Origin: a virus
Virus genome (UHGV): UHGV-0098759
Strand: one strand, 5' to 3'
Length of the DNA: 35,139 nucleotides
In this document: one piece after another, positions 1 through 35,139 of the stretch
Position numbering within the stretch: the stretch's first letter is position 1
Layout: each line of letters starts with the position of its first letter
The notes under the pieces: model-generated
What the model was told of the DNA's origin: nothing
Databases searched by the model: none
The model's input: the letters and a program-made list of their open reading frames with translations, nothing else
Made by a program: the position numbers and the translations under genes

Positions 1-97
1 CGATTTTTGTCGCATGGTGCAAGTTAAATAGGCGAGTAATCTCCTGTTTAGGTTTCCCTAATATCATGTACCCATGATAACACGAGGGGGTACAACA

Positions 98-370
98 ATG
101 AACATCGGTAAAGCAATCATCAACTACGCAGCACGTCGCAACATGGACATTACCTTGATTGACGATGAGACCGTGGCGTTCTGGGAAGCGGATAACGATT
201 GTGAATGGATGTTCTCCTACATGATTGGTAATGATGGTTTCCTCCACTTTAAAGGGAATGTGTATCTGCCGCAGGATATTAAAGAAGAATTACCAGCGTG
301 CATCGATACAGACAAGAAGCTGAAAGAAGTAATCAACTTTATCGCTAAAGAGTTTATCAGCAAGAAGTAA
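98..370 (+). CDS. hypothetical small early protein (track ORF 74..370; ATG at 98 preferred)
   Basis: ATG at 98 is preceded by GAGGGGG at a 7-nt spacing; ORF is open to TAA at 368-370; no recognisable domain. Confidence 0.45.
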   Translation: MNIGKAIINYAARRNMDITLIDDETVAFWEADNDCEWMFSYMIGNDGFLHFKGNVYLPQDIKEELPACIDTDKKLKEVINFIAKEFISKK

Positions 371-807
371 TGTCTAATTTGGCGGGTACTATTCCCGCCG
401 ATTTAAACGGAATACAGACAATGTTCAATATCATGATTCGTAAATTTGGTGAGATGACTTTCGAGAAAGCTGGTGTTGCTCGTACCGAAGAAGAAGCAAT
501 GGCTTTAGTTCTGGTAGCACTGAGATCATCAACTGATATTATCGACGCTGAATATGTAGCCGCAGAAGGTGAGATTAACGAGATTAAAGCGGTGGCTAAG
601 GAATTAGGTGTTAAAGGTTTCCGTAAGCTGAGACTATCCCGCGAGTCATATGTAATTGGTAAGCAAGGACAATACCTAGATGAGAATACCGTGATTGTTC
701 TACTGAATAAGATCACCCGCTATGGTTTCCAGATTGAGCAATATAAAACGTGTTTTGAATTATACGAAAAAGGTTTGCTGGATACTCTGACCATCGTTCG
801 CGCTTAA
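370..807 (+). CDS. hypothetical protein (alternative start at ATG 421, downstream of the 381-399 stem-loop)
   Basis: ORF in the track; ATG at 370 overlaps the upstream stop (TAATG); a conserved stem-loop lies inside the first 17 codons, so a start at 421 is also plausible. Confidence 0.45.
   Translation: MSNLAGTIPADLNGIQTMFNIMIRKFGEMTFEKAGVARTEEEAMALVLVALRSSTDIIDAEYVAAEGEINEIKAVAKELGVKGFRKLRLSRESYVIGKQGQYLDENTVIVLLNKITRYGFQIEQYKTCFELYEKGLLDTLTIVRA
381..399 (+). promoter_or_regulatory. conserved intergenic stem-loop, copy 1 (GGCGGG-TACTATT-CCCGCC) within the motif TCTAATTTGG...
   Basis: Perfect 6-bp stem; second copy at 822-840 has compensatory base changes; followed by TTTAAACGGA and an ATG. 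Confidence 0.5.
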
Positions 808-821
808 TTAATTTCTAATTT

Positions 822-847
822 GGTGGGTGTAATTCCCACCGCTTTTT
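822..847 (+). terminator. conserved stem-loop, copy 2 (GGTGGG-TGTAATT-CCCACC) plus T-run; intrinsic terminator or processing site
   Basis: Same TCTAATTTGG-hairpin-TTTAAA(C/T)GGA architecture as 371-420; stem covaries (C to T paired with G to A); followed by GCTTTTT. Confidence 0.5.
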
Positions 848-863
848 AAATGGAGAATCAAAC

Positions 864-944
864 ATGTTAGCTTTTATCTCATTCGTGGGAGGTAGTCTCA
901 CAACTATTATTAGTCTTTCTTATCTTGTCGTTAGTATGGGGTGA
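864..944 (+). CDS. possible 26-aa hydrophobic peptide (MLAFISFVGGSLTTIISLSYLVVSMG)
   Basis: ATG at 864 with GGAGA 7 nt upstream; below the ORF-track size cutoff; hydrophobic throughout. Confidence 0.25.
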   Translation: MLAFISFVGGSLTTIISLSYLVVSMG

Positions 945-947
945 GCA

Positions 948-1073
948 ATGAAACAATTTCATGATGGCATTTCATCTAAGACATTCAAGAAAGAATATAG
1001 CGGATTGTGTATTAACTGGATTGATTTGATTGGTGCGGTTGTGTTTGGTCTGGTAATTAGCATCAATTTTTAA
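948..1073 (+). CDS. possible 41-aa small protein with C-terminal hydrophobic helix
   Basis: ATG at 948 preceded by GGGGTGAG; stop TAA at 1071-1073; below the track cutoff. Confidence 0.25.
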   Translation: MKQFHDGISSKTFKKEYSGLCINWIDLIGAVVFGLVISINF

Positions 1074-1090
1074 CGATATAAATATATCGT
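1073..1090 (+). promoter_or_regulatory. perfect 18-bp palindrome ACGATATA-AA-TATATCGT; candidate operator upstream of the 1119 gene
   Basis: Exact inverted repeat read directly; lies about 30 bp upstream of the RBS of the secreted-protein gene. Confidence 0.35.
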
Positions 1091-1118
1091 AATTCAAACA
1101 ACAAGAGGAAATTCTACT

Positions 1119-1538
1119 ATGAAAAAGATTATCGCTGGTATCGTTCTTGCTCTGGGTTTGGTTGGTGCTGCAAATGCTAATACCTATACCTATTATGTGT
1201 GCAATTCCTACTTCGAATATAAAGGAGATGATACACGCTACCTGAGTGATGGCGACCGTTATTATCATGCGCCGTCTGGCAAATACCGTGGTTTTATCGG
1301 TGTAAAGGTTCGAGTGAATGATGATAATAGTCAATTTGCTTTCAACGATCCGGTATTTGATAAAACAATCAAAAGCCCGAAACTGAAAGAAGATAAGAAC
1401 GAGAAAGAAGAATATTATGGTTCCGAAGATGGTAAGTCTTACATCAAATATCTGCATTCTGTAGATGGCGCTCCTATATTTGATGTTAAAAAAGGTGATA
1501 CATCTTATACCCTGATTAGCTGCCGTGAAATTCTTTAA
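1119..1538 (+). CDS. secreted or periplasmic protein with N-terminal signal peptide
   Basis: RBS AGAGGAAA before ATG 1119; N-terminus MKKIIAGIVLALGLVGAANA is a classic Sec signal with an AxA cleavage site; no domain recognised. Confidence 0.6.
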   Translation: MKKIIAGIVLALGLVGAANANTYTYYVCNSYFEYKGDDTRYLSDGDRYYHAPSGKYRGFIGVKVRVNDDNSQFAFNDPVFDKTIKSPKLKEDKNEKEEYYGSEDGKSYIKYLHSVDGAPIFDVKKGDTSYTLISCREIL

Positions 1539-1552
1539 TCTTTAATCACCTA

Positions 1553-1592
1553 GCCCCTATCGTTATAATACGCGGTAGGGGCGTTTTTGTTT
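1553..1592 (+). terminator. hairpin plus T-run downstream of the 1119..1538 gene
   Basis: Stem GCCCCTA/TAGGGGC with a large loop containing TTATAAT, followed by GTTTTTGTTT; could alternatively be a recombinase-proximal site. Confidence 0.35.
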
Positions 1593-1601
1593 GGAAATGG
1601 T

Positions 1602-3281
1602 ATGAAAACTAAACTGTATTCGTATATTCGCTTCTCGTCTATGCGTCAGAATGATGGTTCGAGTTATGAACGACAAATCAGGATGGCTAGAGAGATTGCG
1701 GTAAAGTATGACCTTGAACTGGTAAATGATTATCAGGATCTGGGTGTATCTGCGTTTAAGGGTGCTAACTCCAAAACAGGGGCGCTATCTCGTTTCCTTG
1801 ATGCAATAGGTAGATCCGTTCCTGTTGGTAGCTGGCTATTCATCGAAAACTTGGACCGTTTATCCCGTGCCGATATTGTCAGTGCGCAGGAGTTATTCCT
1901 TTCAATCATCCGTAGGGGGATAACCATTGTTACTGGCATGGATAACAAGATCTACTCGCTGGATACTGTTACCGCTAACCCGATGGACCTGATGTTCTCC
2001 ATCCTTTTATTCATCCGTGGTAATGAGGAAAGCCAGACTAAGCGCAATCGTACTAACTCAAGCGCACTGATTAAGATTAAAGCTCATCAAGAAAATCCAC
2101 AAAATCCGGCTGTTGCAATCGAGGAAATTGGAAAGAATATGTGGTGGACTGATACCACATCTGGTTATGTGCTTCCTCATCCGGTCTTCTTCCCTATTGT
2201 TCAGGAAGTTGTGGAATTACGCAGGAATGGACGGTCAACCGCCGAGATACTGGATCACCTTAACGCGACATACACACCACCACCAGCCGCAAGTCACAAG
2301 AGGCATTCAAACTGGTCACGGGCAATGATTGAAAGGTTGTTCCATACCCGCGCTTTGATTGGTATCAAGGAAATCTCTGTAGATGGCGTTAAGTATGAGT
2401 TAAAGGATTATTATCCTCGTGTGCTAGATGACGCTGAGTTTTATCACCTTAAGAAAAGCATTGGTGTTAGAGCATGTAACTTTGGAGACAAAGAAGAAGT
2501 TAAACCTATTCCCTTGCTTAGTGGTGTTGGTCTATTGAAATGTGAACATTGCGGTTCCGCTATGGTTAAGGTGAAAGGAACAAACAGACGGCCTAACCAA
2601 TATCGTTATTCATGCGATGCAATGCGCTCTAGTCGTATTGAATGTGTGCATACAAACTGGAGTTTTCGCGGCGACCAATTAGAGAAAGCTGTATTGCAAT
2701 TGCTGGCTGATAAAATCTGGATTGCTGAAGATAAGGCTAATCCGGTTCCGGCTTTGAAAGTACAGATTGATGAAATATCACGCAAGATTGATAACCTGAT
2801 TACCCTTTCTGCTATGACAGGAGCAACGAAGGAGCTAGCCGATCAGATTACTACCCTCAATAGCGAGCGTGAAACACTCTACAATCAAATTAAGATGGCA
2901 GAAGAGGAAATGTATTCTGTTGACTCTCAAGGCTGGGAGAAGCTCGCAGAATTTGATTTAGAAGATGTTTACAACGAGGATCGCATTAAGGTCCGGTTTA
3001 AGATTAAGCAAGCTCTAAAACGGATCGGGTGTAGCAGGATTGACAAGTACAAAAACTTGTTTGTATTGGAATACATCGATGGCAAGACCCAGAGAGTTGT
3101 AATAGAAAATTCAAGAGGACCGAGGAAAGGCCGGATCTTCATTGATTTGAAGACTATCAATGATAGGCAGATTCTGGAGAGTAACGGGCTTGTTCTGCAT
3201 CCATGTTTAGACATGCTGACAGATAAGAACTGGAAACCAGAAGAAGAAATACCAGGTCCATTACAGGAATTTGGAATTTAA
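1602..3281 (+). CDS. large serine recombinase (integrase-type)
   Basis: N-terminal YIRFSSMRQ matches the serine-recombinase catalytic motif; C-terminal Cys-rich zinc-ribbon (CEHCGS...YRYSC...IECVH) and coiled-coil region; track ORF starts at TTG 1587, first in-frame ATG is 1602. Confidence 0.8.
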   Translation: MKTKLYSYIRFSSMRQNDGSSYERQIRMAREIAVKYDLELVNDYQDLGVSAFKGANSKTGALSRFLDAIGRSVPVGSWLFIENLDRLSRADIVSAQELFLSIIRRGITIVTGMDNKIYSLDTVTANPMDLMFSILLFIRGNEESQTKRNRTNSSALIKIKAHQENPQNPAVAIEEIGKNMWWTDTTSGYVLPHPVFFPIVQEVVELRRNGRSTAEILDHLNATYTPPPAASHKRHSNWSRAMIERLFHTRALIGIKEISVDGVKYELKDYYPRVLDDAEFYHLKKSIGVRACNFGDKEEVKPIPLLSGVGLLKCEHCGSAMVKVKGTNRRPNQYRYSCDAMRSSRIECVHTNWSFRGDQLEKAVLQLLADKIWIAEDKANPVPALKVQIDEISRKIDNLITLSAMTGATKELADQITTLNSERETLYNQIKMAEEEMYSVDSQGWEKLAEFDLEDVYNEDRIKVRFKIKQALKRIGCSRIDKYKNLFVLEYIDGKTQRVVIENSRGPRKGRIFIDLKTINDRQILESNGLVLHPCLDMLTDKNWKPEEEIPGPLQEFGI

Positions 3282-3285
3282 GCTA

Positions 3286-3543
3286 ATGAAGATGATTAAG
3301 ATTTTAGGTTTGATTTTATCTATGAATTCTTGCCTGGCATTGGCAACCGTAGACCAAGAAATGCGTAGACCGCTAACCTATAGAGAAGATGCTTTCATTG
3401 ATGGAGCACATAAAACATTGAAATTGCTATGTCAAAAGACCACCAGTAATTACGGTGAATACAGAAAATGTTATGAGGAATCACTAGACATTTATTCTGA
3501 TGAGGTGAGAAAGATTTTCATAGAACAAGAAAATAAATCATAG
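3286..3543 (+). CDS. small secreted protein with signal peptide
   Basis: ATG at 3286 with GGAA upstream; N-terminus MKMIKILGLILSMNSCLALA is signal-peptide-like; track ORF begins at TTG 3271, overlapping the recombinase stop. Confidence 0.5.
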   Translation: MKMIKILGLILSMNSCLALATVDQEMRRPLTYREDAFIDGAHKTLKLLCQKTTSNYGEYRKCYEESLDIYSDEVRKIFIEQENKS

Positions 3544-3579
3544 GCGGCCTAAATCGCCGTATAACGAACCAAACGCTTT

Positions 3580-3607
3580 AAGGGGTAATTCGTACCCCTT
3601 TTTAATT
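3580..3607 (+). terminator. intrinsic terminator (AAGGGGTA-ATTCG-TACCCCTT followed by TTTAATTT)
   Basis: 8-bp perfect stem with T-rich tail, at the end of the plus-strand gene block. Confidence 0.6.
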
Positions 3608-3777
3608 TAATTGCGTTAGAGAGTCTCTAATGGGCTTAAATCAAGCTCTAGGTCTTCCGGTTCTTTCATTACTTCAACCAGAGACGGCTTCGTCAAAAAC
3701 GACTTTATCGTCTGCGGTATATTTGTCTATAATGAAAAAATGGTCAGAAATATAGCTAACGTCGCCAGCATATTCTA

Positions 3778-3812
3778 ACAAAAAAGCGCCCACTAGAGGC
3801 GCTTTAATTTTA
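3778..3812. terminator. bidirectional terminator hairpin (AAGCGCC-CACTAGA-GGCGCTT flanked by A-run and T-run)
   Basis: Perfect 7-bp stem with A6 upstream and T-rich downstream, at the convergence of the plus-strand block and the minus-strand late and lysis genes. Confidence 0.6.
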
Positions 3813-4163
3813 TCCATTCCATCGTGATTTTTTCGATCTGGAATCGATATGCGTAAATGTTTTATATTTTCCTAAGCCGTATTGAGTAGGATATTTCCCA
3901 TCAAGATAAGCATGAACAATATCAGGTGAGACACCCTTGATAACAATGTCAGCCGCGCGGCCTCGAACGTGATAGCTATTGGCTGCCCCGCCTACATTCT
4001 TGTTATGAGTCGGGCAACGGTTGCCACTGTTAATAATAACTGGTTTCCCGAAGTGTTCTCGTACATCCTCAAGAATTACCAGTAATTCAGCATCGATAGT
4101 ATCATAATCACATTTTCCGCATCTACATTTAAATTCCTTGCGAGAAAAATGCTTACTTAACAT
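3810..4163 (-). CDS. endolysin, M15-family zinc peptidase-like
   Basis: Motifs FSRKEFKCRCG, SYHVRGRAADI and a C-terminal His (THID) match the small M15 peptidase fold used by phage endolysins; RBS AAGGGGG. Confidence 0.7.
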   Translation of the reverse strand: MLSKHFSRKEFKCRCGKCDYDTIDAELLVILEDVREHFGKPVIINSGNRCPTHNKNVGGAANSYHVRGRAADIVIKGVSPDIVHAYLDGKYPTQYGLGKYKTFTHIDSRSKKSRWNG

Positions 4164-4172
4164 ATTACCCCC

Positions 4173-4520
4173 TTAGATCATTTCGAAGATATAACCAATA
4201 AAGCGCATACCCTTGATATAATAAGGAGCAGTGCCTACACACACCGCGCGTGCATCACCCAGACAGTTAAAGCTATAAGGATTAACTACATCGACTTCTT
4301 GCCCGACACGAAAACGATACTTAGGACGTTTAGCCAATGTAGCGACACAAAACACGGTCCCTTTTTCATGATCGCGGATACATTCTTTATATTGTTTATG
4401 TTTAACTCTCTTCGCCTCAAAATCATAGGTCATTGATTCTGGGCTAATGCCATTAATAAAAATACCGGAAAGCTGATCGACCGGATAAGTAGGAAATTCA
4501 GTGAAAATATTTTTAGCCAT
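4173..4520 (-). CDS. hypothetical protein
   Basis: ORF with GGAGG RBS; no recognisable motif. Confidence 0.5.
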   Translation of the reverse strand: MAKNIFTEFPTYPVDQLSGIFINGISPESMTYDFEAKRVKHKQYKECIRDHEKGTVFCVATLAKRPKYRFRVGQEVDVVNPYSFNCLGDARAVCVGTAPYYIKGMRFIGYIFEMI

Positions 4521-4558
4521 GTTATACCTCCATAGGATTCTATGAGGGTATTTATTGA

Positions 4559-5242
4559 TTAAACGTATTTCATGCGCGATTTAATGTGCTTATTGATGTT
4601 TTCAAGCATCATTGCTTCATTGCTTTCCCACGATCCTAGCGTCGAATAACGAGTAGAAATTTTATCCGACTTAACGGCAACAATTCGCTTACTCTGTTTC
4701 TGGATGCGTTTCTCTAAGCGACGTTTTGCCACCGCCGATCCATTCTTAGCGCGTTTGGTTCGGGATTTCTTAGGCTTGTACTTCTTCATGATAAAAGTCC
4801 CTTCCTTGTTCTCTACCTTGATGAAGTTGCCGTTTTCGATGTTACGCATCATCTTACCGCCTTTGATGGCCTTAATGTTCCCGTGGGCGTCTAAGACCTT
4901 ACCGTTAGCGATTGGCACTAGCTTATTGATTTTGCCACCATCGAAATAGTGTTTCAGATAGTCGTCCTGACTACCGATCTTCTTGTCCTTATCCCTTGCG
5001 CCCTTGATGAAGATTTGGTGTCTCGTCCCTGATCGGTTCTTGTAGTTGGTATTACCTACAGCTTGCTGAGTCCATCGAGTAGGTCTATCAACATTCTTGT
5101 TAATCTTCTTCTGGAGTGCTCTGGAAGCAAAGATCGCCCCTTCCCCTATCGCCTTTTCGAATGTATCGGTTGCTTTATCAGTCCATTGGCGTAACGCTTT
5201 CTTAGTCCTTAGAGCGTTTCGTTTATTGGTACTGGTTGCCAT
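4559..5242 (-). CDS. hypothetical strongly basic protein
   Basis: ORF with RBS AGGGGG; Lys/Arg-rich throughout; function not recognised. Confidence 0.5.
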   Translation of the reverse strand: MATSTNKRNALRTKKALRQWTDKATDTFEKAIGEGAIFASRALQKKINKNVDRPTRWTQQAVGNTNYKNRSGTRHQIFIKGARDKDKKIGSQDDYLKHYFDGGKINKLVPIANGKVLDAHGNIKAIKGGKMMRNIENGNFIKVENKEGTFIMKKYKPKKSRTKRAKNGSAVAKRRLEKRIQKQSKRIVAVKSDKISTRYSTLGSWESNEAMMLENINKHIKSRMKYV

Positions 5243-5432
5243 GTTAGCCCCCTAATAACGAAAAGACCCCCGCCAGTGTCCTTAGCAATTGTTCATCCAC
5301 GGTCATAGCCGGGAGTTCAAGCCCAAAGGACGTTAGCAGAGGTCTAATAGCTACGTTATAAGTGAGGGCGACAATCAAGAGATAACCAAAATATTTCTTA
5401 AGTTTATTCTTCATATATTCACCCCTTTATTA

Positions 5433-5711
5433 TTATTTTTGTTTGAGTATGTCGAGAACTTGGTCAAATTTGGCGTCCATCGCAACCACTTTCTTCTCTA
5501 TACCGTGTAGTGTTTGTTCCATTTGGTAAACACGTTCAGCAATCTGAGTATGGTTATTCTGCATCGTCTCAAACTTCTGGTTTAACAATGCGTCGCTGGA
5601 TTCCAATTTAGATAACCTATTTTCAGTTGCTAATTGATTTCGGTGAAGTCTCCAAAGACCACCACAAATTAAGGCGATAACACCGATACCGCCATATATA
5701 ATTTCAGTCAT
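5433..5711 (-). CDS. membrane-anchored coiled-coil protein (holin- or i-spanin-like)
   Basis: N-terminal hydrophobic helix (IIYGGIGVIALICGGLW) followed by a coiled-coil-like segment; RBS GGGGG; lies between J and the lysis region. Confidence 0.45.
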   Translation of the reverse strand: MTEIIYGGIGVIALICGGLWRLHRNQLATENRLSKLESSDALLNQKFETMQNNHTQIAERVYQMEQTLHGIEKKVVAMDAKFDQVLDILKQK

Positions 5712-5816
5712 TACGCCCCCGATATTTTTATATAGTTTAATGGCAAAATTATTTAGATAAAAATAATCCCGCCTAACTCAAAAGAATTAAGCGGGATTTA
5801 TTATTAAAATTAAATT

Positions 5817-8800
5817 TTAAGAAACAGTAATACCAGTAGTGGCTTTTTTAGTTACCATTACTGTTAGATCGCTGATATATGCACTTGGGTTATAGTTGTT
5901 AACACCATCACAAATAACTTGGAATGTTAACGTTACAGCACCTTTACCCGCTGGCATGTCAATAACGCCTGTGTACATGCTGCCAGAAGTAGCCGTGCGA
6001 TCATATAGAACAGAGCCATTTTTCTTAACGATTAATCGGCAAGTGTCCCAATGATCACTACTTTCGCCACGACGAACAGACCCGTTATGGTGAATAGCTG
6101 GAATCACAATTTGGCGATCAAACTTATGATCATCTTCCACCCTTACCGTAACAGTGCCATCAGGCCAGTTTTGTTGACGATGAGGGAATTTCTTACCAAT
6201 CACCTTAACGAAATCACCCTTAACCTGAGTAGCTTCAAGCATACCCTTAATAACACAGCTAGAGTTAATCGTGACGTTGTTCAGAGTACCAGAATCAGCC
6301 GTGATATTACCTTTAACGGTAGCATTCATGAACGTAGCGGACCCGTTCTTGTTGATATGCCATCCGGTAGATCCGTTCCAGTTGGAAGACTGGATATAGT
6401 TACCAATTTTGGCGTTATCAATTGCACCGTTTACGATCTTGGCGTTAGTGATTGCCCCGTCCTGAATCTTCGCGCTGTTAATTGCAGCATTTCCGATCTT
6501 AGCGGTAGTAATCGCCGCATCATTAATCTGGGCTGTGCCAATTGCAGCATTACGAATCATCGCATTATCGAGATAAACCTTGTTACCTTCGATACCAAAC
6601 GGGCAAACATCGGTCCCGTTCTGCGGAGCTACAGCAATTTTATCAGCCGTAAAGATGATTTTAGTCGGTTGTGCCGGATCGTTGGTTGCGCTCATGTGAA
6701 TACCAGCCACGCGACCATCTGCATTAACTGCCAGATTGTATTTGCTGTTAATGGTTCCTTTCAAAGCATCGATTTTTACATCTGCTTCCTGATTCACACC
6801 AGCAATCTTGCCATCCATTTCTACCCGAACTTGATCAATCTTACTTGCGCTTGCTGCCTCACTGGTAGCAATAGCTTGTTTCAGGGTAGTAGCAGATGCG
6901 CTAACTTCTTTGGTGATATCGCCTTTCAGTTCAGCTTTAACCTGATCAATCTTAGTTGCACTGGCTTGATCACCAGAAGTAATCAGACTCTTTAAGGTAT
7001 CGGCTGAGGCTTGCACCGTCTGCCCTGTTTCGGTAGTGATTTGCTTATGCATTGCATCAATTTTAGCATCGGCATTAGCGCCAGCTTGAGCAATAGCATC
7101 AGCGATGGTTTCATCTAAGCGATCTTGTAAACCAATCAGGTCTTCCAGTGCTTCTTTGTCCTGGTCGTCCCAACTAATCGTAGACTTCATAGACATGAAA
7201 TAAGGTTCGGACCAGACAGCATCATCCATACCGAAAATATCGTAGTGAGCACCACGGATATAATAATCACCGTCAGCAATATCAAAGGAAGTATGGCTAA
7301 CACTATTCGTGCTTACTGCCCTTGCATCGGAGAAAGTGTTATCGGTTGCATACTGGATGATTGACCCTGCATAGTCATGTTCTACGTCATCTGCCCAGCT
7401 AACAAACGCAGTATTAAAGCCACCACGCGCACTAAAACCTTTCATTGGCTTATGCTGTGGGTTGATAGCCACTAAACGCGCTGGGGCGCTCTCTGAGTTG
7501 TTATAGCCCTTAGCTGATACTTCTACCGTCAGTTGACGCGAAAGGCCGTTAAACTGGTTCATATCAAGCGTATAAGTCCATGATTCAGGATCGCGGGTAC
7601 GGTACTGAATAGACTTACCAGCCTTGTTAGTCACCTTGATAATGTATGCTTCAAACAGGTCACTAAACTTGTTAGTTTCCCCGTTGATCTCAACATCTAA
7701 TTGTTGCTGATTTTCCCATTCGATAATCAGATCATTACCTTCGAAAGTTCCTGGCGTGCTACCCTGATTTTTGATTCGAATAACCGGAGTCGGCAATTCA
7801 TATGTAACAGTTGGATTCTGGTTAATCAGTTCTACCCAATCGGATCGAGCGATGATACCGAAAGCACAAACTCGGTAATCATAAGAACGATCTTTTGCCA
7901 GTGCATTGACACTGAAAATTTGCTGTGAAGTCTGTCCCAGCTTAATCCAGTTAGGTGATCCGCTTACACGGTAATCAATCTGAAAACCATAACGGTTAAA
8001 ATCTTCCGGCGCATCCCATGTCAAAGTAACGTTTTTACCGTAAATCGTCTCGCCAGTTGCCTTAATTCTGAAATTAGTAGGCTTCTGTACTGTCATTGAA
8101 TCCGGTAAACCACTTGGTCTATTGTCTGGAGTTGCCGCATAGTTCAGGTCAGTATAAACCTGAGAATTATATTCTGTGGCGGTGATAGTCATCATCCCAG
8201 CAATACCAGAATCAATCGAGCGATCAATTGCAGTAATACGCCATAAGGAATTATTCAGCTTCAATTCATCATAGGTTACGCTGATAACGTCCCATACTTC
8301 GGCAGTGAATGCGTCAGTAGTCATAAAGCTGATAACCTGAGTGATACGAGATTTATTTCGTTCAATACTCGCAAGTTTATCAATCTGGTCTTTAGACTTA
8401 ACGAAACGATATTCTACATCCTTAGCAATAATTCGACCATCTGCGCGAACAGTAGCATCGTTTTCAGCATCAGCCGGATAACGTAGCATTTGCTCTGAAT
8501 AGTCGATTGATGGTTCCTGATACATTGCGTTAATGGTATTGAAATAACCGTTAGTGCCACCTGTTTTCAGTGATACCTTACCCATCATGATATTGTCTTC
8601 ATTGAAGGTATGCTTAACAATATCAGGAGCATCCAGTTTCAGCGTAATACGTCCAAAGGATTCGAACATCACCCCGCCGAAAGTCTGCATAAGACTGGTC
8701 AAGTTCTCTTTAAAGCTGGCGTTCGGATCACATGCACCGTTTGAATGTAGGTCCATCTGGCGTACTTGTTTACGTACTTTCAGGAATGAATCAACGTTGA

Positions 8801-9563
8801 TGTTTTCAATTGGTACTGATAAACCATATTTTTCATTTGTTAGGTAGTGGAAAATCTGGTCCACGCCGTTAGTGCTAGCCTCAATAGCATTGGTTTCAAG
8901 GTTACGAATCTTTAACCCGCAAACGTCTACTGCTACCTGGCTATTTGGCTGGAGAATATCAACACCAGCAGCAAGAGATTTGTCATCACGACGTAACACA
9001 ATACACATGGTTGCAATGCCGTTACCCTTGAAAGCGTCGGTCCAGTCTGAGCCTAAATGACGTTTTGCCAGCGACAAAGCGGTGTTAGGATTCTTGCCCG
9101 TGCGGAACTCGACTTCTAATACTTTACGATATTCTTCTTTAATGTTGCCCTTATCGAGAATACCATCACGGATCGTCATGTTCTTACCAACAAGAACATT
9201 TTTATTATCAATAAAGAGTGCTTTGTAATGGTCGATTTCACCCTCGGCTACAGAGAAGATTTGCACTAGCTTATTGTTTTCTTGCTTAGAAACTGCTTTG
9301 TAAACACAGTTTGTGCCAGTGCGGGTAGTACCGAAAACGACTGGTATCACCGCTTTCGGATCGTTTGATGTTCCTAGTGTCACCGCATTATCTGGGCTTT
9401 GTACTTTAGGTGTTTTTGGTGCGCCTACAGTGGAAGCGATCAAGGTCATTGCACCAGCAGCCATACCGATAGCGACTGCGGTCATAACAGAAAATGTTGC
9501 AGCAGCAGCCATCCCAGCAGACGCACCAGCAATAACCGCGCCTACCAATATTTCAAATCCCAT
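5817..9563 (-). CDS. central tail fibre / host-specificity protein, lambda J-like
   Basis: 1248 aa; the C-terminal ~150 aa (...DHKFDRQIVIP...VIDMPAGKGAVTLTF...) aligns by eye with the lambda J receptor-binding C-terminus; sits after M/L/K-like genes; start overlaps the K-like stop (TAATG). Confidence 0.85.
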   Translation of the reverse strand: MGFEILVGAVIAGASAGMAAAATFSVMTAVAIGMAAGAMTLIASTVGAPKTPKVQSPDNAVTLGTSNDPKAVIPVVFGTTRTGTNCVYKAVSKQENNKLVQIFSVAEGEIDHYKALFIDNKNVLVGKNMTIRDGILDKGNIKEEYRKVLEVEFRTGKNPNTALSLAKRHLGSDWTDAFKGNGIATMCIVLRRDDKSLAAGVDILQPNSQVAVDVCGLKIRNLETNAIEASTNGVDQIFHYLTNEKYGLSVPIENINVDSFLKVRKQVRQMDLHSNGACDPNASFKENLTSLMQTFGGVMFESFGRITLKLDAPDIVKHTFNEDNIMMGKVSLKTGGTNGYFNTINAMYQEPSIDYSEQMLRYPADAENDATVRADGRIIAKDVEYRFVKSKDQIDKLASIERNKSRITQVISFMTTDAFTAEVWDVISVTYDELKLNNSLWRITAIDRSIDSGIAGMMTITATEYNSQVYTDLNYAATPDNRPSGLPDSMTVQKPTNFRIKATGETIYGKNVTLTWDAPEDFNRYGFQIDYRVSGSPNWIKLGQTSQQIFSVNALAKDRSYDYRVCAFGIIARSDWVELINQNPTVTYELPTPVIRIKNQGSTPGTFEGNDLIIEWENQQQLDVEINGETNKFSDLFEAYIIKVTNKAGKSIQYRTRDPESWTYTLDMNQFNGLSRQLTVEVSAKGYNNSESAPARLVAINPQHKPMKGFSARGGFNTAFVSWADDVEHDYAGSIIQYATDNTFSDARAVSTNSVSHTSFDIADGDYYIRGAHYDIFGMDDAVWSEPYFMSMKSTISWDDQDKEALEDLIGLQDRLDETIADAIAQAGANADAKIDAMHKQITTETGQTVQASADTLKSLITSGDQASATKIDQVKAELKGDITKEVSASATTLKQAIATSEAASASKIDQVRVEMDGKIAGVNQEADVKIDALKGTINSKYNLAVNADGRVAGIHMSATNDPAQPTKIIFTADKIAVAPQNGTDVCPFGIEGNKVYLDNAMIRNAAIGTAQINDAAITTAKIGNAAINSAKIQDGAITNAKIVNGAIDNAKIGNYIQSSNWNGSTGWHINKNGSATFMNATVKGNITADSGTLNNVTINSSCVIKGMLEATQVKGDFVKVIGKKFPHRQQNWPDGTVTVRVEDDHKFDRQIVIPAIHHNGSVRRGESSDHWDTCRLIVKKNGSVLYDRTATSGSMYTGVIDMPAGKGAVTLTFQVICDGVNNYNPSAYISDLTVMVTKKATTGITVS

Positions 9564-9982
9564 TATTCACCCCCGAATCTATAAACTTGTTCATAGTCAA
9601 TGTCTGAAACAGGAATGGTCATCCAGATACCATCTTCTTCAACGAGGCCATAACCGGAATAATGAGGAACTACGGAATAATAATTACGGTTTCCTAATTT
9701 GTGGGCTGTGACCAGTAAATCGCCGTCCTGTAAATCATCAGTGACTAATTTGAAATGTTTCTTAATTGGTTGAAGGATATTTGAATACCCGCTTAATTCT
9801 TTGCAGATTTTCAAGCCTTCTTCTTTAGTTGAATATTTTTTATAAAGAGAATTATATAGATCAGTGCCAGCGAGAATATCGATGATCTTACATGCAATTA
9901 AATTGCAATCATTCTCACCCTGAACGAACTCCTGACCTATTAAAGAATTGATGTAATCGGTGATAAGCCTAGTTTTTAGCAT
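9563..9982 (-). CDS. tail tip assembly protein, lambda K-like (possible NlpC/P60-type Cys)
   Basis: Position between the L-like and J-like genes; GGAGG RBS before ATG 9982 (track ORF extends to 10138 but overlaps the upstream gene); Cys in ENDCNLIACK. Confidence 0.55.
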   Translation of the reverse strand: MLKTRLITDYINSLIGQEFVQGENDCNLIACKIIDILAGTDLYNSLYKKYSTKEEGLKICKELSGYSNILQPIKKHFKLVTDDLQDGDLLVTAHKLGNRNYYSVVPHYSGYGLVEEDGIWMTIPVSDIDYEQVYRFGGE

Positions 9983-10028
9983 GTTGAATACCTCCATGCT
10001 GTTATTTACTAGGCTTAGGGAGAAGGGA

Positions 10029-10682
10029 TTATTTCTTCGATGAATGCCACCTGCTTTCTGATTGCCAGCGACCCGCCCTTGAGAAGAATAGATCGTTCTC
10101 GTTTCCAACATAGGAACGGTGGATACCATCGGAGGCATGACTACGAGCGTTTTTATCTAGAACTTCCCAGATACTATTAAGCTGAAATTCTGATTCGTTT
10201 TTACACTCATCATCTTCATGTTCGATGTTAATCCCGATGGAATCGACTACCCCACGGAAAACAGGGTAAGTGGTTTCAACTTTGCCCGTGTTGGGGTTAA
10301 GGAAAACCATCTCGATTTTCACATCTGATTTATCGAATTGCTTGTTACGAATCAGGGTAATGTATTCTTCGCGAACGTTAGAAACAGTTACGTTGATCCC
10401 GTTGTTGTTGATCTCCTTCTCTTCGGTATTCGATGAGATTTGAAGAAAATCACCCGTTGCGAGATATGTAAAACCGTTATAGTCCAAATCGAAATACCCA
10501 TCTGTAAGCCGTAGAACGTCCCCTGACGCTGTTATCACTTCGATAATGTGAAACATCGATCCAGTGGAGAAAAGCTGCGGTAGCGTCAATCTAGACACAT
10601 TCTGACCTGTCTGGTCGTTGTAGACCTCGATGAAGTCCAGATTAGTGCATAGTTTGCTGAATGATTCCTGAATAGTTGCCAT
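10029..10682 (-). CDS. minor tail protein, lambda L-like
   Basis: Synteny; start MATIQ at 10682 overlaps the upstream stop (TAATG). Confidence 0.5.
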   Translation of the reverse strand: MATIQESFSKLCTNLDFIEVYNDQTGQNVSRLTLPQLFSTGSMFHIIEVITASGDVLRLTDGYFDLDYNGFTYLATGDFLQISSNTEEKEINNNGINVTVSNVREEYITLIRNKQFDKSDVKIEMVFLNPNTGKVETTYPVFRGVVDSIGINIEHEDDECKNESEFQLNSIWEVLDKNARSHASDGIHRSYVGNENDLFFSRAGRWQSESRWHSSKK

Positions 10683-11242
10683 TATACATTCTCCACTAAT
10701 TCGAATTTCATCTTGCCAATCTGGGCGATCTTCCAATCGATATTTTCAGTTTTGAGAACAAATTCACCTTCTACGTTCTGATACTTGATCACCTCACCCG
10801 CTAGGACGTTCTGACGCAAGTTAGGGAAGAGTTTCATTTCACCACCTGATTTCACATCTTCGGTGATCGTGTAGATTTTCTTGTGGTTCTCAAACTGGAT
10901 GATAGTTCCTGCTTTCAGTGTTCCGGTGAAGTTGGAGATTCTCACCTTACGCCCACCGCGAGCAGTACCAGCAGCAGCCGTAACCATCTGGCGTACATCA
11001 CCTGTATATTTTGAAAAGTAAGACAGTGGCACACTAAAAGGACGACCAAAAAGGTGACGTGCTACAAATTCTTTTACTTCGTTAATATCCTGAGCCATGA
11101 AATTAGCTGTAAATTCTGCTTCATAAAAATGAATACCAGTAAAGCGACGCTGGAACTTACCAGAAATAGATTGCGCCTTGAAGAAAGGTTGTTTTGATTT
11201 AAGAGTAAAATCTGTGATTTTAATATTCTTGGATTTGAACAT
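10682..11242 (-). CDS. distal tail protein, lambda M-like position
   Basis: Immediately downstream of the tape measure gene; ATG at 11242 preferred; track ORF starts at GTG 11278 inside the hairpin. Confidence 0.45.
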   Translation of the reverse strand: MFKSKNIKITDFTLKSKQPFFKAQSISGKFQRRFTGIHFYEAEFTANFMAQDINEVKEFVARHLFGRPFSVPLSYFSKYTGDVRQMVTAAAGTARGGRKVRISNFTGTLKAGTIIQFENHKKIYTITEDVKSGGEMKLFPNLRQNVLAGEVIKYQNVEGEFVLKTENIDWKIAQIGKMKFELVENV

Positions 11243-11249
11243 AGAAAAA

Positions 11250-11291
11250 GCCCCCATAGTTTTATGATTATTTATCACTATGGGGGCTTTT
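11250..11291 (-). terminator. strong stem-loop (11-bp stem GCCCCCATAGT/ACTATGGGGGC) plus U-run between tape measure and the next tail gene
   Basis: Perfect 11-bp stem with T/A-rich flanks; the 3' arm contains the GGGGG Shine-Dalgarno of the downstream gene. Confidence 0.55.
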
Positions 11292-11293
11292 AA

Positions 11294-13726
11294 TTACATC
11301 TTACGACGCTGAACGTCTTCTATCGCCTGAGCAACAAACTTAGCGTGACGTTTGATAGCATCCATAACCATCTTGTCTGAGCTATTAACGTTGCCGTTAA
11401 TGTTCAAAGGCGCATTAACTTCAATCGGCTGAGAGTTACCACCGCCTGATTTTTGAGCAGATAAGAAGTCTTTCAAATCACCGTTAGTACGCTGATCAAC
11501 TACTCGTTCACCCTTATCAAGCAACCATGTACCCTCACGAGGGATGTTATCAATACCATCATGAGCCATACCGCTAACGTTAGTAGACTTGATGTTTGCG
11601 ATGTTCCCCATGTTCTGAGAAACAGCCAATGCAGCAGCAGCAATTTTTTGACCTGTGGTGACGTTGGTCGGATCGTTCCATGCATCGGTAGCAGCCGTCC
11701 ACATGTTCACCGTCGCTTGTCCAATAGAGAATGCCTTATGAGCATTGAAAGCCATCTGCATAGCCTTTGTGTTTTCCTGCCCGAAGAGAGTCATTGCAGC
11801 AGCAAAACCGCCATACATATCATCGGCTATTGACTGGCGAGCATCAGCATATTTCTTTTCAATTGCAGCCATCCGTTTTTGATGGTTTTCATTGAGTTTT
11901 TCTAATGCTTCCATCCGTTTAGCCGGATCGGTGATCCCATCAATCTTGAGTAGTTTATCGGTCTTATAATCTTGTTCGGCTTCCGATTTCTCTTTATCGA
12001 TTGCATTAAATTTAGCAAACGGATTATTTGAGTCTTGATAATCAAATCCGCTGGTTAATTGATTGGTTTTAAAACCATCCATTCCCTGTAAAGCATTGCC
12101 AATTTGACTATAATTCTGATTGGTATCATTCACACGACGCATATATTCATCGTAGGAGATAGCCTTACCATCAAGTAACCGTTTATGGCTTTCTAACTCA
12201 TTGTCCCTGATTTGTTGCAATTGTGTTAAAGCATTCAGCGCATCAACAGGATCAGCACCTAAGACCATTTTGTATACGTTTTCAGTATTCTGATCGATTA
12301 AGGATTGGCGTTTCGCGGCTGCGTCTTGTTGAGAGATTAAGCCCAGATCTAAAGCAGTATCCAAATCTTTCAAGCTGGCTTCTAACTGCTTGTTTTGAGA
12401 AGCAATAGACGCTGCAACTTGCCCTTGCAATTTAACATCAAGTGCATTCAGACGCTTGATTGCATCCTCACGTTCTTTCTGTGCTTTTTCTGCGGCTTCC
12501 TTAGCCTTTTTAGCTGCCTCTTCCGCTTTCTTGCGTGCTTCTTCCTCGGCTTTCTTCTCGTTGCCAGATTTACCCAATGATTCTGGTCTTACTGGTTTAT
12601 TTGGTAGAGTTAAATCAGTGTTAGGATCTGCCTTGCGTGTCAGATGTTCACCAGCATCTACGACAATCAGAGCACCATTTTTCTTATAAGACCCACCAAA
12701 ACGTTTCTTAAATCCTTCTACATCAAAGCCAGCAGTACGAGGATCGACACCAGCACCACGGATCGCGGCCTTTTCCCAATCTGCTAGATTATTCCAACGC
12801 TTTTCTTTATTGTACTTGTCAATAATCTTTTGAGCGTCTTTATGGTTGGCGTTAAGAATACCACCAGTTGCGGTCTTGCCTTCTTTATTCAGTCGATCTA
12901 ATGCCCTGAATAGAGAACTCTTTTCCCAATCAATATTAAACCAGTCAAATAACCAGTTTAAGCTATCAACCAAAGGACCAGAAATGGTCATGCCGACACC
13001 TTTCAGGTTATTTTCCAGCTTATTGATATTTTGAGAAAATTTATCATATTTTTTAGCGTTTTCTTCGGTGACGTTAACAGATTGATTCTGAATAGCGATC
13101 ATCGCCTCTTGAGCACTATTATATTTCTCAAGCTGGCTGGTCATATGACTTGAATCACTGGCTAAAGATTCCATCATGAACTTGATTTCAGCCATTGATT
13201 TTCCGGCTTTCTTCATGTCATAGAACACTTGGATCGCCGCTTTCATACCACCTTGCGGATCAGTCATGAAGTGAGCATAGTTTTCTAACTTAAGGCCAAC
13301 CGATTCTAAGTCATCAGCAATACCACCACCGTTAGCCCATGCATCACCCATCTTATCTAAGGTGTCTTTGTTGATATCACCGAATTTTTCAACTGTTAGG
13401 CCAGTACCAGAAAATTCCTTTTCCAGTCTTTGAAGGGATTCAATCGAGAGTCCGGTCGCCTTAGATACTTCTGAATATTGTTTAACGTATTCCGCGCCAG
13501 CTTTAGCGGCTGCAACCACTGCGGTCGCAACTAAGCCGATACCACCAGCAGCCAAACCAGCAGAGCCAGCGATCCCACGAAGAGATCCAGTCAGACCAGA
13601 TAAGCCACCACCAAAATCAATACCACTTGCCTTTTCAGACAAACTATCGAGAAGGTCGGCGGCTTCATTGGTACTTCTCCTTAGACCTTTATTATCCCCT
13701 TCTATTGTTACTATATGTTTTGTCAT
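11294..13726 (-). CDS. tail tape measure protein
   Basis: 810 aa, extended coiled-coil and low-complexity composition; follows G/T-like chaperone ORFs; ATG at 13726. Confidence 0.8.
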   Translation of the reverse strand: MTKHIVTIEGDNKGLRRSTNEAADLLDSLSEKASGIDFGGGLSGLTGSLRGIAGSAGLAAGGIGLVATAVVAAAKAGAEYVKQYSEVSKATGLSIESLQRLEKEFSGTGLTVEKFGDINKDTLDKMGDAWANGGGIADDLESVGLKLENYAHFMTDPQGGMKAAIQVFYDMKKAGKSMAEIKFMMESLASDSSHMTSQLEKYNSAQEAMIAIQNQSVNVTEENAKKYDKFSQNINKLENNLKGVGMTISGPLVDSLNWLFDWFNIDWEKSSLFRALDRLNKEGKTATGGILNANHKDAQKIIDKYNKEKRWNNLADWEKAAIRGAGVDPRTAGFDVEGFKKRFGGSYKKNGALIVVDAGEHLTRKADPNTDLTLPNKPVRPESLGKSGNEKKAEEEARKKAEEAAKKAKEAAEKAQKEREDAIKRLNALDVKLQGQVAASIASQNKQLEASLKDLDTALDLGLISQQDAAAKRQSLIDQNTENVYKMVLGADPVDALNALTQLQQIRDNELESHKRLLDGKAISYDEYMRRVNDTNQNYSQIGNALQGMDGFKTNQLTSGFDYQDSNNPFAKFNAIDKEKSEAEQDYKTDKLLKIDGITDPAKRMEALEKLNENHQKRMAAIEKKYADARQSIADDMYGGFAAAMTLFGQENTKAMQMAFNAHKAFSIGQATVNMWTAATDAWNDPTNVTTGQKIAAAALAVSQNMGNIANIKSTNVSGMAHDGIDNIPREGTWLLDKGERVVDQRTNGDLKDFLSAQKSGGGNSQPIEVNAPLNINGNVNSSDKMVMDAIKRHAKFVAQAIEDVQRRKM

Positions 13727-13729
13727 AAA

Positions 13730-14128
13730 TTACCCCAATTGACCGCTCTTGAGCTTTTGTAATAATGAAGCGTCGAAATAACTATCAACCAAAGCAGAGT
13801 TACGTTCTTCCTCTTTCTTACGAGCAATTTTTTTTATTTCTTCTTGCGTTTTAAATTGCTTGTCGTCCTTAATCATTCGGAATTGGTTAACATTGATTTT
13901 ATTCAACCATTCACGAGTCATGTTAGGAGATGTAACGTGCATGTAATACATCGACTGTGCATGTCGCGCATCTTGATATAGGGGGCTTTGTGGTTCAAGA
14001 TATGTATCGAATATATGCAACGCCCAAAATAGCGTAATTGGCATATTATCCATCTCATCTTTACTCAAGCCCCGACGCATCATTTGCCGAAAATAAAAAT
14101 TCAAGAGCGGGTTTACTTTACCTCGTTT
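13730..14128 (-). CDS. tail assembly chaperone T-like frame, probably expressed as a G-T fusion by -1 frameshift
   Basis: This frame is open from 14128, has no SD-preceded ATG (track start is TTG 14104), and is -1 relative to the G frame; G GTA AAG lies just before the G stop. Confidence 0.45.
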   Translation of the reverse strand, partial: KRGKVNPLLNFYFRQMMRRGLSKDEMDNMPITLFWALHIFDTYLEPQSPLYQDARHAQSMYYMHVTSPNMTREWLNKINVNQFRMIKDDKQFKTQEEIKKIARKKEEERNSALVDSYFDASLLQKLKSGQLG

Positions 14129-14421
14129 TCAATTACCGCCGCATCTTTCATCAATGATGCTTGAGCAACTAAGCCGATTAATTCGCTGCGGACGCTAGTA
14201 TACAGTGCCTTAACTTGTTCAATAGATTCAAATACTGGCTTACCGTCTTCATCTTCAATACAACGAAGAATAGAGCGTTCATCGCGGTCTTTTTTATCAG
14301 TATTGAAAACATGTTCATTAAATTCTTGCACCGACATAGGGCGAGCATAGAACGTAAATCCGCCGAGGGTTAAAGATTCACGTTTCGGAGAAAGAGCTTT
14401 CAGCATTTCATTCAGATTCAT
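14113..14421 (-). CDS. tail assembly chaperone, lambda G-like
   Basis: 102-aa acidic protein directly upstream of the T-like frame and tape measure; RBS GAGGA. Confidence 0.5.
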   Translation of the reverse strand: MNLNEMLKALSPKRESLTLGGFTFYARPMSVQEFNEHVFNTDKKDRDERSILRCIEDEDGKPVFESIEQVKALYTSVRSELIGLVAQASLMKDAAVIENEVK

Positions 14422-14466
14422 TATTGTTTCCTCATTAATAGTGATTACGCTGTATTTATTTAGAAT

Positions 14467-14973
14467 TTAAGAGATTTTCAAAGTCTGCTTAGTGCCAGTT
14501 TTCTTAATATTTGTTAGGAAAGCAGCCGGAGGATTGCTTAACCAATAGTAATGAAAACCACTTTGCATACTGTTATAAGGAACAGTGACAGCAGCACCAC
14601 CCAAATTAACGGTTATATTCCCCGCTCTACCGTTCTGGAGATATACAGCCATAGTAGGAGTACCGCCATTGAATTGACCAACGATAACGCCAACCAGACG
14701 CCCTACGCCCACGTTTTCGGGGTTCTCCATAGATCCTTTGCTTTGCATACCGGAAACAGGATAGTTTGAAGCAGTTACACCCCAGTTATTACCCAATGAA
14801 GTAGACCACGATGCAGTAGCTACAACCGTATCCATACCACGACCAGCCATTGCCGACATATTACGCGGAGCCGGAACTTTTAAAGCTGTTAATGCTTCTT
14901 TCATCCATCGCTTACCCGTCACCGATACAGCAGATGACCCGATCCAGCCAGGAACTTTAACGACATTTGCCAT
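14467..14973 (-). CDS. hypothetical Gly/Ser/Ala-rich tail-region protein
   Basis: ORF with GGAG RBS; lies between the tail-tube-like gene and the G chaperone. Confidence 0.45.
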   Translation of the reverse strand: MANVVKVPGWIGSSAVSVTGKRWMKEALTALKVPAPRNMSAMAGRGMDTVVATASWSTSLGNNWGVTASNYPVSGMQSKGSMENPENVGVGRLVGVIVGQFNGGTPTMAVYLQNGRAGNITVNLGGAAVTVPYNSMQSGFHYYWLSNPPAAFLTNIKKTGTKQTLKIS

Positions 14974-14993
14974 TTTGATTACTCCAATAAAAA

Positions 14994-15020
14994 AGCCCCA
15001 CCATTAAGGCAGGGCTTAAA
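14994..15020 (-). terminator. intrinsic terminator after the tail-tube extension (AGCCCUGCC-loop-GGUGGGGCU, then U6)
   Basis: Stem contains G-U wobbles only when read on the minus-strand RNA; homologous in sequence to the terminator at 20926-20955. Confidence 0.55.
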
Positions 15021-15021
15021 A

Positions 15022-15147
15022 TTAATTCTTAGCCTTGCGGCCTCGTTTTGCTGTGGCTTTCGCCGTAACTTCTTCTACTTCTGGAATCACCACCGCTTCA
15101 TGTTCCGGCAGTGGTTCCGGTTCTGGTAAAGGAAGTTCTTCGTTAGT
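15022..15147 (-). CDS. in-frame post-TGA extension of the tail-tube protein (38 codons; ...EVEEVTAKATAKRGRKAKN)
   Basis: TGA at 15148-15150 is followed by 38 sense codons in frame ending at TAA 15022-15024; no ATG inside; homologous to the capsid extension. Confidence 0.5.
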   Translation of the reverse strand, partial: TNEELPLPEPEPLPEHEAVVIPEVEEVTAKATAKRGRKAKN

Positions 15148-15621
15148 TCATCCGGCAGTGAAGATTTGCTGTTTCAGCGGAGCACCATCAACAGCAAAGG
15201 TAAACTCTTTCGTTACCACTTCTTCATCGCCACCGTTCATAGCAACTTTAGAGATGAAGCCGTTGAAAGCTGTGCGAATACCAGTCTGTTTTGCTGCATC
15301 TACATAGTATTCAATCTTAATCTGAATTCGAGTACCGTCTTCGGCAGCTTTAATGAGCTTCTCGTGTACCGCATCACCAGGAATGTAGTTAACGGTCAGA
15401 GTCAGATCAGGAACGTTCAGTTTACCTACCAGCTTACGGTTATACTGAGAAGAGAAGGATTTAACTTCTACAGTGCCGCGCTCGATACCAGTTTCAGGAA
15501 AACCAGCACACTCTTTAATTTCTTCATAGCTTTCATGTGCAAGATTGGTGTTAGTGGTATCGGCGTGATAGAACATACTTACCAGACCACCAGTAAAAAT
15601 ATCTTTAAATTGCTGAGACAT
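15148..15621 (-). CDS. tail tube (major tail) protein-like, paralogue A
   Basis: 157 aa; canonical position upstream of the G/T chaperones; paralogous to the N-terminal 165 aa of the 19357..20190 product (shared DIFTG, LTLT.N, AED.T blocks); RBS AAGGGG; ends in TGA. Confidence 0.55.
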   Translation of the reverse strand: MSQQFKDIFTGGLVSMFYHADTTNTNLAHESYEEIKECAGFPETGIERGTVEVKSFSSQYNRKLVGKLNVPDLTLTVNYIPGDAVHEKLIKAAEDGTRIQIKIEYYVDAAKQTGIRTAFNGFISKVAMNGGDEEVVTKEFTFAVDGAPLKQQIFTAG

Positions 15622-15678
15622 AGAATTACCCCTTAATTAAAATTGTTTATAACGGGGGAACTAGTCCCCCGACTTTTA

Positions 15679-18600
15679 TTATTTAGTTGCTTTCAGTTCG
15701 GCAATTTCTTTCTGTAATGCTTCGATCTGTGTTTTATATTTGGCGTCCATTTCCTGCATAGCTTTAATAATCAAGGCATTAACAGCAGAGTTAGAAATAG
15801 TCTTGATTGCTTCCGGTTGTTCTGGATCTTCTGTGGATTGAATACCTACTGCTTCCGGCAATACTTTTTCCAGATCCTGAGCAATAATACCTACTTCGCG
15901 TTTAATCACCGTGTCATCGGAAAGAGATTTAACTTTATCGTAGGTGTAGACTTTCAGTGAGTTTACTTTCTCTAATGCACCGTCCTGTAATTCTTCCTTG
16001 TTAATCTTCAAACGGGAGTCAGAGCGAATGTAAACATCGTTAAAGCTACCGTTACGACCTGCGCTAAAATCACCCGCAGCGTTAAAGTCAAAGTTGGCGT
16101 CGTGAACGTTTAGGCGAGCTAAAGCATTGGTAATAGTACCACTAGGAACATGCACACCCATTGCCGCAATATGATATTTTCCCCAATGAGTCGCTTTCCA
16201 GATGTTATGAGCGGAATCGGTTGAGTTCGGACAGTCTACGAGGATTCCGGCAGAACGATCACGCCAGCTAGCCCAGCTACCACCAGCAACATTACCACGA
16301 ATCAAACCTTTATCAGACCCGCCGACAGTCCCCGCCTCAAGATGAATCATTTTATCAGCAAGTTTCCAAGTTTGACCTTGTTTCTGACCACGGAAGCGGA
16401 TAACACCAGCATCATCGCAGTACATCAAACCTAATTCTAAACCGTTCGGATCTCTAAACCATAAATGCTTATTACCACTGCGACGAAACTCAATATCAGC
16501 ACCGCCAACCTGTATATTGCTCGCAGTTTTTAATGTACCAGCAACAGAGAACAGGATAGGACCAGTTCCACCGTTTGTACGTTCGGTATACCAATGATAA
16601 CTAGTAGCATCCTTACATTCAAAAACCTGTTTGCGTTGCTCGTTACCCCATGTATGTAAGGTAAATTGAGACGCAGATCCACGATTAGCATCAAAGGCAA
16701 TCTCACCGGATTCTACACGCACGAAGCCTTTAAAACGTGCTGTGATATTGCCAGTACCCATAGCGCGTTCAGTGGTAAAGTGTGCACCCTGACTGTCTTC
16801 AATCTGTAGGATGTTATCGCGAGCGTTATTACTATCGCCCCAATGGTTAAACCGGAAGTAATCGCGGGATTGTCCAGCACCAGCATCAAATGTTAAATGT
16901 TGACCTTTGATGTAAGCGTTGCCAGAGAATCGAGCGGCCTTGCTTGCGCGTTCTAGAGTTAATACATCTTCGTTTCCATCACCACCTAATTGAACGTTAC
17001 CGGAAGTAAGATCGTAGATAAAAGGTCGATATGTATTCCAACCACCAAATCTATCATTTTCGGCAGTAGACAACAGATAAACTTTACCACCATCATTTCG
17101 CCAGAATGCACCATACTTACCGTAAATCATACGGAATGCATCAGCGTTAGCGGAATAATATTGACCATTGGTATATACAATTTTTGTTTTTCCTGTAGTC
17201 AAATTTACTTGTCCACTACCTTCCAAATCAAATGAGTTAGCACCAACATCATTACGCCACACAAAACCATCACTAGTACCATCCGCATGACCGATATAAC
17301 CACTACGTTGGTTTTTACCATCACGACGATCCCACCACGCCATATATGCAGCTTGACCAGTCTGTCGATGTAAAGTCATCGCATTACCACTACCGTGCAA
17401 TTCCATTTTACCAGTAATTACATATCCTTTATAATTACCCGGTATTGCACTATTAGAATCAATTCTAATAACTTCTGTAGAATCTGTAGCACCAGTAGCA
17501 AGACGATATACAGCACCCTGAACGGTTTCATGCCAAACCATTTCGTTATAGTTGCTACGGAATTTACGAATATATTTCCGTCCAGTACCTTTATCATTAC
17601 TTAGATGAACAATGTCATAGCTGTTTTGTGTGTTATCATCAAAACTTAACACACCACGTTTATTTTCAGTATTAAAAAGAGTTACGTTGCGACCACCGAT
17701 AACACCAACGGAAGGTTTAATTAACGTGGCTTCCGGCGTATCATAAACCGTCAAACTTACATAAACAGATTTCCCATATTCGACAATAACGTTATCGGTA
17801 TAACGCTGATATTTCACGTAGATATCATAGTTATCACCGGAAGTATTGACAGCAAATACCTCAAAATCTTTGTTTGTATTTCTACGGTATGCAATTACGT
17901 TAAGACCTTTAGGTCTATCGTTACCACTACGCAGAAGAATTTCTACTACGTCAACCTGATCATATGCCGTAACGTTGTAACCATTACCACCATGAATACG
18001 GAAAAACACACTACGCCCGTTTTGTGGAATTGTTGCGGTTGCCAATTTGAAATATGCAGATACGTTTTCGCTAGAATTGGGAACAGACATAACGACGTTT
18101 TTAACAAACATCTTATCAACTTCGGCTTTGGTGTATGCACCAATCTCGCCAGGAGTCGGCTTATCACCTTCGTGATACATCTTATAGCTAAAGTTCTTCT
18201 GTCCTTCTCTATCAAAACCATAGGTTTCAACACGAGATCCACCAGATGCATAACGGAAAGTAAATCCGCGACCGTGCGCTTTACCGGAAGAGTGAGGAAC
18301 GTTAAGAGTTAGATCCATGAGTCCATCTTGACCATTGGTACGGAAAGCACCAAAGTAGTTAAGATCTCGTGATGTCTGGTCTTCCAGATAGTTAGCTGTC
18401 TTGCTTAACAGATACCCACCATGCTTAGTATTGGTATTCTTCTTGATGTAAAGAGCATCATTGCTACCTTCAATACCATCAATTCGTTTGTTAGCGGCTG
18501 CAATTGCGGCATCAGTAGAAGATTTATTCTGGTCTACCTTGTTGTTAATTGCGGTATGGTTGCTATTAACAGTGCCAGTAAGATTGGTAATCTTAGTATC

Positions 18601-19281
18601 CGCGTCTTTCTTATTGTCGGAAACAGTCTTTTCGATCGCTGTCTTGTTAGCTGCAACCGTGCTAGTTAAGCTAGAAATTTTGTTATCTGCATCGGTTTTA
18701 TTTGCAGTAACAGTTTTAGTTAAGTTGCTAACGTTGGTGTTAGTGGTATTAACCTTGTTGTTAATCGCGGTGTTATTGTCAGTGACCGTTTTCGTTAAAG
18801 CTGCATGTTTGCTATCTGCATCAGATTTGTTTGCGGCAACGGTTCTTTCAATTGCGGTCTTATTCGCAGATACGGTCCCCGTAAGGTTATTGATCTTAGT
18901 GTCGGCATCGGTTTTATTTGCCGTAACTGTCTGGGTTAAGTTACTAACAGTGGTGTTGGTAGCATCAATGCGCTTATTGGTCGCTGTATCTTTCGTGGTA
19001 ATAGTCTGATTCAGTTCAGCTTTAGCACTAGCCAGATTATTAGCGGCCTCTTGTTTGTTGGAAGCAATAACACGGTCAGTGCTAGTTTTGTTATTGTCTA
19101 CTTTCGTGTTTAAAGCATTATGACTTTCTGGGGAAACGCTGATTTGAACTACTGCGTTATTTTTGTCTTTGGTGTAAATTACATGGTCTGCCATCTGAAT
19201 AGCGATTTCACCGACCTGTAATTGTTCCGGCGTTGGTTTTTTACCAGCCGTTTGTGTGCGTTTAAATTGGATTGATTGCAT
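15679..19281 (-). CDS. long tail fibre with heptad-like shaft repeats and C-terminal intramolecular-chaperone-like domain
   Basis: 1200 aa; N-terminal third has repeats of type TVTANKTDADTKINNLTGTV; C-terminus (...SDSRLKINKEEL...IEALQKEIAELKATK) resembles self-cleaving chaperone domains of phage fibres; KPTP.EIGA motif at N-terminus and internally. Confidence 0.75.
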   Translation of the reverse strand: MQSIQFKRTQTAGKKPTPEQLQVGEIAIQMADHVIYTKDKNNAVVQISVSPESHNALNTKVDNNKTSTDRVIASNKQEAANNLASAKAELNQTITTKDTATNKRIDATNTTVSNLTQTVTANKTDADTKINNLTGTVSANKTAIERTVAANKSDADSKHAALTKTVTDNNTAINNKVNTTNTNVSNLTKTVTANKTDADNKISSLTSTVAANKTAIEKTVSDNKKDADTKITNLTGTVNSNHTAINNKVDQNKSSTDAAIAAANKRIDGIEGSNDALYIKKNTNTKHGGYLLSKTANYLEDQTSRDLNYFGAFRTNGQDGLMDLTLNVPHSSGKAHGRGFTFRYASGGSRVETYGFDREGQKNFSYKMYHEGDKPTPGEIGAYTKAEVDKMFVKNVVMSVPNSSENVSAYFKLATATIPQNGRSVFFRIHGGNGYNVTAYDQVDVVEILLRSGNDRPKGLNVIAYRRNTNKDFEVFAVNTSGDNYDIYVKYQRYTDNVIVEYGKSVYVSLTVYDTPEATLIKPSVGVIGGRNVTLFNTENKRGVLSFDDNTQNSYDIVHLSNDKGTGRKYIRKFRSNYNEMVWHETVQGAVYRLATGATDSTEVIRIDSNSAIPGNYKGYVITGKMELHGSGNAMTLHRQTGQAAYMAWWDRRDGKNQRSGYIGHADGTSDGFVWRNDVGANSFDLEGSGQVNLTTGKTKIVYTNGQYYSANADAFRMIYGKYGAFWRNDGGKVYLLSTAENDRFGGWNTYRPFIYDLTSGNVQLGGDGNEDVLTLERASKAARFSGNAYIKGQHLTFDAGAGQSRDYFRFNHWGDSNNARDNILQIEDSQGAHFTTERAMGTGNITARFKGFVRVESGEIAFDANRGSASQFTLHTWGNEQRKQVFECKDATSYHWYTERTNGGTGPILFSVAGTLKTASNIQVGGADIEFRRSGNKHLWFRDPNGLELGLMYCDDAGVIRFRGQKQGQTWKLADKMIHLEAGTVGGSDKGLIRGNVAGGSWASWRDRSAGILVDCPNSTDSAHNIWKATHWGKYHIAAMGVHVPSGTITNALARLNVHDANFDFNAAGDFSAGRNGSFNDVYIRSDSRLKINKEELQDGALEKVNSLKVYTYDKVKSLSDDTVIKREVGIIAQDLEKVLPEAVGIQSTEDPEQPEAIKTISNSAVNALIIKAMQEMDAKYKTQIEALQKEIAELKATK

Positions 19282-19299
19282 CTAATCACCTCACATAAA

Positions 19300-19325
19300 A
19301 CAGGAATAAGGGAGGCGTTAACCTC
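19300..19325 (-). terminator. hairpin (GGGGAGG-UUAACG-CCUCCC) with U-rich tail between the 277-aa gene and the fibre gene
   Basis: Perfect 6-7-bp GC stem read on the minus strand, followed by UUAUUCCUGUUUUAU. Confidence 0.4.
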
Positions 19326-19356
19326 CCCGCGTCATGTTTTATTTAGGTAAGCAATC

Positions 19357-20190
19357 TTAATACTCACCGAAGTCGATTCTATCAGTCTTAGCCACTGCGC
19401 CAATTTCGCTAGGTGTCGGTTTCTCATTGGTGGAATATACCTTGATCCATTCAGAGCGACCGTTTTCCTGAATATTTCGGACACGTAAACGTGGTGCACC
19501 GGAAGTATTACAGGTTAATTGCCATGCGCCATGCTCATTAGCTTGAAGGTGAATTAATGATGTATCAGCACCATAAGGGTTAGTGCTAGCCGTTCCTTTG
19601 TAGGTTACGAAGCGGTTTCCTGTCAGAGATTCACTATCAATAGGTCCGGTGAATGGGCTAACGCCTGAGCCTACGCCATAATCCCCTTGTCGCAGAATTT
19701 TTCCCTCGGTCGCTATACCCCTTGCTAGAATCCCGCCATCTGGTTCAAGTTTAAATTCCAGTGTTACAGCTTTGTTATCACTACCACGGGTTTTATGTGA
19801 TGTGACGTAAGCATCGAATATACAAAAGTACCCTGTGTTAGCAGCACTATAGCCAGAGTTCACAACATAGAACATACGGAAGCGTAAAGGTGTTTTATCC
19901 TCTACCGCTTTCATCAACATTGCTTGATGTTCATCGTCAAGAACACGGTTTAATGTGAGTGTTGTCGGTTCCAGTCTACGATAACCAGCAAGTTTCCCCG
20001 TAGCGTCCTGATCGTACTCTTCCAGAGTTTCTATCTCTGTGGATTCGGTTAGCGTAGGGAATGCTGCGATGTTCTCCATAGAACTAAAGCTAGGATCGAA
20101 AAAGTCGACCTGATTGTCTATCTGGTTAGAGATCGACACTTCAACATGTGATCCAGTGAAAATATCTAAGTTATCTTGTGTAATATTCAT
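19357..20190 (-). CDS. tail-tube-like protein, paralogue B, with C-terminal fibre-repeat domain
   Basis: N-terminal ~165 aa paralogous to the 15148..15621 product; C-terminus ends with KPTPSEIGAVAKTD, the same motif found in the adjacent fibre; RBS AAGGGG. Confidence 0.5.
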   Translation of the reverse strand: MNITQDNLDIFTGSHVEVSISNQIDNQVDFFDPSFSSMENIAAFPTLTESTEIETLEEYDQDATGKLAGYRRLEPTTLTLNRVLDDEHQAMLMKAVEDKTPLRFRMFYVVNSGYSAANTGYFCIFDAYVTSHKTRGSDNKAVTLEFKLEPDGGILARGIATEGKILRQGDYGVGSGVSPFTGPIDSESLTGNRFVTYKGTASTNPYGADTSLIHLQANEHGAWQLTCNTSGAPRLRVRNIQENGRSEWIKVYSTNEKPTPSEIGAVAKTDRIDFGEY

Positions 20191-20199
20191 TATTACCCC

Positions 20200-20622
20200 T
20201 TAAAAACGCGCTAGATAAGAAAATTTAAGGCTAAGTGTCCCAACGATACCCCCATCACTAGAATCATCGTCATAATCGGTATTAGAAGCTACTGGAGTGA
20301 TATCTGAAATAGAGAAGCCCAAATCTTTAAATCGTGGGTTATCCGGCTGAATCTGGATTATCTGGCAAATACCCTCATGGATTTTTGTTTCATGAATCTG
20401 AGAATATAATTGCATTTCGATAACGCATTCAGCTTGCATTGCATTACCACCACGGACCCTAGTGTAAGTCTCATTCATGCCAGTAATCCAACAAACCACG
20501 TCATCACTAAAACCTTGCTGAGTTTGTTCTACGTTTAAAGCCAGACCTAAATCTTGTTCGATAATATCTTGCAAGGCGCGTTTGATTTTCAGTCTAGGCA
20601 TATTATTAACGGTAGCGAGCAT
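20200..20622 (-). CDS. head-tail joining or tail completion protein (hypothetical)
   Basis: Position between the capsid and tail genes; ATG at 20622 with RBS AGGGGG preferred over the track start at 20670, which overlaps the upstream ORF by 65 nt. Confidence 0.45.
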   Translation of the reverse strand: MLATVNNMPRLKIKRALQDIIEQDLGLALNVEQTQQGFSDDVVCWITGMNETYTRVRGGNAMQAECVIEMQLYSQIHETKIHEGICQIIQIQPDNPRFKDLGFSISDITPVASNTDYDDDSSDGGIVGTLSLKFSYLARF

Positions 20623-20896
20623 GTGTACCCCCTGCCAGAGTAATAAAGCAATCAGTGGTATTATCACCATTGCGCTTAACGTATTGAACTTTGAAACGCT
20701 GATTTTCTACAGTGACAATATCACCCTGCTTTAAGTCTCCCTCACGACAAAATAGAAATTCTGTCTCTGTCATTACCCCTGATTCGTCGGTAGTAGTAAT
20801 TTCATGATAAGCACGAATTGATTTACCACCTTCCACCGAAAATACAGGAGCACTCTTAAACATTCTTGATAATTGTGATTCTGATAATTTGAACAT
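20606..20896 (-). CDS. head-tail connector or head completion protein (hypothetical)
   Basis: 96 aa immediately after the capsid gene; RBS AAAGGGGG. Confidence 0.45.
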   Translation of the reverse strand: MFKLSESQLSRMFKSAPVFSVEGGKSIRAYHEITTTDESGVMTETEFLFCREGDLKQGDIVTVENQRFKVQYVKRNGDNTTDCFITLAGGTHARYR

Positions 20897-20925
20897 AGTT
20901 ACCCCCTTTATGGAGTATTTACATA

Positions 20926-20955
20926 CAAAAAAGCCCCGCCAATAACGGCAGGGCT
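20926..20955 (-). terminator. intrinsic terminator after the capsid extension (AGCCCUGCC-GUUAUU-GGCGGGGCU, then U6)
   Basis: 9-bp stem with one G-U wobble formed only on the minus-strand RNA, followed by a T6 run. Confidence 0.6.
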
Positions 20956-20960
20956 AATTA

Positions 20961-21089
20961 TTATTCTTTAGTTTTACGCTGTTTTTTAGCTGTGGCTTTC
21001 GCCTTAACCGTCTGGGATTCTTCTTCCGGTTCAGGAATCAGATTTTCTTCCCCCAAATCGGGGGAAGGTTCAGATGGTTCTACAGGAGT
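20961..21089 (-). CDS. in-frame post-TGA extension of the major capsid protein (43 codons; ...IPEPEEESQTVKAKATAKKQRKTKE)
   Basis: TGA at 21090-21092 is followed by 43 sense codons in frame ending at TAA 20961-20963; no ATG inside; Pro/Glu-rich linker then basic AKATAKK tail. Confidence 0.5.
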   Translation of the reverse strand, partial: TPVEPSEPSPDLGEENLIPEPEEESQTVKAKATAKKQRKTKE

Positions 21090-23090
21090 TCATTCAGCGG
21101 AGATGTGAAGAACTTTCAGGGCTTCCGGCTGAGTAACAACATAATCCAGGTCTACCCAGATTCGCGGAACGATAGCAGACTGTGCGCGGTAGGTAGTGTC
21201 GTCCATATCCAGTTCCAGACCGCCCCACTCACCAATGGTGATACCGTCGAACGCGCCCAGAACGATGTGGTCTGCCGGGATAACACCAGAAGTAACTACT
21301 TCGTAACCAGCCAGTTTGCCGTTTTCGATGATATAACCGGAAACGCCGTTATCTTTCAGGGTAGATTCCAGTTCAGCAGCAGTTGCACCGCTCATCGCAA
21401 ACTTGATCGCCTGAGCAGGAACGCCAGCGTCGGTCAGTGCTGCAATTTCTTTCAGGAAGTCTTTGTAAGAGAAAGCGGCTTTCTTAGTAACGCGACCCGC
21501 GTCTACCAGTTGCTTAACCAGACCAGCCGGACCACGAGCATTTTCTTTATCAGACAGAATCAGTTGTTCCAGTTTGATCCGAACAGATTTGTTAATGTGA
21601 TCGGTGATCAGGGTAGCAATATTCGGAACAGTTTTCAGAGACTGACGGCTGATCGGGTTGCCACCAGCAAAAGTTTTCGGAGCCATTTTCACGTTTGCAA
21701 ATTCAGCTTTGCTTTCCGGTGCAGCACCGTTTTCATCAACGAAACCGAAAGCATCAACGCTGGAAGTAGTCATTTTCGGTACAGCAATCGGAGCATTCAG
21801 ACCAGACAGAACAGTCACACCGAGGCGGCCTAAAACACTCTGAGGCAACAGCATTTCAACATAGGATTCGGTCAGCAGTTTTTCGTCAGTTACAGCGGTC
21901 AGAGTAGCTTTGGTGTTACCTTCGGAAGCAGCACGCAGAGCAGCAGCCGGAACGAATACAGAGCCACCGCGAGCAGCACGACCACGCTGCATTGCAGCAC
22001 CAGCAGCCATAGCGGAATATTCAGCTTCGTTAGCACCCAGAGCAGCACCATCTACCAGAGAGCGAATTACGTTGTTCAGGTCAAAAGTTTTTTCCATTTT
22101 AGAGTCCTTAATTTGTTCGTTATTACGTTGAGCATTGGTAATGTTATTTAGTGCCTTAGTGCGGAATGCTTCCGGCGTCATGTCTTTAACTGCCAATGCG
22201 CGTTCTAATTCTTCGTCGTTAATATTTAGCTCGCGAGCGATCTCGCGAATTTCTAATTCGTCTTCTTCGGAACGTTCAGCCACTTCTTCGATTTTTTCTT
22301 CTTCAACCGGAGCGGCTTCACGTTCTTCTTTTACTTCTTCTTCCCGAACAGTTGAACTATCATCATCAACACTTTCAGGATGTTCAGCGTCTTTTCCGTC
22401 TTCGAGATTTTCATTTTCTTTATTCTCTTCAACTTGGCGCTCTTGAGTTTCTTCAACTTCCGGTTCTTTAATTTCTTCTACCGGAGTTTCTTCAACCTGA
22501 GCGGGTTCTTGTTCTTCTTTGATTTCTTCGATTTGTTCTTTAGTCATATCGCGTTTAGCCTCCAAATTAACTGTGATAGTATTTAGAGAGCGATTTAAAC
22601 CGACCGTATCGTCTGCGGGAACGGTGACAAATGAGAGTTCATAGGGTGCCCACTTAGTAACAATCAATTGTCCTTTGGTGTAGTCGATGTGATATTCTTT
22701 AATGTCATAACCGACAGAAATTTTTTCCATCGTACCTTCAATGACTTTATTACGAATATCATTAGCCAAAGTGCCATGCTTGGAGAATTTAACCAGAGCA
22801 CGACCTACGTTATCCGCATCGATTCGAGCGTTACAAACGACACCAATGTGATTATCGAAATTATGATTGAACAGCAACGGAGCGTTATTATTCAGACGAG
22901 ACAGATCAACCGCTTCCGGTGTATGTACCAGAATTTCATCTAATACCACCATTTCTTGATTTTGCTCATCCCAGAATTGGCGCTGATAAGGCTGTTCACT
23001 GGAGAAAGCAATTTCAAATTCGTATTGATCATTCTGCCCTTCGTTAATAACTCCACCGTAACCGTTAAGATCGCGGCGAAATTTAAGCAT
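21090..23090 (-). CDS. fused prohead protease - scaffold-like linker - major capsid protein (HK97-fold)
   Basis: N-terminal ~190 aa carry prohead-protease motifs (PLLFNHNF, SVGY, ELSFVTVPAD); acidic Glu/Lys/Pro-rich middle; C-terminal ~330 aa capsid-like; RBS AAGGTGA; ends in TGA. Confidence 0.8.
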   Translation of the reverse strand: MLKFRRDLNGYGGVINEGQNDQYEFEIAFSSEQPYQRQFWDEQNQEMVVLDEILVHTPEAVDLSRLNNNAPLLFNHNFDNHIGVVCNARIDADNVGRALVKFSKHGTLANDIRNKVIEGTMEKISVGYDIKEYHIDYTKGQLIVTKWAPYELSFVTVPADDTVGLNRSLNTITVNLEAKRDMTKEQIEEIKEEQEPAQVEETPVEEIKEPEVEETQERQVEENKENENLEDGKDAEHPESVDDDSSTVREEEVKEEREAAPVEEEKIEEVAERSEEDELEIREIARELNINDEELERALAVKDMTPEAFRTKALNNITNAQRNNEQIKDSKMEKTFDLNNVIRSLVDGAALGANEAEYSAMAAGAAMQRGRAARGGSVFVPAAALRAASEGNTKATLTAVTDEKLLTESYVEMLLPQSVLGRLGVTVLSGLNAPIAVPKMTTSSVDAFGFVDENGAAPESKAEFANVKMAPKTFAGGNPISRQSLKTVPNIATLITDHINKSVRIKLEQLILSDKENARGPAGLVKQLVDAGRVTKKAAFSYKDFLKEIAALTDAGVPAQAIKFAMSGATAAELESTLKDNGVSGYIIENGKLAGYEVVTSGVIPADHIVLGAFDGITIGEWGGLELDMDDTTYRAQSAIVPRIWVDLDYVVTQPEALKVLHISAE

Positions 23091-23135
23091 TTAATCACCT
23101 TTAATTAATTGGGGGCATTGCGCCCCCGTTGGTTA

Positions 23136-24647
23136 TTAGGGATCGGCTGGGGAATTTTTTTCTTCACCCTCGCCATTAACGATAATATTTAGTGCGCTCT
23201 TTTCGGCTTGAATCTCTGAGAATACTTTTTCAGGATCATCACCACGTTCAAGAATAACGGCAGTACGTGATTTAAGTCCTTTATCAATTAAAGCAATATC
23301 AGCGTTTACGTCTTTAATAACATCGACAGACTCGAAACGTGGCCTGATAATAGTAGTGTTATCGATAATATGTGGAATTGCAGTAATACGAATCGGAACA
23401 ATACCACGCGCAGAATAATGACGCAGATACGCTTCGAAAATTGGCAACACCACTGTTTCAATCAATTTGTTTTGCAGCGATTTAACACGGTTACGTTGAA
23501 GCAATTCGCCGAAACGCGCGGCTGAGTAGTTGATTTGTGAACAATCTCCTGTTAAGCCCTGTTTGAACACGCCTAAGCCCATTGATACGCTAGTAAACAT
23601 CGCATCATTGAAGGAATTGAAATCATCGCCTGATTGAGTAGCTTGGATTGATTTAATCGTTGCCCCTTCCGGCAATTCCTGAATAGTACCCGGTGCAAAA
23701 TCCTGTACTACTTCCGGCGCTTGATATTGTTCATCCTCTTCACCAGTATCAAAATCGTCACCAGAATCTTTCGGACGTTCGATAAAGCCCATAGAGCTAG
23801 CTGCAATACGTTTCTGGATGATCGCGGTTTCGCGGAATGCGTCTTGATGCGCAATATCCTTGATCACTGGCAGGAAGTCAGTCACACCACGCAGAGATTC
23901 GGCCGCAAGTGGTTGATAATAATGGCATACTTGCGAAGCATCTACGCGATAGTTATCACCTGTGTAAGTCTGAGTCAGTAGGTTGATTTTACGAAACCAA
24001 AATGCAACAGGGCGCATTGTTTCTACGTCATACTCGATCCCCTGATAGATAGCGCGTTCTTTGCTTACTTCACGGTTGAGCGTCCAGTCGCACTTATCAG
24101 CAGACAGGATAGAAACATTTAACTCATTGTTTTCTTTGGTTAAAACTATGAAGCACTCACCACCCATAACGCGCTCACGTTCAGCCATTACCAGCAATTC
24201 ACGGAAGTTAAAGCGACCGTTACGAGAGAAGCGTTTAGCATTCTGCGCCCACTTCCAGAAAGCATTCTCGATCTGCTTATTCAGTGCGCTATCAAGTTTG
24301 CCATTTGATTTAACAACTGACGGCTTCGGATCTAGACCAGTACCAACCACCATATCGGTGATGTATTGCGTGTAGCGACTGCCTACGGAAGTGTTTAAGG
24401 CCAGAGTACGACCCTGATCATAAAGGCGCTTACCGTTCGATTTGAGAGCCTTATTGAAGGTTCCTGTGATAGTATCTTGTTGAAGCGATCCATCAATGCG
24501 ATCACCAACCAGTCCTAAACTACGTTTAGATATGTCTTTCTGGTATCTTTCTATAGATTTGTCGATGAAAATTTTTGGTTGTTGCTGGCGGTGATTAGTT
24601 TTAACTGGAGTTTCTACCGCCTTTTTGCGTCGAAAAAGATTAAACAT
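23136..24647 (-). CDS. portal protein, lambda B-like
   Basis: 503 aa, directly downstream of the large terminase region and upstream of the protease-capsid gene; RBS AAGGGG. Confidence 0.8.
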   Translation of the reverse strand: MFNLFRRKKAVETPVKTNHRQQQPKIFIDKSIERYQKDISKRSLGLVGDRIDGSLQQDTITGTFNKALKSNGKRLYDQGRTLALNTSVGSRYTQYITDMVVGTGLDPKPSVVKSNGKLDSALNKQIENAFWKWAQNAKRFSRNGRFNFRELLVMAERERVMGGECFIVLTKENNELNVSILSADKCDWTLNREVSKERAIYQGIEYDVETMRPVAFWFRKINLLTQTYTGDNYRVDASQVCHYYQPLAAESLRGVTDFLPVIKDIAHQDAFRETAIIQKRIAASSMGFIERPKDSGDDFDTGEEDEQYQAPEVVQDFAPGTIQELPEGATIKSIQATQSGDDFNSFNDAMFTSVSMGLGVFKQGLTGDCSQINYSAARFGELLQRNRVKSLQNKLIETVVLPIFEAYLRHYSARGIVPIRITAIPHIIDNTTIIRPRFESVDVIKDVNADIALIDKGLKSRTAVILERGDDPEKVFSEIQAEKSALNIIVNGEGEEKNSPADP

Positions 24648-24657
24648 GATTTACCCC

Positions 24658-25152
24658 TTATCGCGTAAGACGTAATTTGATATTTTTAATCGGGCTAATT
24701 CCCTGTTTACGTCGTTCGGCTTGAATTAGTTTAGATAACTGACGTTCATAATCAGTCTTTAATTGCTGGAGAACACCTAATGACTCATAGGCGAAAGTAT
24801 TCCCTTTCACGGTCATTGCAGATAATGCGGCTTCGTCTCCAGATAGCCTGGCGAAAATAACTTGCTCTATGGTGGCGATAGTTTCCCGCAGATATTCTTT
24901 TTTGGATTGTTTGGCGAATACTGGTAAAACAGTTAATTCCTGCATTGATACCAGTTCATTTTCCAAAGTGGTTACGATGGTATATTTACCTTCGGCAAAA
25001 TCTAAGGTTTTAATCTCATGATTAGCCGGAGTGTCATCAACCTGATAAATGATACCTTTACTATTTCCTACCTGAATTGTTACACCCTCTTCATTCGCCA
25101 GCGTGATTTTTTCGCCTTTACGAATTACTAAGGGAATTAGTTCTAAACTCAT
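24658..25152 (-). CDS. head-associated protein (hypothetical), between terminase and portal
   Basis: ORF with RBS AAGGGG; occupies the position of lambda W but is much larger. Confidence 0.45.
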   Translation of the reverse strand: MSLELIPLVIRKGEKITLANEEGVTIQVGNSKGIIYQVDDTPANHEIKTLDFAEGKYTIVTTLENELVSMQELTVLPVFAKQSKKEYLRETIATIEQVIFARLSGDEAALSAMTVKGNTFAYESLGVLQQLKTDYERQLSKLIQAERRKQGISPIKNIKLRLTR

Positions 25153-25200
25153 AATTACCCCTTATTTAATTGTTATTGGATTAACAATATTTAGGAGCAA

Positions 25201-25218
25201 GCCGCCCCGAAGGACGGC
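25201..25218 (-). other. RNA hairpin with UUCG tetraloop on the minus-strand transcript, between terL and the next gene
   Basis: Minus-strand reading GCCGUCC-UUCG-GGGCGGC pairs with a G-U wobble; the plus-strand reading has a C-A mismatch; no U-run follows. Confidence 0.4.
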
Positions 25219-25223
25219 ATCAA

Positions 25224-27137
25224 TTAAAAGTTATTTACCCACCCACCACGACGCACAGGACGCGCCATAGGACGACGATTAGGTTTGTGATGAGTGATTG
25301 GCTTAGTTTCTTCGATTTGCTCGTTAGAATGTGATTTAGGAGCTTCTACGGTTGCTTCTGGTTCACGATTCAGCTTTTCTTTCATTGCAATGAGCTTATC
25401 CCATGACATTTTTGAAAGAACATAGCGAGAAGCCGCATAGCTATAAACCAGACAGTCGAGCGCCTCGTTTCGTGTCGCACCTGGATTTTTTACCCAACGT
25501 GTTCCAGTAACAGTACGCTTGATGGATTCACTCAAAAGCTGATCGAGATAATCATCAGGAACGGTTTCTGATATCTCTAAACCAATATGAGGGTTTTCTT
25601 TCAAGTTGCGTGTTAATAGCTCACGAATAGCCGTTTTACCCACGTTAACGCCCAACATAAGCAATTCATGACCACCCGTGGTAGTTGGTTTCACCGGAAT
25701 GATTGGAGCAGTACCAGATGAACTACCTTTGATTGCGTGTAAGTTCTTCCACTTACCACCGCAAATACGGTATCCGGCTTGAGTGAATCGACCGTTCGAT
25801 GTATCAAGGAAGCTGGCGAGCATAGGAACACGATCACCCGATACAGTAGTAAATTTGGTTTTATGGAAGTTGATTAATCTGTCCCATACAGGAGATTCAT
25901 ATCGTTCACAGTTATGGTCGTAAAAGCTGCGATGATCCAGAATATAAATCTTATCCTTTGCCACGCCCATGATCGTAGTTTCTGCGCGATCTAATTGCTG
26001 GTCAGTACCCGCACACAAGAAAATCACGTCATCAGGGATATTCTCGATAGAAACATCTGTTTTGAGTTGTTCCAGTTCATTTGCTTCTACTGCCGTGTCC
26101 TGATCGTCGTATACCTTACCTAACACTGTGTTATAAAATGATTGTAAATCAAAGGATTGCCACGCATGACTAAAATCAACCACACAAGCGCGGATACTAC
26201 TGAAAGGTGAATACAGACGGCTGATCCAGAATCCTGCTACTTCACTTTCACGGGTTGCTCTCCACTCGCCTTGCGCTACTGCCCTGATTCGTTCCCCTTC
26301 TGTCCATGATTGCTTACAGTGGGGGCAAATATAACGAGCGGTATCAGGATCGGGTAAGTTCTTACCATCGATGTTACGCCATTCAAATTGAACGTTTTCC
26401 CACTCGATCACCTGGTGTTCCCCGCAATGAGGACACGGAACAAAAAACATACGCATATCACTTGATAACCATTGCTGGTTAATGATTCCCAGCTTATTGG
26501 TTGGGGTACTAGAAACAATCAATCGAGCTTCATCACCAAAGGTAGTTAAACGGTTTGCAGTTAGTGCCACCGGACAACCTTCTTCGGTGATTGTTGCTGC
26601 GTCGCATTCGTCTACAATCCCTAACTTGGCAGTACGCCCACGCAAACTTGAAGGACTGGTCAAAGAAACCATGTAAAGGAAATGGTTTGTTTTTAGCTGA
26701 ATCTGGTTATTGTTGTTTACCGCATTACGATCATTCTTATCTGTTACCACTTCCTGTAATGCCGGACATGCTTCAATAGAAGGACGGATCTTAGTATTCA
26801 AGTACATAGCCACTTCTTTAGCGGTACTTTGCCCGATAATGATATTGCACGGATCGTTTGCCATCTGGTTAAACATGATCCCTGACATGATGGTCGTCTT
26901 TCCGATCTGCGCACTCGTACAAAAAACGTACTTCTTTTTCTTCTCAAGGAAAGGAGCATCAATCATGCCTTTCTGAAATGACAGTAATTTAACTTTATCC
27001 CCAGCACGAGGACCATCGACTAGCGTTAGATTCGCTTCGCACCATTCAGAAGGAAGGAGTTTAGGCGGTGGCGTAATATATTTGGCTGCATTTCTGAGAA
27101 TCTTTTTTAATTTGGCCTTATTAGAAATCAGTTTCAT
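25224..27137 (-). CDS. terminase large subunit, lambda A-like
   Basis: 637 aa; CPHCGEHQ and [14 protein letters not shown] motifs match the corresponding lambda large-terminase segments as recalled; RBS GAGGG. Confidence 0.9.
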
Positions 27138-27225
27138 GTAATTACCCTCATTACGAAATATGAAGGTATTTATTAAATTGTTGATATTTTGATAAATACG
27201 GGTATTAAGATTTAAGGGGGGGTGT

Positions 27226-27312
27226 ATGCTAATTAATCAGCAAGAAAGAGATGAATTAGAATTAGCCTTGTCTTGTCTTGTCTTGTCTTGTCTTGTCTTG
27301 TACCGATCATGA
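27226..27312 (+). CDS. 29-codon leader ORF with strong RBS that reads through the (CTTGT)7 repeat and stops at TGA
   Basis: ATG at 27226 preceded by AAGGGGGGG; frame is +1 out of register with the long downstream ORF; the repeat tract lies inside it. Confidence 0.35.
27267..27301 (+). repeat. perfect pentanucleotide tandem repeat (CTTGT)x7
   Basis: Read directly: cttgt repeated seven times from 27267 to 27301, at the 5' end of the 191-aa ORF. Confidence 0.95.
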
Positions 27313-27853
27313 ATATCGTTTGCCAGTAAAACATAAGCACTTAAAGACCGACTACACAACATCTGGCTTTAGTCGTGAGGAAGCTAAACAGATTTTAATC
27401 GAGTTGTATCGTGATAATGGGTATACCGATATTCATAACTTCTTTAAGAAGCATCGCACATCACAGACAGAGTTTCAGCGAGTCCGTGAGTGGTTTGATT
27501 TTGACATTAAGCGATTCTATCGAGTAGATGACGGTCCTATCTATCGGTTGCAGTGGACACCGATCAGGGAAGTGCTTAAACAGAAGAGATTGAATCATGC
27601 CATTACACGCTATCGTAACGTGGCTTTTAAGAAAGACTATGGTGATACAAGAGAACTATTCGTTGAACTCGCTAACGTGAAGTACAGCCACTATTACAAC
27701 GATCCTAAGTCCTTCTTTGAAGTGCTTCGCAAGGTTGATATAAGTCGGGGTACATATTATTCACGGTTGAAGAAGTACGGGATTAAGGTTGAGTTCTTTA
27801 TGTCAGTTGACGATGGAGAACTTTTTCCTATAAAATCTAAGTCCTCTAAATAA
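27278..27853 (+). CDS. tandem-HTH protein with two resolvase-type HTH-like modules; start codon uncertain
   Basis: Track ORF starts at TTG within the repeat; no in-frame ATG for about 175 codons; C-terminal module (GTYYSRLKKYGIKVEFFMSVDDGELFPI) is paralogous to the 86-aa and 60-aa proteins. Confidence 0.5.
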   Translation: MSCLVLSCTDHEYRLPVKHKHLKTDYTTSGFSREEAKQILIELYRDNGYTDIHNFFKKHRTSQTEFQRVREWFDFDIKRFYRVDDGPIYRLQWTPIREVLKQKRLNHAITRYRNVAFKKDYGDTRELFVELANVKYSHYYNDPKSFFEVLRKVDISRGTYYSRLKKYGIKVEFFMSVDDGELFPIKSKSSK

Positions 27854-27882
27854 AGGTGAACATTCACTTTAATTTGGAGAAA

Positions 27883-28116
27883 ATGACTATGACTACTAAA
27901 GCTACTCGCGGTCGTCCTGCCCGTTTTAATCGTGAACAACTGGCATACATTTGCTACGAGTTTTACAAAGCTGGCAAGGGTAAAGAAAGCAGAGAGAAAG
28001 TATTAAACGATCTGGGCATCTCCACCGCCCAGTTTTATAAAAGTATGAAGAAACTTAATGTCGAGTTCTTTATACGTGTAGACGGTGGAGAGGTTGTACC
28101 AATCAACGGAGTTTGA
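27883..28116 (+). CDS. small resolvase-type HTH DNA-binding protein (paralogue)
   Basis: ATG at 27883 with GGAGA RBS; TRGRPARF...GISTAQFYKSMKKLNVEFFIRVDGGEVVPI resembles the resolvase C-terminal HTH; track ORF begins at GTG 27856. Confidence 0.55.
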   Translation: MTMTTKATRGRPARFNREQLAYICYEFYKAGKGKESREKVLNDLGISTAQFYKSMKKLNVEFFIRVDGGEVVPINGV

Positions 28117-28125
28117 TTCTCATTG

Positions 28126-28150
28126 CCACTCTTCGGAGTGGCTTTTTTAT
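28126..28150 (+). terminator. intrinsic terminator with UUCG tetraloop (GCCACUC-UUCG-GAGUGGC, then U6)
   Basis: Perfect 7-bp stem, UUCG loop and T6 run immediately after the 86-aa gene. Confidence 0.7.
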
Positions 28151-28164
28151 ACCTATAGAAAACA

Positions 28165-28194
28165 AAAAGCCCCTGAAATTCAGGGGCAAAAATT
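28165..28194. promoter_or_regulatory. palindrome GCCCCTGAA-A-TTCAGGGGC containing one copy of the TTCAGGGGCAAAAAT iteron
   Basis: Perfect 9-bp inverted repeat whose right arm is identical to the iteron unit of the 30541-30716 array; lies between convergent genes. Confidence 0.5.
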
Positions 28195-28195
28195 A

Positions 28196-29038
28196 TTACA
28201 GTCCGAAGTGTTCCAGTGATCCAGCATTCTGACGAATCAGCAAAGCAGTATTATTGACGATTGCTCGTGAGTTATTCGGCTGTGGCAATTTCAAAGTTGC
28301 GGCCTTTTCTTCTTCAAGCAATCCGAGTTTTACGAGATGCGGGATAGCATCAGCAGTGAACTCGATCTGACCGTGTGCCGACATACGAGCGAACATATAG
28401 CCAGGAGGAAGCAGATCATAGCCTTTAGGCTTACCAGAATCATCCAGACGACGCTCAAGAACACCAGCAGCACATAAACCTTTCAGAATCATTTGTACCT
28501 TCGTAGAGCCTCGTTTTTCGCCTAATAAGCGGCTAAGACTGTGTGTGTCGATAGCTTTACGAACATGCAATTCAACCAGACGTTTGTTTTCGCGGGTTTT
28601 CTCTAATGCCAGTTCGATCCAATCGGTTTCTTCAAAGTGTTCATATGGATTAACCGGAACATTAGCTTTACCTTCTTTCATCAAACGCCATTCTTTAGCA
28701 ATTTTGAAGCGAAGCGGTGCATCGTATCCCATAACCAGAGTATTACAGAGATCTTCATCCAGTTCATACATCGGTTTATTACGATTCAGAGAATCTTTAT
28801 AAGTCGTTTCTTTATAAAAACCGATGGGCGCAAAATTGCGCTCATCTCCTCCGACCAGTTTGCTACCCTTTTCAAGTGAATCAACCATATTACGAAAATC
28901 ACGCATAACATCTTTATGATTCTTTCCGGTTAATTCCGCGATCTGCAAAGTAGACATGGTCAGCGGTTTGGTGTTATCAACAACCAGAGACACGGAAGCA
29001 GGTTTAATAGCAGTATTCATAGTAGTAACAGTATTCAT
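28196..29038 (-). CDS. Rha-family phage regulatory (antirepressor-like) protein
   Basis: N-terminal segment LTMSTLQIAELTGKNHKDVMRDFRNMV matches the conserved Rha N-terminal domain pattern as recalled; RBS AAGGGGG. Confidence 0.65.
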   Translation of the reverse strand: MNTVTTMNTAIKPASVSLVVDNTKPLTMSTLQIAELTGKNHKDVMRDFRNMVDSLEKGSKLVGGDERNFAPIGFYKETTYKDSLNRNKPMYELDEDLCNTLVMGYDAPLRFKIAKEWRLMKEGKANVPVNPYEHFEETDWIELALEKTRENKRLVELHVRKAIDTHSLSRLLGEKRGSTKVQMILKGLCAAGVLERRLDDSGKPKGYDLLPPGYMFARMSAHGQIEFTADAIPHLVKLGLLEEEKAATLKLPQPNNSRAIVNNTALLIRQNAGSLEHFGL

Positions 29039-29127
29039 AGTAAAATCCCCCTTAAACGGTTTAGTGATGATCCTCCTAGTTCCGGCATCACTACCGGAAC
29101 AATTTTATTTATAAAGAAATTTTTATC

Positions 29128-29274
29128 TCATTTAGATTCAGCAATCGCGCGATCAATTTCTTCTTGAATGCGACGCTGGCGTTCATGGAAGTCAACCATT
29201 GAGAAATTCAGGTTTGGGGTCCACGGTTTGCGGTTCGGGTTTTTGCGTCCATCAATTTTCTTAGTAGCGTTCAT
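29128..29274 (-). CDS. possible 48-aa basic small protein
   Basis: ATG at 29274, stop TGA at 29128-29130; below the track cutoff; weak RBS; sits between the promoter and the Rha gene. Confidence 0.25.
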   Translation of the reverse strand: MNATKKIDGRKNPNRKPWTPNLNFSMVDFHERQRRIQEEIDRAIAESK

Positions 29275-29332
29275 AATTAACATTCCATTTACAAATCTAG
29301 GTCAAATAGATTCATAGTTGTCAAGTGCGATA

Positions 29333-29361
29333 ATCATAAAAAAGTTAGAAATTTTTGTCAA
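29333..29361 (-). promoter_or_regulatory. near-consensus sigma70-type promoter on the minus strand (TTGACA-N17-TATGAT)
   Basis: Minus-strand -35 TTGACA (plus 29356-29361) and -10 TATGAT (plus 29333-29338) with a 17-nt spacer, upstream of the Rha gene. Confidence 0.55.
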
Positions 29362-29396
29362 TACCCCTTGACAAGACACCAAAGGGTTGACCTAAC

Positions 29397-29864
29397 TTAC
29401 AGCATATCTAAGCCTTCGTCGTAACCGTAGAAGCCATTCTGAGAAGAAAAACAGATTGGTGCGTAGTCGTCGTCATCTTCGTCTTGTTCATCTTCTTCTG
29501 GGGCTTCCTGAGCGGTTTCTTTACCGTAGTTAAACATTGCTTCATCCAGTTCATAGACAGTAACGAAGCTACCCAGATCAATGTCACCGGAACGGACTTG
29601 AAACGGCAGATCATCACGAACAATAATTGCTGGTAGATTCTGGTACTTTAAGCGTTCTTCATCGGTGAAGACGTTAACAACAATGGTCGGCTTCTTATTA
29701 CGGCAAAACGCATACCATGCACTAGAGAAATGGGATTCATCAGAGTTGAAAAGGATGTTATAACCACGTTCACGGAACATCTTCATTAACTTGTCATTGT
29801 GGAAGCTATCAGAATCCAGACCCAGAAGGATAAAAGGAGTAGTGGTAGTCATTTTATGGTTCAT
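29397..29864 (-). CDS. hypothetical protein with strongly acidic C-terminal tail
   Basis: ORF with GAGGA RBS; C-terminus EAPEEDEQDEDDDDYAP is highly acidic; no domain recognised. Confidence 0.5.
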   Translation of the reverse strand: MNHKMTTTTPFILLGLDSDSFHNDKLMKMFRERGYNILFNSDESHFSSAWYAFCRNKKPTIVVNVFTDEERLKYQNLPAIIVRDDLPFQVRSGDIDLGSFVTVYELDEAMFNYGKETAQEAPEEDEQDEDDDDYAPICFSSQNGFYGYDEGLDML

Positions 29865-29988
29865 AGTGGAAATCCTCTAAAAGAAAGTGAATCAATCTAA
29901 TATTATTTATAAAGAGAAAATTCTTGTTATTATGAAAAGAGTGATCTGGTAGAGTCCAAAACTGGTCTGTACTTGAAAGGTGATTGGA

Positions 29989-30399
29989 TTCAGTCGGGCT
30001 AAAGCCCTCCTTCATAGATTTTGATTAAATCATCACCAAAACGAAGAAGTATCTTTAGAATATAAGAATCTTTCTTTTGAAGAAATAATAATCAGGAAGA
30101 AATTTAGCAACCGAAGGTTGCAATCCCGAAGGGATACCAATACCTTTCTAGAAAGTGATTGTTACTCACTTCGTTCGTTTACTAGAATCAGTTAGTAACT
30201 AGTTTAAAATCCCTTTCAAGAAAATCCTTTCAGAAGTGATTCTCGATGCCACGCAGTGGCGTCGCAGACGTTTGAGAGTGAGCGAAGCGAGCGAGCAAAC
30301 TAGTTAATTCCTTCTAAGACCATCTAGTATCATCTAGTTTAAATTAGTGTTACTAGAAGTAATTGGTTAGCGCTTCGCGCAGTCGGGCTACGCCCTCCT
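29989..30399. repeat. pair of 20-bp direct repeats (CAGTCGGGCTA[A]AGCCCTCCT and CAGTCGGGCTACGCCCTCCT) bracketing about 370 bp of ORF-free sequence
   Basis: Read directly at 29989-30009 and 30380-30399; the interval holds two adjacent GAA-loop hairpins (30106-30136) and short internal repeats (ACTAGTTTAAA, TTACTAGAA). Confidence 0.5.
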
Positions 30400-30540
30400 A
30401 ATATCTTTTTGGTTATTTGTTGTTTTTGGTTTTACACATGAGCGTAGCGAATGTGTTATATAATATCTATGCACGCCCAATTCCCCGTTTTTGCCCTCAC
30501 TAACTTAATGTTTTATAAAGAGTTTTTCTTACCAATCCTT

Positions 30541-30716
30541 TTCGGGGGCAAATTTCAGGGGCAAAAATTAGATTTTCAGGGGCAATTATTGGCATTTCAG
30601 GGGCAAAAATGAGGGGCAAAATCACTGTTTCCCAGAATTTCAGGGGCAAAAATAGTGGGTTTCAGGGGCAAAAATGGGATGTGAAATCTAGGGGATTTTG
30701 GTTCAGGGGCAATTTT
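30541..30716 (+). repeat. iteron array: about 8 direct copies of TTCAGGGGCAA(A/T)(A/T)AT at roughly 21-bp spacing
   Basis: Copies start at about 30541, 30554, 30575, 30596, 30612 (partial), 30639, 30661 and 30702; an inverted partial copy lies near 30485-30498. Confidence 0.8.
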
Positions 30717-30753
30717 CATAGTGTAGGGCTAGTGTAGGTTTGAAAGTCCTTTG

Positions 30754-30782
30754 TTGACACTGTGTAGGAACAGTGGTATAAT
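30754..30782 (+). promoter_or_regulatory. perfect-consensus sigma70 promoter with extended -10 (TTGACA-N17-TGgTATAAT)
   Basis: TTGACA at 30754-30759, 17-nt spacer, TATAAT at 30777-30782 preceded by TGG; directly downstream of the iterons and upstream of an AT-rich tract. Confidence 0.65.
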
Positions 30783-31233
30783 TGACAATTCGAGATAAAT
30801 ATGTTATAATATTTGTATTGAAAGTAAAAATTTACCGATTTTCCTTCCTATTGTTATTATCCTGTTAAATTGTTATATGTCTGTTAAGGTTTGGATCTGA
30901 GAGAAAATCCTGTAACAAATCTTTACAATTCATAGCTCAATTAATACTCACCGCTTTAGCAAAAAGTGCTATGCATTTTTCTAAATTGATTAAATATACA
31001 TCAATTTGGTTAAATCGCGTTCTTCGCTTTAGCAATTCGTGCTGTGGTTTAACACATTTAACACGCCTGATAACATCTGAATAACATTTTAACATATCTC
31101 TGTTATAAATACATATATAAGAGATAAATGTGAGGGGTTGAAAAATTAAAAAACAATCCCCGTATAAATAACAATGAGCGGTTAACGCTCTTTTTTTTAA
31201 GAAATAATTAATCCAGATTTAGGAGGATTCAAG

Positions 31234-31416
31234 ATGGCACGACCTGTTAAGTTCACTCGTGAAATCGTTTTAGAAATGGCAAAGCGTTATTTTGAACTGA
31301 CGCCTGATGTAGTGATTGGTGAATGGTTTAAAGGTGAAGGTATTGATCAATCAACCTTCCACAAACTCTTAAAGAAGTATGACATTAAAGTAAAGATAAC
31401 CGCAGAGGTTTACTGA
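31234..31416 (+). CDS. small resolvase-type HTH DNA-binding protein (paralogue)
   Basis: Strong RBS AGGAGG before ATG 31234; MARPVKFTRE...GIDQSTFHKLLKKYDIKV is paralogous to the 27883..28116 product. Confidence 0.6.
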   Translation: MARPVKFTREIVLEMAKRYFELTPDVVIGEWFKGEGIDQSTFHKLLKKYDIKVKITAEVY

Positions 31417-31455
31417 TACTTTGACTGAGAATTATATGATGGCTTTAAAAATAAA

Positions 31456-31490
31456 AAAGCCCCCTTGCGGCAACAAGGAGGCTTTTGCGA
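31456..31490 (+). terminator. stem-loop (GCCCCCTTG-CGGCAA-CAAGGAGGC) plus T-run after the 60-aa gene
   Basis: 9-bp stem with one mismatch, followed by TTTTGCG. Confidence 0.4.
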
Positions 31491-31528
31491 TGAACAATTA
31501 AAACTAACTTTCCACAGGAGTATTTATA

Positions 31529-32470
31529 ATGTTATTTTCCGCTAACTTTTTCACTAACGAAGTAACCAACGCTAAAGCAGTTATCAAATTTGGCACCGAA
31601 GCAAACAAGAAGATTCAGCCGAAAGTTGTTGCTCATGTTTCCTTTGCGCAGCAGAAATCCGCTTTCGCTGGCTTTAAAGCACATCGTGAAGCACTGATCG
31701 CGGCTGGCTTTGGTGTTGACGGTAAACTGCCTAACGGCATTCGTAAAGCAATCGACCGCGTTAAACCAGCTAAAGACGTTGCAGTAGACCACATCGTTAC
31801 CTTTACCGTTAAGAACTCTTCTGAACTGTTCCACCTGGTTATTGCTGGTGATACTGCTATCGTTTCCGCTCCTAACATGGATTTTCAGGATACCGCTGAT
31901 TGCCAGATCACCTTCGGTCGTCGTAAAGAAGTTACCGGAAAAGCTAAACTGAACTTCACTAAATCCGGCAATCCTTACTTTGCTGTATTCTTTAACAGCC
32001 ACGCTACCGAAAAAGAAGTTGTAGAACTGGTTGCTTATGAAGGTGAAGAGAAAGAACGTATTGAATCTTGCGAAGCATTTCTGGAACTGGAAGCACAGGT
32101 TAATGCTGTTTCTCCTGTTGTAGAAGATCGCTTTGCTGCACTGGAAGCACAGATCGCAGAACTGAAAGCTGCACTGGAAGAAAAAGACCAGATTATCGAA
32201 GCCCAGAAAGCTGAAATTGAAGAACTGAAAGCTAAAGAAGTTGCTCCGGTGGCAGTAGTTGAAAATGCGGCTGATGAGGCCGCAAATGATGAAGTAGAAG
32301 TGAAAATCGATGTGATGCGTGATCCGATGGCTGCACTGCAATTGCTTCGTTCTTTTAAGGGCAAATCTCATTTTTCTAGTGATGCGGTAGACGAGGAAGA
32401 AGAACAGAAACGCAATGCTGCAATGCTTCATGATGAAATGTACGGTACTAACTTTTCTTACTGCCAATAA
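31529..32470 (+). CDS. hypothetical protein with C-terminal coiled coil and acidic tail
   Basis: RBS AGGAG; codon choice visibly differs from neighbouring genes (CGT/CTG/GAA/AAA/GGT-rich); segment AALEAQIAELKAALEEKDQIIEAQKAEIEELKAKE; no domain recognised. Confidence 0.6.
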   Translation: MLFSANFFTNEVTNAKAVIKFGTEANKKIQPKVVAHVSFAQQKSAFAGFKAHREALIAAGFGVDGKLPNGIRKAIDRVKPAKDVAVDHIVTFTVKNSSELFHLVIAGDTAIVSAPNMDFQDTADCQITFGRRKEVTGKAKLNFTKSGNPYFAVFFNSHATEKEVVELVAYEGEEKERIESCEAFLELEAQVNAVSPVVEDRFAALEAQIAELKAALEEKDQIIEAQKAEIEELKAKEVAPVAVVENAADEAANDEVEVKIDVMRDPMAALQLLRSFKGKSHFSSDAVDEEEEQKRNAAMLHDEMYGTNFSYCQ

Positions 32471-32474
32471 AAAA

Positions 32475-32495
32475 GGGACTCCGAAGAGTCCCTAG
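32475..32495 (+). terminator. hairpin GGGACUC-CGAA-GAGUCCC downstream of the 313-aa gene
   Basis: Perfect 7-bp stem; weak U-tract, so it may be a stability element rather than a terminator. Confidence 0.4.
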
Positions 32496-32574
32496 TAAGT
32501 TTAGGTTAGGTTTGCACAACAAAGATGAGGTTATAATGAACATAATGCTACATTATTCTTTAAAGCCAGAAAAA

Positions 32575-32600
32575 TAACCGCCCCGAAGGGCGGGAGGATT
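32575..32600 (-). terminator. minus-strand terminator (CCGCCC-UUCG-GGGCGG followed by UUAUUUUUCU)
   Basis: Perfect 6-bp stem with a UUCG loop on the minus-strand reading, followed by a U-rich tract, downstream of the small membrane-protein ORFs. Confidence 0.5.
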
Positions 32601-32751
32601 AATACTCAATCTATACTTGTTATGTTTTTGTGTTGTATAGATCACTGACTATGAAAACACTGTACTGGAGTGTGTTTTATGGCTTTTAATCGGGAATCCT
32701 CAAAGAAGATCCCCTGTTAATAACCATAAGGAGAAAAGGCAGATTACACTA

Positions 32752-32925
32752 TTATTTAGTATCCTTTTTACAGCAACTAAAAAGAATAAACTGGATTAAG
32801 CATACCCAGCCGTAAGGCGTACCGATTAGAAATTTGAAAAACACCACCAGCGATATAAAAATCAATTTAATGCCAGCGACGATAGTCAAAAACAGCAGAG
32901 TAGCAAAGTAGACAAAAAGATCCAT
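32752..32925 (-). CDS. possible 57-aa membrane protein with two hydrophobic helices
   Basis: ATG at 32925 with RBS AGAGGA at 7 nt; hydrophobic segments FVYFATLLFLTIVAGIKLIFISLVVFF and GWVCLIQFILF; below the track cutoff. Confidence 0.4.
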   Translation of the reverse strand: MDLFVYFATLLFLTIVAGIKLIFISLVVFFKFLIGTPYGWVCLIQFILFSCCKKDTK

Positions 32926-32978
32926 AGATAATCCTCTTTGAAAACGACCATCATCTATAGTTCAATTCATCGATTTAA

Positions 32979-33080
32979 TTAATGATACTTGAAAGCGTTA
33001 CACACAGTAGAAATGCCAATGTGAGCAAGTGAATATACGATAGTTAATCCTACAGCCAGATAAATCAAAAATTCAACCAT
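32979..33080 (-). CDS. possible 33-aa hydrophobic peptide
   Basis: ATG at 33080 with RBS GAGGA at 7 nt; sequence MVEFLIYLAVGLTIVYSLAHIGISTVCNAFKYH. Confidence 0.35.
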   Translation of the reverse strand: MVEFLIYLAVGLTIVYSLAHIGISTVCNAFKYH

Positions 33081-33180
33081 AGGTAAATCCTCAAATAAGA
33101 AAAAGGTTAGCGGGGGATGTTCTCCCCCGTAGACGTTGACCAGCTCAACATCCTTCACGTATATATTTAGTATCTAATTT

Positions 33181-33735
33181 TTAAGACACATCAAATTCAT
33201 CGTCTTCTTCTGGTTCTTGTTCCGGTTCATCCATTAATGCTAATTCTTCTTCCTCGTCTTCTCCCAAATCTGCATTTTCGAACAAGTCCCCTACTTCATT
33301 TAAACGACGTTCGATGATCTCCCTTAGCTTATTCTTCAATGTTTTCTGATCAGTGGCGGATTCTAAAATTTCTAGGGCATCGATCGTACAAATCTGCAAA
33401 ATAGTCTGTTTCACTTTCCCGCAGTATTCCGCTAGTTCCTGTTCTACATAACCGACAGGAATCAGGAGATTCATTTTTTCCTGGTTCTCTCGTTCGGCTG
33501 CATCTGCCAAAGCACGTTCACGGCGTAATTTCTCTACGTCGATTTGTTCTTTGATAGAAGTTTGTTTAAGCGGGTTGATAATATTTTTCAAGACCCATTC
33601 TGTTCCTTCTTTGGCTGGCACGCGGCGGGTATTGGTGTTAAATGGCAATCCCCTTTCTAACCATCGCTTACCGCCACCATTCAATGTATAGCCATATAAA
33701 CGGGAAATTTCTGTAAGGGTTAATTCTTCTTTCAT
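33181..33735 (-). CDS. putative terminase small subunit (Nu1-like HTH) or HTH DNA-binding protein
   Basis: N-terminal HTH pattern (LTEISRLYGYT...W...GLPF) and GGGK segment resemble the lambda Nu1 N-terminus; coiled middle; very acidic C-terminus; RBS GGAGG. Confidence 0.4.
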   Translation of the reverse strand: MKEELTLTEISRLYGYTLNGGGKRWLERGLPFNTNTRRVPAKEGTEWVLKNIINPLKQTSIKEQIDVEKLRRERALADAAERENQEKMNLLIPVGYVEQELAEYCGKVKQTILQICTIDALEILESATDQKTLKNKLREIIERRLNEVGDLFENADLGEDEEEELALMDEPEQEPEEDDEFDVS

Positions 33736-33854
33736 TGGTTATCCTCCATTAAATTTGCGTAATTTTATTTATTGGTTTTACGCACAATCTAAGCGCCTAA
33801 ATCGCATTCTAACGAAGGGAAAGATCCAGTAATGGTAAGGGTTAGGAAGTGGGT

Positions 33855-33900
33855 TAATAGTCGCGTAGCGACCGCGCCATAAGTGAAGTGATCACGTTTT
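33855..33900. other. GC-rich island with imperfect dyad symmetry (GTCGCGTAGCGAC, GCGACCGCGCC, GTGATCAC) upstream of the terS-like gene; candidate cos or packaging site
   Basis: Local GC-rich symmetric motif in an AT-rich divergent intergenic region; shares GCGACC with the lambda cohesive end as recalled. Confidence 0.2.
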
Positions 33901-34093
33901 AGAATCTCACACGCACATCAAATACCGGGGTGCCGAAAACTCCCTTTATTTCATCCGTGGAACAGTACCTTTTTAATTTGTCAAGCATTAATTTCTTAAT
34001 TTAATTACTAAATCTCATCCCAATAATTGAAAAAATATCAAAAATCAATAAAGTAAGCATCTAAAAGTCAGTCCATACCAAAAGAGGTATAAA

Positions 34094-34888
34094 ATGAAAA
34101 ACATTATCGCTGCTATCGTTCTTTCTGCTACTGCATTCGGTGCTAATGCTGCATCCTTCGATTGCACTAAAGCTACTACCAAATCAGAGAAGTTTATTTG
34201 TGCTAATGAGTCAATCTCCGCACTGGACTCTAAACTTCATGAAGTATATGTTAAGGCTGTTAAGATTGATCCGTCGCTTAAACAAGAGCAACGCAACTGG
34301 AATAAAACTGTTCGTGATACAATGATCAATATCGGGCAGATTCAGCCACTGGAGGCTGTATACAACGCTCAAATCCAAAACTTGATGGATGTATTATCTA
34401 AAGAAGAAACCGCGTCAGAAAGCGATTCAGAGACTTCTGCGAAGGTTGAAGAAGAACAACCGAAGGCAGTAGAAACTCTAAAAACCAAAGAGAAACAAGT
34501 TGTTCTGGAAAAGTCCCCAAATAGCAACTTCGTATATATTTGTCCGAAAGTAGTTAAGATAACCACAATTGACGGACTGAGTGTAGAAGATCGTGATATA
34601 GTGAAAGAAAACACAAAAATTGTAATCGATAAAAACAAAGACAAGGCAAAACTTCTAATTTCTGGAACGATGCACCCCCCAGTTGTAGTGGAAATGAATA
34701 TTGACGCTGATGGATTCATGTCAAAAACTACAAAAACTGGTGTAGAGTTATACGCACAACACGGAAAAACATATTCCGGTGATAAGATGGTTGATGATGT
34801 AAGAACACTGGACTATCATCATATTTATGTTGACAACCGTACCGGAAAGGAAATCGAATGGAAATATTCTTGTGTAGAGAAAAAATGA
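34094..34888 (+). CDS. secreted protein with LprI-like (lysozyme-inhibitor-like) N-terminal domain
   Basis: Signal peptide MKNIIAAIVLSATAFGANA, then SFDCTKATTKSEKFICANESISALDSKLHEVY matching the LprI-type pattern as recalled; signal peptide resembles that of the 1119..1538 product. Confidence 0.55.
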   Translation: MKNIIAAIVLSATAFGANAASFDCTKATTKSEKFICANESISALDSKLHEVYVKAVKIDPSLKQEQRNWNKTVRDTMINIGQIQPLEAVYNAQIQNLMDVLSKEETASESDSETSAKVEEEQPKAVETLKTKEKQVVLEKSPNSNFVYICPKVVKITTIDGLSVEDRDIVKENTKIVIDKNKDKAKLLISGTMHPPVVVEMNIDADGFMSKTTKTGVELYAQHGKTYSGDKMVDDVRTLDYHHIYVDNRTGKEIEWKYSCVEKK

Positions 34889-35020
34889 TAGAGGCGACAT
34901 AATACAATCAGAGATAGTTAAACGCCTGAATATTACTAGTTAGTTCCTAAGTTCATTTCTTATGGTGTTAATTGCGACTCAGTTGCTATAGAATTCTTCT
35001 AATTCATTGATTCTATAGCC

Positions 35021-35052
35021 CTGTCCTTGTGATGGGGCTTTTTATTGCAAAA
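35021..35052 (+). terminator. intrinsic terminator (AGCCCT...GGGGCT followed by TTTTTATT)
   Basis: Stem-loop of the same AGCCCUG...GGGGCU type as the late-operon terminators, followed by a T-run, downstream of the 264-aa gene. Confidence 0.45.
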
Positions 35053-35139
35053 TTTTTAGTTATTTTGGGTTGACTACATTCGGGTTGCCAATTCGCCTGG
35101 CTAACTCTTGCTGAGTGATTTCTGACTGTAAAAAAGCAT

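Follow-up and report, generated by a model that had tools for sequence, protein, structure and literature searches.

A PeSL-like hairpin linker at probable sites of small-gene exchange in an Escherichia coli prophage

What is the role of a short hairpin-bearing sequence that stands twice near the end of a phage genome, each time between the stop codon of one small gene and the start codon of the next? The question is raised by UHGV virus genome UHGV-0098759, the 35,139 nt of which (hereafter the window, i.e. the whole stretch of DNA that was analysed) carry two such copies, here called el1 and el2. A sequence-only reading had described them as a hairpin-plus-RBS cassette with compensatory stem changes, placed before consecutive early genes, and had put forward RNase III-type processing, attenuation and translational control as possible functions. 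Here, the two elements are compared with each other, with the rest of the window and with their counterparts in related prophages, and the readings that these comparisons allow are weighed.

The window comprises an entire serine-integrase prophage of 35 kb in E. coli hicB, with one half of that gene in its first 61 bases and the other in its last bases. When window positions 1–55 and 35087–35139 are joined, the chimera is 100% identical to the uninterrupted hicB of thousands of genomes, which places the insert at approximately 56–35086. The crossover dinucleotide TT of the attachment sites was defined from the junctions of hicB-integrated versus ycdX-integrated relatives. Five small plus-strand genes between attL and the integrase gene hold both elements (Table 1), and the lysis, tail, head and packaging genes are carried on the minus strand. 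The genes next to the elements are indeed consecutive, but the label 'early' is better dropped: they form a small accessory operon beside attL of the integrated prophage. A nucleotide search of INPHARED returned no close relatives, no phage isolate has a terminase more than 43% identical to that of the window, and a literature search on this prophage, by its hicB or ycdX integration, gave nothing relevant.

Table 1. Features of the attachment sites, the accessory operon and the two elements (window coordinates).
Feature	Position	Strand	Description
attL	54–67	+	Crossover TT 54–55, phage arm ccctaa, −10-like TATCAT 62–67; upstream of gene 1
Gene 1	98–370	+	90 aa, phrog_6147; 45% identical to RB49p194
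el1	371–420	+	Intercistronic, from gene 1 stop TAA (368–370) to gene 2 ATG (421–423)
el1 hairpin	381–399	+	GGCGGG 381–386 / CCCGCC 394–399, loop TACTATT 387–393
el1 translation start	409–423	+	Weak Shine–Dalgarno GGA 409–411; gene 2 ATG 421–423
Gene 2	421–807	+	128 aa, phrog_14908; C-terminal 76 aa 45% identical to RB49p190; flanked by el1 and el2
el2	808–863	+	Intercistronic, from gene 2 stop TAA (805–807) to gene 3 ATG (864–866)
el2 hairpin and tail	822–847	+	GGTGGG 822–827 / CCCACC 835–840, loop TGTAATT 828–834, G, CTTTTT 842–847; terminator-like
el2 translation start	852–866	+	GGAGAATCAAACATG: Shine–Dalgarno GGAG 852–855, spacer, ATG; same motif as RB49 PeSLs
Gene 3	864–944	+	26-aa hydrophobic peptide, no PGAP annotation; diverged or alternative alleles in relatives
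Gene 4	948–1073	+	41 aa, hydrophobic C-terminal segment, unannotated
Second linker type	1074–1118	+	AT hairpin cgatataaatatatcg and AGAGGA RBS, ahead of gene 5
Gene 5	1119–1538	+	139 aa, signal peptide; other alleles or absence in relatives
Strong terminator	1553–1592	+	Closes the accessory operon, just ahead of the integrase gene
Large serine integrase gene	1602–3281		
attR	35070–35086	+	−35-like TTGACT 35070–35075, phage arm, crossover TT 35085–35086

Both copies are built in the same order: the upstream stop codon, TCTAATTTGG, a GC hairpin of 6–8 bp with a 7-nt loop, a U/A tract, a Shine–Dalgarno (SD) sequence and ATG. Written out, el1 reads TG-TCTAATTTGG-CGGG-TACTATT-CCCGCC-G-ATTTAAAC-GGA-ATACAGACA-ATG (ATG at 421) and el2 reads TTAATT-TCTAATTTGG-TGGG-TGTAATT-CCCACC-G-CTTTTTAAAT-GGAG-AATCAAAC-ATG (ATG at 864), with TCTAATTTGG at 373–382 and 814–823, respectively. 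The two share an AT-rich leader, TAAT(G/T)TCTAATTT; their hairpins start 10–14 nt past the upstream stop codon, and GGA (el1) or GGAG (el2) lies 8–9 nt from the ATG. The el1 stem reaches 8 bp with U379/U380 and G400/A401 (ΔG −11.3 to −13.5 kcal/mol), and its tail ATTTAAAC (401–408) is followed directly by GGA (409–411). Pairwise alignment from the stop codon through two bases past the ATG gives 81% identity over about 80 columns, and a repeat finder reports the pair as family D18 (40 nt, 80% identity, spaced 441 bp). The local alignment of el2 with the rest of the window scores 42, compared with 25.3 ± 2.1 (maximum 32) for 200 composition-matched random sequences. el1 and el2 are paralogous intercistronic cassettes with a similarity far above chance, and the proposal of a hairpin-plus-RBS cassette in two copies is borne out by the alignment, the repeat finder, the random-window scores and the folding.

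Both hairpins are predicted by folding, at −18 kcal/mol (z = −3.4) for el1 and −12.5 kcal/mol (z = −1.4) for el2; the hairpin ΔG over both elements runs from −9.8 to −13.5 kcal/mol. The paired swap between the stems concerns a single pair, C383–G397 in el1 versus U824–A838 in el2. Among seven distinct variants from related prophages this pair is UA in four, CG in two and UG in one, the other six of the seven pairs being invariant, and the covariation score was matched by 63 of 500 column shuffles. The stem carries a mismatch in four of the 14 collected el1 copies (GGCTGG, the G384T change of natural variant L140, or CCCGCA at the stem base); the el2-type stem is unbroken in all 34 collected copies, one of them with a G·U pair. 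Templated repair of quasi-palindromes can also keep inverted repeats perfect, so that one compensatory pair is no proof of selection on RNA. The covariation between the stems is suggestive but not statistically strong: the compensatory C–G/U–A swap that had been pointed out is genuine, yet it is one event only, and with a single pair and the el1 mismatches the argument from it to selection on RNA structure is weak. A better argument for a structural role is found in other phages, where gene 1 homologues of vB-Eco-KMB41 and Cronobacter phage ESP2949-1 have a short GC hairpin directly after the stop codon, followed by an SD and an ATG. Their stems, GCCCGG...CCGGGC and GGCCCC...GGGGCC, are unrelated in sequence.

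Exact and one-mismatch motif searches of the window, together with a covariance model run with filters off, found only el1 and el2. The next covariance-model match (E 0.6) is an ordinary terminator-plus-RBS of the late operon (15028–14971, minus strand), the flanks of which are like those of el2 and the hairpin unlike. Since the window is the whole phage, the search for additional copies in the full genome that the sequence-only reading had suggested can be answered: there are none beyond these two. Rfam searched with the whole window gave no match at the gathering score, and only sub-threshold matches at chance level (E 0.9–6) at 360–420. Beyond the window, el2 occurs in 57 and el1 in 19 of 5426 complete E. 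coli genomes, and 25 IMG/VR contigs (20–45 kb) of the same prophage family carry the element; a looser IMG/VR scan added six matches, by chance only. A degenerate hairpin pattern run against 185,579 species representatives gave 110 matches, all of them chance matches in unrelated taxa, and in no case with TTTAAA or an RBS in the surroundings. Across these searches, the element is limited to a single family of E. coli prophages.

Within this family the surroundings of the element differ from locus to locus. The window has the order gene 1, el1, gene 2, el2, gene 3 (arrangement A). In arrangement B a 70% identical allele of gene 1 is followed by one el2-type element and gene 3, without gene 2; A and B thus differ by one repeat unit of exactly 441 bp, namely gene 2 and one element. 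Arrangement C has a 12-nt spacer, TAAGGCAGCAAAACAATG, in place of el1 between gene 1 and gene 2, followed by el2, and arrangement D is without gene 1 and el1, the gene 1 leader being fused at ACAATG to gene 2. Two further loci, L008 and L176, follow el2 as far as the 3′ arm, where unrelated DNA with another small hydrophobic ORF takes over; the breakpoint falls within the hairpin and leaves a G·U pair. In L175 the element joins a diverged gene 1 to a diverged gene 3: its el2 core differs from that of the window at one of 55 nt (approximately 98% conserved), with flanking nucleotide identities of 70% (gene 1) and approximately 58% (gene 3). The second linker type (1074–1118) is 93.5% identical to its L175 counterpart, and the genes on either side of it are approximately 58–79% identical. 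The gene pairs joined by the element are therefore gene 1/gene 2 (el1), gene 2/gene 3, gene 1′/gene 3 (L007, L012, L023, L025, L027, L177 and L178), gene 1′/gene 3′ (L175) and gene 2/alternative gene 3 (L008 and L176). The comparison shows that small genes are exchanged at this conserved noncoding linker and that gene 2 together with one copy constitutes an indel unit. Cassette shuffling at the element is the main biology of the locus and is not visible from one genome. Transposition of el1 was considered but dismissed, as a target duplication is missing and el1 takes the place of the 12-nt spacer. The mosaic joints had been missed in the earlier reading, as had the resemblance to the stem-loops of RB49 that is described below.

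That resemblance is to the promoter-early stem-loops (PeSLs), which consist of an upstream stop codon, an AT-rich stretch, a sigma-70 promoter, a polyG/polyC stem-loop, an SD and a start codon, and the stem-loop of which terminates transcription in a lacZ reporter (PMC2839356). PeSL cassettes have been described in the T4-type phages RB49/phi1 and also in PST/T4 and nt-1/KVP40 (Arbiol et al. 2010, PMC2839356; Comeau et al. 2014, PMC4122927). In the worked example, RB49 ORF192, an ORFan lies between two PeSLs where phi1 has one PeSL instead, and PeSL crossovers can fall in the loop (PMC2839356). Mini-circles formed during infection are a further mark of PeSLs. The RB49 ORFs 190–194 stretch belongs to the hyperplastic region used in defining PeSLs, and RB49p190 and RB49p194, the counterparts of genes 2 and 1, both lie within it. 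Every gene of this stretch is preceded by TAA, an A-rich segment, GTTGTTGAC, a GC stem-loop, TATAATAC, a leader and GGAGAATCAAA(C)(A)ATG. The end of el2, AAATGGAGAATCAAACATG, aligns with the translation start regions of the RB49 PeSLs (z 3.5–5.1), and a leader of this kind also precedes the gene 1 homologue of the T1-like phage LL5. Neither the covariance model nor alignment detected homology of the hairpin to RB49 PeSLs; the RBS part alone aligns.

Set against the definition of a PeSL, el1 and el2 both have the AT-rich intergenic span from stop to ATG and the stable polyG-then-polyC stem-loop. They are also flanked by ORFans, with indels bounded by the element and a single chimeric copy left behind (arrangements A–D, L008 and L175–L178). 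The strong sigma-70-like early promoter with −35 and −10 was not found: at its sensitivity, a promoter scan of 1–6000 gave no site at 371–423 or 808–866, and the best hexamers that can be picked by hand in el1 and el2 are without the consensus-critical bases. As no promoter is recognisable, the element is classed as a PeSL-like linker and is not filed as a PeSL. Judged from the aligned genomes, it appears to behave like a PeSL in genome evolution yet fails one defining PeSL feature.

This result bears on one alternative, namely that the elements are true, active PeSLs in which a sigma-70 promoter overlaps the stem-loop and each cassette drives the next gene. In its two variants, the loops TACTAT/TGTAAT would serve as the −10 box, or TTGGNG-N17/19-TTTAAA as the −35/−10 pair. 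PeSL stem-loops often overlap the −10 box (PMC2839356), and by direct reading the loops match TATAAT at four to five of six positions, at a distance from the ATG that leaves a usable leader. We nevertheless regard active PeSLs as unlikely, given that the promoter scan is silent at both elements and that direct reading finds no −35 hexamer above 3/6 at 16–18 nt; moreover, position 2 of the el2 loop is not A, the loop occurs both as TGTAAT and as TGCAAT, and TTTAAA has neither A2 nor T6. Binding at the DNA level, with the 6-N7-6 inverted repeat as an operator for a dimeric phage or host regulator, would suit a perfect inverted repeat that occurs twice in one operon, but is very improbable: both half-sites change symmetrically from one site to the other, a pattern that a hairpin would produce but a protein contact common to the two sites would not, they lie between cistrons and not at a promoter, and no copy is present near the promoter-like regions of the phage. 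A coding role for el1 has scarcely any chance of being correct. It would require that gene 2 starts at ATG 370, the start given by PGAP in strain PI7 (NZ_CP074033), which lies in the reading frame of gene 2, shares bases with the gene 1 stop (TAATG) and would make el1 an N-terminal extension with the peptide MSNLAGTIPADLNGIQT. This ATG is replaced by ATT in three loci (L015, L142 and L143), PGAP picks a downstream start for gene 2 in other strains, and el2 read in the register of el1 runs into a stop codon. C-type and D-type relatives, which are without el1, begin gene 2 at the equivalent of ATG 421; relatives without el1 or gene 1 thus fix the start at 421 (N-terminus MFNIMIRK) and el1 as noncoding. 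The coding reading was rejected on the unconserved ATG 370 and on this start position. Some RefSeq annotations accordingly mis-call the start of gene 2, and the two small ORFs of genes 3 and 4 are unannotated.

What the hairpins might do in RNA is best approached through their resemblance to terminators. A terminator scan called el2 terminator-like (seven pairs, five of them G–C, tail CTTTTTAAAT) and did not call el1 (tail ATTTAAAC). Behind the hairpin, el2 has C and five U, the U run starting one base past the stem, and el1 has AUUUAAA. With a d'Aubenton-Carafa-type score, the elements reach −16 to −43 and two late-operon terminators +27 and +36; at values so far below the latter, partial termination or a protective 3′ hairpin is to be expected, not a full stop. 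The idea of an attenuator or translational control element seems reasonable from the sequence, and is strengthened by the terminator anatomy of el2 and by the analogous hairpins after gene 1 homologues in unrelated phages. Processing by RNase III fares less well. In T7-type RNase III sites the helix makes some two turns and contains an internal loop. Cutting of an early polycistronic transcript at its gene junctions, as happens in the early region of T7, would agree with the intercistronic position, and the el1 stem can be lengthened into an irregular helix of 14 bp (3 + 3 + 8 pairs, two mismatches). However, the perfect stems measure only 6–8 bp, el2 does not form the extended lower helix of el1, covariation lends that helix no support, and Rfam gives no match; because the stems are too short, the RNase III-type sites once proposed here are quite unlikely. 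A passive recombination scar has a somewhat better, though still small, chance: the duplication would be the footprint of cassette insertion, the palindrome would have been kept by templated repair, and the RNA hairpin would be functionless. This would accord with the one compensatory pair in total, with the el1 stems that are broken, and with the dispensability of el1, which is missing in C-, B- and D-type relatives and is the rarer copy among the E. coli genomes. Against it stand the el2-type stem, kept in every collected copy, an element far more conserved than its flanking genes, the unrelated GC hairpins at the same position in other phages and the experimental termination by PeSL stem-loops (PMC2839356). 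Nut-like and operator readings were rejected by direct inspection of the sequence. Integron attC sites are imperfect palindromes with RYYYAAC...GTTRRRY core sites and are used by the tyrosine integrase IntI. This identity was likewise rejected: there is no GTTRRRY core on the 3′ side, the sole recombinase nearby is the large serine integrase, and it is a 12-nt spacer that el1 replaces.

The reading that we prefer, with a probability of about 0.6, is that of a linker of approximately 55 nt which acts at two levels, as a leaky terminator or stabiliser together with a translation start in RNA and as a homology patch at gene boundaries in DNA; it would be PeSL-like, without the promoter. In RNA, the hairpin would form just past the upstream stop codon and function as a leaky intrinsic terminator or attenuator, most clearly in el2 with its U5 run, and it may also stabilise the 3′ end of the cistron ahead of it. 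Translation of the next gene would start from a region made up of the single-stranded, A/U-rich tract and the SD. In DNA, the comparison of relatives shows the cassette as a portable homology patch at which small ORFan genes are inserted, deleted and exchanged, and gene 2 with one element (441 bp) acts as a cassette of this type.

The source of transcription may lie in the attachment site itself. The reconstructed attP contains TTGACT-ACATTCGGGTTCCCTAA-TATCAT with a 17-nt spacer, and gene 1 starts 31 nt further on, behind the SD GAGGGGG. Integration splits this candidate promoter, leaving the −35 hexamer at attR and the −10 hexamer at attL. The sequence suggests that attP may hold a near-consensus sigma-70 promoter and that the five-gene array may be transcribed only from circular phage DNA. 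The match could be a coincidence, since the hexamers also belong to the imperfectly symmetric arms of attP. If the promoter is real, its division at attP would be a switch that limits the five-gene array to the non-integrated state.

A broader proposal is offered tentatively, with the odds rather against it. PeSL-style shuffling might not be limited to virulent T4-like phages; in a temperate E. coli prophage, a promoter-less linker of stem-loop and RBS would serve the same purpose. The accessory pool would be connected to the hyperplastic regions of RB49-type and T1-type phages through ORFans, the RBS motif and a gp37-like fibre gene (approximately 80% nucleotide identity), and the array would be driven by the attP-only TTGACT-17 nt-TATCAT, silent in the lysogen and on after excision or infection. 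If this is true, 'legal' recombination where genes meet is guided by short conserved regulatory linkers not just in T4-like but also in temperate phages, and virulent and temperate coliphages are shown to trade small ORFans. Recombination between 55-nt repeats could be studied in the 441-bp gene 2 cassette, which is simple and open to testing. No major paradigm is changed, and the linker, PeSL-like but promoter-less and carried by a temperate phage, departs only modestly from a theme already known.

Among known systems, intrinsic terminators share with the elements a GC-rich hairpin right behind the stop codon and, in el2, the U5 run, and the phage's own late operon has canonical intercistronic terminator-plus-RBS units, with the one at 15040–14971 very like el2 in its flanks. 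The elements differ from intrinsic terminators in their short stems, in the degenerate U tract of el1 and in scores below those of the clear terminators of the same phage. With the early RNase III sites of T7 they have in common that hairpins stand between successive cistrons of a phage polycistronic transcript, but the T7 helices are irregular and much longer. PeSLs have the same GC (polyG/polyC-like) stem-loop, the same terminal SD and ATG and the same small ORFan flanks; in both systems an ORF plus one element is present or absent between close genomes, and here too one crossover lies within the stem-loop. The ribosome-binding motif GGAGAATCAAA is common to both, and the flanking genes are homologous to RB49 ORFs 194 and 190. 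Unlike PeSLs, which measure approximately 100 nt and belong to virulent T4-like phages, the elements are about half as long, occur in just two copies per genome in a temperate serine-integrase prophage and have a hairpin without detectable RB49 homology. Conserved boundary (linker) sequences and morons of temperate phage mosaics are said to have been described by Juhala and Hendrix and, in 2001, by Clark and co-workers. As with these, accessory genes at the genome end are exchanged as units, and short conserved sequences lie exactly at the mosaic joints between genes; classical morons, however, carry their own promoter and terminator, whereas here several ORFs appear to be placed under one upstream promoter, with a repeated hairpin–RBS linker between them.

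The window covers an entire 35-kb prophage, which lies within the antitoxin gene hicB. This gene is truncated by the integration, and hicA is presumably left intact. In close relatives integration takes place in ycdX in place of hicB, with an identical TT core. The reconstructed attP contains a predicted near-consensus σ70 promoter, TTGACT-17 nt-TATCAT, which spans the TT crossover and points towards gene 1, the first gene of the accessory operon. After integration the predicted −35 element lies at attR and the −10 element at attL, and because the two are thereby parted, the operon may be expressed only from circular DNA, either excised or infecting. At the other end of the operon, the loop of the terminator hairpin contains TATAAT, approximately 30 nt ahead of the start codon of the integrase gene (int); this may be an int promoter embedded in the terminator.

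In the RefSeq/PGAP annotation of strain PI7, gene 2 begins at ATG 370, so that el1, the first hairpin-plus-RBS linker, is read through, and the product is named 'beta/alpha barrel domain-containing protein'. When relatives are compared, the start is seen to lie at ATG 421 instead. No Pfam domain was found in the gene 2 protein.

Two hydrophobic ORFs of 26 and 41 amino acids (genes 3 and 4) carry no RefSeq annotation; their conservation, their good RBSs and their presence in relatives as diverged or alternative alleles make it probable that they encode real small membrane proteins. They are followed by a second conserved intercistronic linker, consisting of an AT-rich palindrome, cgatataaatatatcg, and an AGAGGA RBS; it shares 93.5% identity with one relative, in which the flanking genes are only 58–79% identical. 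In that relative (L175) an additional 27-amino-acid ORF comes after this linker. The DNA encoding the signal peptide of gene 5 closely matches that of an LprI-family gene located at the opposite end of the prophage, despite the mature parts being unrelated. In some strains (related loci L142, L143 and L176) the accessory gene array is broken by IS5, IS1 and IS911 insertions, the IS1 copy lying precisely on the start codon of gene 3, immediately downstream of the second hairpin-plus-RBS linker (el2).

Positions of the features in the window
Feature	Position	Strand	Identity
hicB sequence on either side of the insert	1–55 and 35087–35139		
Predicted attP promoter halves and TT crossover	54–67 and 35070–35086		
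el1 with the PI7-annotated and revised gene 2 start codons	370–423		
26-amino-acid ORF	864–944		
41-amino-acid ORF	948–1073		
Second intercistronic linker	1074–1118		
Signal-peptide-coding match (gene 5; LprI-family gene)	1119–1151 and 34094–34126		91% over 33 nt
Operon terminator and stretch up to int	1553–1601		
81-nt repeat copies	14989–15069 and 20928–21008	minus	72%
gp37-like match (in gene 15679–19281)	15848–18415	minus	~80% (nucleotide)
TTTCAGGGGCAAAAAT repeats	30540–30690 and 28171–28193		

Two further repeats were observed elsewhere. An 81-nt repeat, comprising a lysine-rich C-terminal coding tail (AKATAK...) and a strong terminator, follows the major capsid gene and a 157-amino-acid structural gene; because the tail frame differs from that of the upstream gene at both copies, the tails are possible programmed frameshift extensions. 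The iteron- or operator-like sequence TTTCAGGGGCAAAAAT occurs in five or six copies, spaced by ~22 and 43 bp, in a region without long ORFs.

The distal tail-fibre gene resembles gp37 of RB49-type (Krischvirus) phages, and this sequence match is independent evidence pointing to recent gene flow between the prophage and the phages in which the promoter-early stem-loop (PeSL) cassette type was defined.

What the first reader, a model, noticed from the sequence alone, without database searches (positions are those of the whole stretch)
1119..3543. Large serine recombinase flanked by two signal-peptide proteins in a lambda-like phage
A 559-aa serine recombinase with zinc-ribbon and coiled-coil regions, the architecture of serine integrases, sits between two small secreted proteins. 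A third secreted protein with a near-identical signal peptide lies at 34094. The hairpin at 1553-1592 and the region after 3543 are candidate attP locations. Secreted proteins next to an integrase are typical lysogenic-conversion or superinfection-exclusion cargo.
Basis: partly seen in the sequence, partly recalled or inferred. Interest (0 to 1): 0.4.

Follow-up and report, generated by a model that had tools for sequence, protein, structure and literature searches.

The report
Serine-integrase prophage inserted in hicB
The window is a 35-kb Escherichia coli prophage already sitting in the chromosome, put there by its large serine integrase, which cut the host antitoxin gene hicB at a two-base TT crossover; it is an uncharacterised but ordinary member of a well-known enzyme family, flanked by swappable genes for exported proteins.

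Summary
The described genes are real. They are a 559-aa large serine recombinase (1602-3281), two small ORFs with signal-peptide-like N-termini (1119-1538, 3286-3543), and a third at 34094-34888.

The window is an integrated E. coli prophage, not a free phage genome, so both attP guesses are wrong. The hairpin at 1553-1592 is a terminator. attP is split between the window ends: attL has TT at 54-55 and attR has TT at 35085-35086, inside host hicB at codon 102 of 138. Phage and host share only the TT there, and the rebuilt attP is a 17/25 imperfect inverted repeat. That is the signature of a serine integrase.

57 of 5426 complete E. coli genomes carry the family, at three sites inside genes: hicB, ycdX and codB. 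The site follows the recombinase and zinc-ribbon domains (19 discriminating residues, 196-351), not the catalytic domain. No other integrase is present.

The three exported-protein genes sit in variable slots around attP and int, which fits moron cargo. Their function is unknown.

Verdict: a new member of a known kind, of moderate interest. The excised form was not observed and no recombination directionality factor (RDF) was identified.

The parts
1..55 (-). Host DNA: 3' fragment of E. coli hicB. It holds the codons after Lys102 and continues 58 nt upstream of the window to the hicB stop, with ydcR beyond.
   Evidence: Matches the K-12 hicB-ydcR region up to w55 with 2 mismatches over the stretch shown. 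PGAP annotates a hicB pseudogene 'missing N-terminus' here.
30..80 (.). attL: the hicB-derived B arm, the central TT (54-55), then the phage P' arm CCCTAATATCATGTACCCATGATAA.
   Evidence: The alignment of attL to the empty K-12 site breaks after GGTTT at w55. The same P' arm abuts ycdX in other lysogens.
98..807 (+). Two conserved phage genes of unknown function (98-370 and 370-807) between attL and the cargo slot.
   Evidence: They match phrog_6147 and phrog_14908. They are present or variant in relatives.
1119..1538 (+). Cargo slot 1: a 139-aa exported small beta-barrel protein. It has two invariant Cys (28 and 135) and the motif DKTIKSPKLK.
   Evidence: Signal-peptide-like N-terminus. AF2 pLDDT 86.8, all-beta. 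Only 8 clusters exist among 5.8 billion proteins. In relatives the mature part is replaced by a 61-aa alternative behind the same signal peptide; homology breaks at w1177 and resumes at w1553.
1553..1592 (+). Intrinsic-terminator-like hairpin plus T-run ending the cargo slot, 10 nt before the int start codon. This is not attP.
   Evidence: 11-bp stem with 7 G-C pairs, then GTTTTTGTTT. It is the conserved left edge of the int block in all relatives.
1602..3281 (+). Large serine recombinase (integrase), 559 aa. Catalytic domain aa 1-125 (R10, S12, D85-R86-x-x-R89); alpha-E helix 127-164; recombinase domain 196-292; zinc ribbon 312-372 (C314, C317, C338, C348); coiled coil 382-438; extra beta-rich C-terminal domain 460-540.
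   Evidence: Pfam; phrog_95 integrase, E 3e-58; invariant residues; AF2 model; Foldseek top PDB hits are serine integrases.
3286..3543 (+). Cargo slot 2: an 85-aa lineage-specific ORF with a signal-peptide-like N-terminus, inserted between the int stop codon and its terminator. GC 0.34.
   Evidence: Absent from most relatives, where w3283 is joined directly to w3541. It forms one protein cluster only. Whether it is a real gene is not established.
3580..3610 (+). Terminator-like hairpin downstream of int and ORF3286.
   Evidence: It is conserved in relatives that lack ORF3286.
3661..3817 (-). Deletion scar of a cargo hot spot. The 47-aa ORF at 3674-3817 is the N-terminal remnant of a 147-aa gene. 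Relatives carry 1.2-3.7 kb here.
34094..34888 (+). Cargo slot 3, on the other side of attP: a 264-aa exported protein with an N-terminal LprI/DUF1311 domain.
   Evidence: Pfam LprI, residues 24-76, E 1.7e-5. Full-length match to phrog_14799. The segment w33985-35000 is replaced by a different gene in PE15 and OW848980 and is absent in 39EVA.
35060..35110 (.). attR: the phage P arm ...GGGTTGACTACATTCGGG, the central TT (35085-35086), then the hicB-derived B' arm GCCAATTCGCCTGG.
   Evidence: Identity to K-12 hicB starts at w35085.
35060..35139 (-). 3' end of the hybrid hicB' ORF: HicB residues 1-101 followed by the phage-encoded tail NPNVVNPK and a stop. The HTH recognition helix is lost.
   Evidence: Translation of the junction. 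PGAP marks hicB 'missing C-terminus' in lysogens.

Best explanation
The window is a ~35,031-bp temperate siphovirus of E. coli in its integrated state. Its only recombinase is a large serine integrase (1602-3281).

Proposed mechanism (inferred from junctions, not observed):
- The integrase recombined a ~50-bp phage attP (TTATTTTGGGTTGACTACATTCGGG-TT-CCCTAATATCATGTACCCATGATAA) with an attB inside the host antitoxin gene hicB (...CTCCTGTTTAGGT-TT-GCCAATTCGCCTGG...).
- Exchange occurred at the non-palindromic central dinucleotide TT, giving attL at the left end of the window and attR at the right end.
- As in other serine integrases, dimers bound to attP and attB through the recombinase and zinc-ribbon domains would synapse, cut both strands at the TT with Ser12, rotate subunits and religate. 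This step follows from family knowledge.
- attB choice is set by the recombinase plus zinc-ribbon module. Sister phages whose module differs at about 19 positions insert in ycdX, and a more distant clade inserts in codB.

Consequences and surroundings:
- Insertion truncates HicB after residue 101, removing its DNA-binding helix. That this de-represses hicAB P2 is inferred.
- In the circular phage, attP and int are surrounded by three exchangeable slots that in this phage hold genes for exported proteins. These are most likely prophage-expressed accessory (moron) genes of unknown role.
For: Integration site:
- The flanks are E. coli ydcR on the left and hicB-hicA-yncJ on the right.
- Alignment with the empty K-12 site puts the two breakpoints so that attL and attR overlap by exactly TT.
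- The same two-base overlap is seen at ycdX. At codB the overlap is TTACC, which contains TT.
- The rebuilt attP has 17 of 25 dyad symmetry. The attBs are weaker at 7-11 of 24.

The enzyme:
- It has Resolvase, Recombinase and Zn_ribbon_recom domains. The catalytic Arg/Asp residues (R10, D85, R86, R89) and four Cys are invariant across 47 homologues and Ser12 is present in at least 90% of them.
- The AF2 model shows a coiled-coil hairpin. Its best PDB matches are serine integrase complexes: 9dxd (E 3e-15), phiC31 9rah, LI 4kis and Bxb1 9iu8.
- No other integrase was found among ORFs of at least 70 aa.

Distribution and site specificity:
- 57 of 5426 complete E. coli genomes carry the family.
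- The site partitions by LSR sequence class. Classes at >=96.9% and 90.9-92.0% DNA identity are in hicB. Classes at 92.6-94.2% and 86% are in ycdX. The 78-80% class is in codB.
- Salmonella relatives at 69-75% protein identity are also in ycdX.
- The window's integrase versus PE15 (hicB) is 81/99/99% identical in the NTD, RD-ZD and C-terminal regions. Versus EC24 (ycdX) it is 99/84/96%. All 19 site-discriminating residues lie between 196 and 351.
- Two genomes hold two integrase copies, and their and hits lie at hicB and at ycdX, as expected for double lysogens.
- Lysogens come from pigs, humans, cattle, chicken and the environment, and include O55:H7 and O6:H16 strains.
Against: - No excised or circular form was seen. 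Exact searches for the attP junction found nothing in IMG/VR or JGI metagenome contigs, and no phage isolate in INPHARED is similar.
- No recombination directionality factor was identified.
- attP lies 1.55 kb from int, with three ORFs between. That is further than in many serine-integrase phages.
- Recombination activity, the exact cleavage position and unidirectionality are inferred, not measured.
- The empty site used for comparison is K-12, not an isogenic parent.
- The integration site was checked in about 50 of the 57 genomes.
- The role of the exported proteins is unsupported by any homology.
Confidence: 0.85

Rival explanations
1. The serine recombinase is an accessory enzyme, not the integrase. 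It could be a resolvase, an invertase, or a YbcK-like protein like those in the nin region of lambdoid phages. Integration would then be carried out by something else.
For: Its closest E. coli phage relatives in INPHARED (30% identity) are YbcK-like proteins of lambdoid phages; from general knowledge, not checked here, such phages integrate with a tyrosine integrase. phrog_125 'DNA invertase' also hits the N-terminal part. attP is 1.55 kb away from the gene.
Against: No tyrosine integrase or transposase is present anywhere in the 35-kb element. The junctions share only 2 bp, which is not expected for tyrosine integrases. The integration site co-varies with this protein's DNA-binding domains across three sites and two genera. 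The full serine-integrase architecture, including the coiled coil, is present.
Confidence: 0.04
2. The element is a fixed, no-longer-mobile prophage remnant inherited vertically. The integrase and att sites would be relics of one old event.
For: No free phage, circular junction or virion-derived contig was found. One copy is interrupted by IS1/IS5 (H36) and one is truncated (H158). The regulatory and replication genes are unrecognisable.
Against: About 1% of complete genomes from unrelated serotypes and hosts carry it, while 5412 genomes have the flank and most are empty. There are three different sites, apparent double lysogens, and mosaic exchange of cargo. The window has a natural hybrid of ycdX-type attP arms with a hicB-type DNA-binding module sitting in hicB; that junction can only arise by site-specific recombination. 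The structural, lysis and int ORFs are intact.
Confidence: 0.1
3. The signal-peptide ORFs are not lysogenic-conversion cargo. They could be lytic-cycle or structural helpers, or, for ORF3286, not a gene at all.
Against: They lie on the int strand, opposite to the structural and lysis genes. They are gained, lost or swapped among otherwise collinear relatives. ORF1119 has its own terminator. The ORF1119 family is conserved at 42-98% identity with invariant Cys and motifs. None is needed by relatives that lack it.
Confidence: 0.3

Closest known systems
Phage large serine integrases with solved structures (Listeria LI/A118-type Int, phiC31 Int, Bxb1 Int)
   Same: Same domain order: catalytic domain, alpha-E helix, recombinase domain, zinc ribbon with coiled coil. 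The predicted fold matches them (Foldseek E 1e-15 to 7e-6). The attP is about 50 bp and an imperfect inverted repeat. Exchange is at a 2-bp non-palindromic central dinucleotide. The attB lies inside a host gene.
   Different: Only 13-16% sequence identity, and no sequence-level PDB hit beyond the catalytic domain. It has an extra ~100-aa beta-rich C-terminal domain (residues 460-540). The host is an enterobacterium. attP is 1.55 kb from int. Activity and RDF are unknown.
Serine recombinases of Burkholderia phages Bcep176 (gp53), JC1 and Bcep22
   Same: These are the best hits among isolated phages, with 28-31% identity over 85% of the length. They are annotated as recombinase or integrase of temperate phages of proteobacteria.
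   Different: They are distant. Their att sites were not compared here. The phage backbones are unrelated.
YbcK-type large serine recombinase of E. coli lambdoid prophages (DLP12; phages 4A7, Perceval)
   Same: Same host species and the same three-domain family, with 30% identity.
   Different: As recalled (not tested here), the YbcK gene sits in the nin region of phages that have a tyrosine integrase of their own. Here the serine recombinase is the only recombinase, and its DNA-binding module tracks the insertion site.
Gene-splitting prophages and elements used as switches ('active lysogeny'): Listeria phi10403S/A118 in comK, B. subtilis SPbeta in spsM, skin in sigK (recalled from general knowledge)
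   Same: A serine-integrase element is inserted within a host coding sequence, here hicB, ycdX or codB. Precise excision would restore the gene.
   Different: There is no evidence here of regulated excision or of any benefit. In hicB only the C-terminal DNA-binding helix is removed, and a short phage-encoded tail replaces it.

Membership tests
Large serine recombinase / serine integrase | N-terminal resolvase-type catalytic domain with the nucleophilic Ser and conserved Arg/Asp residues | tested here: met
   Pfam PF00239 matches residues 6-153, E 2e-14. Y8, R10, Q16, D85, R86 and R89 are invariant, and S12 is present in at least 90% of 47 homologues.
Large serine recombinase / serine integrase | Recombinase domain (PF07508) followed by a zinc-ribbon domain (PF13408) with four Cys | tested here: met
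   PF07508 matches 198-286 and PF13408 matches 310-368. C314, C317, C338 and C348 are invariant.
Large serine recombinase / serine integrase | Coiled-coil motif emerging from the zinc-ribbon domain | tested here: met
   The AF2 model shows helices 382-406 and 410-438 forming a hairpin directly after the ribbon. This is a prediction only.
Large serine recombinase / serine integrase | Overall fold like solved serine integrases | tested here: met
   Foldseek against PDB: the top 16 hits are serine integrase chains (9dxd, 9y66, 9rah, 4kis, 4bqq, 9iu8), with probability 1.0 and E 3e-15 to 7e-6. TM scores are low (0.2-0.36), as expected for flexible multidomain chains.
Large serine recombinase / serine integrase | Short attP and attB that differ in sequence, are imperfect inverted repeats, and share only a central dinucleotide where exchange occurs | tested here: met
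   The attL/attR/attB comparison gives a 2-bp TT overlap at hicB and at ycdX, and TTACC at codB. attP dyad symmetry is 17 of 25.
Large serine recombinase / serine integrase | Catalyses attP x attB on its own; attL x attR needs a phage RDF | not testable with these tools
   There is no biochemical assay here. No RDF candidate was identified. AF2-multimer screening is not available.
Lambdoid (lambda-like) phage | Lambda-type packaging and tail-tip genes | tested here: met
   GpA_ATPase/GpA_nuclease terminase, Phage_portal_2, and Phage_Tail_Tip plus Ig_GpJ_C.
Lambdoid (lambda-like) phage | Tyrosine Int/Xis and a CI/Cro-type immunity region with N/Q antitermination | tested here: not met
   No such Pfam or PHROG hits were found. 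Only a Rha/Ant-like regulator is present at 28196-29038. Most early genes have no family hit.
Moron / lysogenic-conversion cargo | Presence/absence or allelic replacement among otherwise collinear relatives | tested here: met
   ORF1119's mature part is swapped behind a shared signal peptide. ORF3286 is absent in most relatives. The ORF34094 segment is replaced or absent in others.
Moron / lysogenic-conversion cargo | Own promoter and terminator; expressed from the repressed prophage; confers a host phenotype | tested here: inconclusive
   Terminators are present at 1553-1582 and 3580-3600. No consensus promoter was found. Expression and phenotype are not testable here.
PliC/MliC-type periplasmic lysozyme inhibitor (considered for ORF1119) | Eight-stranded beta-barrel with the conserved SxSGxxY and YxxxTKG loops | tested here: not met

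The most novel reading that the evidence does not exclude
Two linked readings go beyond 'another serine integrase'.

(1) This enterobacterial family may be a natural retargeting series. About 19 substitutions in the recombinase and zinc-ribbon domains appear to move the target from ycdX to hicB. The window's phage shows that a hicB-type DNA-binding module still works with a ycdX-type attP. attB choice could therefore be reprogrammed with few changes, independently of attP and of the catalytic domain.

(2) Insertion in hicB may not be neutral. It removes the HTH recognition helix and the dimerisation region of the HicB antitoxin while keeping its toxin-neutralising domain and an intact hicA. 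The prophage would then rewire a toxin-antitoxin module, and precise excision would reverse that.
Probability: 0.25. Interest if true: 0.6.

Novelty: new member of a known kind. Interest (0 to 1): 0.4.

Why it matters
- Serine integrases are prized genome-engineering tools. Characterised ones from enterobacteria with defined att sites are few.
- This analysis gives base-resolution attP, attB, attL and attR for three natural targets in E. coli and Salmonella.
- A natural domain-swap series maps target choice to residues 166-372. Short synthetic sites can test this directly.
- It also documents a recurrent prophage that disrupts a chromosomal antitoxin gene (hicB), a phosphatase gene (ycdX) or the cytosine permease gene (codB) in about 1% of E. 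coli genomes.
- For annotation, it corrects the assumption that attP lies beside int in this window.

Tried and rejected
- attP at the 1553-1592 hairpin or after 3543: rejected. The hairpin is terminator-like, and both regions are internal and collinear in every lysogen.
- Near-identical isolated phage: none. Megablast of 8 kb against INPHARED gave only a 63-bp hit.
- Relatives in GTDB species-representative genomes: none. The E. coli representative lacks the prophage.
- Excised form: four exact-pattern scans for the attP junction in IMG/VR and JGI metagenomes found nothing.
- Literature: searches for hicB/ycdX/codB with prophage, serine recombinase or integration site returned nothing relevant. 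Durrant-type LSR catalogues could not be checked for this protein.
- ORF1119 as a lysozyme inhibitor: there is weak fold resemblance only, and the motifs are not conserved. BFVD gave weak matches to phage 'lipoproteins' of unknown function. afdb50 was unavailable.
- ORF3286, ORF1119, ORF98 and ORF370 have no Pfam or NCBIfam family.
- The integrase gave no sequence-level PDB hit beyond the catalytic domain.
Full report
**What is in the window.** The mechanical ORF list shows, on the + strand, ORF 1119-1538 (139 aa), a long ORF whose ATG at 1602 gives a 559-aa protein ending at 3281, and ORF 3286-3543 (85 aa). ORF 34094-34888 (264 aa) lies at the far end. The 559-aa protein matches Pfam Resolvase (6-153), Recombinase (198-286) and Zn_ribbon_recom (310-368), all above their gathering scores. 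It also matches PHROG 95 'integrase' at E 3e-58. The three small proteins have signal-peptide-like N-termini: two basic residues, a hydrophobic core with a 12-residue Kyte-Doolittle mean of 3.0, 1.9 and 2.5, and an A-x-A motif. The integrase itself scores -0.1. The first 30 nt of ORF1119 and ORF34094 are 28/30 identical, then they diverge to 41/60.

**The window is an integrated prophage of E. coli.** Exact-protein look-ups place the integrase and ORF34094 on E. coli chromosomes. To the left lie ydcR and the ydcSTUV-patD genes. To the right lie hicB, hicA, yncJ and rlhA. RefSeq annotates a hicB fragment 'missing N-terminus' at the left junction and one 'missing C-terminus' at the right. I aligned both junctions with the uninterrupted hicB-ydcR region of K-12. 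Host identity runs up to w55 at the left end (...CTGTTTAGGTTT|CCCTAATATC...). It starts again at w35085 at the right end (...CATTCGGG|TTGCCAATTCGCC...). The two host segments overlap by exactly two bases, TT (w54-55 and w35085-86). The prophage is about 35,031 bp.

**The rebuilt attP.** The sequence is TTATTTTGGGTTGACTACATTCGGG-TT-CCCTAATATCATGTACCCATGATAA. It is an imperfect inverted repeat: 17 of 25 positions are symmetric. The three attB sites show only 7-11 of 24. A 2-bp non-palindromic crossover between otherwise dissimilar sites of about 50 bp is the hallmark of serine integrases. In the circular phage, attP lies between ORF34094 and ORF98, 1.55 kb upstream of int. The hairpin at 1553-1582 plus its T-run scores as an intrinsic terminator. 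It is also the point where homology between relatives resumes after the ORF1119 cassette.

**Is this protein the integrase?**
- All ORFs of 70 aa or more were screened by Pfam or PHROGs, directly or through precomputed hits. They give a siphovirus with gpA-type terminase, lambda-type portal, a protease-capsid fusion, a tape measure, a J-like tip, a T4 gp37/gp38-like fibre, an M15 endolysin and a Rha-like regulator. There is no tyrosine integrase or transposase.
- The catalytic-domain residues R10, D85, R86 and R89 and the four zinc-ribbon cysteines are invariant across 47 homologues down to 27% identity, and the catalytic Ser12 is present in at least 90% of them.
- An AlphaFold model (pLDDT 80.6) shows the catalytic domain, a long alpha-E helix (127-164), the recombinase domain, the zinc ribbon, a helical hairpin at 382-406/410-438 (the coiled coil) and an extra beta-rich C-terminal domain.
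- Its best PDB matches are serine integrase complexes, phiC31, LI and Bxb1 integrases.

**Three integration sites that track the enzyme.** 57 of 5426 complete E. coli genomes carry the integrase family, always on the chromosome. Inspection of junctions showed three sites, each inside a gene.
- hicB hosts integrase DNA classes at >=96.9% and at 90.9-92.0% identity to the window.
- ycdX hosts classes at 92.6-94.2% and at 86%. There attB is ...CATATTTGGGA-TT-TCCGGGATGG... with a 2-bp overlap.
- codB hosts the 78-80% class. There attB is CCCGGTTGCC-TT-ACCCACCGG with overlap TTACC.
- These assignments rest.
- Salmonella relatives at 69-75% protein identity are also in ycdX, at the same position.
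- Two genomes hold two integrase copies, and their hits fall at hicB and at ycdX.

**The integrases are mosaics.** The window's enzyme versus PE15 (also in hicB) is 81% identical in residues 1-165 but 99% in 166-372 and 99% in 373-559. Versus EC24 (ycdX) it is 99%, 84% and 96%. All 19 residues that separate hicB-type from ycdX-type enzymes, Salmonella included, lie between 196 and 351. That region is the recombinase and zinc-ribbon domains, which bind att half-sites in solved serine integrases.

**A natural hybrid.** The PE15 type has an attP (TTTACAACATTTAGGT-TT-GCCAAATATAATGCCCCC) that shares 14 bp with the hicB attB. The window carries the ycdX-type attP arms together with the hicB-type DNA-binding module, yet it sits in hicB. 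Phage arms of one type directly abutting hicB DNA can only be made by site-specific recombination. This natural hybrid argues for recent activity, and it suggests that the protein module rather than attP sets the target.

**Effect on the host gene.** The crossover falls in codon Lys102 of the 138-codon hicB. The lysogen encodes HicB 1-101 followed by NPNVVNPK. According to a review of HicAB systems, E. coli HicB neutralises HicA with its N-terminal domain. Its C-terminal HTH domain binds the hicO operator at promoter P2 and mediates dimerisation (PMC11594946). hicA is annotated intact in lysogens. I infer, without test, that the truncated antitoxin still covers HicA but no longer represses P2. 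The ycdX and codB insertions split those genes outright.

**The exported-protein genes.** All three lie in exchangeable slots.
- Upstream of int, relatives carry one of two alleles behind the same signal peptide MKKIIAG(I/V)VLALGLVGAANA. One has the 119-aa mature part seen here; the other has an unrelated 61-aa one. Homology breaks at w1177 and resumes at the terminator. Which allele is present does not depend on integrase clade or integration site.
- ORF3286 is missing from most relatives, where w3283 joins w3541. It forms a single protein cluster among 5.8 billion.
- The ORF34094 segment (w33985-35000) is replaced by a non-exported 101-aa gene in PE15 and OW848980, and is absent in 39EVA.
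- Their GC content (0.34-0.38) is below the prophage mean of 0.41.
- ORF34094 has an LprI/DUF1311 domain.
- ORF1119 belongs to a tiny E. coli/Salmonella family of 8 clusters with two invariant cysteines and a DKTIKSPKLK motif. It models confidently as a small beta-barrel (pLDDT 86.8).
- The moron reading is reasonable. The function remains unknown.

**Limits.**
- No free phage or attP junction was found in INPHARED, IMG/VR or JGI metagenomes.
- No RDF was identified.
- Activity, cleavage position and directionality are inferred.
- Searches of the held literature found nothing on this element. Large computational catalogues of serine integrases may already list it.

**Verdict.** This is a genuine, probably active, previously uncharacterised serine-integrase prophage of E. 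coli, and a new member of a known kind. The added value is the base-level att sites and the natural domain-swap map of target choice.

Noticed in passing
window 30541-30714 (within the ORF-poor stretch 29865-31233): There are at least seven copies of TTCAGGGGCAAAA at about 21-22 bp spacing, plus inverted copies at 30483-30496. The array looks like iterons and may be the replication origin or an operator array of a phage with no recognisable replication genes.
   Followed up: partly
window 3661-3817; L043 8468-9948, L046 6754-10308, L054 7763-11540, L059 4354-6880: The gap between int and the endolysin is a cargo hot spot. Relatives carry 1.2-3.7 kb there, with 332-391-aa proteins (some annotated GIY-YIG nuclease), a UvsW-like DEAD/DEAH helicase and a UvsY-like gene. 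The window keeps only a 47-aa remnant ORF of a 147-aa gene.
   Followed up: partly
window 33181-33735 (-): An HTH protein matches small-terminase PHROG 57 (E 6e-11). It lies 6 kb from the large terminase gene (25224-27137) and about 1.3 kb from attP. It could be the cos-binding subunit or an excision cofactor; this is untested.
   Followed up: no
L047/L048/L050 (E. coli 39EVA, 06-00048); L043, L046, L053, L059-L061: Sister prophages split codB and ycdX. The codB insertion also separates codA from the codBA promoter, so lysogens may lose cytosine uptake and deamination, which could affect 5-fluorocytosine sensitivity.
   Followed up: partly
E. coli UTME-9 (NZ_CP157110.1) and BS74R-D (NZ_CP063332.1): Each genome holds two copies of the integrase gene. 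Its and hits lie at hicB and at ycdX, which suggests a double lysogen. The second copy's flanks were not inspected.
   Followed up: partly
window 14467-19281 and 15148-15621 / 19357-20190 (-): A T4 gp37-like 1200-aa long-tail-fibre gene and a gp38-like adhesin gene sit inside a siphovirus tail module. They are bracketed by two different major-tail-protein-like genes.
   Followed up: no
window 31529-32470 (+) and 31532-32467 (-): A 313-aa acidic, coiled-coil-rich ORF has an almost full-length antisense ORF of 311 aa. RefSeq calls the + strand one. Neither has any family hit.
   Followed up: no
window 1119-1178 vs 34094-34123: The first 10 codons of two otherwise unrelated exported-protein genes on either side of attP are 28/30 nt identical. 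In relatives the same signal-peptide sequence forms the left boundary of cassette exchange. This suggests recombination within signal-peptide coding sequence as a way of swapping cargo.
   Followed up: partly

Follow-up and report, generated by a model that had tools for sequence, protein, structure and literature searches.

The junction considered here separates the tape measure gene from the next tail gene of a virus whose DNA was analysed as a single stretch of 35,139 nucleotides, hereafter the window, and all genes in the region around positions 11242-11294 are encoded on the minus strand. The 810-aa ORF ending at the junction (13726..11294) matched phrog_13674 and nine other tape-measure PHROGs. 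The 186-aa ORF that follows was assigned to the distal tail proteins; it also has a weak match to the B domain of pb9 (PF21430) and its N-terminus is kept among homologues. In the prophage of E. coli PI7, located at about 0.75-0.79 Mb of NZ_CP074033, PGAP places an identical tape-measure coding sequence and stop as well as an identical distal-tail start. G-rich Shine-Dalgarno sequences resembling GGGGG stand upstream of most genes in this phage. The genes and the features of the junction are as follows:

11294..13726, minus strand: tape measure protein gene, 810 aa, stop codon TAA at 11296-11294 (phrog_13674, E 2e-62)
10682..11242, minus strand: distal tail protein gene, 186 aa, start codon ATG at 11242 (phrog_1302, E 2.6e-16)
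10682..10029, 9982..9563 and 9563..5817, minus strand: hub N-domain, DUF6950 and J-like genes, forming the tail-tip block, of which the distal tail gene is the first
11277..11291, minus strand: 5' arm of the hairpin, AAAAGCCCCCAUAGU, made up of an A tract and an 11-nt core (inverted repeat, MFE folds, compensatory changes)
11261..11276, minus strand: hairpin loop of 16 nt, GAUAAAUAAUCAUAAA (folds; bases outside the box vary among relatives)
11269..11275, minus strand: promoter-like ATAAATA box with its core TAAATA at 11274-11269, 26 nt upstream of ATG 11242
11261..11263, minus strand: predicted transcription start, A residues 6-8 nt after the box and just 5' of the 3' arm (from an A preference at related sites)
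11246..11260, minus strand: 3' arm of the hairpin, ACUAUGGGGGCUUUU, with the Shine-Dalgarno sequence GGGGG at 11255-11251 (direct reading, fold, inverted repeat)
11243..11249, minus strand: U tract UUUUUCU after the GC core, doubling as the spacer to the ATG (direct reading)

Read directly, the junction RNA is UAA-UU-AAAAGCCCCCAUAGU-(GAUAAAUAAUCAUAAA)-ACUAUGGGGGCUUUU-UCU-AUG. Its arms form a perfect 15-bp helix (11291-11277 / 11260-11246) closed by the 16-nt loop and composed of an 11-bp core (11287-11277 / 11260-11250), seven pairs of which are G-C, and four flanking A-U pairs. The first-pass annotation of this DNA had proposed an 11-bp hairpin lying 3 nt after the tape measure stop; this size holds for the core and misses the A-U extension, while the distance has to be corrected to 6 nt for the core, or to 2 nt for the extended stem. 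That the hairpin between the two genes is real, as was claimed there, follows from the perfect repeat, the folds and the shuffles: minimum free energy folding gave -24.7 kcal/mol for the 57-nt junction (z -6.44) and -30 kcal/mol for an 86-nt context (z -7.24; none of 200 shuffles equal), and the arm pair is the longest perfect inverted repeat in the 35-kb window. Direct reading likewise upholds the UUUUUCU which follows the hairpin in the manner of an intrinsic terminator and the placing of the ribosome-binding site of ATG 11242 within the 3' arm, where GGGGG, 8 nt 5' of the ATG, is the only Shine-Dalgarno sequence available to the gene and is held in a helix of -25 kcal/mol; the AUG itself lies outside the helix. 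The hairpin-arm sequence occurs only once in the window, and a repeated or mobile element was rejected on that ground.

The consensus terminator scan of the window did not call the junction hairpin because the tool only allows loops of up to 8 nt; terminator-like sites in the late region are about twice as frequent as expected (30 vs 14.7). Rfam covariance models run over the whole window returned nothing at gathering score, with only sub-threshold terminator-like matches at the junction.

The order of stop codon, hairpin, U tract and ATG is shared by relatives from E. coli and Salmonella with distal tail proteins 68-92% identical, in which the stems themselves differ (GCCCCCATAGT, GCCTCCATAGT, GACCCCCTAGTTGA, ATACCCCCTAGTTGA and ATACCCCCTTGGTT) and are matched by the 3' arm in each case. 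Among 17 distinct sequences, aligned under the guidance of a covariance model and thus fitted to the structure, and related to one another so that the counts are not independent events, 98.8% of the stem cells pair and 8 of the 15 stem pairs are changed on both sides, a number reached by none of 500 shuffles; slid controls of the same alignment gave 39-63% pairing and 0-1 both-sided pairs. Changes on one side only produce U.G or G.U pairs in the sense RNA; in one relative (L123), where the Shine-Dalgarno sequence is GGAGG, the 5' arm shows the corresponding change from C to U. RNAalifold applied to a MAFFT alignment gave only six pairs, the stems being misaligned, and was set aside in favour of the covariance-model alignment. 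Arm spacing and bulges vary among relatives with the pairing maintained, 4-5 U follow the stem in all members of the clade, and in the Salmonella-type relatives an inner TTGA/TCAA helix cuts the loop to 6-8 nt. This covariation indicates that pairing of the stem is under selection.

No near-identical phage genome was found by megablast, blastn and tblastn yielded, apart from one record (DCP80), nothing but short stretches of the tape measure, and a scan of genome contigs gave a single locus. The DCP80 record is a scrambled chimeric assembly that contains T4-like pieces and a 22-kb siphovirus module, and for this reason is not counted as evidence of a link with T4. Further afield, almost every distant relative has a GC hairpin after its tape-measure stop, with a U tract in about half of the cases. 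Five relatives (L034-L038) carry hairpins of different sequence at the corresponding position; occlusion of the ribosome site was rejected for these, since the upstream gene is divergent there and the palindrome consists of two opposed ribosome sites and two opposed boxes, which makes it a feature of the DNA instead of a hairpin in RNA.

The loop contains a heptamer, ATAAATA, that is invariant in 17 distinct relatives although the adjacent loop bases vary. In the zone from -48 to -18 of the 38 gene starts in the window, ATAAATA is the commonest 7-mer (7 genes) and TAAATA the commonest 6-mer (12 genes), compared with a median of one gene for permutations of the same composition, and TAAATA occurs 25 times on the coding strand versus 8 on the other. 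Only the placement is unusual: the total for ATAAATA in the window (14 vs 12.2 expected) is not above chance and some copies lie inside genes. TAAATA is found 17-40 nt upstream of many genes in the phage and in distant relatives, and at the distal-tail junction it precedes the ATG by 21-34 nt (51 nt at one locus) in 27 of 30 distinct distant relatives; the box is absent from this junction in L072, L073, L121 and the DCP80 record. The gene upstream is a divergent one (endolysin) in 12 of the 27, so that a promoter must there lie in the short spacer before the distal-tail gene. These spacers are only about 50-95 nt long and have the motif on both strands, a second TAAATA being present on the other strand in 11 of the 12. 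When the 15 A4T2 hexamers are counted over 24 distinct distant loci, TAAATA has the fewest copies (130), yet 32% of these are located 15-40 nt before a Shine-Dalgarno sequence and an ATG ORF, as against 1-13% for the other A4T2 hexamers.

Across 57 box sites there is no -35 signal. An A is preferred at +11 and +13 from the first T of the box, that is 6-8 nt after it, TAAATA is preceded by A in about half of the sites, and no preference for T is seen at the eighth position. Applied to the junction, the A preference predicts a start at 11261..11263, and computed folds give -1.6 kcal/mol for the short RNA beginning there, as compared with -24.7 kcal/mol for the long RNA which includes the 5' arm. 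No sigma-70 type promoter was found at the junction by scanning, and the reading of TAAATA as a host sigma-70 -10 element was rejected for the absence of the T at -7. CCCCATAG in the 5' arm was considered as a sigma-32 -10 motif and dropped, as no matching -35 accompanies it.

The T4 late promoter TATAAATA is read by gp55 together with gp33 and the gp45 clamp. When the gp55 and gp33 sequences of the DCP80 record were compared with all window ORFs by phmmer, nothing was obtained below E 0.3, and window ORFs of unknown function had no matches, sigma-like or other, in Pfam, PHROGs or PDB sequences. The AlphaFold model of a 155-aa ORF (pLDDT 71) shows an alpha/beta fold with an acidic tail, is not sigma-like and had no significant PDB match, and that of a 191-aa ORF (pLDDT 43) is too poor for use. 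None of these approaches (phmmer, Pfam, PHROG, PDB and models) revealed a sigma factor or activator for the box among the window ORFs.

Further boxes, some combined with hairpins, occur elsewhere in the window:

14453..14459, minus strand: ATAAATA box upstream of the tail assembly chaperone gene, 31 nt before ATG 14421
20916..20955, minus strand: terminator then box after the capsid gene, with a hairpin at 20955-20932 followed by U6 and GTAAATA at 20922-20916, 19 nt before ATG 20896
5750..5798, minus strand: terminator then box after the J-like gene, with a hairpin at 5798-5765 and CTAAATA at 5756-5750, 38 nt before ATG 5711
25188..25218, minus strand: hairpin then box after the large terminase gene, with a hairpin at 25218-25201 and CTAAATA at 25194-25188, 35 nt before ATG 25152
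4524..4555, minus strand: hairpin overlapping a box at ATG 4520, with ATAAATA at 4555-4549 and the hairpin at 4551-4524
27143..27173, minus strand: box and hairpin before the large terminase gene (ATG 27137), with ATAAATA at 27173-27167 and, after it, CCUUCAU pairing with the Shine-Dalgarno sequence GAGGG

The box at 14453..14459 is likely the start of the transcription unit that ends at the junction hairpin. Another box stands upstream of ATG 33735. At ATG 4520 the 3' end of the box together with CCCUCAUAG pairs with the Shine-Dalgarno sequence GGAGG, the fold being worth -11.2 kcal/mol (z -3.1) with the 5' arm and -1.0 kcal/mol without it; for the large terminase gene the corresponding values are -10.5 and -2.5 kcal/mol. 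The latter box forms a divergent pair with a second one on the opposite strand (27192-27198), and the palindrome at 27166-27199 belongs to the type with two opposed ribosome sites and boxes. This arrangement is kept in TerL relatives, and a terminator followed by a box precedes TerL in relatives at 50% identity. After the tape measure gene, a hairpin and then a box are found in 14 of the 18 distinct relatives which have that gene upstream, several of the hairpins being without a clear U tract; where the two follow one another in this way the Shine-Dalgarno sequence is free. Judged from sequence, a terminator followed by a box appears to be the normal punctuation of this phage family.

The hairpin therefore probably marks where one transcription unit ends and another begins, instead of being a simple throttle. 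Our preferred reading, to which we assign a probability of about 0.55, is that of a compact unit boundary in which a terminator, a helix hiding the Shine-Dalgarno sequence and a promoter in the loop are combined as three signals in 51 nt. Transcription from upstream would run into the hairpin, as is suggested by the tape-measure gene ending 6 nt upstream on the same strand, and the hairpin with its U tract directly after the tape-measure stop would act as an intrinsic terminator and as the 3'-end hairpin of the upstream RNA, although the 16-nt loop is long for efficient intrinsic termination, which counts against a terminator role. In any RNA that reads through, the helix would hold the only distal-tail Shine-Dalgarno sequence, and poor translation would be expected because this sole site is locked in the -25 kcal/mol stem. 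The loop ATAAATA would serve as a promoter box without a -35 element, with starts 6-8 nt downstream (about 11263-11261), and RNA from this box would contain the 3' arm only, so that, the 5' arm being absent, the helix could not form, the ribosome site would be free and the message could be translated. The distal-tail and tail-tip genes would thus depend on a promoter of their own and be kept apart from the unit formed by the chaperone and tape-measure genes. The first-pass annotation had suggested an attenuator or translational throttle lowering the expression of distal tail-tip genes; what survives of this is a terminator-like hairpin that hides the Shine-Dalgarno sequence, but the idea of a simple lowering is not supported in that form, the invariant ATAAATA of the loop having been overlooked. 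If the box is a promoter, the hairpin insulates two transcription units and does not set a ratio within one operon.

Several other explanations have to be weighed against this. The element could be a plain intrinsic terminator or attenuator that lowers tail-tip transcription, the overlap with the Shine-Dalgarno sequence being a by-product of packing and the loop having no promoter role, which we regard as rather unlikely. The GC-rich stem and U tract 6 nt after the stop codon agree with it, as do the GC hairpins, about half with U tracts, found at this position in almost every distant relative and the excess of terminator-like sites in the late region, but it accounts neither for an invariant ATAAATA amid variable loop bases nor for the fixed distance of the hexamer before many genes, including those after efficient-looking terminators and in divergent spacers. 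Besides the poor suitability of the loop for termination, it would allow almost no distal tail protein, which is essential, to be made from read-through RNA with its only Shine-Dalgarno sequence locked. Translational coupling, whereby a ribosome finishing the tape measure would melt the hairpin and a fixed protein ratio would be obtained from one mRNA, is distinctly improbable, even though the Shine-Dalgarno sequence is in the 3' arm, the pairing is conserved, and the stop (2 nt before the extended stem) and the start (3 nt after it) flank the base of the helix. No part of the 5' arm is inside the upstream ORF: the arm starts 2 nt past the stop if measured from its A-U pairs, or 6 nt past it for the GC core, and reaches 17 nt beyond. 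Once the stop codon occupies the A site, a ribosome opens no more than about 5-8 nt of RNA past it; termination would then disrupt the A-U pairs and, at the very most, the first of the GC pairs, and the larger part of the 11-bp core would stay closed. Coupling also leaves the loop box and the U tract unexplained and is at odds with the free Shine-Dalgarno sequence of relatives with the sequential layout.

Cleavage of the loop AUAAAUA by an endoribonuclease (RNase E-like or phage-encoded), which would free the Shine-Dalgarno sequence on the downstream fragment, could make use of an AU-rich single-stranded motif on a stable stem and would be compatible with its recurrence 17-40 nt before many start codons. 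We nevertheless hold it to be very improbable: the occurrence of the motif on both strands of divergent spacers of about 50-95 nt is more readily explained by two promoters than by two processing sites, the motif comes after canonical terminators, where a new promoter is needed, and the exact hexamer is conserved and depleted elsewhere, unlike the loose preferences of RNase E. Least probable of all is a DNA palindrome with no RNA role, either an operator for a dimeric regulator flanking the box or the leftover of a divergent-promoter junction. Two opposed ribosome sites and boxes do exist in relatives with a divergent upstream gene and, within the window, at 27166-27199, but at the junction the other strand has neither a gene nor a second box, one-sided changes are G.U on the sense RNA only and would be A/C mismatches as DNA half-sites, and the U tract always follows a stem whose arm spacing and bulges vary while its pairing is kept.

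Beyond the compact boundary at this junction, a wider proposal may be put forward tentatively, with the odds against it. A widespread family of small temperate siphovirus-type prophages, found in E. coli, Salmonella and relatives, may express structural and lysis genes from many TAAATA promoters which lack a -35 and resemble those of T4 late genes, with no recognisable gp55 or gp33; if so, host RNA polymerase would have to be redirected by an unrecognised factor of the phage or, with lower likelihood, the prophages would rely on a co-infecting T-even-type phage. At the Dit, TerL and 4520 junctions the boxes, combined with hairpins over the ribosome site, would ensure that only box-started RNA is translated, and the tape-measure/Dit junction would be the extreme case, with a promoter nested in a terminator loop. 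If the compact-boundary reading is correct, tail genes that are usually taken as one long late operon are split here into separately promoted units, and a 51-nt element would end one unit, start the next and block cross-talk at translation. The T4 gene e principle of a silent long RNA and an active short one would extend to temperate phages and to a terminator hairpin, and a promoter class of enterobacterial prophages would be indicated. Operon order alone would be an unsafe predictor of phage gene dosage, and TAAATA 17-40 nt before an ATG, often just after a terminator, could be used in annotation as a marker of unit starts in this phage family.

Compared with known systems, the junction shares with intrinsic terminators a GC-rich stem whose 11-bp core falls in the range of roughly 5-14 bp, a U tract which follows at once, a position just after a stop codon and, as in bidirectional terminators, an A tract upstream of the stem; it differs in its loop of 16 nt, instead of the usual 3-8, which carries a conserved sequence, and in a 3' arm that doubles as the ribosome site of the next gene. 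As in translational coupling of the type known from MS2 coat to replicase, a downstream ribosome site is closed by an upstream segment, whereas the 5' partner in the MS2 type forms part of the upstream coding sequence and ribosomes open it during elongation, and here it comes after the stop codon. With T4 late promoters the putative promoters have in common a single A/T-rich box, no -35, an A-rich start region 6-8 nt downstream, the spacing of the box before genes and many copies before structural genes, some as divergent pairs; unlike in T4, only the TAAATA core is fixed, the position of the first T in T4 shows no preference for T, and phmmer detected no gp55 or gp33 homologue encoded by the window ORFs.

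The closest parallel is provided by the T4 genes e (lysozyme), soc, 49 and I-TevI, in which the Shine-Dalgarno sequence is in the 3' arm of a helix formed only in upstream-derived RNA, while a -35-less A/T box, TATAAATA, inside or at the 5' arm gives rise to promoter-proximal RNA that lacks the 5' arm and is translated (PMC3014915). The predicted geometry of the present element is the same, with GGGGG in the 3' arm and the box within the structure. It differs from these genes in belonging to a temperate siphovirus-type E. coli prophage and not to a T-even phage, in lying between two structural genes where the T4 cases divide early from late transcription, in a helix which is also terminator-like (after a stop codon, with a U tract), and in a box of the form nTAAATA in place of the strict TATAAATA. 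On the preferred reading, the tape-measure/distal-tail element would be a gate of the type known from e, soc, 49 and I-TevI that also has terminator features.

The stretch is a prophage of about 35 kb, in which the minus strand is the coding strand at the junction between the tape-measure and distal-tail genes. It encodes a large serine recombinase, small and large terminase subunits, a portal, a protease-capsid fusion and a siphovirus-type tail, as well as a T-even-like long tail fibre with a gp38-like adhesin, and an endolysin. The identical junction was found in 56 of 5426 complete E. coli genomes, chromosomal every time; in strain PI7 (NZ_CP074033.1) the prophage lies within hicB, adjoining ydcR, and the PGAP annotation agrees with the window on the tape-measure stop and the distal-tail start. 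PI7's large terminase gene, labelled a frameshifted pseudogene in the annotation, exceeds the window copy by about 113 nt. No close isolated phage was found in the phage collection searched. The tail genes concerned are as follows:

13726..11294, minus strand: tape measure, 810 aa (ten tape-measure PHROGs matched, best phrog_13674, E 2e-62)
ATG 11242, minus strand: distal tail protein, 186 aa (phrog_1302; pb9 B domain matched weakly)
downstream of the distal-tail gene: tail-tip genes for a hub N-domain protein, a DUF6950 protein and a 1248-aa J-like tip protein
14467..14973, minus strand: gp38-like adhesin (PF21721)
15148..15621, minus strand: major-tail-like gene, 157 aa, flanked by the fibre and adhesin genes
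15679..19281, minus strand: T-even-like long tail fibre (phrog_1699, E 2e-145)
19357..20190, minus strand: second major-tail-like gene

The fibre module (within 14467-20190, minus strand) appears to be inserted inside the tail-tube region. In one branch of the family (L076, L080 and related IMG/VR loci) a two-gene unit of distal-tail and hub genes has a divergent endolysin gene on one side and, on the other, a serine recombinase at the prophage end, so that the tail genes are divided across the integrated genome.

The RNA that separates the TAA stop (11296-11294) from the ATG is UU-AAAAGCCCCCAUAGU-GAUAAAUAAUCAUAAA-ACUAUGGGGGCUUUU-UCU. The 11-bp hairpin core reported by the first-pass annotation is present as described, except that it begins 6 nt past the stop codon and not 3; together with four flanking A-U pairs it forms a perfect 15-bp stem, the longest perfect inverted repeat of the 35-kb window. 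GGGGG does lie within the 3' arm, 8 nt upstream of the ATG, as the sole Shine-Dalgarno candidate, G-rich sites of this type being found upstream of most of this phage's genes. Folding gives -24.7 kcal/mol (z -6.4) for the junction and -30 kcal/mol (z -7.2) with more flank, a value reached by none of 200 shuffles. The hairpin was missed by the consensus terminator scan solely because this considers loops of up to 8 nt.

The hairpin is kept in 32 IMG/VR prophages with 97-100% identical distal tail proteins, the sole differences being a C-to-U change giving U.G, the length of the C/G run, and U4 versus U5. E. coli and Salmonella relatives with 68-92% protein identity have the same layout with different stems: in the relative L123 GCCUCC pairs with GGAGGC, a double change which makes the Shine-Dalgarno canonical, and further relatives have GACCCCCUAGUUGA, AUACCCCCUAGUUGA or AUACCCCCUUGGUU, the 3' arm matching in each. 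When 17 distinct junctions were aligned with a covariance model built on four gap-free sequences, 98.8% of cells were paired and 8 of the 15 stem pairs were altered on both sides, values attained by none of 500 shuffles; sliding the partner by 1-3 columns left 39-63% pairing and 0-1 covarying pairs. This alignment is structure-fitted and its sequences are related to one another, but every sequence also folds into the hairpin individually. On this comparative evidence the hairpin is real, is selected and occludes the ribosome site. In one IMG/VR relative (L003, IMGVR_UViG_2690316210_000001, ~1-96) the IS1 terminal inverted repeat, GGTGATGCTGCCAACTTACTGATTTAGTG (reverse complement), directly adjoins the hairpin at its 5' base, replacing the tape-measure end.

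While the hairpin itself was borne out, its earlier description overlooked the loop, in which ATAAATA is invariant across the 17 sequences and the bases on both sides vary. A terminator loop has no reason to be conserved in sequence. ATAAATA also occurs 26-39 nt before the ATG of several other window genes, always on the coding strand:

ATG 14421: tail chaperone
ATG 27137: large terminase
ATG 33735: small-terminase-like gene
ATG 4520: lysis-region gene
ATG 1119 and ATG 29864: two further genes

Variants of the form nTAAATA are found upstream of further genes, frequently right behind a terminator hairpin, as after the capsid, J-like and terminase genes. The total of ATAAATA in the window does not exceed chance (14 versus 12.2 expected) and it is the placement that is unusual: in the -48..-18 zone of 38 gene starts ATAAATA is the commonest 7-mer (7 genes) and TAAATA the commonest 6-mer (12 genes), same-composition permutations having a median of 1. 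By strand, TAAATA has 25 copies on the coding strand versus 8 on the opposite one.

ATG 27226 is well placed, with an ATAAATA box (27192-27198) and a GGGGGGG Shine-Dalgarno. A perfect (CTTGT)x7 repeat (27267-27301, plus strand) lies between this ATG and a 191-aa ORF (27278..27853, plus strand) in a different frame; eight copies would put the two in frame, a hint that the gene is phase-variable. The copy number in E. coli PI7 is likewise 7. Elsewhere, a low-GC, ORF-poor stretch (~30770-31210, plus strand) contains a promoter that matches the sigma-70 consensus perfectly (TTGACA-N17-TATAAT), with hairpins and a terminator, GAGCGGTTAACGCTC and U8, behind it; the stretch had no Rfam match and may be an immunity or small-RNA region.

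In distant relatives obtained by IMG/VR profile search (distal tail protein 31-57% identical), TAAATA lies 21-34 nt (51 nt at one locus) before the distal-tail ATG in 27 of 30 distinct junctions. Eighteen of the 30 have the tape-measure gene upstream; its stop codon is followed by a GC-rich hairpin, with a U tract that is clear in about half of them, then by TAAATA and, some 12 nt further on, by the Shine-Dalgarno and the ATG. These are the window's parts, sequential there and nested in the window. In the remaining 12 the upstream gene is a divergent endolysin, and the distal-tail gene must therefore have its own promoter inside a 50-95 nt spacer, where the sole conserved elements are TAAATA and, in 11 of 12, an opposite-strand TAAATA. 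The palindromes at these loci were considered as conserved ribosome-site occlusion and rejected, being two opposed promoter and ribosome-site units. With 130 copies over 24 distinct distant loci, TAAATA is the scarcest of the 15 A4T2 hexamers, yet 32% of these copies are 15-40 nt before a Shine-Dalgarno and ATG ORF, versus 1-13% for other hexamers. A profile of 57 sites contains no -35 signal and prefers A 6-8 nt past the box. At an independent junction, TerL (large terminase) relatives of 50-52% identity have a canonical terminator (hairpin and U8) and then TAAATA 23 nt before the ATG. Taken jointly, the scarcity of the box at other positions, its strand bias and fixed distance, its divergent pairs and its location behind terminators are what a promoter element would show.

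As a sigma-70 -10 element the box is implausible, the -7 T being absent. No resemblance to T4 gp55 or gp33 was found in the window, and Pfam, PHROG and PDB searches of its unidentified ORFs gave no informative match. A 155-aa early-region protein (29397-29864, minus strand), conserved in E. coli and Shigella, is modelled as a small alpha/beta domain plus an acidic, disordered tail that includes DDDYAPICF and is reminiscent of SSB's acidic C-terminal tip; the model had no significant structural match, and single-sequence modelling of the 191-aa ORF gave no usable structure. Related tail genes occur in a single phage record, Escherichia phage DCP80 (PQ671644.1), 141 kb long and filed as a T-even (Gaprivervirus) genome. 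Its annotation lists rIIA four times and several T4-like genes more than once, and some 22 kb of it are a siphovirus module of head and tail genes, related to the present prophage. The record appears to be a chimera scrambled together from T4-like fragments and this module, and is therefore unusable for tying the box to T4 factors.

On these sequence patterns, the best-supported reading is a boundary at which a promoter is nested in a terminator and translation depends on that promoter; promoter activity, the start site, termination and a difference in translation are all inferred. Transcripts of the chaperone and tape-measure unit would run into the hairpin and part of them would probably terminate at the U tract, the remaining read-through RNA having the distal-tail Shine-Dalgarno inside the -24.7 kcal/mol helix. 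RNA starting 6-8 nt past the box (~11263-11261) would begin just 5' of the 3' arm; its fold is weak, at -1.6 kcal/mol, which should leave the ribosome site open. The boxes at 4555-4549 and 27173-27167 show a weaker version of this gate: the bases that follow each box, CCCUCAUAG at the first and CCUUCAU at the second, are complementary to the Shine-Dalgarno and pair with it, and with the 5' arm the folds are -11.2 and -10.5 kcal/mol, as against -1.0 and -2.5 without it. The pairing at the TerL box is kept in close relatives.

The throttle on tail-tip genes proposed in the first-pass annotation is only partly right, in that the hairpin occludes the ribosome site; a plain attenuator does not explain the invariant box, and would leave the ribosome site of an essential gene locked. 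Translational coupling, by which ribosomes leaving the tape-measure gene would open the site, is weakened by the 5' arm lying wholly past the stop codon, since a terminating ribosome should melt the outer pairs only. RNA processing in the loop would likewise unmask the ribosome site, but fits poorly with divergent spacers having the motif on both strands and with its position after strong terminators. A DNA operator or relic palindrome is disfavoured: all one-sided changes give U.G or G.U when read on the sense strand, a pattern that speaks for a helix in the mRNA, the arm geometry varies while pairing is kept, and the U tract is retained.

The logic proposed for the nested boundary is that of the T4 genes e, soc, 49 and I-TevI, whose ribosome sites are hidden in long early transcripts, while late promoters within the structure yield translatable RNA (PMC3014915). 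The box is also like the T4 late promoter, TATAAATA, in form (PMC3014915). The junction would thus be a new form of two known kinds of element, the intrinsic terminator and the gate of the T4 gene e type.

Follow-up and report, generated by a model that had tools for sequence, protein, structure and literature searches.

The window analyzed here is the whole 35,139-nt stretch of virus genome UHGV-0098759. It is a common Escherichia coli prophage that strain PI7 matches at 100% identity; among 5,426 complete genomes, 58 gave a match to its capsid gene. Two late genes, encoding a prohead protease-major capsid protein fusion and the major tail (tube) protein, end in TGA and are followed in frame by an open extension, a TAA stop and an intrinsic terminator. 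The features are as follows.

21090–23090, minus strand: prohead protease-major capsid protein fusion gene, 666 aa, with Pfam Peptidase_S78 and Phage_capsid.
20964–21089, minus strand: capsid extension, open in frame for 42 sense codons that encode an acidic linker rich in Pro/Glu, followed by the basic tail KAKATAKKQRKTKE.
21047–21067, minus strand: predicted 8-bp hairpin CUUCCCCC-GAUUU-GGGGGAAG within the capsid extension, beginning 22 nt past the UGA.
20985–21002, minus strand: capsid copy of a shared core, GCGAAAGCCACAGCTAAA, which reads AKATAK and holds the mini-hairpin GGC-GAAA-GCC.
20958–20963, minus strand: tandem TAA TAA closing the capsid extension, 5 nt ahead of the terminator stem.
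20925–20955, minus strand: intrinsic terminator after the capsid extension, with a 10-bp stem and T run.
15148–15621, minus strand: major tail (tube) protein gene, 157 aa, PHROG 158 "major tail protein" (E = 1e-20).
15025–15147, minus strand: tube extension, open in frame for 41 sense codons that encode an acidic Pro/Glu linker, an IPEVEEV motif and the basic tail TAKATAKRGRKAKN.
15046–15063, minus strand: tube copy of the shared core, GCGAAAGCCACAGCAAAA.
15022–15024, minus strand: TAA closing the tube extension, with another in-frame TAA one codon on.
14988–15017, minus strand: intrinsic terminator behind the tube extension, a homologue of the capsid terminator.

The capsid protein matches the PHROG 617 major head protein (E = 1e-92), and its closest solved relative is the capsid protein of the T=7 roseophage R4C (8GTA). 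Family profiles, operon position and 8GTA identify it as an HK97-type capsid with a fused prohead protease. The tube gene directly precedes the genes for the chaperone and the tape measure, and its homologues are named "phage tail tube protein" in RefSeq. PHROG 158 and operon position identify it as a siphophage tail tube, with Pfam TTP_11 scoring 28.2 bits, 0.2 bits below the 28.4 cut-off. RefSeq carries no annotation for either extension stretch. No cultured phage of this prophage family was found in the phage collection, where the nearest capsid is that of DCP80, with 46% identity and a TAA stop. A nucleotide search of cultured phages matched the tail-fibre gene alone, to RB49-like T-even phages.

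As the preliminary description had claimed, TGA is confined to the ends of these two genes in the late operon, where the other 20 of 22 genes end in TAA. The common context that it proposed, G[A/G]A TGA ACT, also holds, with GAA TGA ACT at the capsid stop (21092–21090, minus strand) and GGA TGA ACT at the tube stop (15150–15148, minus strand), each with A as the next base. The late genes are whole and at homologue lengths under translation table 11, which argues against a code 4/25 reassignment. A tRNA scan of the window detected no tRNA gene, hence no suppressor tRNA gene. The run of open codons after each late stop was uninformative as an outlier test because neighboring genes often have the same frame. 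The ATGA overlap at both stops was considered as a coupled start and rejected; the −1-frame ORFs read MNSCRTI* and MN*, and relatives do not conserve the ATG.

The capsid extension encodes TPVEPSEPSPDLGEENLIPEPEEESQTVKAKATAKKQRKTKE (21089–20964) and the tube extension TNEELPLPEPEPLPEHEAVVIPEVEEVTAKATAKRGRKAKN (15147–15025). In each gene an open frame, of 42 and 41 codons, respectively, follows a leaky TGA-A and ends at an efficient stop, TAA or TAATAA; the lengths of 43 and 38 codons given earlier were slightly off. Neither contains an in-frame ATG, as claimed, and the remaining two frames of each close within 0–20 codons. The reported likeness of the two extensions was borne out by an 18-mer, GCGAAAGCCACAGCWAAA, that is common to both and present in exactly two copies in the window against 0.05 expected. 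A repeat finder paired 14989–15069 with 20928–21008. This repeat pair reaches both terminators, which are the two best-scoring terminator-like sites in 13.5–23.5 kb, in agreement with their proposed homology. Between the two copies 12 of 27 nt differ and the basic residues are kept (CGT/CGC, AAA/AAG twice, AAA/CGA; synonymous or conservative).

A Pfam search of the extension peptides found no domain above threshold. The extensions have 28–45 low-complexity residues, compared with ~80–100 in an Ig-like or FN3 domain. The contrast drawn earlier with frameshift-attached Ig-like domains is correct, the extension being short, low-complexity, in frame and without a domain match. For the AT-hook family PF02178, the window tails KKQRKTKE and KRGRKAKN gave no match, and the KKVGRPPKAK tails of relatives score 13.3–14.2 bits against a cut-off of 17.4.

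Related capsid loci have a TGA with A at +4 and an extension open in frame in 39/39 cases, with extension lengths of 28, 33 or 42–45 codons. Type-A tube loci have TGA-A and an open in-frame extension (36, 39 or 41 codons) in all of at least 20 loci. The codon before the TGA varies (GAA, GAG, GAC or GAT in the capsid gene; GGA, GCT, TCT or GGT in the tube gene). The 16 tube genes of types B and C, which lack the extension, all terminate at TAA or TAATAA; since such types exist, the tube extension is dispensable. At least eight indel events were found in the extensions, all multiples of 3 (capsid 48, 27, 3, 6 and 3 nt; tube 6, 18 and 3 nt), with a chance of ~1.5e-4 under a simple one-in-three null. 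The capsid terminator loop, a few bases from the extension, has 1- and 2-nt indels among relatives. Conservation at the nucleotide level only, with frame-breaking indels, had been named at the outset as the outcome that would refute readthrough; it was looked for and found in none of the 39 capsid and at least 20 tube loci. These comparisons show that the extension is maintained open in the frame of the upstream gene and that TGA and extension occur together.

Substitutions were also compared. In the last 22 codons of the tube extension pN/pS is 0.35, near the 0.23–0.29 of neighboring genes. Raw diversity in the capsid extension, 0.066, is well under the synonymous diversity of 0.16–0.25 in flanking genes; both values favor coding. 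The capsid extension has a pN/pS of 0.72–0.73 and 12/17/17 variable sites by codon position, a pattern that is only weakly coding-like. An ungapped pN/pS of the tube gene was discarded as misaligned (pS 0.53, pN 0.36). A 19-mer scan of bacteria, with one genome per species and an E. coli representative that lacks the prophage, gave chance matches in unrelated taxa only. When viral contigs were scanned for this motif, about a third of matches were likewise due to chance.

The arrangement extends to an E. coli capsid gene that is only 39% identical and also has TGA-A, extension and terminator; one copy of this type has an in-frame 27-nt deletion. The junction on the heterologous capsid could be in frame simply as an automatic result of recombination at the stop. 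In other genera a similar tail is fused directly (Salmonella capsid ...EASKAK*, Edwardsiella tube ...NVIPEAVAAKEK*). In Edwardsiella, Proteus and DCP80-type relatives the tail lies in the −1 frame, overlaps the capsid stop and stands behind A-AAG, A-AAA or A-AAA-AAG. Both extensions of the window are in frame 0, which argues against frameshifting there. In a collection of 5.8 billion proteins no sense-codon (fused) version of the window's extensions was found, and the capsid search gave no match covering the extension; this absence is consistent with selection for a rare long form. Protein P0001 (198 aa, with W at the stop) was considered as a natural fused tube version and rejected as a translation-table-4 gene call; it is a gene-calling artefact because its contig, L036, reads TGA.

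The readthrough reading of the preliminary description is supported by a TGA, +4 A and in-frame opening that are kept throughout these loci, by indels in multiples of 3 and by the TAA ends of extension-less tubes. Low-level UGA readthrough, presumably by tRNA-Trp, probably gives a few capsid and tube subunits an acidic flexible linker and a polycationic tail. In E. coli, tRNA-Trp misreads UGA most when an A follows it (PMC5289835), and UGA readthrough there is a competition between Trp-tRNA and RF2 (PMC10570021). Both genes would carry a deliberately weak stop, and most ribosomes would end at UGA-A to give the normal subunit. A minority, perhaps around 1% or a few percent, would insert an amino acid, presumably Trp via near-cognate tRNA-Trp, by which UGA is known to be misread in E. 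coli, and translate a further 42 or 41 codons before a strong TAA, doubled to TAA TAA in the capsid gene. This would yield a subunit with a flexible, acidic, proline-rich linker and a lysine/arginine-rich tail end. We infer the readthrough, its efficiency, the incorporation of the long form into virions and its function.

With 415 subunits in the T=7 capsid of the closest solved relative, and usually a couple of hundred in a tail tube, a virion would have only a few such tails on the head and on the tail. Our best guess, a tentative one, is that exposed polycationic tails might provide weak electrostatic adhesion to anionic surfaces (LPS, capsule, DNA). This would parallel the weak surface adhesion proposed as the role of Ig-like decorations.

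Several features of the extensions would also suit a noncoding RNA element, that is, a duplicated 3′-UTR/terminator module behind the two most highly expressed late genes in which the open frame is incidental. Such an element could be an mRNA-stabilizing structure, a processing site or a 3′-UTR-derived small RNA. The stem of the hairpin at 21047–21067 is invariant in all long variants, with a single loop change in one variant, and this hairpin and the ACGGCGAAAGCCACAGC core are unchanged even at synonymous sites. Such invariance of hairpin and core (GCGAAAGCCACAGC) suggests that the RNA itself is constrained, that gene conversion has occurred or that the module has spread recently. Synonymous diversity in the capsid extension (0.083) is below the 0.16–0.25 of flanking genes. 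Compared with shuffled sequence, the 3′ region of the capsid gene folds more stably, with a z of −5.2 that is partly due to the terminator, and the A-rich tail reads like Hfq-binding ARN runs. The noncoding explanation is nonetheless unlikely. It does not account for extension indels in multiples of 3 beside a terminator loop with 1–2-nt indels, or for a TGA that tracks the presence of the extension and a TAA that tracks its absence. The tails QRKTKE, ERKTKAK, GRPPKAK, RGRKAKN and RSRKAKD differ strongly in nucleotides and are all basic, in other genera unrelated nucleotides encode the same type of peptide, and an Rfam search gave no match. An RNA role may exist on top of coding.

Structures that might stimulate readthrough were compared among long capsid, short capsid and tube variants. 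No common structure was found at a fixed distance from the UGA, the predicted hairpins of the three differing in sequence and in distance, so no stimulator beyond the +4 A could be recognized. The conserved +4 A may merely reflect a conserved Thr/Asn codon. For selenocysteine insertion, the Rfam search and the structure comparison of these three variants found no Rfam match and no common post-UGA structure.

It is improbable that the stretch encodes a small basic peptide of its own, started within it at TTG, GTG or CTG or by reinitiation after the TGA. Candidate starts are present: the ORF listing shows a TTG-started 31-aa ORF at 20961–21056, the tube extension contains GTG GTG ATT CCA, and in Edwardsiella and Proteus relatives the tail frame has a GTG that shares bases with the capsid TGA (GTGA). 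However, no in-frame start is conserved; at the IPE linker motif the capsid variants read CTG ATT or GAA ATT, and one locus (L034) has TCG for TTG. No Shine-Dalgarno-like sequence lies ahead of any candidate, and the TTG falls within the predicted hairpin. An independent ORF need not keep the upstream frame stop-free in about 60/60 loci, and the direct fusions in Salmonella and Edwardsiella show that the tail belongs on the C-terminus.

Translation of the extension might matter without its peptide, if a ribosome at the extension TAA masked the 5′ arm of the terminator stem so that RNA polymerase continued and the downstream expression ratio was set. Uninterrupted translation up to a terminator suppresses termination, and the extension stop is ~5 nt from the terminator stem in both copies. 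We consider this highly improbable, since many ordinary genes also stop close to a terminator, the leading ribosome would have to be tightly coupled to the polymerase, and basic tails across divergent variants and genera, as well as fused tails, are left unexplained. Just as hard to credit is a decaying remnant, in which a nonsense mutation cut off a once-fused tail and the downstream frame is still intact: a Hafnia-type relative (L045, ...PAGV TAA AKSKD TAA versus ...PAGAEAKSKA in its relatives) looks truncated and tube types without extension are viable, but this arrangement is found in both genes, on two capsid backbones that are unrelated and at about 60 loci, with many substitutions, at least eight in-frame indels and no frameshift or in-frame stop, and at every locus the leakiest codon and context are used, with TAA and TAG absent.

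To our knowledge, frameshifting is the sole known recoding route to longer minority capsid or tail subunits in tailed phages, and selected stop-codon readthrough in bacteria is essentially the textbook case of Q-beta. No published case of stop-codon readthrough in tailed-phage structural genes was found in the open-access literature, which is weak evidence of absence. We judge it an even call that a family of temperate enterobacterial siphophages puts a few polycationic, partly AT-hook-like tails on head and tail by three interchangeable routes. These would be direct fusion, a −1 frameshift at sites of the A-AAG type and, for the E. coli lineage, programmed UGA readthrough. A shared, mobile "TGA + extension + terminator" cassette would serve two genes at once, and this would be, as far as we found, the first tailed dsDNA phage with selected stop-codon readthrough of structural genes. 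If true, a conserved two-gene readthrough cassette would be a second natural model of bacterial readthrough, with products that annotation pipelines miss. It would also provide head and tail with a natural site for display at a "few copies per virion", and offer one family in which fusion, readthrough and frameshifting can be compared as answers to the same dosage problem. The purpose of a few cationic tails per virion becomes a testable question.

In Q-beta, UGA-A is read as Trp at a frequency of about 1/15 to give A1, an extended coat subunit with about 12 copies per virion (PMC8067240). The prophage shares with this system the E. coli host, the UGA-A and a C-terminal minor coat extension opening with a proline-rich segment, here predicted from sequence. 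Q-beta differs as a T=3 ssRNA virus with a 196-residue globular extension required for infection; the prophage is tailed dsDNA, and its extension of 28–45 residues is low-complexity, probably disordered, on two proteins and dispensable at least on the tube. Luteovirus and polerovirus readthrough extensions also start with a proline-rich tract. Their CP-readthrough protein is likewise a minor capsid component made by stop-codon readthrough (PMC9553062). Unlike the prophage, these are eukaryotic plant RNA viruses that use UAG, long-range RNA stimulators and a large functional domain.

Phage A2 and Listeria phages carry frameshift-extended minority subunits on both capsid and major tail protein (PMC5009743). 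In T7/T3 gp10A/10B, Lactobacillus phage A2 and Listeria phages A118, A500 and PSA, one gene gives two products and a minority C-terminal extension is co-assembled. Those phages use −1/+1 frameshifts, many to add Ig-like domains, whereas the prophage extensions lie in frame behind a stop and form no domain; distant relatives of the prophage are predicted to use the −1 route. Retroviral Gag-Pol is made by readthrough in some lineages and −1 frameshift in others (PMC5009743). The prophage family similarly appears to mix direct fusion, UGA readthrough and −1 placement to reach the same fused product, although the proteins and purpose are unrelated and its −1 route is a prediction. Ig-like domains are accessory C-terminal appendages of phage head and tail proteins (PMC5009743). 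The lambda gpV C-domain, SPP1 gp17.1* and T4 Hoc resemble the extensions as accessory C-terminal head or tail appendages that are often non-essential; unlike them, the prophage appendage has no domain and is a charged peptide.

The prophage in the window, which is integrated in E. coli, is 100% identical to a copy in strain PI7, where the insertion adjoins yncJ, and it encodes a serine recombinase. Its capsid gene was matched in 58 of 5,426 complete E. coli genomes. No close cultured phage was found; among phage records the tail-fibre gene alone matches. The capsid and tube genes with their extensions, all on the minus strand, are as follows.

Capsid and tube genes of the prophage, with the in-frame stretches that follow their TGA stops
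23090..21090, minus: prohead-protease/major-capsid fusion gene, 666 aa (Pfam Peptidase_S78 and Phage_capsid; PHROG 617, E 1e-92)
20964..21089, minus: capsid extension, 42 sense codons (TPVEPSEPSPDLGEENLIPEPEEESQTVKAKATAKKQRKTKE) in frame after GAA TGA ACT, then TAA TAA and a strong intrinsic terminator
15621..15148, minus: major tail (tube) protein gene, 157 aa (PHROG 158, E 1e-20)
15025..15147, minus: tube extension, 41 sense codons (TNEELPLPEPEPLPEHEAVVIPEVEEVTAKATAKRGRKAKN) after GGA TGA ACT, then TAA and a terminator homologous to the capsid one

The closest solved relative of the capsid protein is 8GTA from roseophage R4C (T=7, 415 copies per head). The tube protein scored 0.2 bits below the Pfam TTP_11 cut-off, and its homologues are named 'phage tail tube protein' in RefSeq, where the post-TGA stretches of both genes are unannotated. 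Repeat finding in the window paired the two extension regions, which share an 18-mer with exactly two occurrences (0.05 expected). Stops in the late operon are TAA in 20 of 22 genes and TGA in the capsid and tube genes only. The preliminary description had reported this stop usage, the shared TGA ACT context, the open in-frame extensions and the homologous terminators correctly; its extension lengths of 43 and 38 codons were slightly off. Between its protease and capsid domains the fusion protein has an extremely acidic, Glu/Pro/Val-rich linker with internal repeats (22299-22529). This linker is reminiscent of a scaffolding or delta domain and is similar in composition to the acidic linker in the extensions.

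Capsid loci were compared across 33 IMG/VR contigs (capsids 90–100% identical), two loci from protein look-ups and four with a capsid 39% identical. The capsid stop is TGA followed by A in 39/39 loci, while the preceding codon varies (GAA, GAG, GAC or GAT). In all 39 the in-frame extension is open, at 28, 33, 42, 43, 44 or 45 codons. Every tube of the window's type (type A) ends in TGA-A and has an in-frame extension of 36, 39 or 41 codons; there are 15 of these, plus at least six more from a motif scan, of which one is clearly divergent. Tubes without an extension (12 type-B, ~58% identical, and 4 type-C, 73%) end in TAA or TAATAA in 16 of 16 cases, and since such types exist the extension is not essential. 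A motif scan found no such module outside the capsid and tube genes of this prophage family. Low-level UGA readthrough, giving minor extended capsid and tube subunits, had been proposed in the preliminary description, with frame-breaking indels in relatives as evidence that would count against it. At least eight indel events were found in the extensions, every one a multiple of three (capsid 48, 27, 3, 6 and 3 nt; tube 6, 18 and 3 nt). Terminator loops a few bases downstream carry 1- and 2-nt indels and are an internal control for the behaviour of non-coding sequence here.

The tail is basic in all variants despite strong nucleotide divergence (KKQRKTKE, KKERKTKAK, KK[AV]GRPPKAK(E), KRGRKAKN, KRSRKAKD and KRGRKPKE). 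The window's two copies differ at 12 of 27 nt, while Arg and Lys are preserved through changes that are synonymous (CGT/CGC; AAA/AAG twice) or, in one case, Lys-to-Arg. The GRPPKAK variants resemble an AT-hook and score below the Pfam threshold; the window's own tails do not match.

Relatives outside E. coli were reached via tube homologues and a capsid profile. Direct fusion of a similar basic tail was found in Salmonella (capsid ending ...KVEASKAK, tube ending ...PASGLRK), in the tubes of Edwardsiella and Proteus (ending ...NVIPEAVAAKEK and ...HLNLVKEK) and in several metagenomic capsids (ending ...AEAKSKA, ...AEAKAAKQ and ...ETRKAK). Elsewhere, a basic-tail ORF in the -1 frame spans the capsid stop: in Edwardsiella (loci L041/L078), Proteus (L044), the related loci L080, L084, L086 and L091, and L001 (DCP80). 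Examples from Edwardsiella, Proteus and DCP80-type loci end ...KARVIPTGREEVSVKSGRKPKTDN, ...KDGVISQAVGSEVSVKKAKKAKAE and ...KKDGSLTDTGAQAAPVRKPRALKVTK. The -1 frame is open for just 19–37 nt upstream of the capsid stop, and this span holds a Lys codon after A (A-AAG or A-AAA); L086 has a full dnaX-type A-AAA-AAG slip motif. Slip motifs lie three to four codons ahead of the stop. These loci are candidates for -1 frameshifting that would produce a capsid subunit with a tail of this kind; a GTG overlapping the capsid TGA (GTGA) in Edwardsiella and Proteus offers a coupled small ORF as an alternative. Distant capsids (32–36% identical) had no tail.

The window's tail-assembly chaperone pair (14113-14421 and 13730-14125, minus) has the lambda G/GT layout: the second ORF, in the -1 frame, remains open through the stop of the first gene. 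The first gene's last sense codons, GUA-AAG, directly precede UAA (slip site 14116-14121), and GUA-AAG-UAA appears to be the sequence on which the pair makes its -1 shift. This A-AAG is the motif found ahead of -1-frame capsid tails in the other genera. A true C-terminal appendage with its dosage tuned per lineage would be expected to show this range of arrangements: fused, behind an in-frame leaky stop, or in the -1 frame. Retroviral Gag-Pol, made by readthrough or frameshift, parallels these attachment routes (PMC5009743).

From pairwise Nei-Gojobori counts, pN/pS was 0.72–0.73 for the capsid extension, 0.43 for the whole tube extension and 0.35 for its last 22 codons, compared with 0.23 for the C-terminal 190 codons of the capsid and 0.29 for the next gene. 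The codon-level conservation suggested earlier as a check therefore holds for the tail, which is about as constrained as its neighbours, and is weak in the capsid extension: protein-level constraint on the linker is slight. At 0.066, the capsid extension's raw diversity is far below the synonymous diversity of flanking genes (0.16–0.25), so this stretch is not drifting neutrally. Part of its constraint works at synonymous sites. The shared core ACGGCGAAAGCCACAGC (20985-21002 and 15046-15063) is invariant, including a mini-hairpin GGC-GAAA-GCC in which three G-C pairs close a GNRA tetraloop; synonymous positions are unchanged in ~60 sequences. The stem of an 8-bp hairpin at 21047-21067 shows no variation among relatives. 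For core and hairpin, possible explanations are an RNA signal embedded in the sequence, gene conversion of one copy by the other, recent cassette spread or, for the mini-hairpin, chance. An element acting only as RNA explains the invariant core but leaves the triplet indels, the TGA/TAA dichotomy and the cross-genus peptide conservation unaccounted for, and is unlikely. A separately initiated peptide is more doubtful again, as no conserved start or Shine-Dalgarno sequence is present and such a peptide would not need to share frame with the upstream gene. Masking of the terminator by readthrough ribosomes and a decaying remnant are weaker still, and both are very improbable.

UGA is the leakiest stop codon. 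Trp-tRNA competes with RF2 to read it (PMC10570021), and such misreading is especially likely in E. coli when A is next (PMC5289835). In Q-beta, UGA is read as Trp about once in 15, giving ~12 A1 copies per virion, and the A1 extension begins as a polyproline helix (PMC8067240). Readthrough in the prophage would be the same kind of event: roughly one per cent of capsid and tube chains would be extended past the UGA and incorporated into virions. The capsid C-terminus is ...VLHISAE, and UGA read as Trp would give the predicted peptide ...VLHISAE-W-TPVEPSEPSPDLGEENLIPEPEEESQTVK. Neither a suppressor tRNA nor any sign of code reassignment was found in the window, and selenocysteine insertion is unsupported. 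No stimulatory structure common to all variants was found. Two large protein searches found no sense-codon (fused) version save one code-4 artefact, an absence consistent with selection against giving every subunit a tail. The exception, P0001 (a 198-aa 'fused' tube with TGA as Trp, from ENA metagenome contig L036), reflects translation-table-4 gene calling on a short contig; such artefacts could mislead hunts for natural readthrough-fixing mutants.

At the level of sequence, the comparisons establish that an ORF in frame with each upstream gene is maintained by selection and goes with a conserved UGA-A, and readthrough is a prediction well supported by comparative genomics. T7 10B and the Ig-like domains carried C-terminally by capsid and tube proteins are exposed outward. 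By analogy with these (PMC5009743), the tails would be expected to project from the outside of both head and tail. Their +6/+7 tip on an acidic, proline-rich spacer suggests possible weak electrostatic binding to anionic LPS, capsule or DNA. Frameshift-made long forms of capsid and major tail protein are well documented in T3/T7, A2, A118, A500 and PSA (PMC5009743). No report of stop-codon readthrough making long capsid or tail forms in a tailed phage was found in the open-access literature.

Several other features were observed. RB49-type T-even gp37 is the phage match of the tail fibre (1200 aa, 15679-19281; ~80% DNA identity), and 14467-14973 encodes a gp38-like adhesin (Pfam Gp38_N, PHROG 1121). 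The tube gene and its extension lie between fibre and adhesin in this siphophage prophage; the Edwardsiella relative has the adhesin immediately after the fibre. A 277-aa protein (19357-20190) has an N-terminal domain of the tube's major-tail-protein family (PHROG 158, E 1e-8; ~30% identity, tblastn) and a C-terminal KPTPSEIGA motif resembling fibre-protein motifs; it is possibly a second tube-like paralogue, with the role of anchoring the fibre. Close to a Rha-family regulator, in the early/regulatory region, TTTCAGGGGCAAAAAT is repeated five to six times (28171-28193 and 30540-30690); four of the copies fall within 150 bp at spacings of 22–43 bp, an arrangement that resembles an iteron or operator array. 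In RefSeq the large terminase of the PI7 prophage (locus L035, 24325-26351), a prophage otherwise identical to the window, carries the flag 'frameshifted; internal stop', and compared with window 25224-27137 the PI7 copy has 113 bp more ahead of the 637-aa ORF. The flag may be an annotation artefact, because the window's 637-aa ORF matches a 635-aa Salmonella homologue. Two genes at opposite prophage ends share 33-nt starts (1119-1151 and 34094-34126; 91% identical) encoding a signal-peptide-like MKK/NIIAG/AIVL. One is an LprI-family lysozyme-inhibitor homologue, and the two may be paired moron genes.

Follow-up and report, generated by a model that had tools for sequence, protein, structure and literature searches.

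Two neighbouring genes in the virus genome UHGV-0098759, the 35,139 nt of which form the window analysed here, probably encode the two halves of a single tail fibre, whose foot would be a paralogue of the tail tube protein (TTP). The product of 277 amino acids would serve as the anchor, and that of 1200 amino acids as the distal half. Judged from sequence comparisons, the locus points to a mode of fixing fibres to a long tail that is undescribed in any studied phage. For accessory fibres on non-contractile tails, structures have been solved only for two external collars, those of lambda Stf (PMC12617516) and T5 p132 (PMC10038345); this locus suggests a third way, by a tube paralogue that forms the N-terminus of the fibre and is built into the tail. 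Literature searches on tube paralogues, TTP-like proteins, tube-fibre fusions and neck passage structures yielded no tail fibre with a tube-protein N-terminus, and the tube-paralogue anchor is widespread in uncultured phages and prophages. The host of this prophage is E. coli. As the prophage is present in available E. coli strains, the anchor idea is directly testable.

Gene organisation of the locus

The 277-aa product is encoded at 19357-20190, the 1200-aa fibre product at 15679-19281 and a 157-aa product at 15148-15621, all on the minus strand and exactly where the first-pass annotation had placed them. The gene order also bears out its statement that the 277-aa gene lies upstream of the canonical tube gene, unlike lambda stf, which follows J. 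The 157-aa product matches PHROG 158 (E=1.3e-20) and scores 28.2 bits against Pfam Phage_TTP_11, just below the cut-off of 28.4; its gene is followed by TAC, a T-like ORF and TMP. A terminator-like hairpin (14993..15017, minus strand), with a 10-bp stem of 6-7 GC pairs and a T run, lies directly downstream of this gene, and a similar hairpin follows the capsid gene (20932-20955). Hence the 157-aa product is assigned as the major tube protein, on the basis of its stronger TTP profile matches, its position adjoining TAC and TMP on their upstream side, and the resemblance of its hairpin to the post-capsid one. Siphophage tube proteins of this kind stack as hexameric rings around the tape measure and are the main component of the tail.

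The in-frame spacer of 75 nt between the 277-aa and 1200-aa reading frames is interrupted by several stop codons, and the fibre ATG has a strong GAGGTG ribosome-binding site ahead of it. Joining of the two ORFs by readthrough or frameshifting is therefore ruled out by the stops in the spacer and the fibre's own ribosome-binding site. Beyond the TTP gene lies a 168-aa gp38-like tail-fibre adhesin (14467..14973, minus strand), overlooked in the first-pass annotation, which carries the fibre-attachment N-domain Gp38_N (Pfam, 56 bits against a cut-off of 25, E=3.9e-15) and matches PHROG 1121, 'tail fiber adhesin' (E=1.7e-34). The relatives have their gp38-like ORF directly after the fibre gene, whereas here it has been displaced to beyond the TTP gene.

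Directly upstream of the anchor gene, here and in all relatives (synteny across ~60 loci), is a gene for a conserved 140-aa protein (20200..20622, minus strand), which may be a tail terminator or a tail completion protein. A weak match to the SPP1 gp17 family (E=0.01) was obtained for only one of nine homologues, and profile searches of PDB and NCBIfam returned no match. A 96-aa lambda FII-like head-tail joining protein (20606..20896, minus strand) matches Pfam Phage_attach below the cut-off (E=3.7e-5) and NCBIfam tail_join_FII (E=0.039). Among the ORFs profiled from the capsid gene to the tape-measure gene, the matches were FII-like, TTP, fibre, gp38 and TAC, and no collar-like domain was found. 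A separate Dit-like gene at 10682-11245 has a weak DTP-pb9_B match.

An ancient paralogue of the tail tube protein

The 277-aa and 157-aa proteins match each other (E=3e-15) and both match PHROG 158, in agreement with the earlier proposal that they are tube-protein paralogues. The 277-aa protein has no Pfam match, and its match to PHROG 158 (E=1.2e-8) covers residues 10-154; it shares 29% identity, over its full length, with the phage's own TTP. Structure prediction of the 277-aa protein (two models, as a monomer only) gave the tube fold, with its beta-sandwich, flanking helix and long beta-hairpin. In both structure and sequence it is tube proteins that it matches best, and a fold search of BFVD returned only ordinary tube proteins, some with FN3/Ig extensions.

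Across the lineage, anchor N-domains group apart from tube proteins as two sister clades, with 17-32% identity between them regardless of genome. Hence the first-pass annotation was right in proposing a duplication, which is of the phage's own TTP, as for T5 p140, but the event is ancient rather than recent. Concerted evolution was likewise rejected, as the two clades are equally distant within and between genomes. That the paralogue has been kept apart from the TTP clade suggests a distinct structural position, and we infer that the tube-like 277-aa protein would assemble as a ring.

These matches also bear on whether the 277-aa protein is instead the tail terminator, in the role of lambda gpU or SPP1 gp17, its tube fold extended by a fibre-binding domain. 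This is very improbable, given that its best matches are tube proteins and that its identity to the phage's TTP is over the full length. Tail terminators normally lack such similarity to their TTP. Moreover, a separate conserved protein of terminator size, the ~140-aa product, one homologue of which weakly matches the SPP1 gp17 family, is encoded just upstream.

The earlier description of the 277-aa protein as a tube-fold domain joined to a fibre-type domain was borne out, and four parts can be delimited, all encoded on the minus strand. Residues 1-163 (19702..20190) are the TTP paralogue domain, the proposed ring-forming anchor. Residues 164-189 (19624..19701) form a glycine-rich, flexible linker of ~25 residues (GDYGVGSGV...GN), with pLDDT from below 50 to 61 in both models; G172 and G174 within it, together with G191 and N192, are invariant across 77 homologues. 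Residues 190-256 (19423..19623) are a fibre 'knob'-type beta domain, and residues 257-277 (19360..19422) are the conserved C-terminal tail KPTPSEIGAVAKTDRIDFGEY, the proposed docking element for the distal fibre. A PDB sequence match of the C-domain to the XM1 'collar spike protein' (E=0.49) was too weak for use.

Fused and split fibres among relatives

A profile search for the tube-like N-domain returned 278 clusters, the best 150 of which were inspected. In 113 of these 150 (at least 113, therefore, at 50% identity), an extension follows the tube-like N-terminus; these proteins are 280-1563 aa long (median 916 aa). Most relatives encode the same N-terminal module and an entire fibre as one continuous polypeptide. 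The split fibre is a feature of one clade; here its proximal piece is 277 aa and the next gene encodes 1200 aa. Anchor and fibre together total 1050-1700 aa. In every locus examined (~60), the order is the ~140-aa protein, the anchor or fused fibre, the distal fibre where there is one, and the TTP. The anchor family occurs in 58 of 5426 complete E. coli genomes and in one of 50,697 sequenced phage records, so that it is essentially without a cultured representative; neither Pfam nor NCBIfam has a model for it, and no structure of it has been solved. Some relatives lack tape measure, chaperone, Dit and gpL-like genes.

The joint between the two fibre pieces

The proximal pieces of split fibres end in a conserved ...KPTxxxIGA...(I/V)DFGE(Y/F) tail, and all split-type anchors, which span 275-1209 aa, end in ...(I/V/L)D(F/L)G.(F/Y). 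The next gene of the pair opens with a conserved ~53-aa FKR..AG..PT..L.GE.A.N..D..YTKD domain, which in this fibre comprises residues 1-53 (MQSIQFKRTQTAGKKPTPEQLQVGEIAIQMADHVIYTKDKNNAVVQISVS; 19123..19281, minus strand). Anchor tail and N-domain in the next ORF are paired in 52 of 52 loci, and three fused loci (L006, L012 and L013) have neither the tail nor a second fibre gene. This co-occurrence could come in part from the simple linkage of adjacent genes. The fused homologues and the constant pairing of tail and N-domain strongly favour the earlier suggestion that the 277-aa protein anchors the fibre.

The first-pass annotation had also described one motif recurring at the end of the 277-aa protein and at the start and middle of the fibre. 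Two knob-terminal KPTP.EIGA copies, at the 277-aa end and mid-fibre, are upheld, but the fibre N-terminal KPTPEQLQVGEIA is part of another conserved module, FKR..AG..PT..L.GE.A.N..D..YTKD. In relatives that module often lacks the literal KPTP (for example GYIPKAADLLEGE and GQKPAVASLKEGE), hence the N-terminal copy is not established as an instance of the knob-terminal motif. The conserved elements of the joint are thus taken to be the ...DFGE(Y/F) tail and the ~53-aa FKR...YTKD N-domain, rather than a shared KPTP motif. Profile searches of Pfam and PDB found no match to fibre residues 1-53, and a likeness to Mtd/HylP-type N-terminal motifs was set aside on these empty searches.

The ~53-aa N-domain is conserved before unrelated fibre bodies in E. 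coli relatives, and also occurs in distant lineages. Between E. coli genomes, the anchor gene and the first ~53 fibre codons retain 85-92% nucleotide identity, while the fibre body behind them is swapped. The DFGE(Y/F) tail and N-domain joint is a natural swap point, at which T-even gp37/gp38, Tfa-dependent and S74-type fibre bodies have been exchanged, and is therefore useful for host-range engineering and for annotating prophage receptor-binding proteins.

The same observations weigh on a different use of the tube fold, in which the 277-aa protein co-polymerises with the 157-aa protein along the whole tail as an alternative tube subunit decorated with an adhesion knob, in the manner of SPP1 gp17.1*, the lambda gpV Ig domain or lactococcal TpeX, and the 1200-aa fibre is attached elsewhere. 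A full-length TTP fold with an outward-facing C-terminal beta domain would suit such a subunit, and decorated tube proteins are common, as TpeX and the FN3/Ig-extended BFVD matches illustrate. However, homologues bear fibres of 600-1500 aa on the same N-domain, making their presence in every tube ring implausible; the C-terminal tail strictly co-occurs with a downstream fibre; and the paralogue stays separate from the TTP clade across the lineage. We regard this arrangement as improbable.

A distal fibre with a body acquired from an RB49-like phage

Behind the attachment domain, fibre residues 54-288 (18418..19122, minus strand) form an Asn/Thr/Ala-rich repeat shaft. The repeats previously called 'heptad-like' exist as an internal duplication of ~70-84 aa at the protein level (73% identity, E=8e-28) with shorter sub-repeats, but TRF found no DNA tandem repeat in the fibre gene, hence that label is only loosely right. 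Residues 289-1086 (16024..18417, minus strand) are the body of an RB49-type gp37, the distal subunit of a long tail fibre, including a knob ending in KPTPGEIGAYTKAEVD and a Gp34_trimer domain (Pfam, E=1.9e-37). The fibre matches PHROG 1699 (E=2e-145), its body has PDB matches to gp34 and Mu S, and residues ~289-1178 have ~80% nucleotide identity to gp37 residues ~71-929 of RB49 (RB49-like Krischvirus phages). Residues 1087-1200 with the stop codon (15679..16023, minus strand) comprise an S74 intramolecular chaperone and a C-terminal coiled coil; the Pfam Peptidase_S74 match at residues 1087-1145 (E=8.5e-14) confirms by profile the chaperone-like C-terminus that had been noted by eye. Body homology, trimerisation domain and C-terminal chaperone are thus all of gp37 type, whereas residues 1-288 lack any match to T-even phages at the DNA level, a prophage-lineage attachment domain and repeat shaft standing in place of the gp36-joining N-terminus. 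By these matches, two thirds of the fibre is assigned as a horizontally acquired RB49-type gp37, a relationship missed in the first-pass annotation.

Such an import raises the question of whether the 277-aa gene is just a stump without function, the remainder of a fused fibre gene after insertion of a foreign one. Fused versions do exist, and the body clearly came from an RB49-like phage. However, dN/dS is 0.14-0.20 in all four regions of the gene (34 alleles), including the C-terminal tail at 0.20, meaning that every part is under purifying selection. Furthermore, a length of 275-281 aa has been kept across Escherichia, Salmonella, Providencia, Edwardsiella and Proteus, and split anchors of many other lengths retain the same tail. 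These selection and conservation data effectively refute the stump.

Proposed assembly and position of the ring

In the proposed model, the TTP-like domains would form, or sit within, a hexameric ring forming part of the tail tube. Three linkers would converge into one trimeric knob, giving two fibres per ring; alternatively, a mixed 3+3 ring with TTP would bear a single fibre. The 6-to-2x3 (or 3+3) arrangement is an assumption for placing trimeric fibres on a hexameric ring. The three DFGEY tails of a knob would then dock the trimeric N-domain of the 1200-aa distal half-fibre, which the S74 chaperone would fold before being cleaved off, and the gp38-like adhesin would cap the tip and bind the receptor. 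The simplest explanation for the order of anchor, fibre and tube genes would be that the tube gene was duplicated in tandem and that its upstream copy then fused to a fibre.

If this model holds, the balance tips slightly towards a single specialised ring at the tip end, beside the distal tail protein, by analogy with T5 p140. The main alternative within the model, to which we give a distinctly smaller chance, is a ring at the head-proximal end. The anchor gene directly follows the neck genes, as does the lactococcal collar/whisker gene, which argues against placement at the tip (PMC4759559). Considered as a complete rival account, the same module would lie between the terminator and the first tube ring, and the fibres would be neck fibres, as collar or whiskers, hanging along the tail. 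In all ~60 loci the anchor gene does lie between the head-tail joining genes and the tube gene, and the gene for the neck passage structure (NPS) of 936 phages occupies the same position upstream of mtp, immunogold electron microscopy having located its product between head and tail (PMC4759559). In our judgement, the 1050-1700 aa of anchor and fibre may also be long enough to reach toward the tip. However, tandem duplication of the tube gene explains the gene position equally well; the characterised rings of tube-fold paralogues (T5 p140 and T4 gp54) lie at the tip end, as do the lambda and T5 side fibres; a ring confined to the top requires a length-sensing rule like that of the terminator; and gp37/gp38-type adhesins normally act beside the tip. 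We therefore consider neck fibres unlikely.

A more speculative extension, which we consider unlikely, is that the fibre N-termini, as tube-ring subunits, would be part of the DNA conduit, and that receptor binding at the fibre tip could be passed on mechanically to the tube lattice with no need of a baseplate or collar. Where relatives have no tape measure, chaperone, Dit and gpL-like genes, the whole short tail may then consist of the anchor ring and one or a few TTP rings. If true, these relatives would represent a surviving intermediate stage between phages with long and with short tails.

Comparison with known fibre attachments

One close parallel is lambda Stf, in which monomeric collar domains are connected by ~10-residue linkers to a trimeric fibre, such that 12 collar domains carry four fibres, solving the symmetry mismatch between ring and trimer (PMC12617516). 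Monomeric ring-forming N-domains, short flexible linkers and the union of three chains in one trimeric fibre would be common to both. However, the Stf collar is a small beta-sheet-plus-helix domain outside the gpV/gpM junction, not a tube paralogue, and stf follows J. There is no sequence similarity between Stf and this fibre or anchor, and neither the fibre N-terminus nor the 277-aa protein matches the Stf-type ~90-aa collar domain in Pfam or PDB.

T5 p140 is a TTP duplicate that forms one ring at the tip end and supports the fibre collar (PMC10038345). That ring is located between Dit and the first TTP ring. Unlike the anchor, p140 has no outward domain and no direct fibre contact, the L-shaped pb1 fibres being held by p132, a dodecameric Ig-like collar; in the present phage the fibre base and the tube-like domain are one fused protein, and none of the ORFs profiled from the capsid gene to the tape-measure gene is collar-like. 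T5 also uses trimeric pseudo-hexamers, and its p140 gene is downstream of the tube gene, whereas the anchor gene is upstream. For the Dit of Gram-positive siphophages (lactococcal p2 ORF15, for example), the gene comes after the tape measure and the product forms the tip-complex hub; a Dit-like gene is present separately in this phage, and the anchor is much closer to TTP than to Dit.

As in the anchor, the tube domain of lambda gpV, SPP1 gp17.1* and TpeX carries an outward-facing domain of adhesion type on its C-terminal side. Yet each of these proteins is a major subunit, or a frameshifted or extended form of one, that carries small Ig/FN3 domains along the whole tail, whereas here a separate ancient paralogue bears a trimeric fibre module or a whole fibre. 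The 936-phage NPS is likewise an accessory, fibre-like structure, and its gene directly precedes that of the major tail protein; but the NPS is not reported as a tube paralogue (PMC4759559), no homology to it was found, and its neck location is proven, whereas the ring here may lie at either end of the tail.

The distal half resembles T-even fibres in its RB49-type gp37 body with S74 chaperone and in its Gp38_N adhesin gene of T2/S16 type, although RB49 has no gp38 gene next to gp37. The first ~70 residues of RB49 gp37, which bind gp36, are replaced here by the prophage-specific attachment domain and shaft. As in T4 gp34-gp37, several proteins would be jointed end to end in one fibre; but where the T-even fibre is fixed to a myophage baseplate through gp34 and gp9, this one would be fixed to a siphophage tail through a paralogue of the tube itself.

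A tail-fibre family with a tube-protein foot

The three open reading frames (ORFs) at the centre of this analysis lie exactly where the first-pass annotation had placed them, encoding, on the minus strand, products of 277 aa (the anchor; 19357-20190), 1200 aa (the distal fibre; 15679-19281) and 157 aa (the tail tube protein, TTP; 15148-15621). Its proposal that the anchor and TTP are paralogues also held: their alignment spans the whole 157-aa protein at 29% identity (E=3e-15), and both match PHROG 158, 'major tail protein'. Of the two, the 157-aa product is probably the major tube subunit, as it has the stronger profile matches, lies directly before the tail assembly chaperone and tape measure, and is followed by a terminator-like hairpin (14993-15017, minus strand) resembling that after the capsid gene (20932-20955, minus strand). 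The two are very similar, each comprising AGCCCTGCC...GGCGGGGCT and a T run, and these strong hairpins are plausibly attenuators marking the two most abundant structural proteins.

The anchor itself has no match in Pfam or NCBIfam, and its best PDB sequence hit was insignificant (E=0.49). An AlphaFold2 model based on close homologues was of modest quality (pLDDT 63), but a second, using 77 diverse homologues, reached a pLDDT of 78.8 and resolved residues 13-163 into a clear domain, followed by a disordered glycine-rich stretch (164-189) and a second beta domain, the knob (190-256). Close homologues of 275-281 aa occur in Escherichia, Salmonella, Providencia, Edwardsiella and Proteus. In two longer relatives, of 482 and 698 aa, additional fibre-type modules separate the KPTP motif from the C-terminal ...IDFGE(F/Y) tail, which is conserved. 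An exhaustive profile search returned 278 clusters. Among the best 150, which were classified, 113 combined an N-terminal tube-like domain with an extension (280-1563 aa in total, median 916 aa), 13 were plain tube proteins and 23 were fibres sharing the knob module only; many of the long family members end in S74 or coiled-coil chaperone sequences. Hence the 277-aa protein is the N-terminal module of a tail-fibre family with a tube-protein paralogue as its foot, because its relatives carry the same tube-like N-terminus followed by a fibre extension. No published description of fibres with a tube-protein N-terminus was found in a literature search.

Across 50,697 sequenced phage records, the family was found in one, Escherichia phage DCP80, which is the sole INPHARED record to contain it and is probably chimeric. 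This 141-kb record (GenBank PQ671644.1, 1-21560 being the locus compared) is classed as a T4-like Gaprivervirus and looks like a chimeric assembly: a siphophage-type head and tail module, in which the anchor has 699 aa, the fibre 745 aa and the TTP 164 aa, takes up more than 20 kb at its start.

The duplication is ancient. Identity between anchor N-terminal domains and TTPs is 17-32% regardless of how genomes are paired, against 33-72% between TTPs and 20-60% between anchors. The two groups form separate clades, with no concerted evolution between them, and the duplication is older than the lineage. Across 34 alleles of the 277 codons, dN/dS was 0.14-0.20 in the tube-like domain, linker, knob and tail alike; purifying selection thus acts on every region of the gene, ruling out that it is a stump.

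Pairing of the anchor tail with the distal fibre

The comparison of approximately 60 loci, comprising E. coli relatives, the GenBank DCP80 record, metagenomic contigs, genome assemblies and IMG/VR contigs, revealed a constant order in all loci retrieved: capsid, ~100-aa protein, ~140-aa protein, anchor or fused fibre, in some a second fibre, TTP, and usually the chaperone and tape measure. Two architectures occupy this framework. In the fused form (L006, L012 and L013), a single fibre polypeptide of 1057-1349 aa lacks the special tail, and the TTP gene follows directly. In the split form, found at the remaining loci, the first protein, of 257-1209 aa, has a DFGxF-type tail at its C-terminus, and the next ORF starts with the conserved N-domain [KQ]F[KL]R[ST]..AG..PT...L.EGE[IL]A[IV]N..DK.[IL][FY]TK. 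Tail and N-domain occur together in 52 of 52 loci, and variants of the one accompany variants of the other, although genetic linkage alone could yield the same pattern. Among E. coli genomes, the anchor gene and first ~53 fibre codons are constant, while the remainder of the fibre is swapped for unrelated bodies (pyocin-knob, S74 and others), a pattern typical of virion-attachment domains that precede an exchangeable receptor-binding part.

The proposal that the KPTP motif recurs at the fibre N-terminus needed correction: there it belongs to a distinct conserved module, and relatives do not retain its literal sequence. The suspected chaperone-like C-terminus proved to be an S74 chaperone by profile match, the fibre also carrying a Gp34_trimer domain and, in its N-terminal shaft, an internal duplication of ~70-84 aa. 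Residues ~289-1178 share ~80% DNA identity with gp37 of RB49-group T-even phages (RB49 gp37 residues ~71-929), and residues 1-288 are specific to the lineage. A gp38-like adhesin of 168 aa (14467-14973, minus strand; Gp38_N, E=3.9e-15; PHROG 1121, E=1.7e-34) is separated from this gp37-like gene by the tube gene and its hairpin. In three relatives (L052, L054 and L063) a gp38-like ORF lies immediately 3' of the fibre, and therefore the gene's position in the window reflects a local rearrangement; in RB49, from which the fibre body is most closely derived, gp37 is not followed by a gp38 gene. In L010 (11496-11888) and L062 (15119-15565) an ORF of 130-148 aa comes after the distal fibre, where other relatives have the gp38-like gene, and from its position and size we take it to be a candidate Tfa-type fibre assembly chaperone. 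Given that assignment, we infer that at least three assembly types of fibre body, with an S74 chaperone, a gp38-like partner or a candidate Tfa-like partner, have been exchanged behind one attachment domain.

Genomic context

The 35 kb window represents a prophage whose sequence, over the stretches compared within 13700-25000, matches the chromosomes of E. coli PI7 and 24AR0357 at 100% identity. In these strains the element is inserted in hicB and encodes a serine recombinase, and of 5426 complete E. coli genomes, 55-58 contain related prophages. Integration via the large serine recombinase splits the hicB antitoxin gene (at the window ends; 643-762 and 35895-36203 in locus L002), while a related prophage of another strain (L005) is located in codB instead.

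The late genes, on the minus strand, encode in order a gpA-type large terminase, a 164-aa protein, the portal, a protease-capsid fusion, a 96-aa FII-like protein, a 140-aa protein, the anchor, distal fibre, TTP and gp38-like protein, then the tail assembly chaperone, an adjacent ORF that is probably its frameshift (T-like) partner, an 810-aa tape measure, Dit-like (10682-11245), gpL-like and DUF6950 proteins, and a J-like tip protein. RefSeq describes the terminase of the identical PI7 prophage as 'frameshifted; internal stop', but the ORF in the window (25224-27137, minus strand) encodes 637 aa, compared with 634-642 aa in relatives, so the label may stem from the annotation and not from a true defect. 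The first ~45 codons of the J-like gene (5817-9563, minus strand) encode a long hydrophobic Ala/Gly-rich segment (MGFEILVGAVIAGASAGMAAAATFSVMTAVAIGMAAGAMTLIAS), which is kept in relatives, including those without a tape measure, and may be a membrane-active or gpI-like segment fused to J.

These tape-measure-less relatives (L008, 11747-16592; L010, 11891-16654; L062, 15634-20776; L063, 15544-20630; and L009, L060, L061 and L064) lack genes for the assembly chaperone, tape measure, Dit and gpL-like protein, such that DUF6950 and the J-like tip protein come directly after the tube gene, with gaps of only ~80-90 nt. Their anchors are just 46-61% identical to one another. That several lineages conserve this architecture points to functional phages whose very short tail derives from a siphophage, and not to a single decayed prophage.

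A proposed tube-fold anchoring ring

The domain architecture, fused homologues, strict pairing of tail with N-domain and purifying selection are all observed here, and are compatible with the following model. Firstly, the tube-like domains would assemble into a hexameric ring of the tail tube, or become part of one. Secondly, three ~25-residue linkers would converge on a trimeric knob. Thirdly, the knob's three tails would dock the trimeric N-domain of the distal fibre. Fourthly, the S74 domain would fold the fibre before being cleaved off, and gp38 would cap the tip. A complete ring of anchors would then carry two fibres, and a mixed 3+3 ring with TTP would carry one; the two distal tail proteins of Nocturne116 provide a precedent for such a mixed ring (PMC13595954).

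The ring may sit at either end of the tail. We lean towards the tip end, next to Dit, based on the precedent of T5 p140, the location of side fibres at the tip end in lambda and T5, where they have been characterised, and simple assembly logic. A ring at the neck is a less likely alternative: the gene is placed where lactococcal phages encode their neck passage structure (PMC4759559), yet tandem duplication of the tube gene accounts for this position without any structural implication, and it is for this reason that the tip end is given more weight.

The nearest known system is p140/p132/pb1 of T5, in which the duplicated tube protein is undecorated and the fibres are held by a separate collar. 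No collar-like ORF was present among those profiled between the capsid and tape-measure genes. In lambda, the external collar is instead made by Stf itself, its collar domains being joined to the trimeric fibre via ~10-residue linkers (PMC12617516), which resemble the ~25-residue linkers of the anchor. Dit proteins and decorated tube proteins likewise have parts of the same idea in common with the anchor. On computational evidence throughout, the anchor would represent the attachment of side fibres through a tube-fold ring, a solution differing from those of both T5 and lambda.

Follow-up and report, generated by a model that had tools for sequence, protein, structure and literature searches.

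A fused protease-scaffold-capsid gene in an E. coli prophage lineage, with a candidate readthrough tail behind its conserved UGA stop

A single head gene and its relatives

The window analysed here is a 35,139-nt stretch of the virus genome UHGV-0098759, known to us from its sequence alone. One open reading frame occupies exactly 21090..23090 on the minus strand, the strand on which the parts of the gene and of its tail described below also lie. It starts with ATG, 5 nt downstream of the Shine-Dalgarno sequence AAGGTGA, and encodes a precursor of 666 aa and 73.4 kDa in which a protease, an acidic spacer, a helical scaffold-like domain and a capsid protein follow one another. The PHROG 617 'major head protein' profile matches over positions 23-621 of its 626 (aa 20-661, E 1.2e-92), and the protein is 100% identical to the RefSeq 'phage major capsid family protein' of E. 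coli PI7. The large terminase of that identical RefSeq copy is flagged 'frameshifted; internal stop', so this particular copy may not make particles.

An uninterrupted frame with the order protease, linker, capsid protein is the layout of a 'tripartite capsid gene' (PHROG 617 / phrog_4523). The preliminary description had placed protease, scaffold-like and capsid parts in one 666-aa polypeptide, and the Peptidase S78 domain, the acidic and helical middle and the PF05065 domain do all lie within 21090..23090. The interval from the portal gene (23136-24647) to the following, FII-like head gene (20606-20896) contains no separate protease, scaffold or decoration gene, and nothing further in the head module matches a protease. 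What we observe directly are the identities and folds of the domains, the catalytic-type residues and the order of the genes. We consider it very likely that 21090..23090 is the single head-shell gene of a temperate, siphophage-like E. coli prophage, encoding a four-segment precursor that is matured by self-cleavage.

The same fused layout recurs in at least 454 clusters (50% identity) at E<=1e-30, and among the best 150 cluster representatives nearly all are 565-700 aa long and match at both ends. The head protein is very common in E. coli, being present in about 1% of complete genomes. The NCBIfam model NF045541, 'prohead protease/major capsid protein fusion protein', matches only aa 21-349 with 131.6 bits against a cut-off of 525; the protein is related and shares the architecture but falls outside that narrow family. 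Compared by megablast with 50,697 phage records, the head region has no match; the element is known only as a prophage. Scanning genome contigs with the single protein confirmed no locus, and scanning them with a 10-sequence alignment found only five distant loci.

A long frame of this kind could be an artefact or a product of decay, in which two genes were joined by the loss of a stop codon or by an assembly error. The identical copy does reside in a prophage with a terminase marked as a pseudogene, and damaged copies occur among lysogens, with IS insertions (H46, H62, L049), a 1-nt deletion (L015) and a frameshift (L047). Against this, the gene is uninterrupted in 44 complete E. coli genomes, in 32 IMG/VR contigs and in cultured phages of many hosts, as well as across hundreds of 50%-identity clusters, and these comparative data already refute an artefact, to which we give practically no weight.

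Domains of the precursor and its predicted maturation

The first domain, aa 21-168 (22587..23030), is a prohead serine protease domain of the Peptidase S78 / HK97 gp4 type. In Pfam, Peptidase_S78 (PF04586) matches aa 40-162 with 41.6 bits, where the cut-off is 21, and E 1.8e-10, and TIGR01543 gives E 3.5e-9 with 36.9 bits, under its equivalog cut-off of 59. The catalytic-type residues H76 (22863-22865) and S125 (22716-22718) and a candidate third residue, E151 (22638-22640), are invariant among 103 and among 147 fused homologues, even though the homologues that keep them share only 24-45% identity. H76 and S125 are 49 residues apart, which we take to be the spacing of H65 and S114 in HK97 gp4. 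Sequence comparison of the N-domain with the PDB (phmmer) gave only noise, with SATB1 at E 0.28. The full-length model matched only capsid proteins in the PDB, so the N-domain was modelled separately, and a structure search with this model found the assemblin / prohead-protease fold. The prohead-protease motifs seen earlier in the N-terminal part are thus matched by an S78 hit, an invariant His and Ser and, with structure predicted by domain, a protease fold.

By analogy, the N-domain is a putative HK97-gp4-type serine protease that would act on the capsid precursor. If every shell subunit brings its own copy, a prohead would hold 415 protease domains, far above the need of HK97, and this excess could suggest that the N-domain is the relic of a dead protease, kept only as scaffold mass, while a host protease or another phage protease matures the capsid. 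Such a relic would hardly keep H76, S125 and E151 invariant at 24-45% identity or remain under purifying selection (pN/pS 0.22), and the head module is without another protease gene; we regard it as very improbable.

The middle of the protein had been described as a single highly charged segment rich in Glu, Lys and Pro. It is charged and scaffold-like, but it is acidic rather than of that composition, and it falls into two distinct parts. The first is a disordered spacer, aa 169-269 (22284..22586), with 42% Asp+Glu, 13% Lys+Arg and 5% Pro and a net charge of about -28; its pLDDT is below 50 in the AF2 model. The spacer is hypervariable, with 48-78% gaps in homologues and almost no conserved columns, its length varies between lineages, and its pN/pS is 0.55. 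The second part, aa 270-390 (21921..22283), is a helical domain recognised from the AF2 model and from conservation among homologues. Its helices (275-287, 292-300, 306-335, 338-347, 353-368 and 382-389) are predicted at a pLDDT of about 90, E355, G376, P381 and R386 are conserved in at least 86% of homologues, and its pN/pS is 0.30. No Pfam family matches this domain significantly. It is likely the equivalent of a scaffold or 'delta-domain', in which role it would be removed at maturation.

The last domain, aa 404-666 (21093..21881), is a major capsid protein with the HK97 fold, as identified with Pfam, phmmer and Foldseek. Phage_capsid (PF05065) matches aa 408-662 (E 2.2e-25, 90.1 bits against a cut-off of 24.2). 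The capsid chain of phage R4C, PDB 8gta_A, is matched both by phmmer (E 8.4e-25) and by Foldseek (E 1.2e-18, TM to target 0.72), in the latter case followed by capsid proteins of HK97, D3, GTA and SaPI1, with E of about 1e-11 to HK97 1ohg/2ft1. The domain has a pN/pS of 0.26. The capsid-like part, earlier put at the C-terminal third, is indeed an HK97-fold capsid protein but takes up ~40% of the polypeptide.

Between these two confidently predicted domains lies a predicted maturation-cleavage zone, aa 386-403 (RAASEGNTKATLTAVTDE, 21882..21935), delimited by the AF2 model, conservation and mapping of the R4C chain. Residues 392-403 have a pLDDT below 50, R386 is conserved in 89% of homologues, and residue 1 of 8gta_A maps to about aa 397. 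Cleavage in this zone would leave a mature shell protein of ~270-280 aa, or ~29.6 kDa if the cut is made after R386. The R4C gene product is 629 aa long and the deposited virion capsid chain consists of its C-terminal 268 aa only, which fits loss of the N-terminal part. Since neither a protease nor cleavage or processing is mentioned in the R4C structure paper, it is in principle possible that the 268-aa chain shows just the part that was modelled. We infer self-processing of the 666-aa precursor by analogy with this 268/629-aa chain and with the published precedent of Gifsy-2; by analogy with R4C, the product would be an icosahedral T=7 shell of 415 copies.

Taken together with what is seen in these relatives, the domain order suggests the following pathway. 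A 73-kDa precursor, made up of an HK97-gp4-type protease, a flexible acidic spacer, a helical scaffold-like domain and an HK97-fold capsid protein, would assemble in about 415 copies on a lambda-type portal into a T=7 prohead, as in HK97, Gifsy-2 and R4C. The N-terminal 390-odd residues would face the prohead interior, where they could serve both as scaffold and as a protease built in at a ratio of 1:1. Once crowded together in the prohead, protease domains would cleave the precursor at a site that probably lies between R386 and about T396; digestion of the N-terminal part would then leave a shell protein of ~29-30 kDa and make space for DNA. Assembly, cleavage position and T number are all transferred from the relatives. 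The 1:1 ratio would not hold if an internal start added a protease-less scaffold-capsid protein, after the manner of the nested lambda genes C and Nu3. Nested genes of this sort do exist in lambda, and in-frame Met codons are present here at aa 182, 304 and 332. However, none of the three lies in a conserved column, and across the whole gene no in-frame ATG, GTG or TTG has a match of at least 5/6 to AGGAGG at a spacing of 4-10 nt; we see only a small chance for an additional start.

A conserved TGA and the open frame behind it

The head gene ends with a TGA (21090..21092) that is always followed by A and is a candidate leaky stop. TGA-A is found in 47 of 47 related loci, in 19 differing flanking contexts and with varying codons on both sides, and TAA or TAG never takes its place. 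Beyond it the frame stays open for 42 codons (TPVEPSEPSPDLGEENLIPEPEEESQTVKAKATAKKQRKTKE, 20964..21089), which would encode an acidic, Pro-rich stalk (pI 4.05) and then a basic tip (pI 10.7), before it is closed by the tandem stops TAA TAA (20958..20963). Directly after these, and before the head-tail connector genes, a terminator scan and RNA folding place an intrinsic terminator with a 10-bp stem and a T run (20932..20955). Within the extension, 22 nt downstream of the TGA, begins an 8-bp G+C hairpin, CUUCCCCC-GAUUU-GGGGGAAG (21047..21067), which is present in the minimum-free-energy fold of the region (z = -5.15).

At the nucleotide level the extension exists in 27 distinct versions, 28-45 codons long. 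Each of them is open in frame 0 and has stops in frames +1 and +2, and a double stop (TAA TAA or TGA TAA) always ends the tail. What the versions keep is the charge pattern and the length class rather than the sequence, and the Lys/Arg-rich tip carries GRP or RGR motifs in some of them. A second capsid lineage, only about 45% identical, has the same tail in frame behind its capsid gene, so the tail behaves as a portable module. A conserved UGA, rather than UAA or UAG, together with a conserved open in-frame extension is the combination known from the Qbeta A1 protein. On these comparative grounds, we think it slightly more likely than not that a near-cognate tRNA allows low-level readthrough of TGA-A. 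Each capsid would then contain a few shell proteins made about 4.8 kDa heavier by a 43-residue tail of acidic stalk and basic tip, and the junction of the product would read ...VLHISAE-[W/C/R/G]-TPVEPSEPSPDLGEENLIPEPEEESQTVK. The suggestion in the preliminary description that one frame yields several capsid isoforms therefore gains comparative support from the conserved TGA and the open tail behind it.

The main alternative is that the TGA is an ordinary stop and that the next 126 nt are an untranslated 3' region, for example an mRNA-stabilising structure plus terminator, which is open by chance. Several observations are compatible with this. The pN/pS of the extension is 0.78, nearly neutral next to 0.22-0.30 for the folded domains and 0.55 for the acidic spacer, and the probability that no stop would arise under neutrality is 0.07, which is weak evidence for coding when taken alone. 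In none of the long versions does the stem of the hairpin show a change, third codon positions included, and only the loop varies; this points to a constraint at the RNA level, and the z of -5.15 shows that the region folds well; the 28-codon versions are without the hairpin. The more distant fused relatives with a 3' end read here lack an in-frame tail, L051-L053 stopping at TAA and DCP80 having none either, and among 5.8 billion protein clusters no capsid protein carries the tail by way of a sense codon, the only match being a 33-aa ORF call. On the other hand, the five independent indels in the extension (3, 3, 6, 27 and 48 nt) are all multiples of 3, for which the chance is about 0.4%, and an untranslated region would not be expected to stay open in one frame through 27 versions while the other two are closed in each, to keep TGA-A in 47/47 loci amid changing neighbour codons, to end in conserved tandem in-frame stops, or to lie in phase behind a second capsid lineage at about 45% identity. 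We therefore see an ordinary stop as a serious possibility, with somewhat less than an even chance.

A small separate gene could also account for the open frame, if translation started at the in-frame TTG that forms codon 12 of the long form. This TTG is present in most tail versions, and the 33-aa call mentioned above, a 'hypothetical protein' (P0271, MGEENLIP...KAK) from a Caudoviricetes MAG, is exactly this frame read from the TTG. However, TCG or TTA replaces the TTG in 3 of the 27 versions, the sequence upstream of it (CCTTCCCCCGAT) contains no Shine-Dalgarno, and the codon is buried in the hairpin. A separate gene would also leave unexplained why the 11 codons from TGA to TTG never contain a stop and always keep the phase of the capsid gene, and we consider it highly unlikely.

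Other forms of recoding were considered and rejected. Insertion of selenocysteine at the UGA has no SECIS behind it: the stop and tail region has no Rfam match at E<0.3, and the only hairpin, beginning 22 nt downstream, is missing from the 28-codon versions. An extension by frameshifting of the T7 10B type does not fit a tail in frame 0 rather than -1 or +1. A -1 shift at G_AAA_AAG, as one locus (L015) might suggest, is set aside by its relatives L048-L050, which have an A6 run and the TGA in frame; L015 is one A short of that run and so represents a deletion or a sequencing error, not a programmed shift. A suppressor tRNA was looked for across the window and none was found.

With readthrough preferred, we put at about even the fuller proposal that this E. 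coli prophage lineage makes a minor, extended capsid form by UGA-A readthrough, with the 28-45-residue tail as a portable module present in a few copies per T=7 shell. From the comparative sequence data such an isoform is plausible and apparently undescribed; limited literature searches returned nothing relevant on readthrough in capsid genes of tailed phages.

Known systems and what the tail would mean

The fusion architecture is known, widespread and widely annotated, and is not surprising in itself. One-gene protease-scaffold-capsid layouts have been described for Gifsy-2, Rhodobacter phages and small actinophages. Among the closest is the 'tripartite capsid gene' of the Salmonella phage Gifsy-2 (Effantin et al. 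2010, Virology 402:355; cited in PMC12315714 and PMC8538268). Gifsy-2, also a lambdoid-type enterobacterial prophage, encodes protease, central scaffold-like part and HK97-fold capsid in one gene, the product of which is processed to the mature shell protein. The prophage studied here differs in having an HK97-gp4-like protease and no decoration gene, and descriptions of Gifsy-2 do not include a readthrough tail. The protease part of the Salmonella phage is presumably ClpP-like, not S78, and its capsid presumably bears a gpD-like decoration trimer.

Full-length homologues with the same domain order share 26-32% identity with our protein. They include gp006 of Dinoroseobacter phage vB_DshS-R4C and the Cronusvirus group (RcCronus, RcRhea), as well as phiHAP-1, VP882 and Xanthomonas FoX/Murka ('major capsid protein and protease'). 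For R4C the T=7 capsid has been solved from the C-terminal 268 aa. Hosts and sequences of all these homologues are distant, and the next gene adjoins R4C gp006, leaving no gap for a tail. In Arthrobacter (AN/AU/AW) and Microbacterium (EE) phages, 'protease-scaffold-capsid fusion' or 'major capsid and protease fusion' is a routine annotation (PMC7302621, PMC9671004). These small actinobacteriophages have the same tripartite architecture, but Gram-positive hosts and much smaller genomes, and are likened here by architecture, not by sequence.

HK97, with gp4 and the delta domain of gp5, offers the same S78 family and capsid fold, a scaffold inside the capsid precursor and its removal by the protease inside the prohead, but uses two genes. 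The HK97 protease is recruited non-covalently and in sub-stoichiometric amounts, whereas here it is joined covalently to the capsid protein, 1:1, by an acidic spacer about 100 residues long. Lambda has the same three functions (C, Nu3, E), gene order and neighbours (gpA-type terminase, W-like, lambda-family portal, FII-like). The contrast drawn earlier with lambda is right in that its genes are separate, and partly nested, and it additionally needs gpD, but the likeness is a loose one: lambda C belongs to a different protease family, S49/ClpP-like.

For the tail, a parallel is the A1 protein of the RNA phage Qbeta: the UGA that closes the coat gene is leaky, and readthrough yields a minor coat protein with a C-terminal extension, a few copies of which enter the capsid. 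In Qbeta, too, the codon after the UGA begins with A. As a levivirus, Qbeta has an ssRNA genome and its coat fold is unrelated, and its extension of about 196 aa is folded and essential, whereas the candidate readthrough described here belongs to a dsDNA tailed phage and would add a tail of 28-45 aa that is probably disordered. Capsid extensions by recoding are also known from T7 (10A/10B), T3, Lactobacillus A2 and Listeria A118/A500/PSA (review PMC5009743). These are HK97-fold capsids with two C-terminal forms per gene, made by -1 or +1 frameshifting; a zero-frame tail behind a stop would instead need readthrough.

The fusion adds little that is new, being a common economy by which shell, scaffold and protease come from one gene in fixed 1:1 amounts. 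It is of value for annotation: a common E. coli prophage protein is a ~73 kDa precursor, and its mature form should be about 30 kDa. The TGA tail is more interesting than the fusion itself. To our knowledge, the cases on record from tailed phages are frameshifts, and readthrough is known from the RNA phage Qbeta. If true, this would be the first case described, within the limits of our literature searches, of programmed stop-codon readthrough affecting a structural gene in a tailed dsDNA phage, and it would extend to a tailed-phage capsid gene a mechanism so far typical of RNA viruses such as Qbeta. A translated tail would also offer a natural site for display at low copy number on an HK97-fold shell, as well as a simple system in E. 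coli for context-dependent UGA leakiness.

Anatomy and setting of the fused head gene

The open reading frame that the preliminary description took for a prohead protease, scaffold-like linker and capsid protein in one polypeptide is real and its coordinates are exact (21090..23090, minus strand, 666 aa); it begins with an ATG 5 nt downstream of an AAGGTGA Shine-Dalgarno sequence. RefSeq names the product 'phage major capsid family protein'. Two Pfam domains score above their curated cut-offs, Peptidase_S78 (caudovirus prohead serine protease, aa 40-162) and Phage_capsid (HK97 family, aa 408-662). An AlphaFold2 model based on an alignment of 103 diverse homologues (pLDDT 83) has three confident bodies, one beta-rich (aa 21-168), one all-helical (aa 270-390) and a third at aa 404-666, with two disordered joints between them (aa 169-269 and aa 392-403). 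This arrangement divides the middle of the protein in two: a hypervariable acidic spacer (42% Asp+Glu, net charge about -28, 48-78% gaps in homologues) and the helical domain, which is conserved among homologues.

The preliminary description had made its reading depend on a protease fold in the N domain, and here it stands: H76, S125 and E151 are invariant in 103-147 fused homologues with only 24-45% identity to the query, and purifying selection acts on the domain (pN/pS 0.22). The C-terminal part, proposed to be capsid-like, is a capsid protein, matching that of roseophage R4C (PDB 8gta_A) with phmmer (E 8e-25) and Foldseek (E 1e-18), the next matches being the HK97, D3, RcGTA and SaPI1 shells. 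The original observation is confirmed, and its interpretation is supported.

The window is an E. coli prophage, and the region matches E. coli PI7 (NZ_CP074033) and 24AR0357 at 100% identity; relatives are present in 58 complete E. coli genomes out of 5,426, all chromosomal, and at the DNA level in none of 50,697 deposited phage genomes. In strain PI7 the prophage neighbours are hicAB remnants and yncJ/rlhA, and the recombinase (1587-3281) is a large serine recombinase ('recombinase family protein'), not a tyrosine integrase. The capsid-domain half of the fused gene (21001-22000) has 50% G+C versus about 41% in the rest of the prophage, and it is where relatives differ most at synonymous sites (pS 0.30 versus 0.05 in the acidic spacer), which points to a mosaic origin or to codons adapted for strong expression. 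Several lysogens (H46, H62, L049, L015 and L047) carry inactivated copies of the capsid gene; damage among relatives includes IS903B, IS1A and IS2 insertions and, in L015, a 1-nt deletion in an A6 run, and the L047 match has a length not divisible by 3.

On one side of the fused gene lies a portal gene of the lambda family (23136-24647), on the other an FII-like gene of the head-tail type (20606-20896); gpA-type large terminase and W-like genes are upstream. The 45-nt gap between portal and capsid genes contains a 7-bp G+C hairpin (GGGGGCGCAATGCCCCC, 23110-23128) that has no T run 3' of it on the coding strand. The RefSeq record with the identical sequence annotates the large terminase gene (25224-27250, minus strand) as a pseudogene of 2,027 nt ('frameshifted; internal stop'), yet the window has a clean 637-aa open reading frame there (25224-27137), which has a Shine-Dalgarno sequence of its own and encodes the gpA ATPase and nuclease domains in full; either relatives have a longer N-terminus or the copy here is damaged. 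No obvious small-terminase gene lies beside it, and about seven tandem copies of ACAAG (27265-27300) occupy the interval between divergent genes immediately upstream of the terminase region. A 1,200-aa tail-fibre protein is encoded at 15679-19281 (minus strand), an unusually short distance from the head genes; it has degenerate repeats (…NKTDADTKINNLTGTVSANKTAIE…) in a long array on its N-terminal side and a C-terminal segment that we take to resemble an intramolecular-chaperone or endosialidase-type domain.

A known architecture and its probable maturation

The fusion architecture is well known. PHROG 617 matches the protein from end to end (E 1e-92), phrog_4523 is annotated 'major head and protease protein', and the NCBIfam model 'prohead protease/major capsid protein fusion protein' matches at E 3.5e-38, far under that model's narrow cut-off. 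When 1.84 billion cluster representatives were searched exhaustively with HMMER, 454 clusters matched at E<=1e-30, and the best 150 of these are nearly all 565-700 aa long and aligned at both ends. Cultured phages with the fused gene include R4C, RcCronus, phiHAP-1, VP882, coliphage ep3 and Xanthomonas FoX/Murka, where it is annotated 'major capsid protein and protease'. In H62, an E. coli genome, IS1 splits the gene and PGAP calls the halves 'HK97 family phage prohead protease' and 'phage major capsid protein'. The comparison with lambda, which has these functions in separate genes (C, Nu3, E), holds for function and gene order but not for protease family, lambda C being S49-like. The fusion has been described in Rhodobacter phages (PMC8601537), as a typical 'protease-scaffold-capsid fusion' in small actinophages (PMC7302621), and for Gifsy-2 in a passage of PMC12315714 that cites Effantin et al. 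2010, 'The tripartite capsid gene...'. The fusion belongs, as nothing out of the ordinary, to a large class that already has a name, so it will not surprise a phage specialist. Its closest cultured-phage homologue (46% identity) is in Escherichia phage DCP80 (PQ671644.1, L002), a 141-kb record classified as Tevenvirinae whose first 8 kb hold a lambda-like gpA terminase, portal and fused capsid gene, and which may be chimeric or misclassified.

Protease, scaffold and decoration proteins have no genes of their own in the head module, and the fused gene has no internal in-frame start with a good ribosome-binding site. In the simplest reading, the whole 73-kDa precursor would assemble into a prohead, with the N-terminal ~390 residues inside it as scaffold and built-in 1:1 protease, and these would then be cleaved away and degraded. 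This reading is supported by the homologue R4C (Dinoroseobacter phage vB_DshS-R4C): its gene 006 product has the same layout and 629 aa, its T=7 capsid contains 415 copies of that product, and the capsid chain deposited for it comprises the last 268 aa. With the R4C chain mapped onto the fused protein, the mature form would start at about aa 397 or earlier, within the disordered joint and shortly past R386 (89% conserved); a cut after R386 would leave a shell protein of 280 aa and a computed 29.6 kDa. The analysis demonstrates the domains, their folds and the conserved residues; how the head of this phage assembles, where its precursor is cut and which T number it has we infer along these lines.

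A conserved TGA and a candidate readthrough tail

The readthrough extension, mentioned only in passing in the preliminary description, proved the least ordinary feature. After the end of the gene (GAA TGA ACT; TGA at 21090-21092) come 42 in-frame sense codons (20964..21089, minus strand), which encode TPVEPSEPSPDLGEENLIPEPEEESQTVKAKATAKKQRKTKE, then TAA TAA and a strong intrinsic terminator. The comparison covered 47 related loci, of which complete E. coli genomes supplied 15 and IMG/VR 32. All 47, in 19 different flanking contexts, have TGA followed by A, and none has TAA or TAG. In each of the 27 distinct nucleotide versions, frame 0 is open as far as the conserved tandem stop and frames +1 and +2 contain stops. 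Tails have 28, 33, 42, 43, 44 or 45 codons, and each of the five indels in their alignment (3, 3, 6, 27 and 48 nt) has a length divisible by 3, an outcome with a chance of about 0.4%. No in-frame start codon within the tail is conserved across versions, and its common TTG lacks a Shine-Dalgarno sequence.

A second capsid-gene lineage, about 45% identical and ending ...QKKVD, has the same TGA and tail in frame (loci L048-L050); the sole exception in it is L015, with one A different in the A6 run. We rejected a programmed frameshift at L015, as this difference is a deletion or a sequencing error. The two lineages share one downstream module, and at their junction (equivalent to 21075-21095) DNA identity starts exactly at the TGA (TGAACTCCTGTAGAACC), so stop and tail behave like the left edge of a recombination module that reaches into the head-tail genes.

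Other evidence favours a tail that is not translated. Its pN/pS of 0.78, compared with 0.22-0.30 in the folded domains and 0.55 in the acidic spacer, is almost neutral at the amino-acid level, and the lack of stops is by itself a weak argument (P = 0.07 for at least 60 substitutions). The distant fused relatives examined (Leclercia, Mangrovibacter, Escherichia sp. ESNIH1 and phage DCP80) have no in-frame tail, the first three ending in TAA. Among 5.8 billion protein clusters, none has the tail fused to a capsid protein by a sense codon, and the only tail match is a 33-aa open reading frame called from TTG in a metagenome-assembled phage. 

No tRNA gene is present in the window, the stop and tail region has no Rfam or SECIS match, and an invariant 8-bp G+C hairpin 22 nt past the TGA, missing in the 28-codon versions, is too far away for a classic stimulator. 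We lean slightly towards the view that low-level readthrough of the UGA produces the tail and is the reason why it is kept.

With such readthrough, a few of ~415 subunits would bear a tail of 43 residues whose stalk is acidic (pI 4.05) and whose tip is basic (pI 10.7); by analogy with 10B of T7, this tail would lie on the outer shell surface and, speculatively, might bind polyanions there. The tip (20964-21011, with variants in L004, L049 and L050) takes the forms KKQRKTKE, KKERKTKAK, KKVGRPPKAK, KKAGRPPKAKE and KRGRKPKE, and the GRP or RGR of some forms is, to our eye, reminiscent of AT-hook DNA-binding motifs. Coat-gene UGA readthrough is known from the RNA phage Qbeta. The capsid extensions known in tailed phages arise by frameshifting (PMC5009743), whereas the candidate here is in-frame readthrough of UGA. 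In the literature searched, we found no description of a fused gene that also has a strictly conserved TGA followed by a modular tail in frame, and the conserved TGA and tail modestly raise the interest of this fused gene.

What the first reader, a model, noticed from the sequence alone, without database searches (positions are those of the whole stretch)
25224..33735. Small-terminase-like gene lies about 6 kb from the large terminase gene, separated by a regulatory and origin-like island
The only Nu1-like HTH protein with an acidic C-terminus is at 33181..33735 on the minus strand, whereas terL is at 25224..27137. No small ORF sits directly upstream of terL. Between them are plus-strand HTH genes, the Rha-like gene, the iteron region and a codon-distinct 313-aa gene. 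This is either an unusual split of the packaging module by an inserted accessory island, or the 184-aa protein is not terS and the true small subunit is unrecognised.
Basis: inference. Interest (0 to 1): 0.5.

Follow-up and report, generated by a model that had tools for sequence, protein, structure and literature searches.

The report
Small terminase gene detached from large
In this E. coli prophage the DNA-recognition subunit of the packaging enzyme is a real lambda-type small terminase. Its gene sits 6 kb from its partner gene, with the phage's whole early-control and replication region in between, and this unusual layout is conserved across a lineage of enterobacterial prophages.

Summary
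The window is a complete ~35-kb prophage inserted in E. coli hicB.

**Identity.** The 184-aa protein (33181-33735, minus strand) is a divergent member of the lambda gpNu1 small-terminase family.
- It matches PHROG 57 at E = 6e-11.
- Profile searches reach Pfam Phage_Nu1 and the gpNu1 structures.
- A profile comparison gives 99.9% probability against homologues that overlap gpA-type terL genes.
- No other terS candidate was found.

**Layout.** terL (25224-27137) starts 6,043 bp downstream.
- The split is not a recent insertion. In at least 44 related loci, with terS 37-100% identical (hosts identified: E. coli, Salmonella, Proteus), terL lies 4.4-8.6 kb downstream of terS.
- In 15 sister loci, with terS 29-35% identical (including Serratia and Pantoea), the two genes abut.
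- The intervening DNA is the phage's only early region: a Rha regulator, three paralogous small proteins, and iterons that co-occur strictly with the 313-aa gene.

**Transcription and cos.** terS has its own terminated transcription unit. It is preceded by a conserved 250-nt leader carrying a GC-rich dyad, which is a plausible but unproven cos site.

**Verdict.** This is an unusual, conserved gene-order variant of a known packaging system, of moderate interest.

The parts
33181..33735 (-). terS: 184-aa small terminase subunit of the lambda gpNu1 family. It has a winged helix-turn-helix at residues 1-40, helical domains at 41-154, and an acidic tail at 158-184.
33736..33985 (-). Conserved 250-nt non-coding leader upstream of terS. 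This is the candidate cos region and terS control region.
   Evidence: It is conserved in all E. coli relatives whatever moron or attachment site lies beyond it. No sigma-70 consensus promoter is predicted in it.
33853..33877 (.). Invariant GC-rich block containing the dyad GTCGC-GTA-GCGAC (33860-33872), about 125-140 nt upstream of the terS start. This is the candidate cosN.
   Evidence: It is invariant while both flanks vary between E. coli subgroups. Function is inferred by analogy with the lambda order cosN - cosB - Nu1. It has not been mapped.
33756..33784 (.). Dyad TGCGTAA-N15-TTACGCA, enclosing an ATAAATA box (33766-33772), just upstream of the terS ribosome-binding site. This is a candidate terS-binding site (cosB-like) or an operator.
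   Evidence: It is retained in the Salmonella relative and in a second subgroup despite divergent surroundings.
32474..32593 (-). Two intrinsic-terminator-like hairpins that end the terS transcription unit.
   Evidence: sites at 32593-32578 and 32493-32474.
32752..33158 (-). Two small membrane-like ORFs (59 and 57 aa) downstream of terS in the same unit. Relatives carry one 94-aa gene here.
   Evidence: No family match.
31529..32470 (+). 313-aa protein with a coiled coil and an acidic tail. It is the candidate iteron-binding or replication protein.
   Evidence: It is present in exactly the 11 compared loci that carry CAGGGGCAA iteron arrays (window copy L001, L003 and nine IMG/VR loci) and absent from those that lack them. 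No family hit.
31234..31416 (+). 60-aa protein, a paralogue of the C-terminal modules of the genes at 27226-27853 and 27856-28116.
30754..30810 (+). Two tandem perfect sigma-70 consensus promoters (TTGACA-17-TATAAT).
30540..30720 (.). Iteron array of at least six copies of TTTCAGGGGCAAAAAT, spaced 21, 22 or 43 bp apart. This is the probable replication origin and is not the terS site.
29397..29864 (-). 155-aa acidic protein of unknown function.
28196..29038 (-). Rha-family regulator or anti-repressor, with its own promoter (29361-29333) and terminator (28187-28169).
   Evidence: Pfam Phage_pRha at 5.7e-17. PHROG 63 and others. Signals.
27856..28116 (+). 86-aa paralogous small protein, followed by a terminator at 28125-28142.
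27226..27853 (+). Conserved ~200-aa gene transcribed divergently from terL. Here it is thrown out of frame by (CTTGT)7 at 27267-27301.
27138..27225 (.). 88-nt conserved divergent intergenic region holding the start of the late (terL) operon. An ATAAATA box lies at 27167-27173.
   Evidence: No sigma-70 consensus promoter is predicted.
25224..27137 (-). terL: 637-aa gpA-type large terminase, the first gene of the head-tail-lysis operon.
   Evidence: Pfam GpA_ATPase 1.3e-55 and GpA_nuclease 3.1e-45. PHROG 15 at 6e-135.

Best explanation
The 184-aa protein is the phage's genuine small terminase subunit, of the lambda gpNu1 type. It works in trans with the gpA-type large subunit encoded 6 kb away.

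In this lineage of enterobacterial temperate siphophages, the unit made of the non-coding leader plus terS lies on the far side of the whole early, regulatory and replication region from terL. It sits next to the attachment site. So terS is a short transcription unit of its own, closed by intrinsic terminators, while terL heads the long head-tail-lysis operon.

Proposed mechanism:
- The N-terminal winged helix of terS binds sites in the conserved 250-nt leader directly upstream of its own gene.
- The conserved helical C-terminal half and acidic tail recruit terL, whose first ~17 residues are basic and unusually conserved.
- terL nicks at a nearby GC-rich dyad to make cohesive ends.
- DNA is packaged from there through terS and onward.

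Shown: the family identity of terS, the absence of another terS, and the clade-wide conservation of the split. Predicted from consensus scans only: the separate terminators. Inferred: the position of cos, the terS-terL contact surfaces, and co-regulation of the two genes.
For: **Identity**
- PHROG 57 terS, E = 6e-11, covering residues 24-172.
- hmmsearch with the family profile finds 230 relatives. All 72 full-length relatives aligned hit PHROG 57, 52 hit PHROG 141 (terS), and 34 hit Pfam Phage_Nu1, best 6e-20.
- That wider profile hits gpNu1 structures 6hn7_B (6e-15), 1j9i (3e-13) and 7lw0.
- The close-family profile against lambda Nu1 residues 1-98 gives hhalign probability 82%.
- BFVD structure hits include annotated small terminases.

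**Orthology by position**
- Homologues at 29-35% identity overlap or abut gpA-type terL, with gaps of -16 to +47 nt in the 13 IMG/VR loci and gene calls that overlap terL in the Serratia and Pantoea loci.
- They align to the window's family at 99.9% probability, E = 1e-35, over residues 4-154.

**Constraint**
- dN/dS is 0.06-0.22.

**Split conserved**
- terL lies 4.4-8.6 kb downstream on the same strand in every locus where terS is 37% or more identical and enough flank was available. Identified hosts are E. coli, Salmonella and Proteus; most other loci are IMG/VR contigs of unidentified host.

**Separate units**
- Terminators lie at 32593-32474 after terS and at 28187-28169 after Rha. No sigma-70 promoter is predicted before terS or terL.
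- A shared ATAAATA box lies 30-45 nt upstream of both genes in most of the divergent lineages examined: clear upstream of terS in seven of nine, further upstream or truncated in the other two (L004, L033); exact in five of eight terL regions and a near-variant in three.

**Candidate cos**
- The 250-nt leader is conserved regardless of what lies beyond it, with an invariant GC-rich dyad.
- A non-coding stretch of 144-800 nt precedes terS throughout the split clade, against only 88 nt before terL in the window.

**Iterons excluded as the terS site**
- They co-occur with the 313-aa gene, not with terS alleles.
Against: - The window protein itself has no Pfam or NCBIfam hit. Its link to Nu1 is transitive or relies on PHROG.
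- The lambda Nu1 loop GGGKGNE is absent.
- No cohesive end has been mapped. Contig ends in public assemblies never coincide with the dyad.
- The ATAAATA box is not enriched in the window as a whole: 14 copies against 12 expected.
- terS and terL alleles reassort. Prophages with terS 89% or more identical pair with terL alleles that are 55% or 87% identical. That is unexpected if the two subunits co-evolve tightly.
- No isolated phage of this lineage exists in the phage collection, so activity of the prophage is unproven. One near-identical copy has a broken portal gene.
Confidence: 0.8

Rival explanations
1. The 184-aa protein is terS, but cos is not next to it. The packaging site lies upstream of terL or elsewhere, and terS acts at a distance from its own gene.
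For: cos was not mapped. The terL-proximal intergenic region is strongly conserved. Nothing forces cos to travel with terS.
Against: Only 88 nt separate terL from the divergent gene, and there is no GC-rich patch there apart from a C-run. The iterons track the 313-aa gene, not terS. In both the split and the adjacent clades, a long non-coding stretch with a local GC-rich patch precedes terS in most loci examined, as in lambda (PMC4669245).
Confidence: 0.2
2. The 184-aa protein is not a packaging subunit. It is a MerR/Xis-type DNA-binding regulator or excisionase that sits near the attachment site, for example the directionality factor for the serine recombinase.
For: The N-terminal fold is shared with MerR and excisionase proteins. 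Of 72 relatives, 27 also hit PHROG 66 (excisionase/regulator) and 5 hit HTH_17. Weak excisionase hits appear. The gene lies near attR, and no directionality factor is identified in the prophage.
Against: Homology to terS families runs over the whole length, including the C-terminal half, which excisionases lack. Distant homologues overlap terL. No other terS exists for a gpA-type terL that needs one.
Confidence: 0.05
3. The split is a recent accident: an accessory island inserted into, or a rearrangement of, a decaying prophage.
For: The 313-aa gene and the LprI gene behave as exchangeable cassettes. The conserved ~200-aa gene is frameshifted here.
Against: The same order recurs in at least 44 loci across several genera, at 37-100% terS identity, with intact genes. 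The interval holds the only regulators and origin-like elements of the 35-kb genome. terS is under purifying selection.
Confidence: 0.03

Closest known systems
Phage lambda terminase: gpNu1 (TerS) and gpA (TerL) acting at cos
   Same: terL has both gpA Pfam domains. terS shares the winged helix-turn-helix DNA-binding domain and the overall length and helical architecture of gpNu1. A non-coding region with a GC-rich element precedes terS, as cosN and cosB precede Nu1 (PMC4669245).
   Different: The genes are 6 kb apart in separate transcription units, instead of being adjacent and co-transcribed. The protein falls below the Pfam Phage_Nu1 threshold. It lacks the GGGKGNE loop of lambda Nu1. No lambda-like cosN sequence is present, and cos is unmapped.
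Sister prophages with terS adjacent to terL: Serratia L152, Pantoea L153 and IMG/VR loci L051-L063
   Same: They have the same terS family (99.9% hhalign), a gpA-type terL, a ~160-aa head-tail joining gene and a Phage_portal_2 portal. Where the flank reaches that far, they also carry an S78 protease family hit. At least one has a large serine recombinase.
   Different: terS overlaps or abuts terL. In the one locus where gene content shows it (L152), the recombinase and other non-structural genes lie upstream of terS rather than between the two genes.
Phage P2/186 and phage T7 (from my own knowledge, not tested here)
   Same: These are precedents for terminase subunit genes that are not neighbours. 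P2 gene M (small) and gene P (large) lie in divergent operons. T7 genes 18 and 19 are separated by 18.5 and 18.7.
   Different: In those phages the intervening genes are structural or lysis genes spanning about 1-3 kb. Here the whole early, regulatory and replication module is interposed. Their terminase families also differ from Nu1/gpA.
RppC of Gram-negative phage-inducible chromosomal islands (PDB 6hlk, 6hn7)
   Different: Rpp proteins are encoded by satellites that lack terL and capsid genes, and they act by binding a helper's TerS. This element has its own terL, portal, capsid, tail and lysis genes and no second terS.

Membership tests
Lambda-type small terminase (gpNu1; Pfam PF07471; PHROG 57) | Sequence match to the family profile | tested here: inconclusive
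   PHROG 57 is met at 6e-11. Pfam Phage_Nu1 gives no hit for the window protein. However, 34 of 72 profile-linked relatives hit it, best 6e-20, and the wider profile hits gpNu1 structures at 1e-13 to 1e-15.
Lambda-type small terminase (gpNu1; Pfam PF07471; PHROG 57) | N-terminal MerR-like winged helix-turn-helix DNA-binding domain | tested here: met
Lambda-type small terminase (gpNu1; Pfam PF07471; PHROG 57) | Helical self-association region and C-terminal terL-binding region | tested here: inconclusive
   Long helices at 41-154 are modelled with high confidence. The C-terminal half is nearly invariant in the family. Oligomerisation and terL binding could not be tested.
Lambda-type small terminase (gpNu1; Pfam PF07471; PHROG 57) | Gene immediately upstream of, and co-transcribed with, the gpA-type terL | tested here: not met
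   There is a 6,043-bp gap with terminators in between. The feature is met only in homologues at 35% identity or less.
Lambda-type small terminase (gpNu1; Pfam PF07471; PHROG 57) | A gpA-type large subunit in the same genome | tested here: met
   GpA_ATPase 1.3e-55 and GpA_nuclease 3.1e-45.
Lambda-type small terminase (gpNu1; Pfam PF07471; PHROG 57) | Binds repeated sites (cosB) next to the nicking site cosN, upstream of its gene | not testable with these tools
   Only candidates were found: the conserved leader, the GC-rich dyad at 33860-33872, and TGCGTAA-N15-TTACGCA at 33756-33784. Assembly ends gave no support.
Lambda-type small terminase (gpNu1; Pfam PF07471; PHROG 57) | Glycine-lysine loop (GGGKG) of lambda gpNu1, linked to its ATP site (my own knowledge) | tested here: not met
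   In the hhalign alignment the loop is replaced by NTNTR with a 5-residue deletion.
PICI Rpp (redirecting phage packaging) proteins | Encoded by a satellite that lacks its own terL and capsid and depends on a helper TerS | tested here: not met
   The element encodes terL, portal, protease-capsid, tail and lysis genes and has no second terS.
Excisionase / AlpA / MerR-type small regulators | A short protein consisting essentially of one winged helix-turn-helix | tested here: not met
   The protein is 184 aa, with a conserved 110-residue helical C-terminal part homologous to terS proteins. Only the first ~50 residues resemble these regulators.

The most novel reading that the evidence does not exclude
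The leader-plus-terS unit sits beside the attachment site as a self-contained, separately regulated 'packaging-specificity cassette'. On this reading the Nu1-like protein also acts at the neighbouring attachment site, for example as the directionality factor of the large serine recombinase, and so couples excision to the start of packaging. The evidence does not exclude this. The protein's DNA-binding domain is of the excisionase/MerR type. No directionality factor is recognisable in the 35 kb. The gene keeps its place near the prophage end in most relatives examined.
Probability: 0.06. Interest if true: 0.7.

Novelty: new variant of a known kind. Interest (0 to 1): 0.36.

Why it matters
- **Annotation.** Finding small terminases usually leans on their position just upstream of terL. 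Here that rule fails. In the two copies whose annotation was read in full the gene is labelled 'hypothetical protein', and every listed row of the 63-genome search shows the same label. A lineage-specific profile now identifies it.
- **Biology of the enzyme.** The case shows that a lambda-type terminase tolerates full transcriptional uncoupling of its two subunits over long evolutionary time.
- **Modularity.** The DNA-recognition part (leader plus terS) and the motor (terL) reassort independently.
- **Genome design, if cos lies where proposed.** The virion chromosome would be nearly colinear with the prophage, and no operon would cross either cos or att. That differs from lambda.
- **Practical use.** The layout bears on predicting packaging sites and transduction by these prophages, which occur in about 1% of complete E. 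coli genomes.

Tried and rejected
- **Direct family and structure searches with the single protein.** Pfam, NCBIfam and a PDB sequence search gave nothing useful.
- **First structure model.** It was built from 16 sequences and reached pLDDT 69. Foldseek gave only weak MerR and BldC hits. A deeper alignment fixed this.
- **Phage collection.** tblastn of terS found no relative. The best terL hit was 43% identical, in an odd 141-kb record.
- **Genome collection.** The scan with the terS alignment confirmed nothing. Alignment A2 was too diverse to seed a scan.
- **Iterons as the terS site (cosB).** Rejected. The CAGGGGCAA arrays occur in exactly the 11 compared loci that carry the 313-aa gene and in none of the others, although terS is 89-100% identical in both groups.
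- **Mapping cos from contig ends.** Contigs of 35-38 kb and all metagenome contigs carrying the leader end at positions unrelated to the GC-rich dyad.
- **Shared promoter between terS and terL.** Only a short ATAAATA box emerged. It is conserved across lineages but not enriched in the window.
- **Homologue search for the 313-aa protein.** The 120 hits listed are all near-identical unnamed proteins.
- **Rfam and tRNA scans.** Nothing found.
- **Literature.** Full-text searches found no description of this prophage lineage or of a Nu1/gpA split.

Full report
**What the window is.** The 35,139 bases are one complete prophage.
- It is 100% identical to a segment of two E. coli chromosomes (NZ_CP074033 and NZ_CP195351).
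- The annotated copy is flanked by the two halves of a split hicB gene. A large serine recombinase lies near the left end, at window 1587-3281.
- Reading right to left on the minus strand, the late genes run from terL through head-tail joining, portal, a protease-capsid fusion and tail genes to an M15 endolysin.

**Checking the observation.**
- The 184-aa ORF (33181-33735, minus strand) and the 637-aa ORF (25224-27137, minus strand) exist as stated.
- The second ORF carries both gpA terminase domains: GpA_ATPase 1.3e-55 and GpA_nuclease 3.1e-45.
- They are 6,043 bp apart.
- No minus-strand ORF of 61 aa or more lies upstream of terL before the Rha gene. That space is filled by two conserved plus-strand genes.

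**Is the 184-aa protein a small terminase?**

*Sequence evidence*
- Alone, it hits no Pfam or NCBIfam model. It does match PHROG 57 'terminase small subunit' at 6e-11 over residues 24-172.
- Its close family (73 clusters from E. coli, Salmonella and Proteus) is mostly labelled 'hypothetical', with three labelled 'terminase small subunit'.
- A profile of 16 family members, searched against 1.8 billion representative proteins, found 230 relatives.
- Of 72 full-length relatives, all hit PHROG 57, 52 hit PHROG 141 (also terS), and 34 hit Pfam Phage_Nu1, best 6e-20.
- The profile of these 72 hits the solved lambda-type TerS DNA-binding domains: 6hn7_B at 6e-15, 1j9i at 3e-13 and 7lw0 at 2e-12.
- The close-family profile aligns to lambda Nu1 residues 3-66 with 82% probability. 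The lambda GGGKGNE loop is missing.

*Structure evidence*
- With the deeper alignment, AlphaFold gives a confident model (pLDDT 89). It shows a winged helix-turn-helix at 1-40, long helices to residue 154 and a disordered acidic tail.
- BFVD hits include annotated small terminases.

*Constraint and alternatives*
- The gene is under purifying selection, with dN/dS 0.06-0.22.
- None of the other unassigned ORFs in the prophage matches any terS family.

**Synteny gives the decisive argument.** I collected loci around terS homologues from public genomes, IMG/VR and metagenomes. I then located terL in each by tblastn. The result is a clean dichotomy.
- *Split clade.* Wherever terS is 37-100% identical to the window's and enough flank exists (at least 44 loci), terL lies 4.4-8.6 kb downstream on the same strand. 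Hosts identified for these loci are E. coli, Salmonella and Proteus; most others are IMG/VR contigs of unidentified host. Cluster names place further relatives in Hafnia, Citrobacter and Rahnella. The Hafnia-cluster contig examined carries no terL within the 5 kb downstream of terS.
- *Adjacent clade.* Wherever terS is 29-35% identical (13 IMG/VR loci, plus a Serratia and a Pantoea prophage), terS abuts or overlaps terL (gaps of -16 to +47 nt in the 13 IMG/VR loci).
- The adjacent-type proteins align to the window's family at 99.9% probability (E = 1e-35, residues 4-154).
- So the 184-aa protein is the positional orthologue of a canonical small terminase. The separation arose once and has been kept.
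- This rules out both a misidentified terS and a recent insertion.

**What lies between the two genes.** The interval is the only early region of this 35-kb genome. It contains:
- a conserved ~200-aa gene and an 86-aa gene on the plus strand;
- a Rha-family regulator with its own near-consensus promoter and terminator;
- a 155-aa acidic protein;
- a 1.2-kb non-coding stretch with at least six phased iterons and two tandem perfect sigma-70 promoters;
- a 60-aa protein and the 313-aa protein.

The three small plus-strand proteins are paralogues.

The iterons do not belong to terS.
- Arrays of CAGGGGCAA occur in exactly the 11 compared loci that carry the 313-aa gene and in none of the others.
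- Meanwhile terS is 89-100% identical in both groups, and the 60-aa, 155-aa and Rha alleles assort independently.
- A Salmonella relative has different iterons at the same place (TATCCCTAG, about ten copies at 11-bp spacing) together with a 330-aa gene.
- This fits an origin-plus-initiator cassette. The biochemical role of the 313-aa protein remains unknown.

**Transcription units.**
- terS is followed by two small ORFs and then two terminator-like hairpins, at 32593-32578 and 32493-32474.
- The Rha unit ends at 28187-28169. terL must therefore start a new unit in the 88-nt conserved intergenic region it shares with the divergent ~200-aa gene.
- Neither terS nor terL has a predicted sigma-70 consensus promoter, unlike the early genes.
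- Both have an ATAAATA box 30-45 nt upstream of the start codon. Across the divergent lineages of the split clade examined it is clear upstream of terS in seven of nine, and further upstream or truncated in the other two (L004, L033). Upstream of terL it is exact in five of eight and a near-variant in three.
- I read this as a hint of common, activator-dependent late control. The box is not enriched in the window overall, so the hint is weak.

**Where is cos?** Cohesive-end packaging is expected for a gpA/Nu1 enzyme. In lambda, TerS must bind cosB right beside cosN, just upstream of Nu1 (PMC4669245).

*Evidence from this lineage*
- The 250 nt upstream of terS (33736-33985) are conserved in all E. 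coli relatives, whatever moron or attachment site follows.
- Within this leader, the block 33853-33877 is invariant while its flanks vary. It contains the GC-rich dyad GTCGC-GTA-GCGAC.
- A second dyad, TGCGTAA-N15-TTACGCA (33756-33784), survives in Salmonella.
- All split-clade members keep 144-800 nt of non-coding DNA before terS, against 88 nt before terL in the window.

*Assessment*
- I consider cos upstream of terS the most likely arrangement, at about 55-60%.
- It is unproven. No assembly ends at the dyad.

**How it most likely works.**
- terS is made from its own unit and binds its leader through the variable N-terminal domain.
- Its nearly invariant C-terminal half and acidic tail recruit terL. 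The first 17 residues of terL ([16 protein letters not shown]) are identical even between terL alleles that are otherwise 55% identical.
- terL nicks at the dyad, and packaging proceeds through terS, the early region and then the late genes.
- With att only a few hundred bases to about 1.3 kb beyond the leader, the virion map would be almost colinear with the prophage map, and no operon would cross cos or att.
- These steps are inference.

**Comparison and novelty.**
- The system works like lambda terminase, and the protein belongs to the Nu1 family in the broad sense.
- It fails three criteria: the Pfam threshold, the lambda glycine-lysine loop, and the defining gene adjacency.
- Non-adjacent terminase genes are known in P2/186 and T7 (my own knowledge), but there only structural or lysis genes intervene.
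- I found no description of a Nu1/gpA pair separated by a whole early region, nor of this prophage lineage. No cultured relative is in the phage collection.
- The lineage is present in 63 of 5,426 complete E. coli genomes.
- I rate it a new variant of a known kind, of moderate interest.

Noticed in passing
window 27226-27853, repeat at 27267-27301: The conserved ~200-aa gene divergent from terL carries a pentanucleotide tract, (CTTGT)n. The window has 7 copies, the near-identical prophage in NZ_CP195351 has 6, and L016 has 9. All three are out of frame, with a stop after 28-37 codons. More than 30 relatives have 0-2 copies and an intact 197-203-aa ORF. This could be a slipped-strand on/off switch or repeated inactivation of a core regulator.
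   Followed up: partly
window 30754-31198: Two tandem perfect sigma-70 consensus promoters (TTGACA-17-TATAAT, at 30754-30782 and 30782-30810) point into about 370 nt with no plus-strand ORF. This stretch ends at a terminator-like hairpin (31176-31190) just before the 60-aa gene. It may be a leader or a non-coding RNA. No Rfam family matches.
   Followed up: no
window 34088-34464 (within the LprI-like gene 34094-34888): The first ~377 bp of the lysozyme-inhibitor-like moron are 95-97% identical in DNA to a hypothetical gene of RB49-like T4-type phages (Krischvirus: RB49, Phi1 and others). This indicates recent gene exchange between a temperate prophage and virulent phages. PHROG 14799 matches at 1e-110.
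   Followed up: no
window 30540-30720 and 31529-32470; L005 13419-13700: The iteron type and the downstream ~313-330-aa gene change together between relatives. CAGGGGCAA arrays go with the 313-aa gene in 11 of 11 loci. TATCCCTAG repeats at 11-bp spacing go with a 330-aa gene in Salmonella. The 60-aa gene lying between them assorts independently. A half-iteron also forms the terminator-like palindrome after Rha (28169-28198).
   Followed up: partly
window 25224-27137 and loci L011-L034: Among E. coli prophages whose terS is 89-100% identical, terL falls into two allele classes, about 55% and about 87% identical to the window's. The portal stays above 90% identical in nearly all of them. The first 17 terL residues are identical across the two classes. 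This suggests mosaic exchange within the packaging module.
   Followed up: partly
window 1-70 and 35080-35139; L003, L004, L005: The prophage splits the hicB antitoxin gene. Relatives sit in ycdX or next to a PHP-domain gene (E. coli, Proteus), next to ghrA (Salmonella), or in a transporter gene (a contig from the Hafnia-type terS cluster). Members of the lineage carry large serine recombinases.
   Followed up: partly
L001 6024-7648 (NZ_CP195351): In the otherwise near-identical prophage of strain 24AR0357, the portal gene is annotated as two separate CDS. It is one intact 503-aa ORF in the window. Some copies of this prophage are therefore decaying.
   Followed up: no
L068 (PQ671644.1, positions 1-10611): The record of Escherichia phage DCP80, classified as a 141-kb T4-like Straboviridae phage, begins with a gpA-type terL 43% identical to this one. 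The terL is followed by lambda-like head genes. The record is possibly a chimeric assembly.
   Followed up: no
window 4549-4555, 14453-14459, 27167-27173, 29904-29910, 33766-33772 (minus strand): An ATAAATA box lies 30-45 nt upstream of several minus-strand gene starts: 4520, 14421, terL, the 155-aa gene and terS. It resembles the T4 late-promoter core TATAAATA (my own knowledge). It is not enriched in the window overall.
   Followed up: partly
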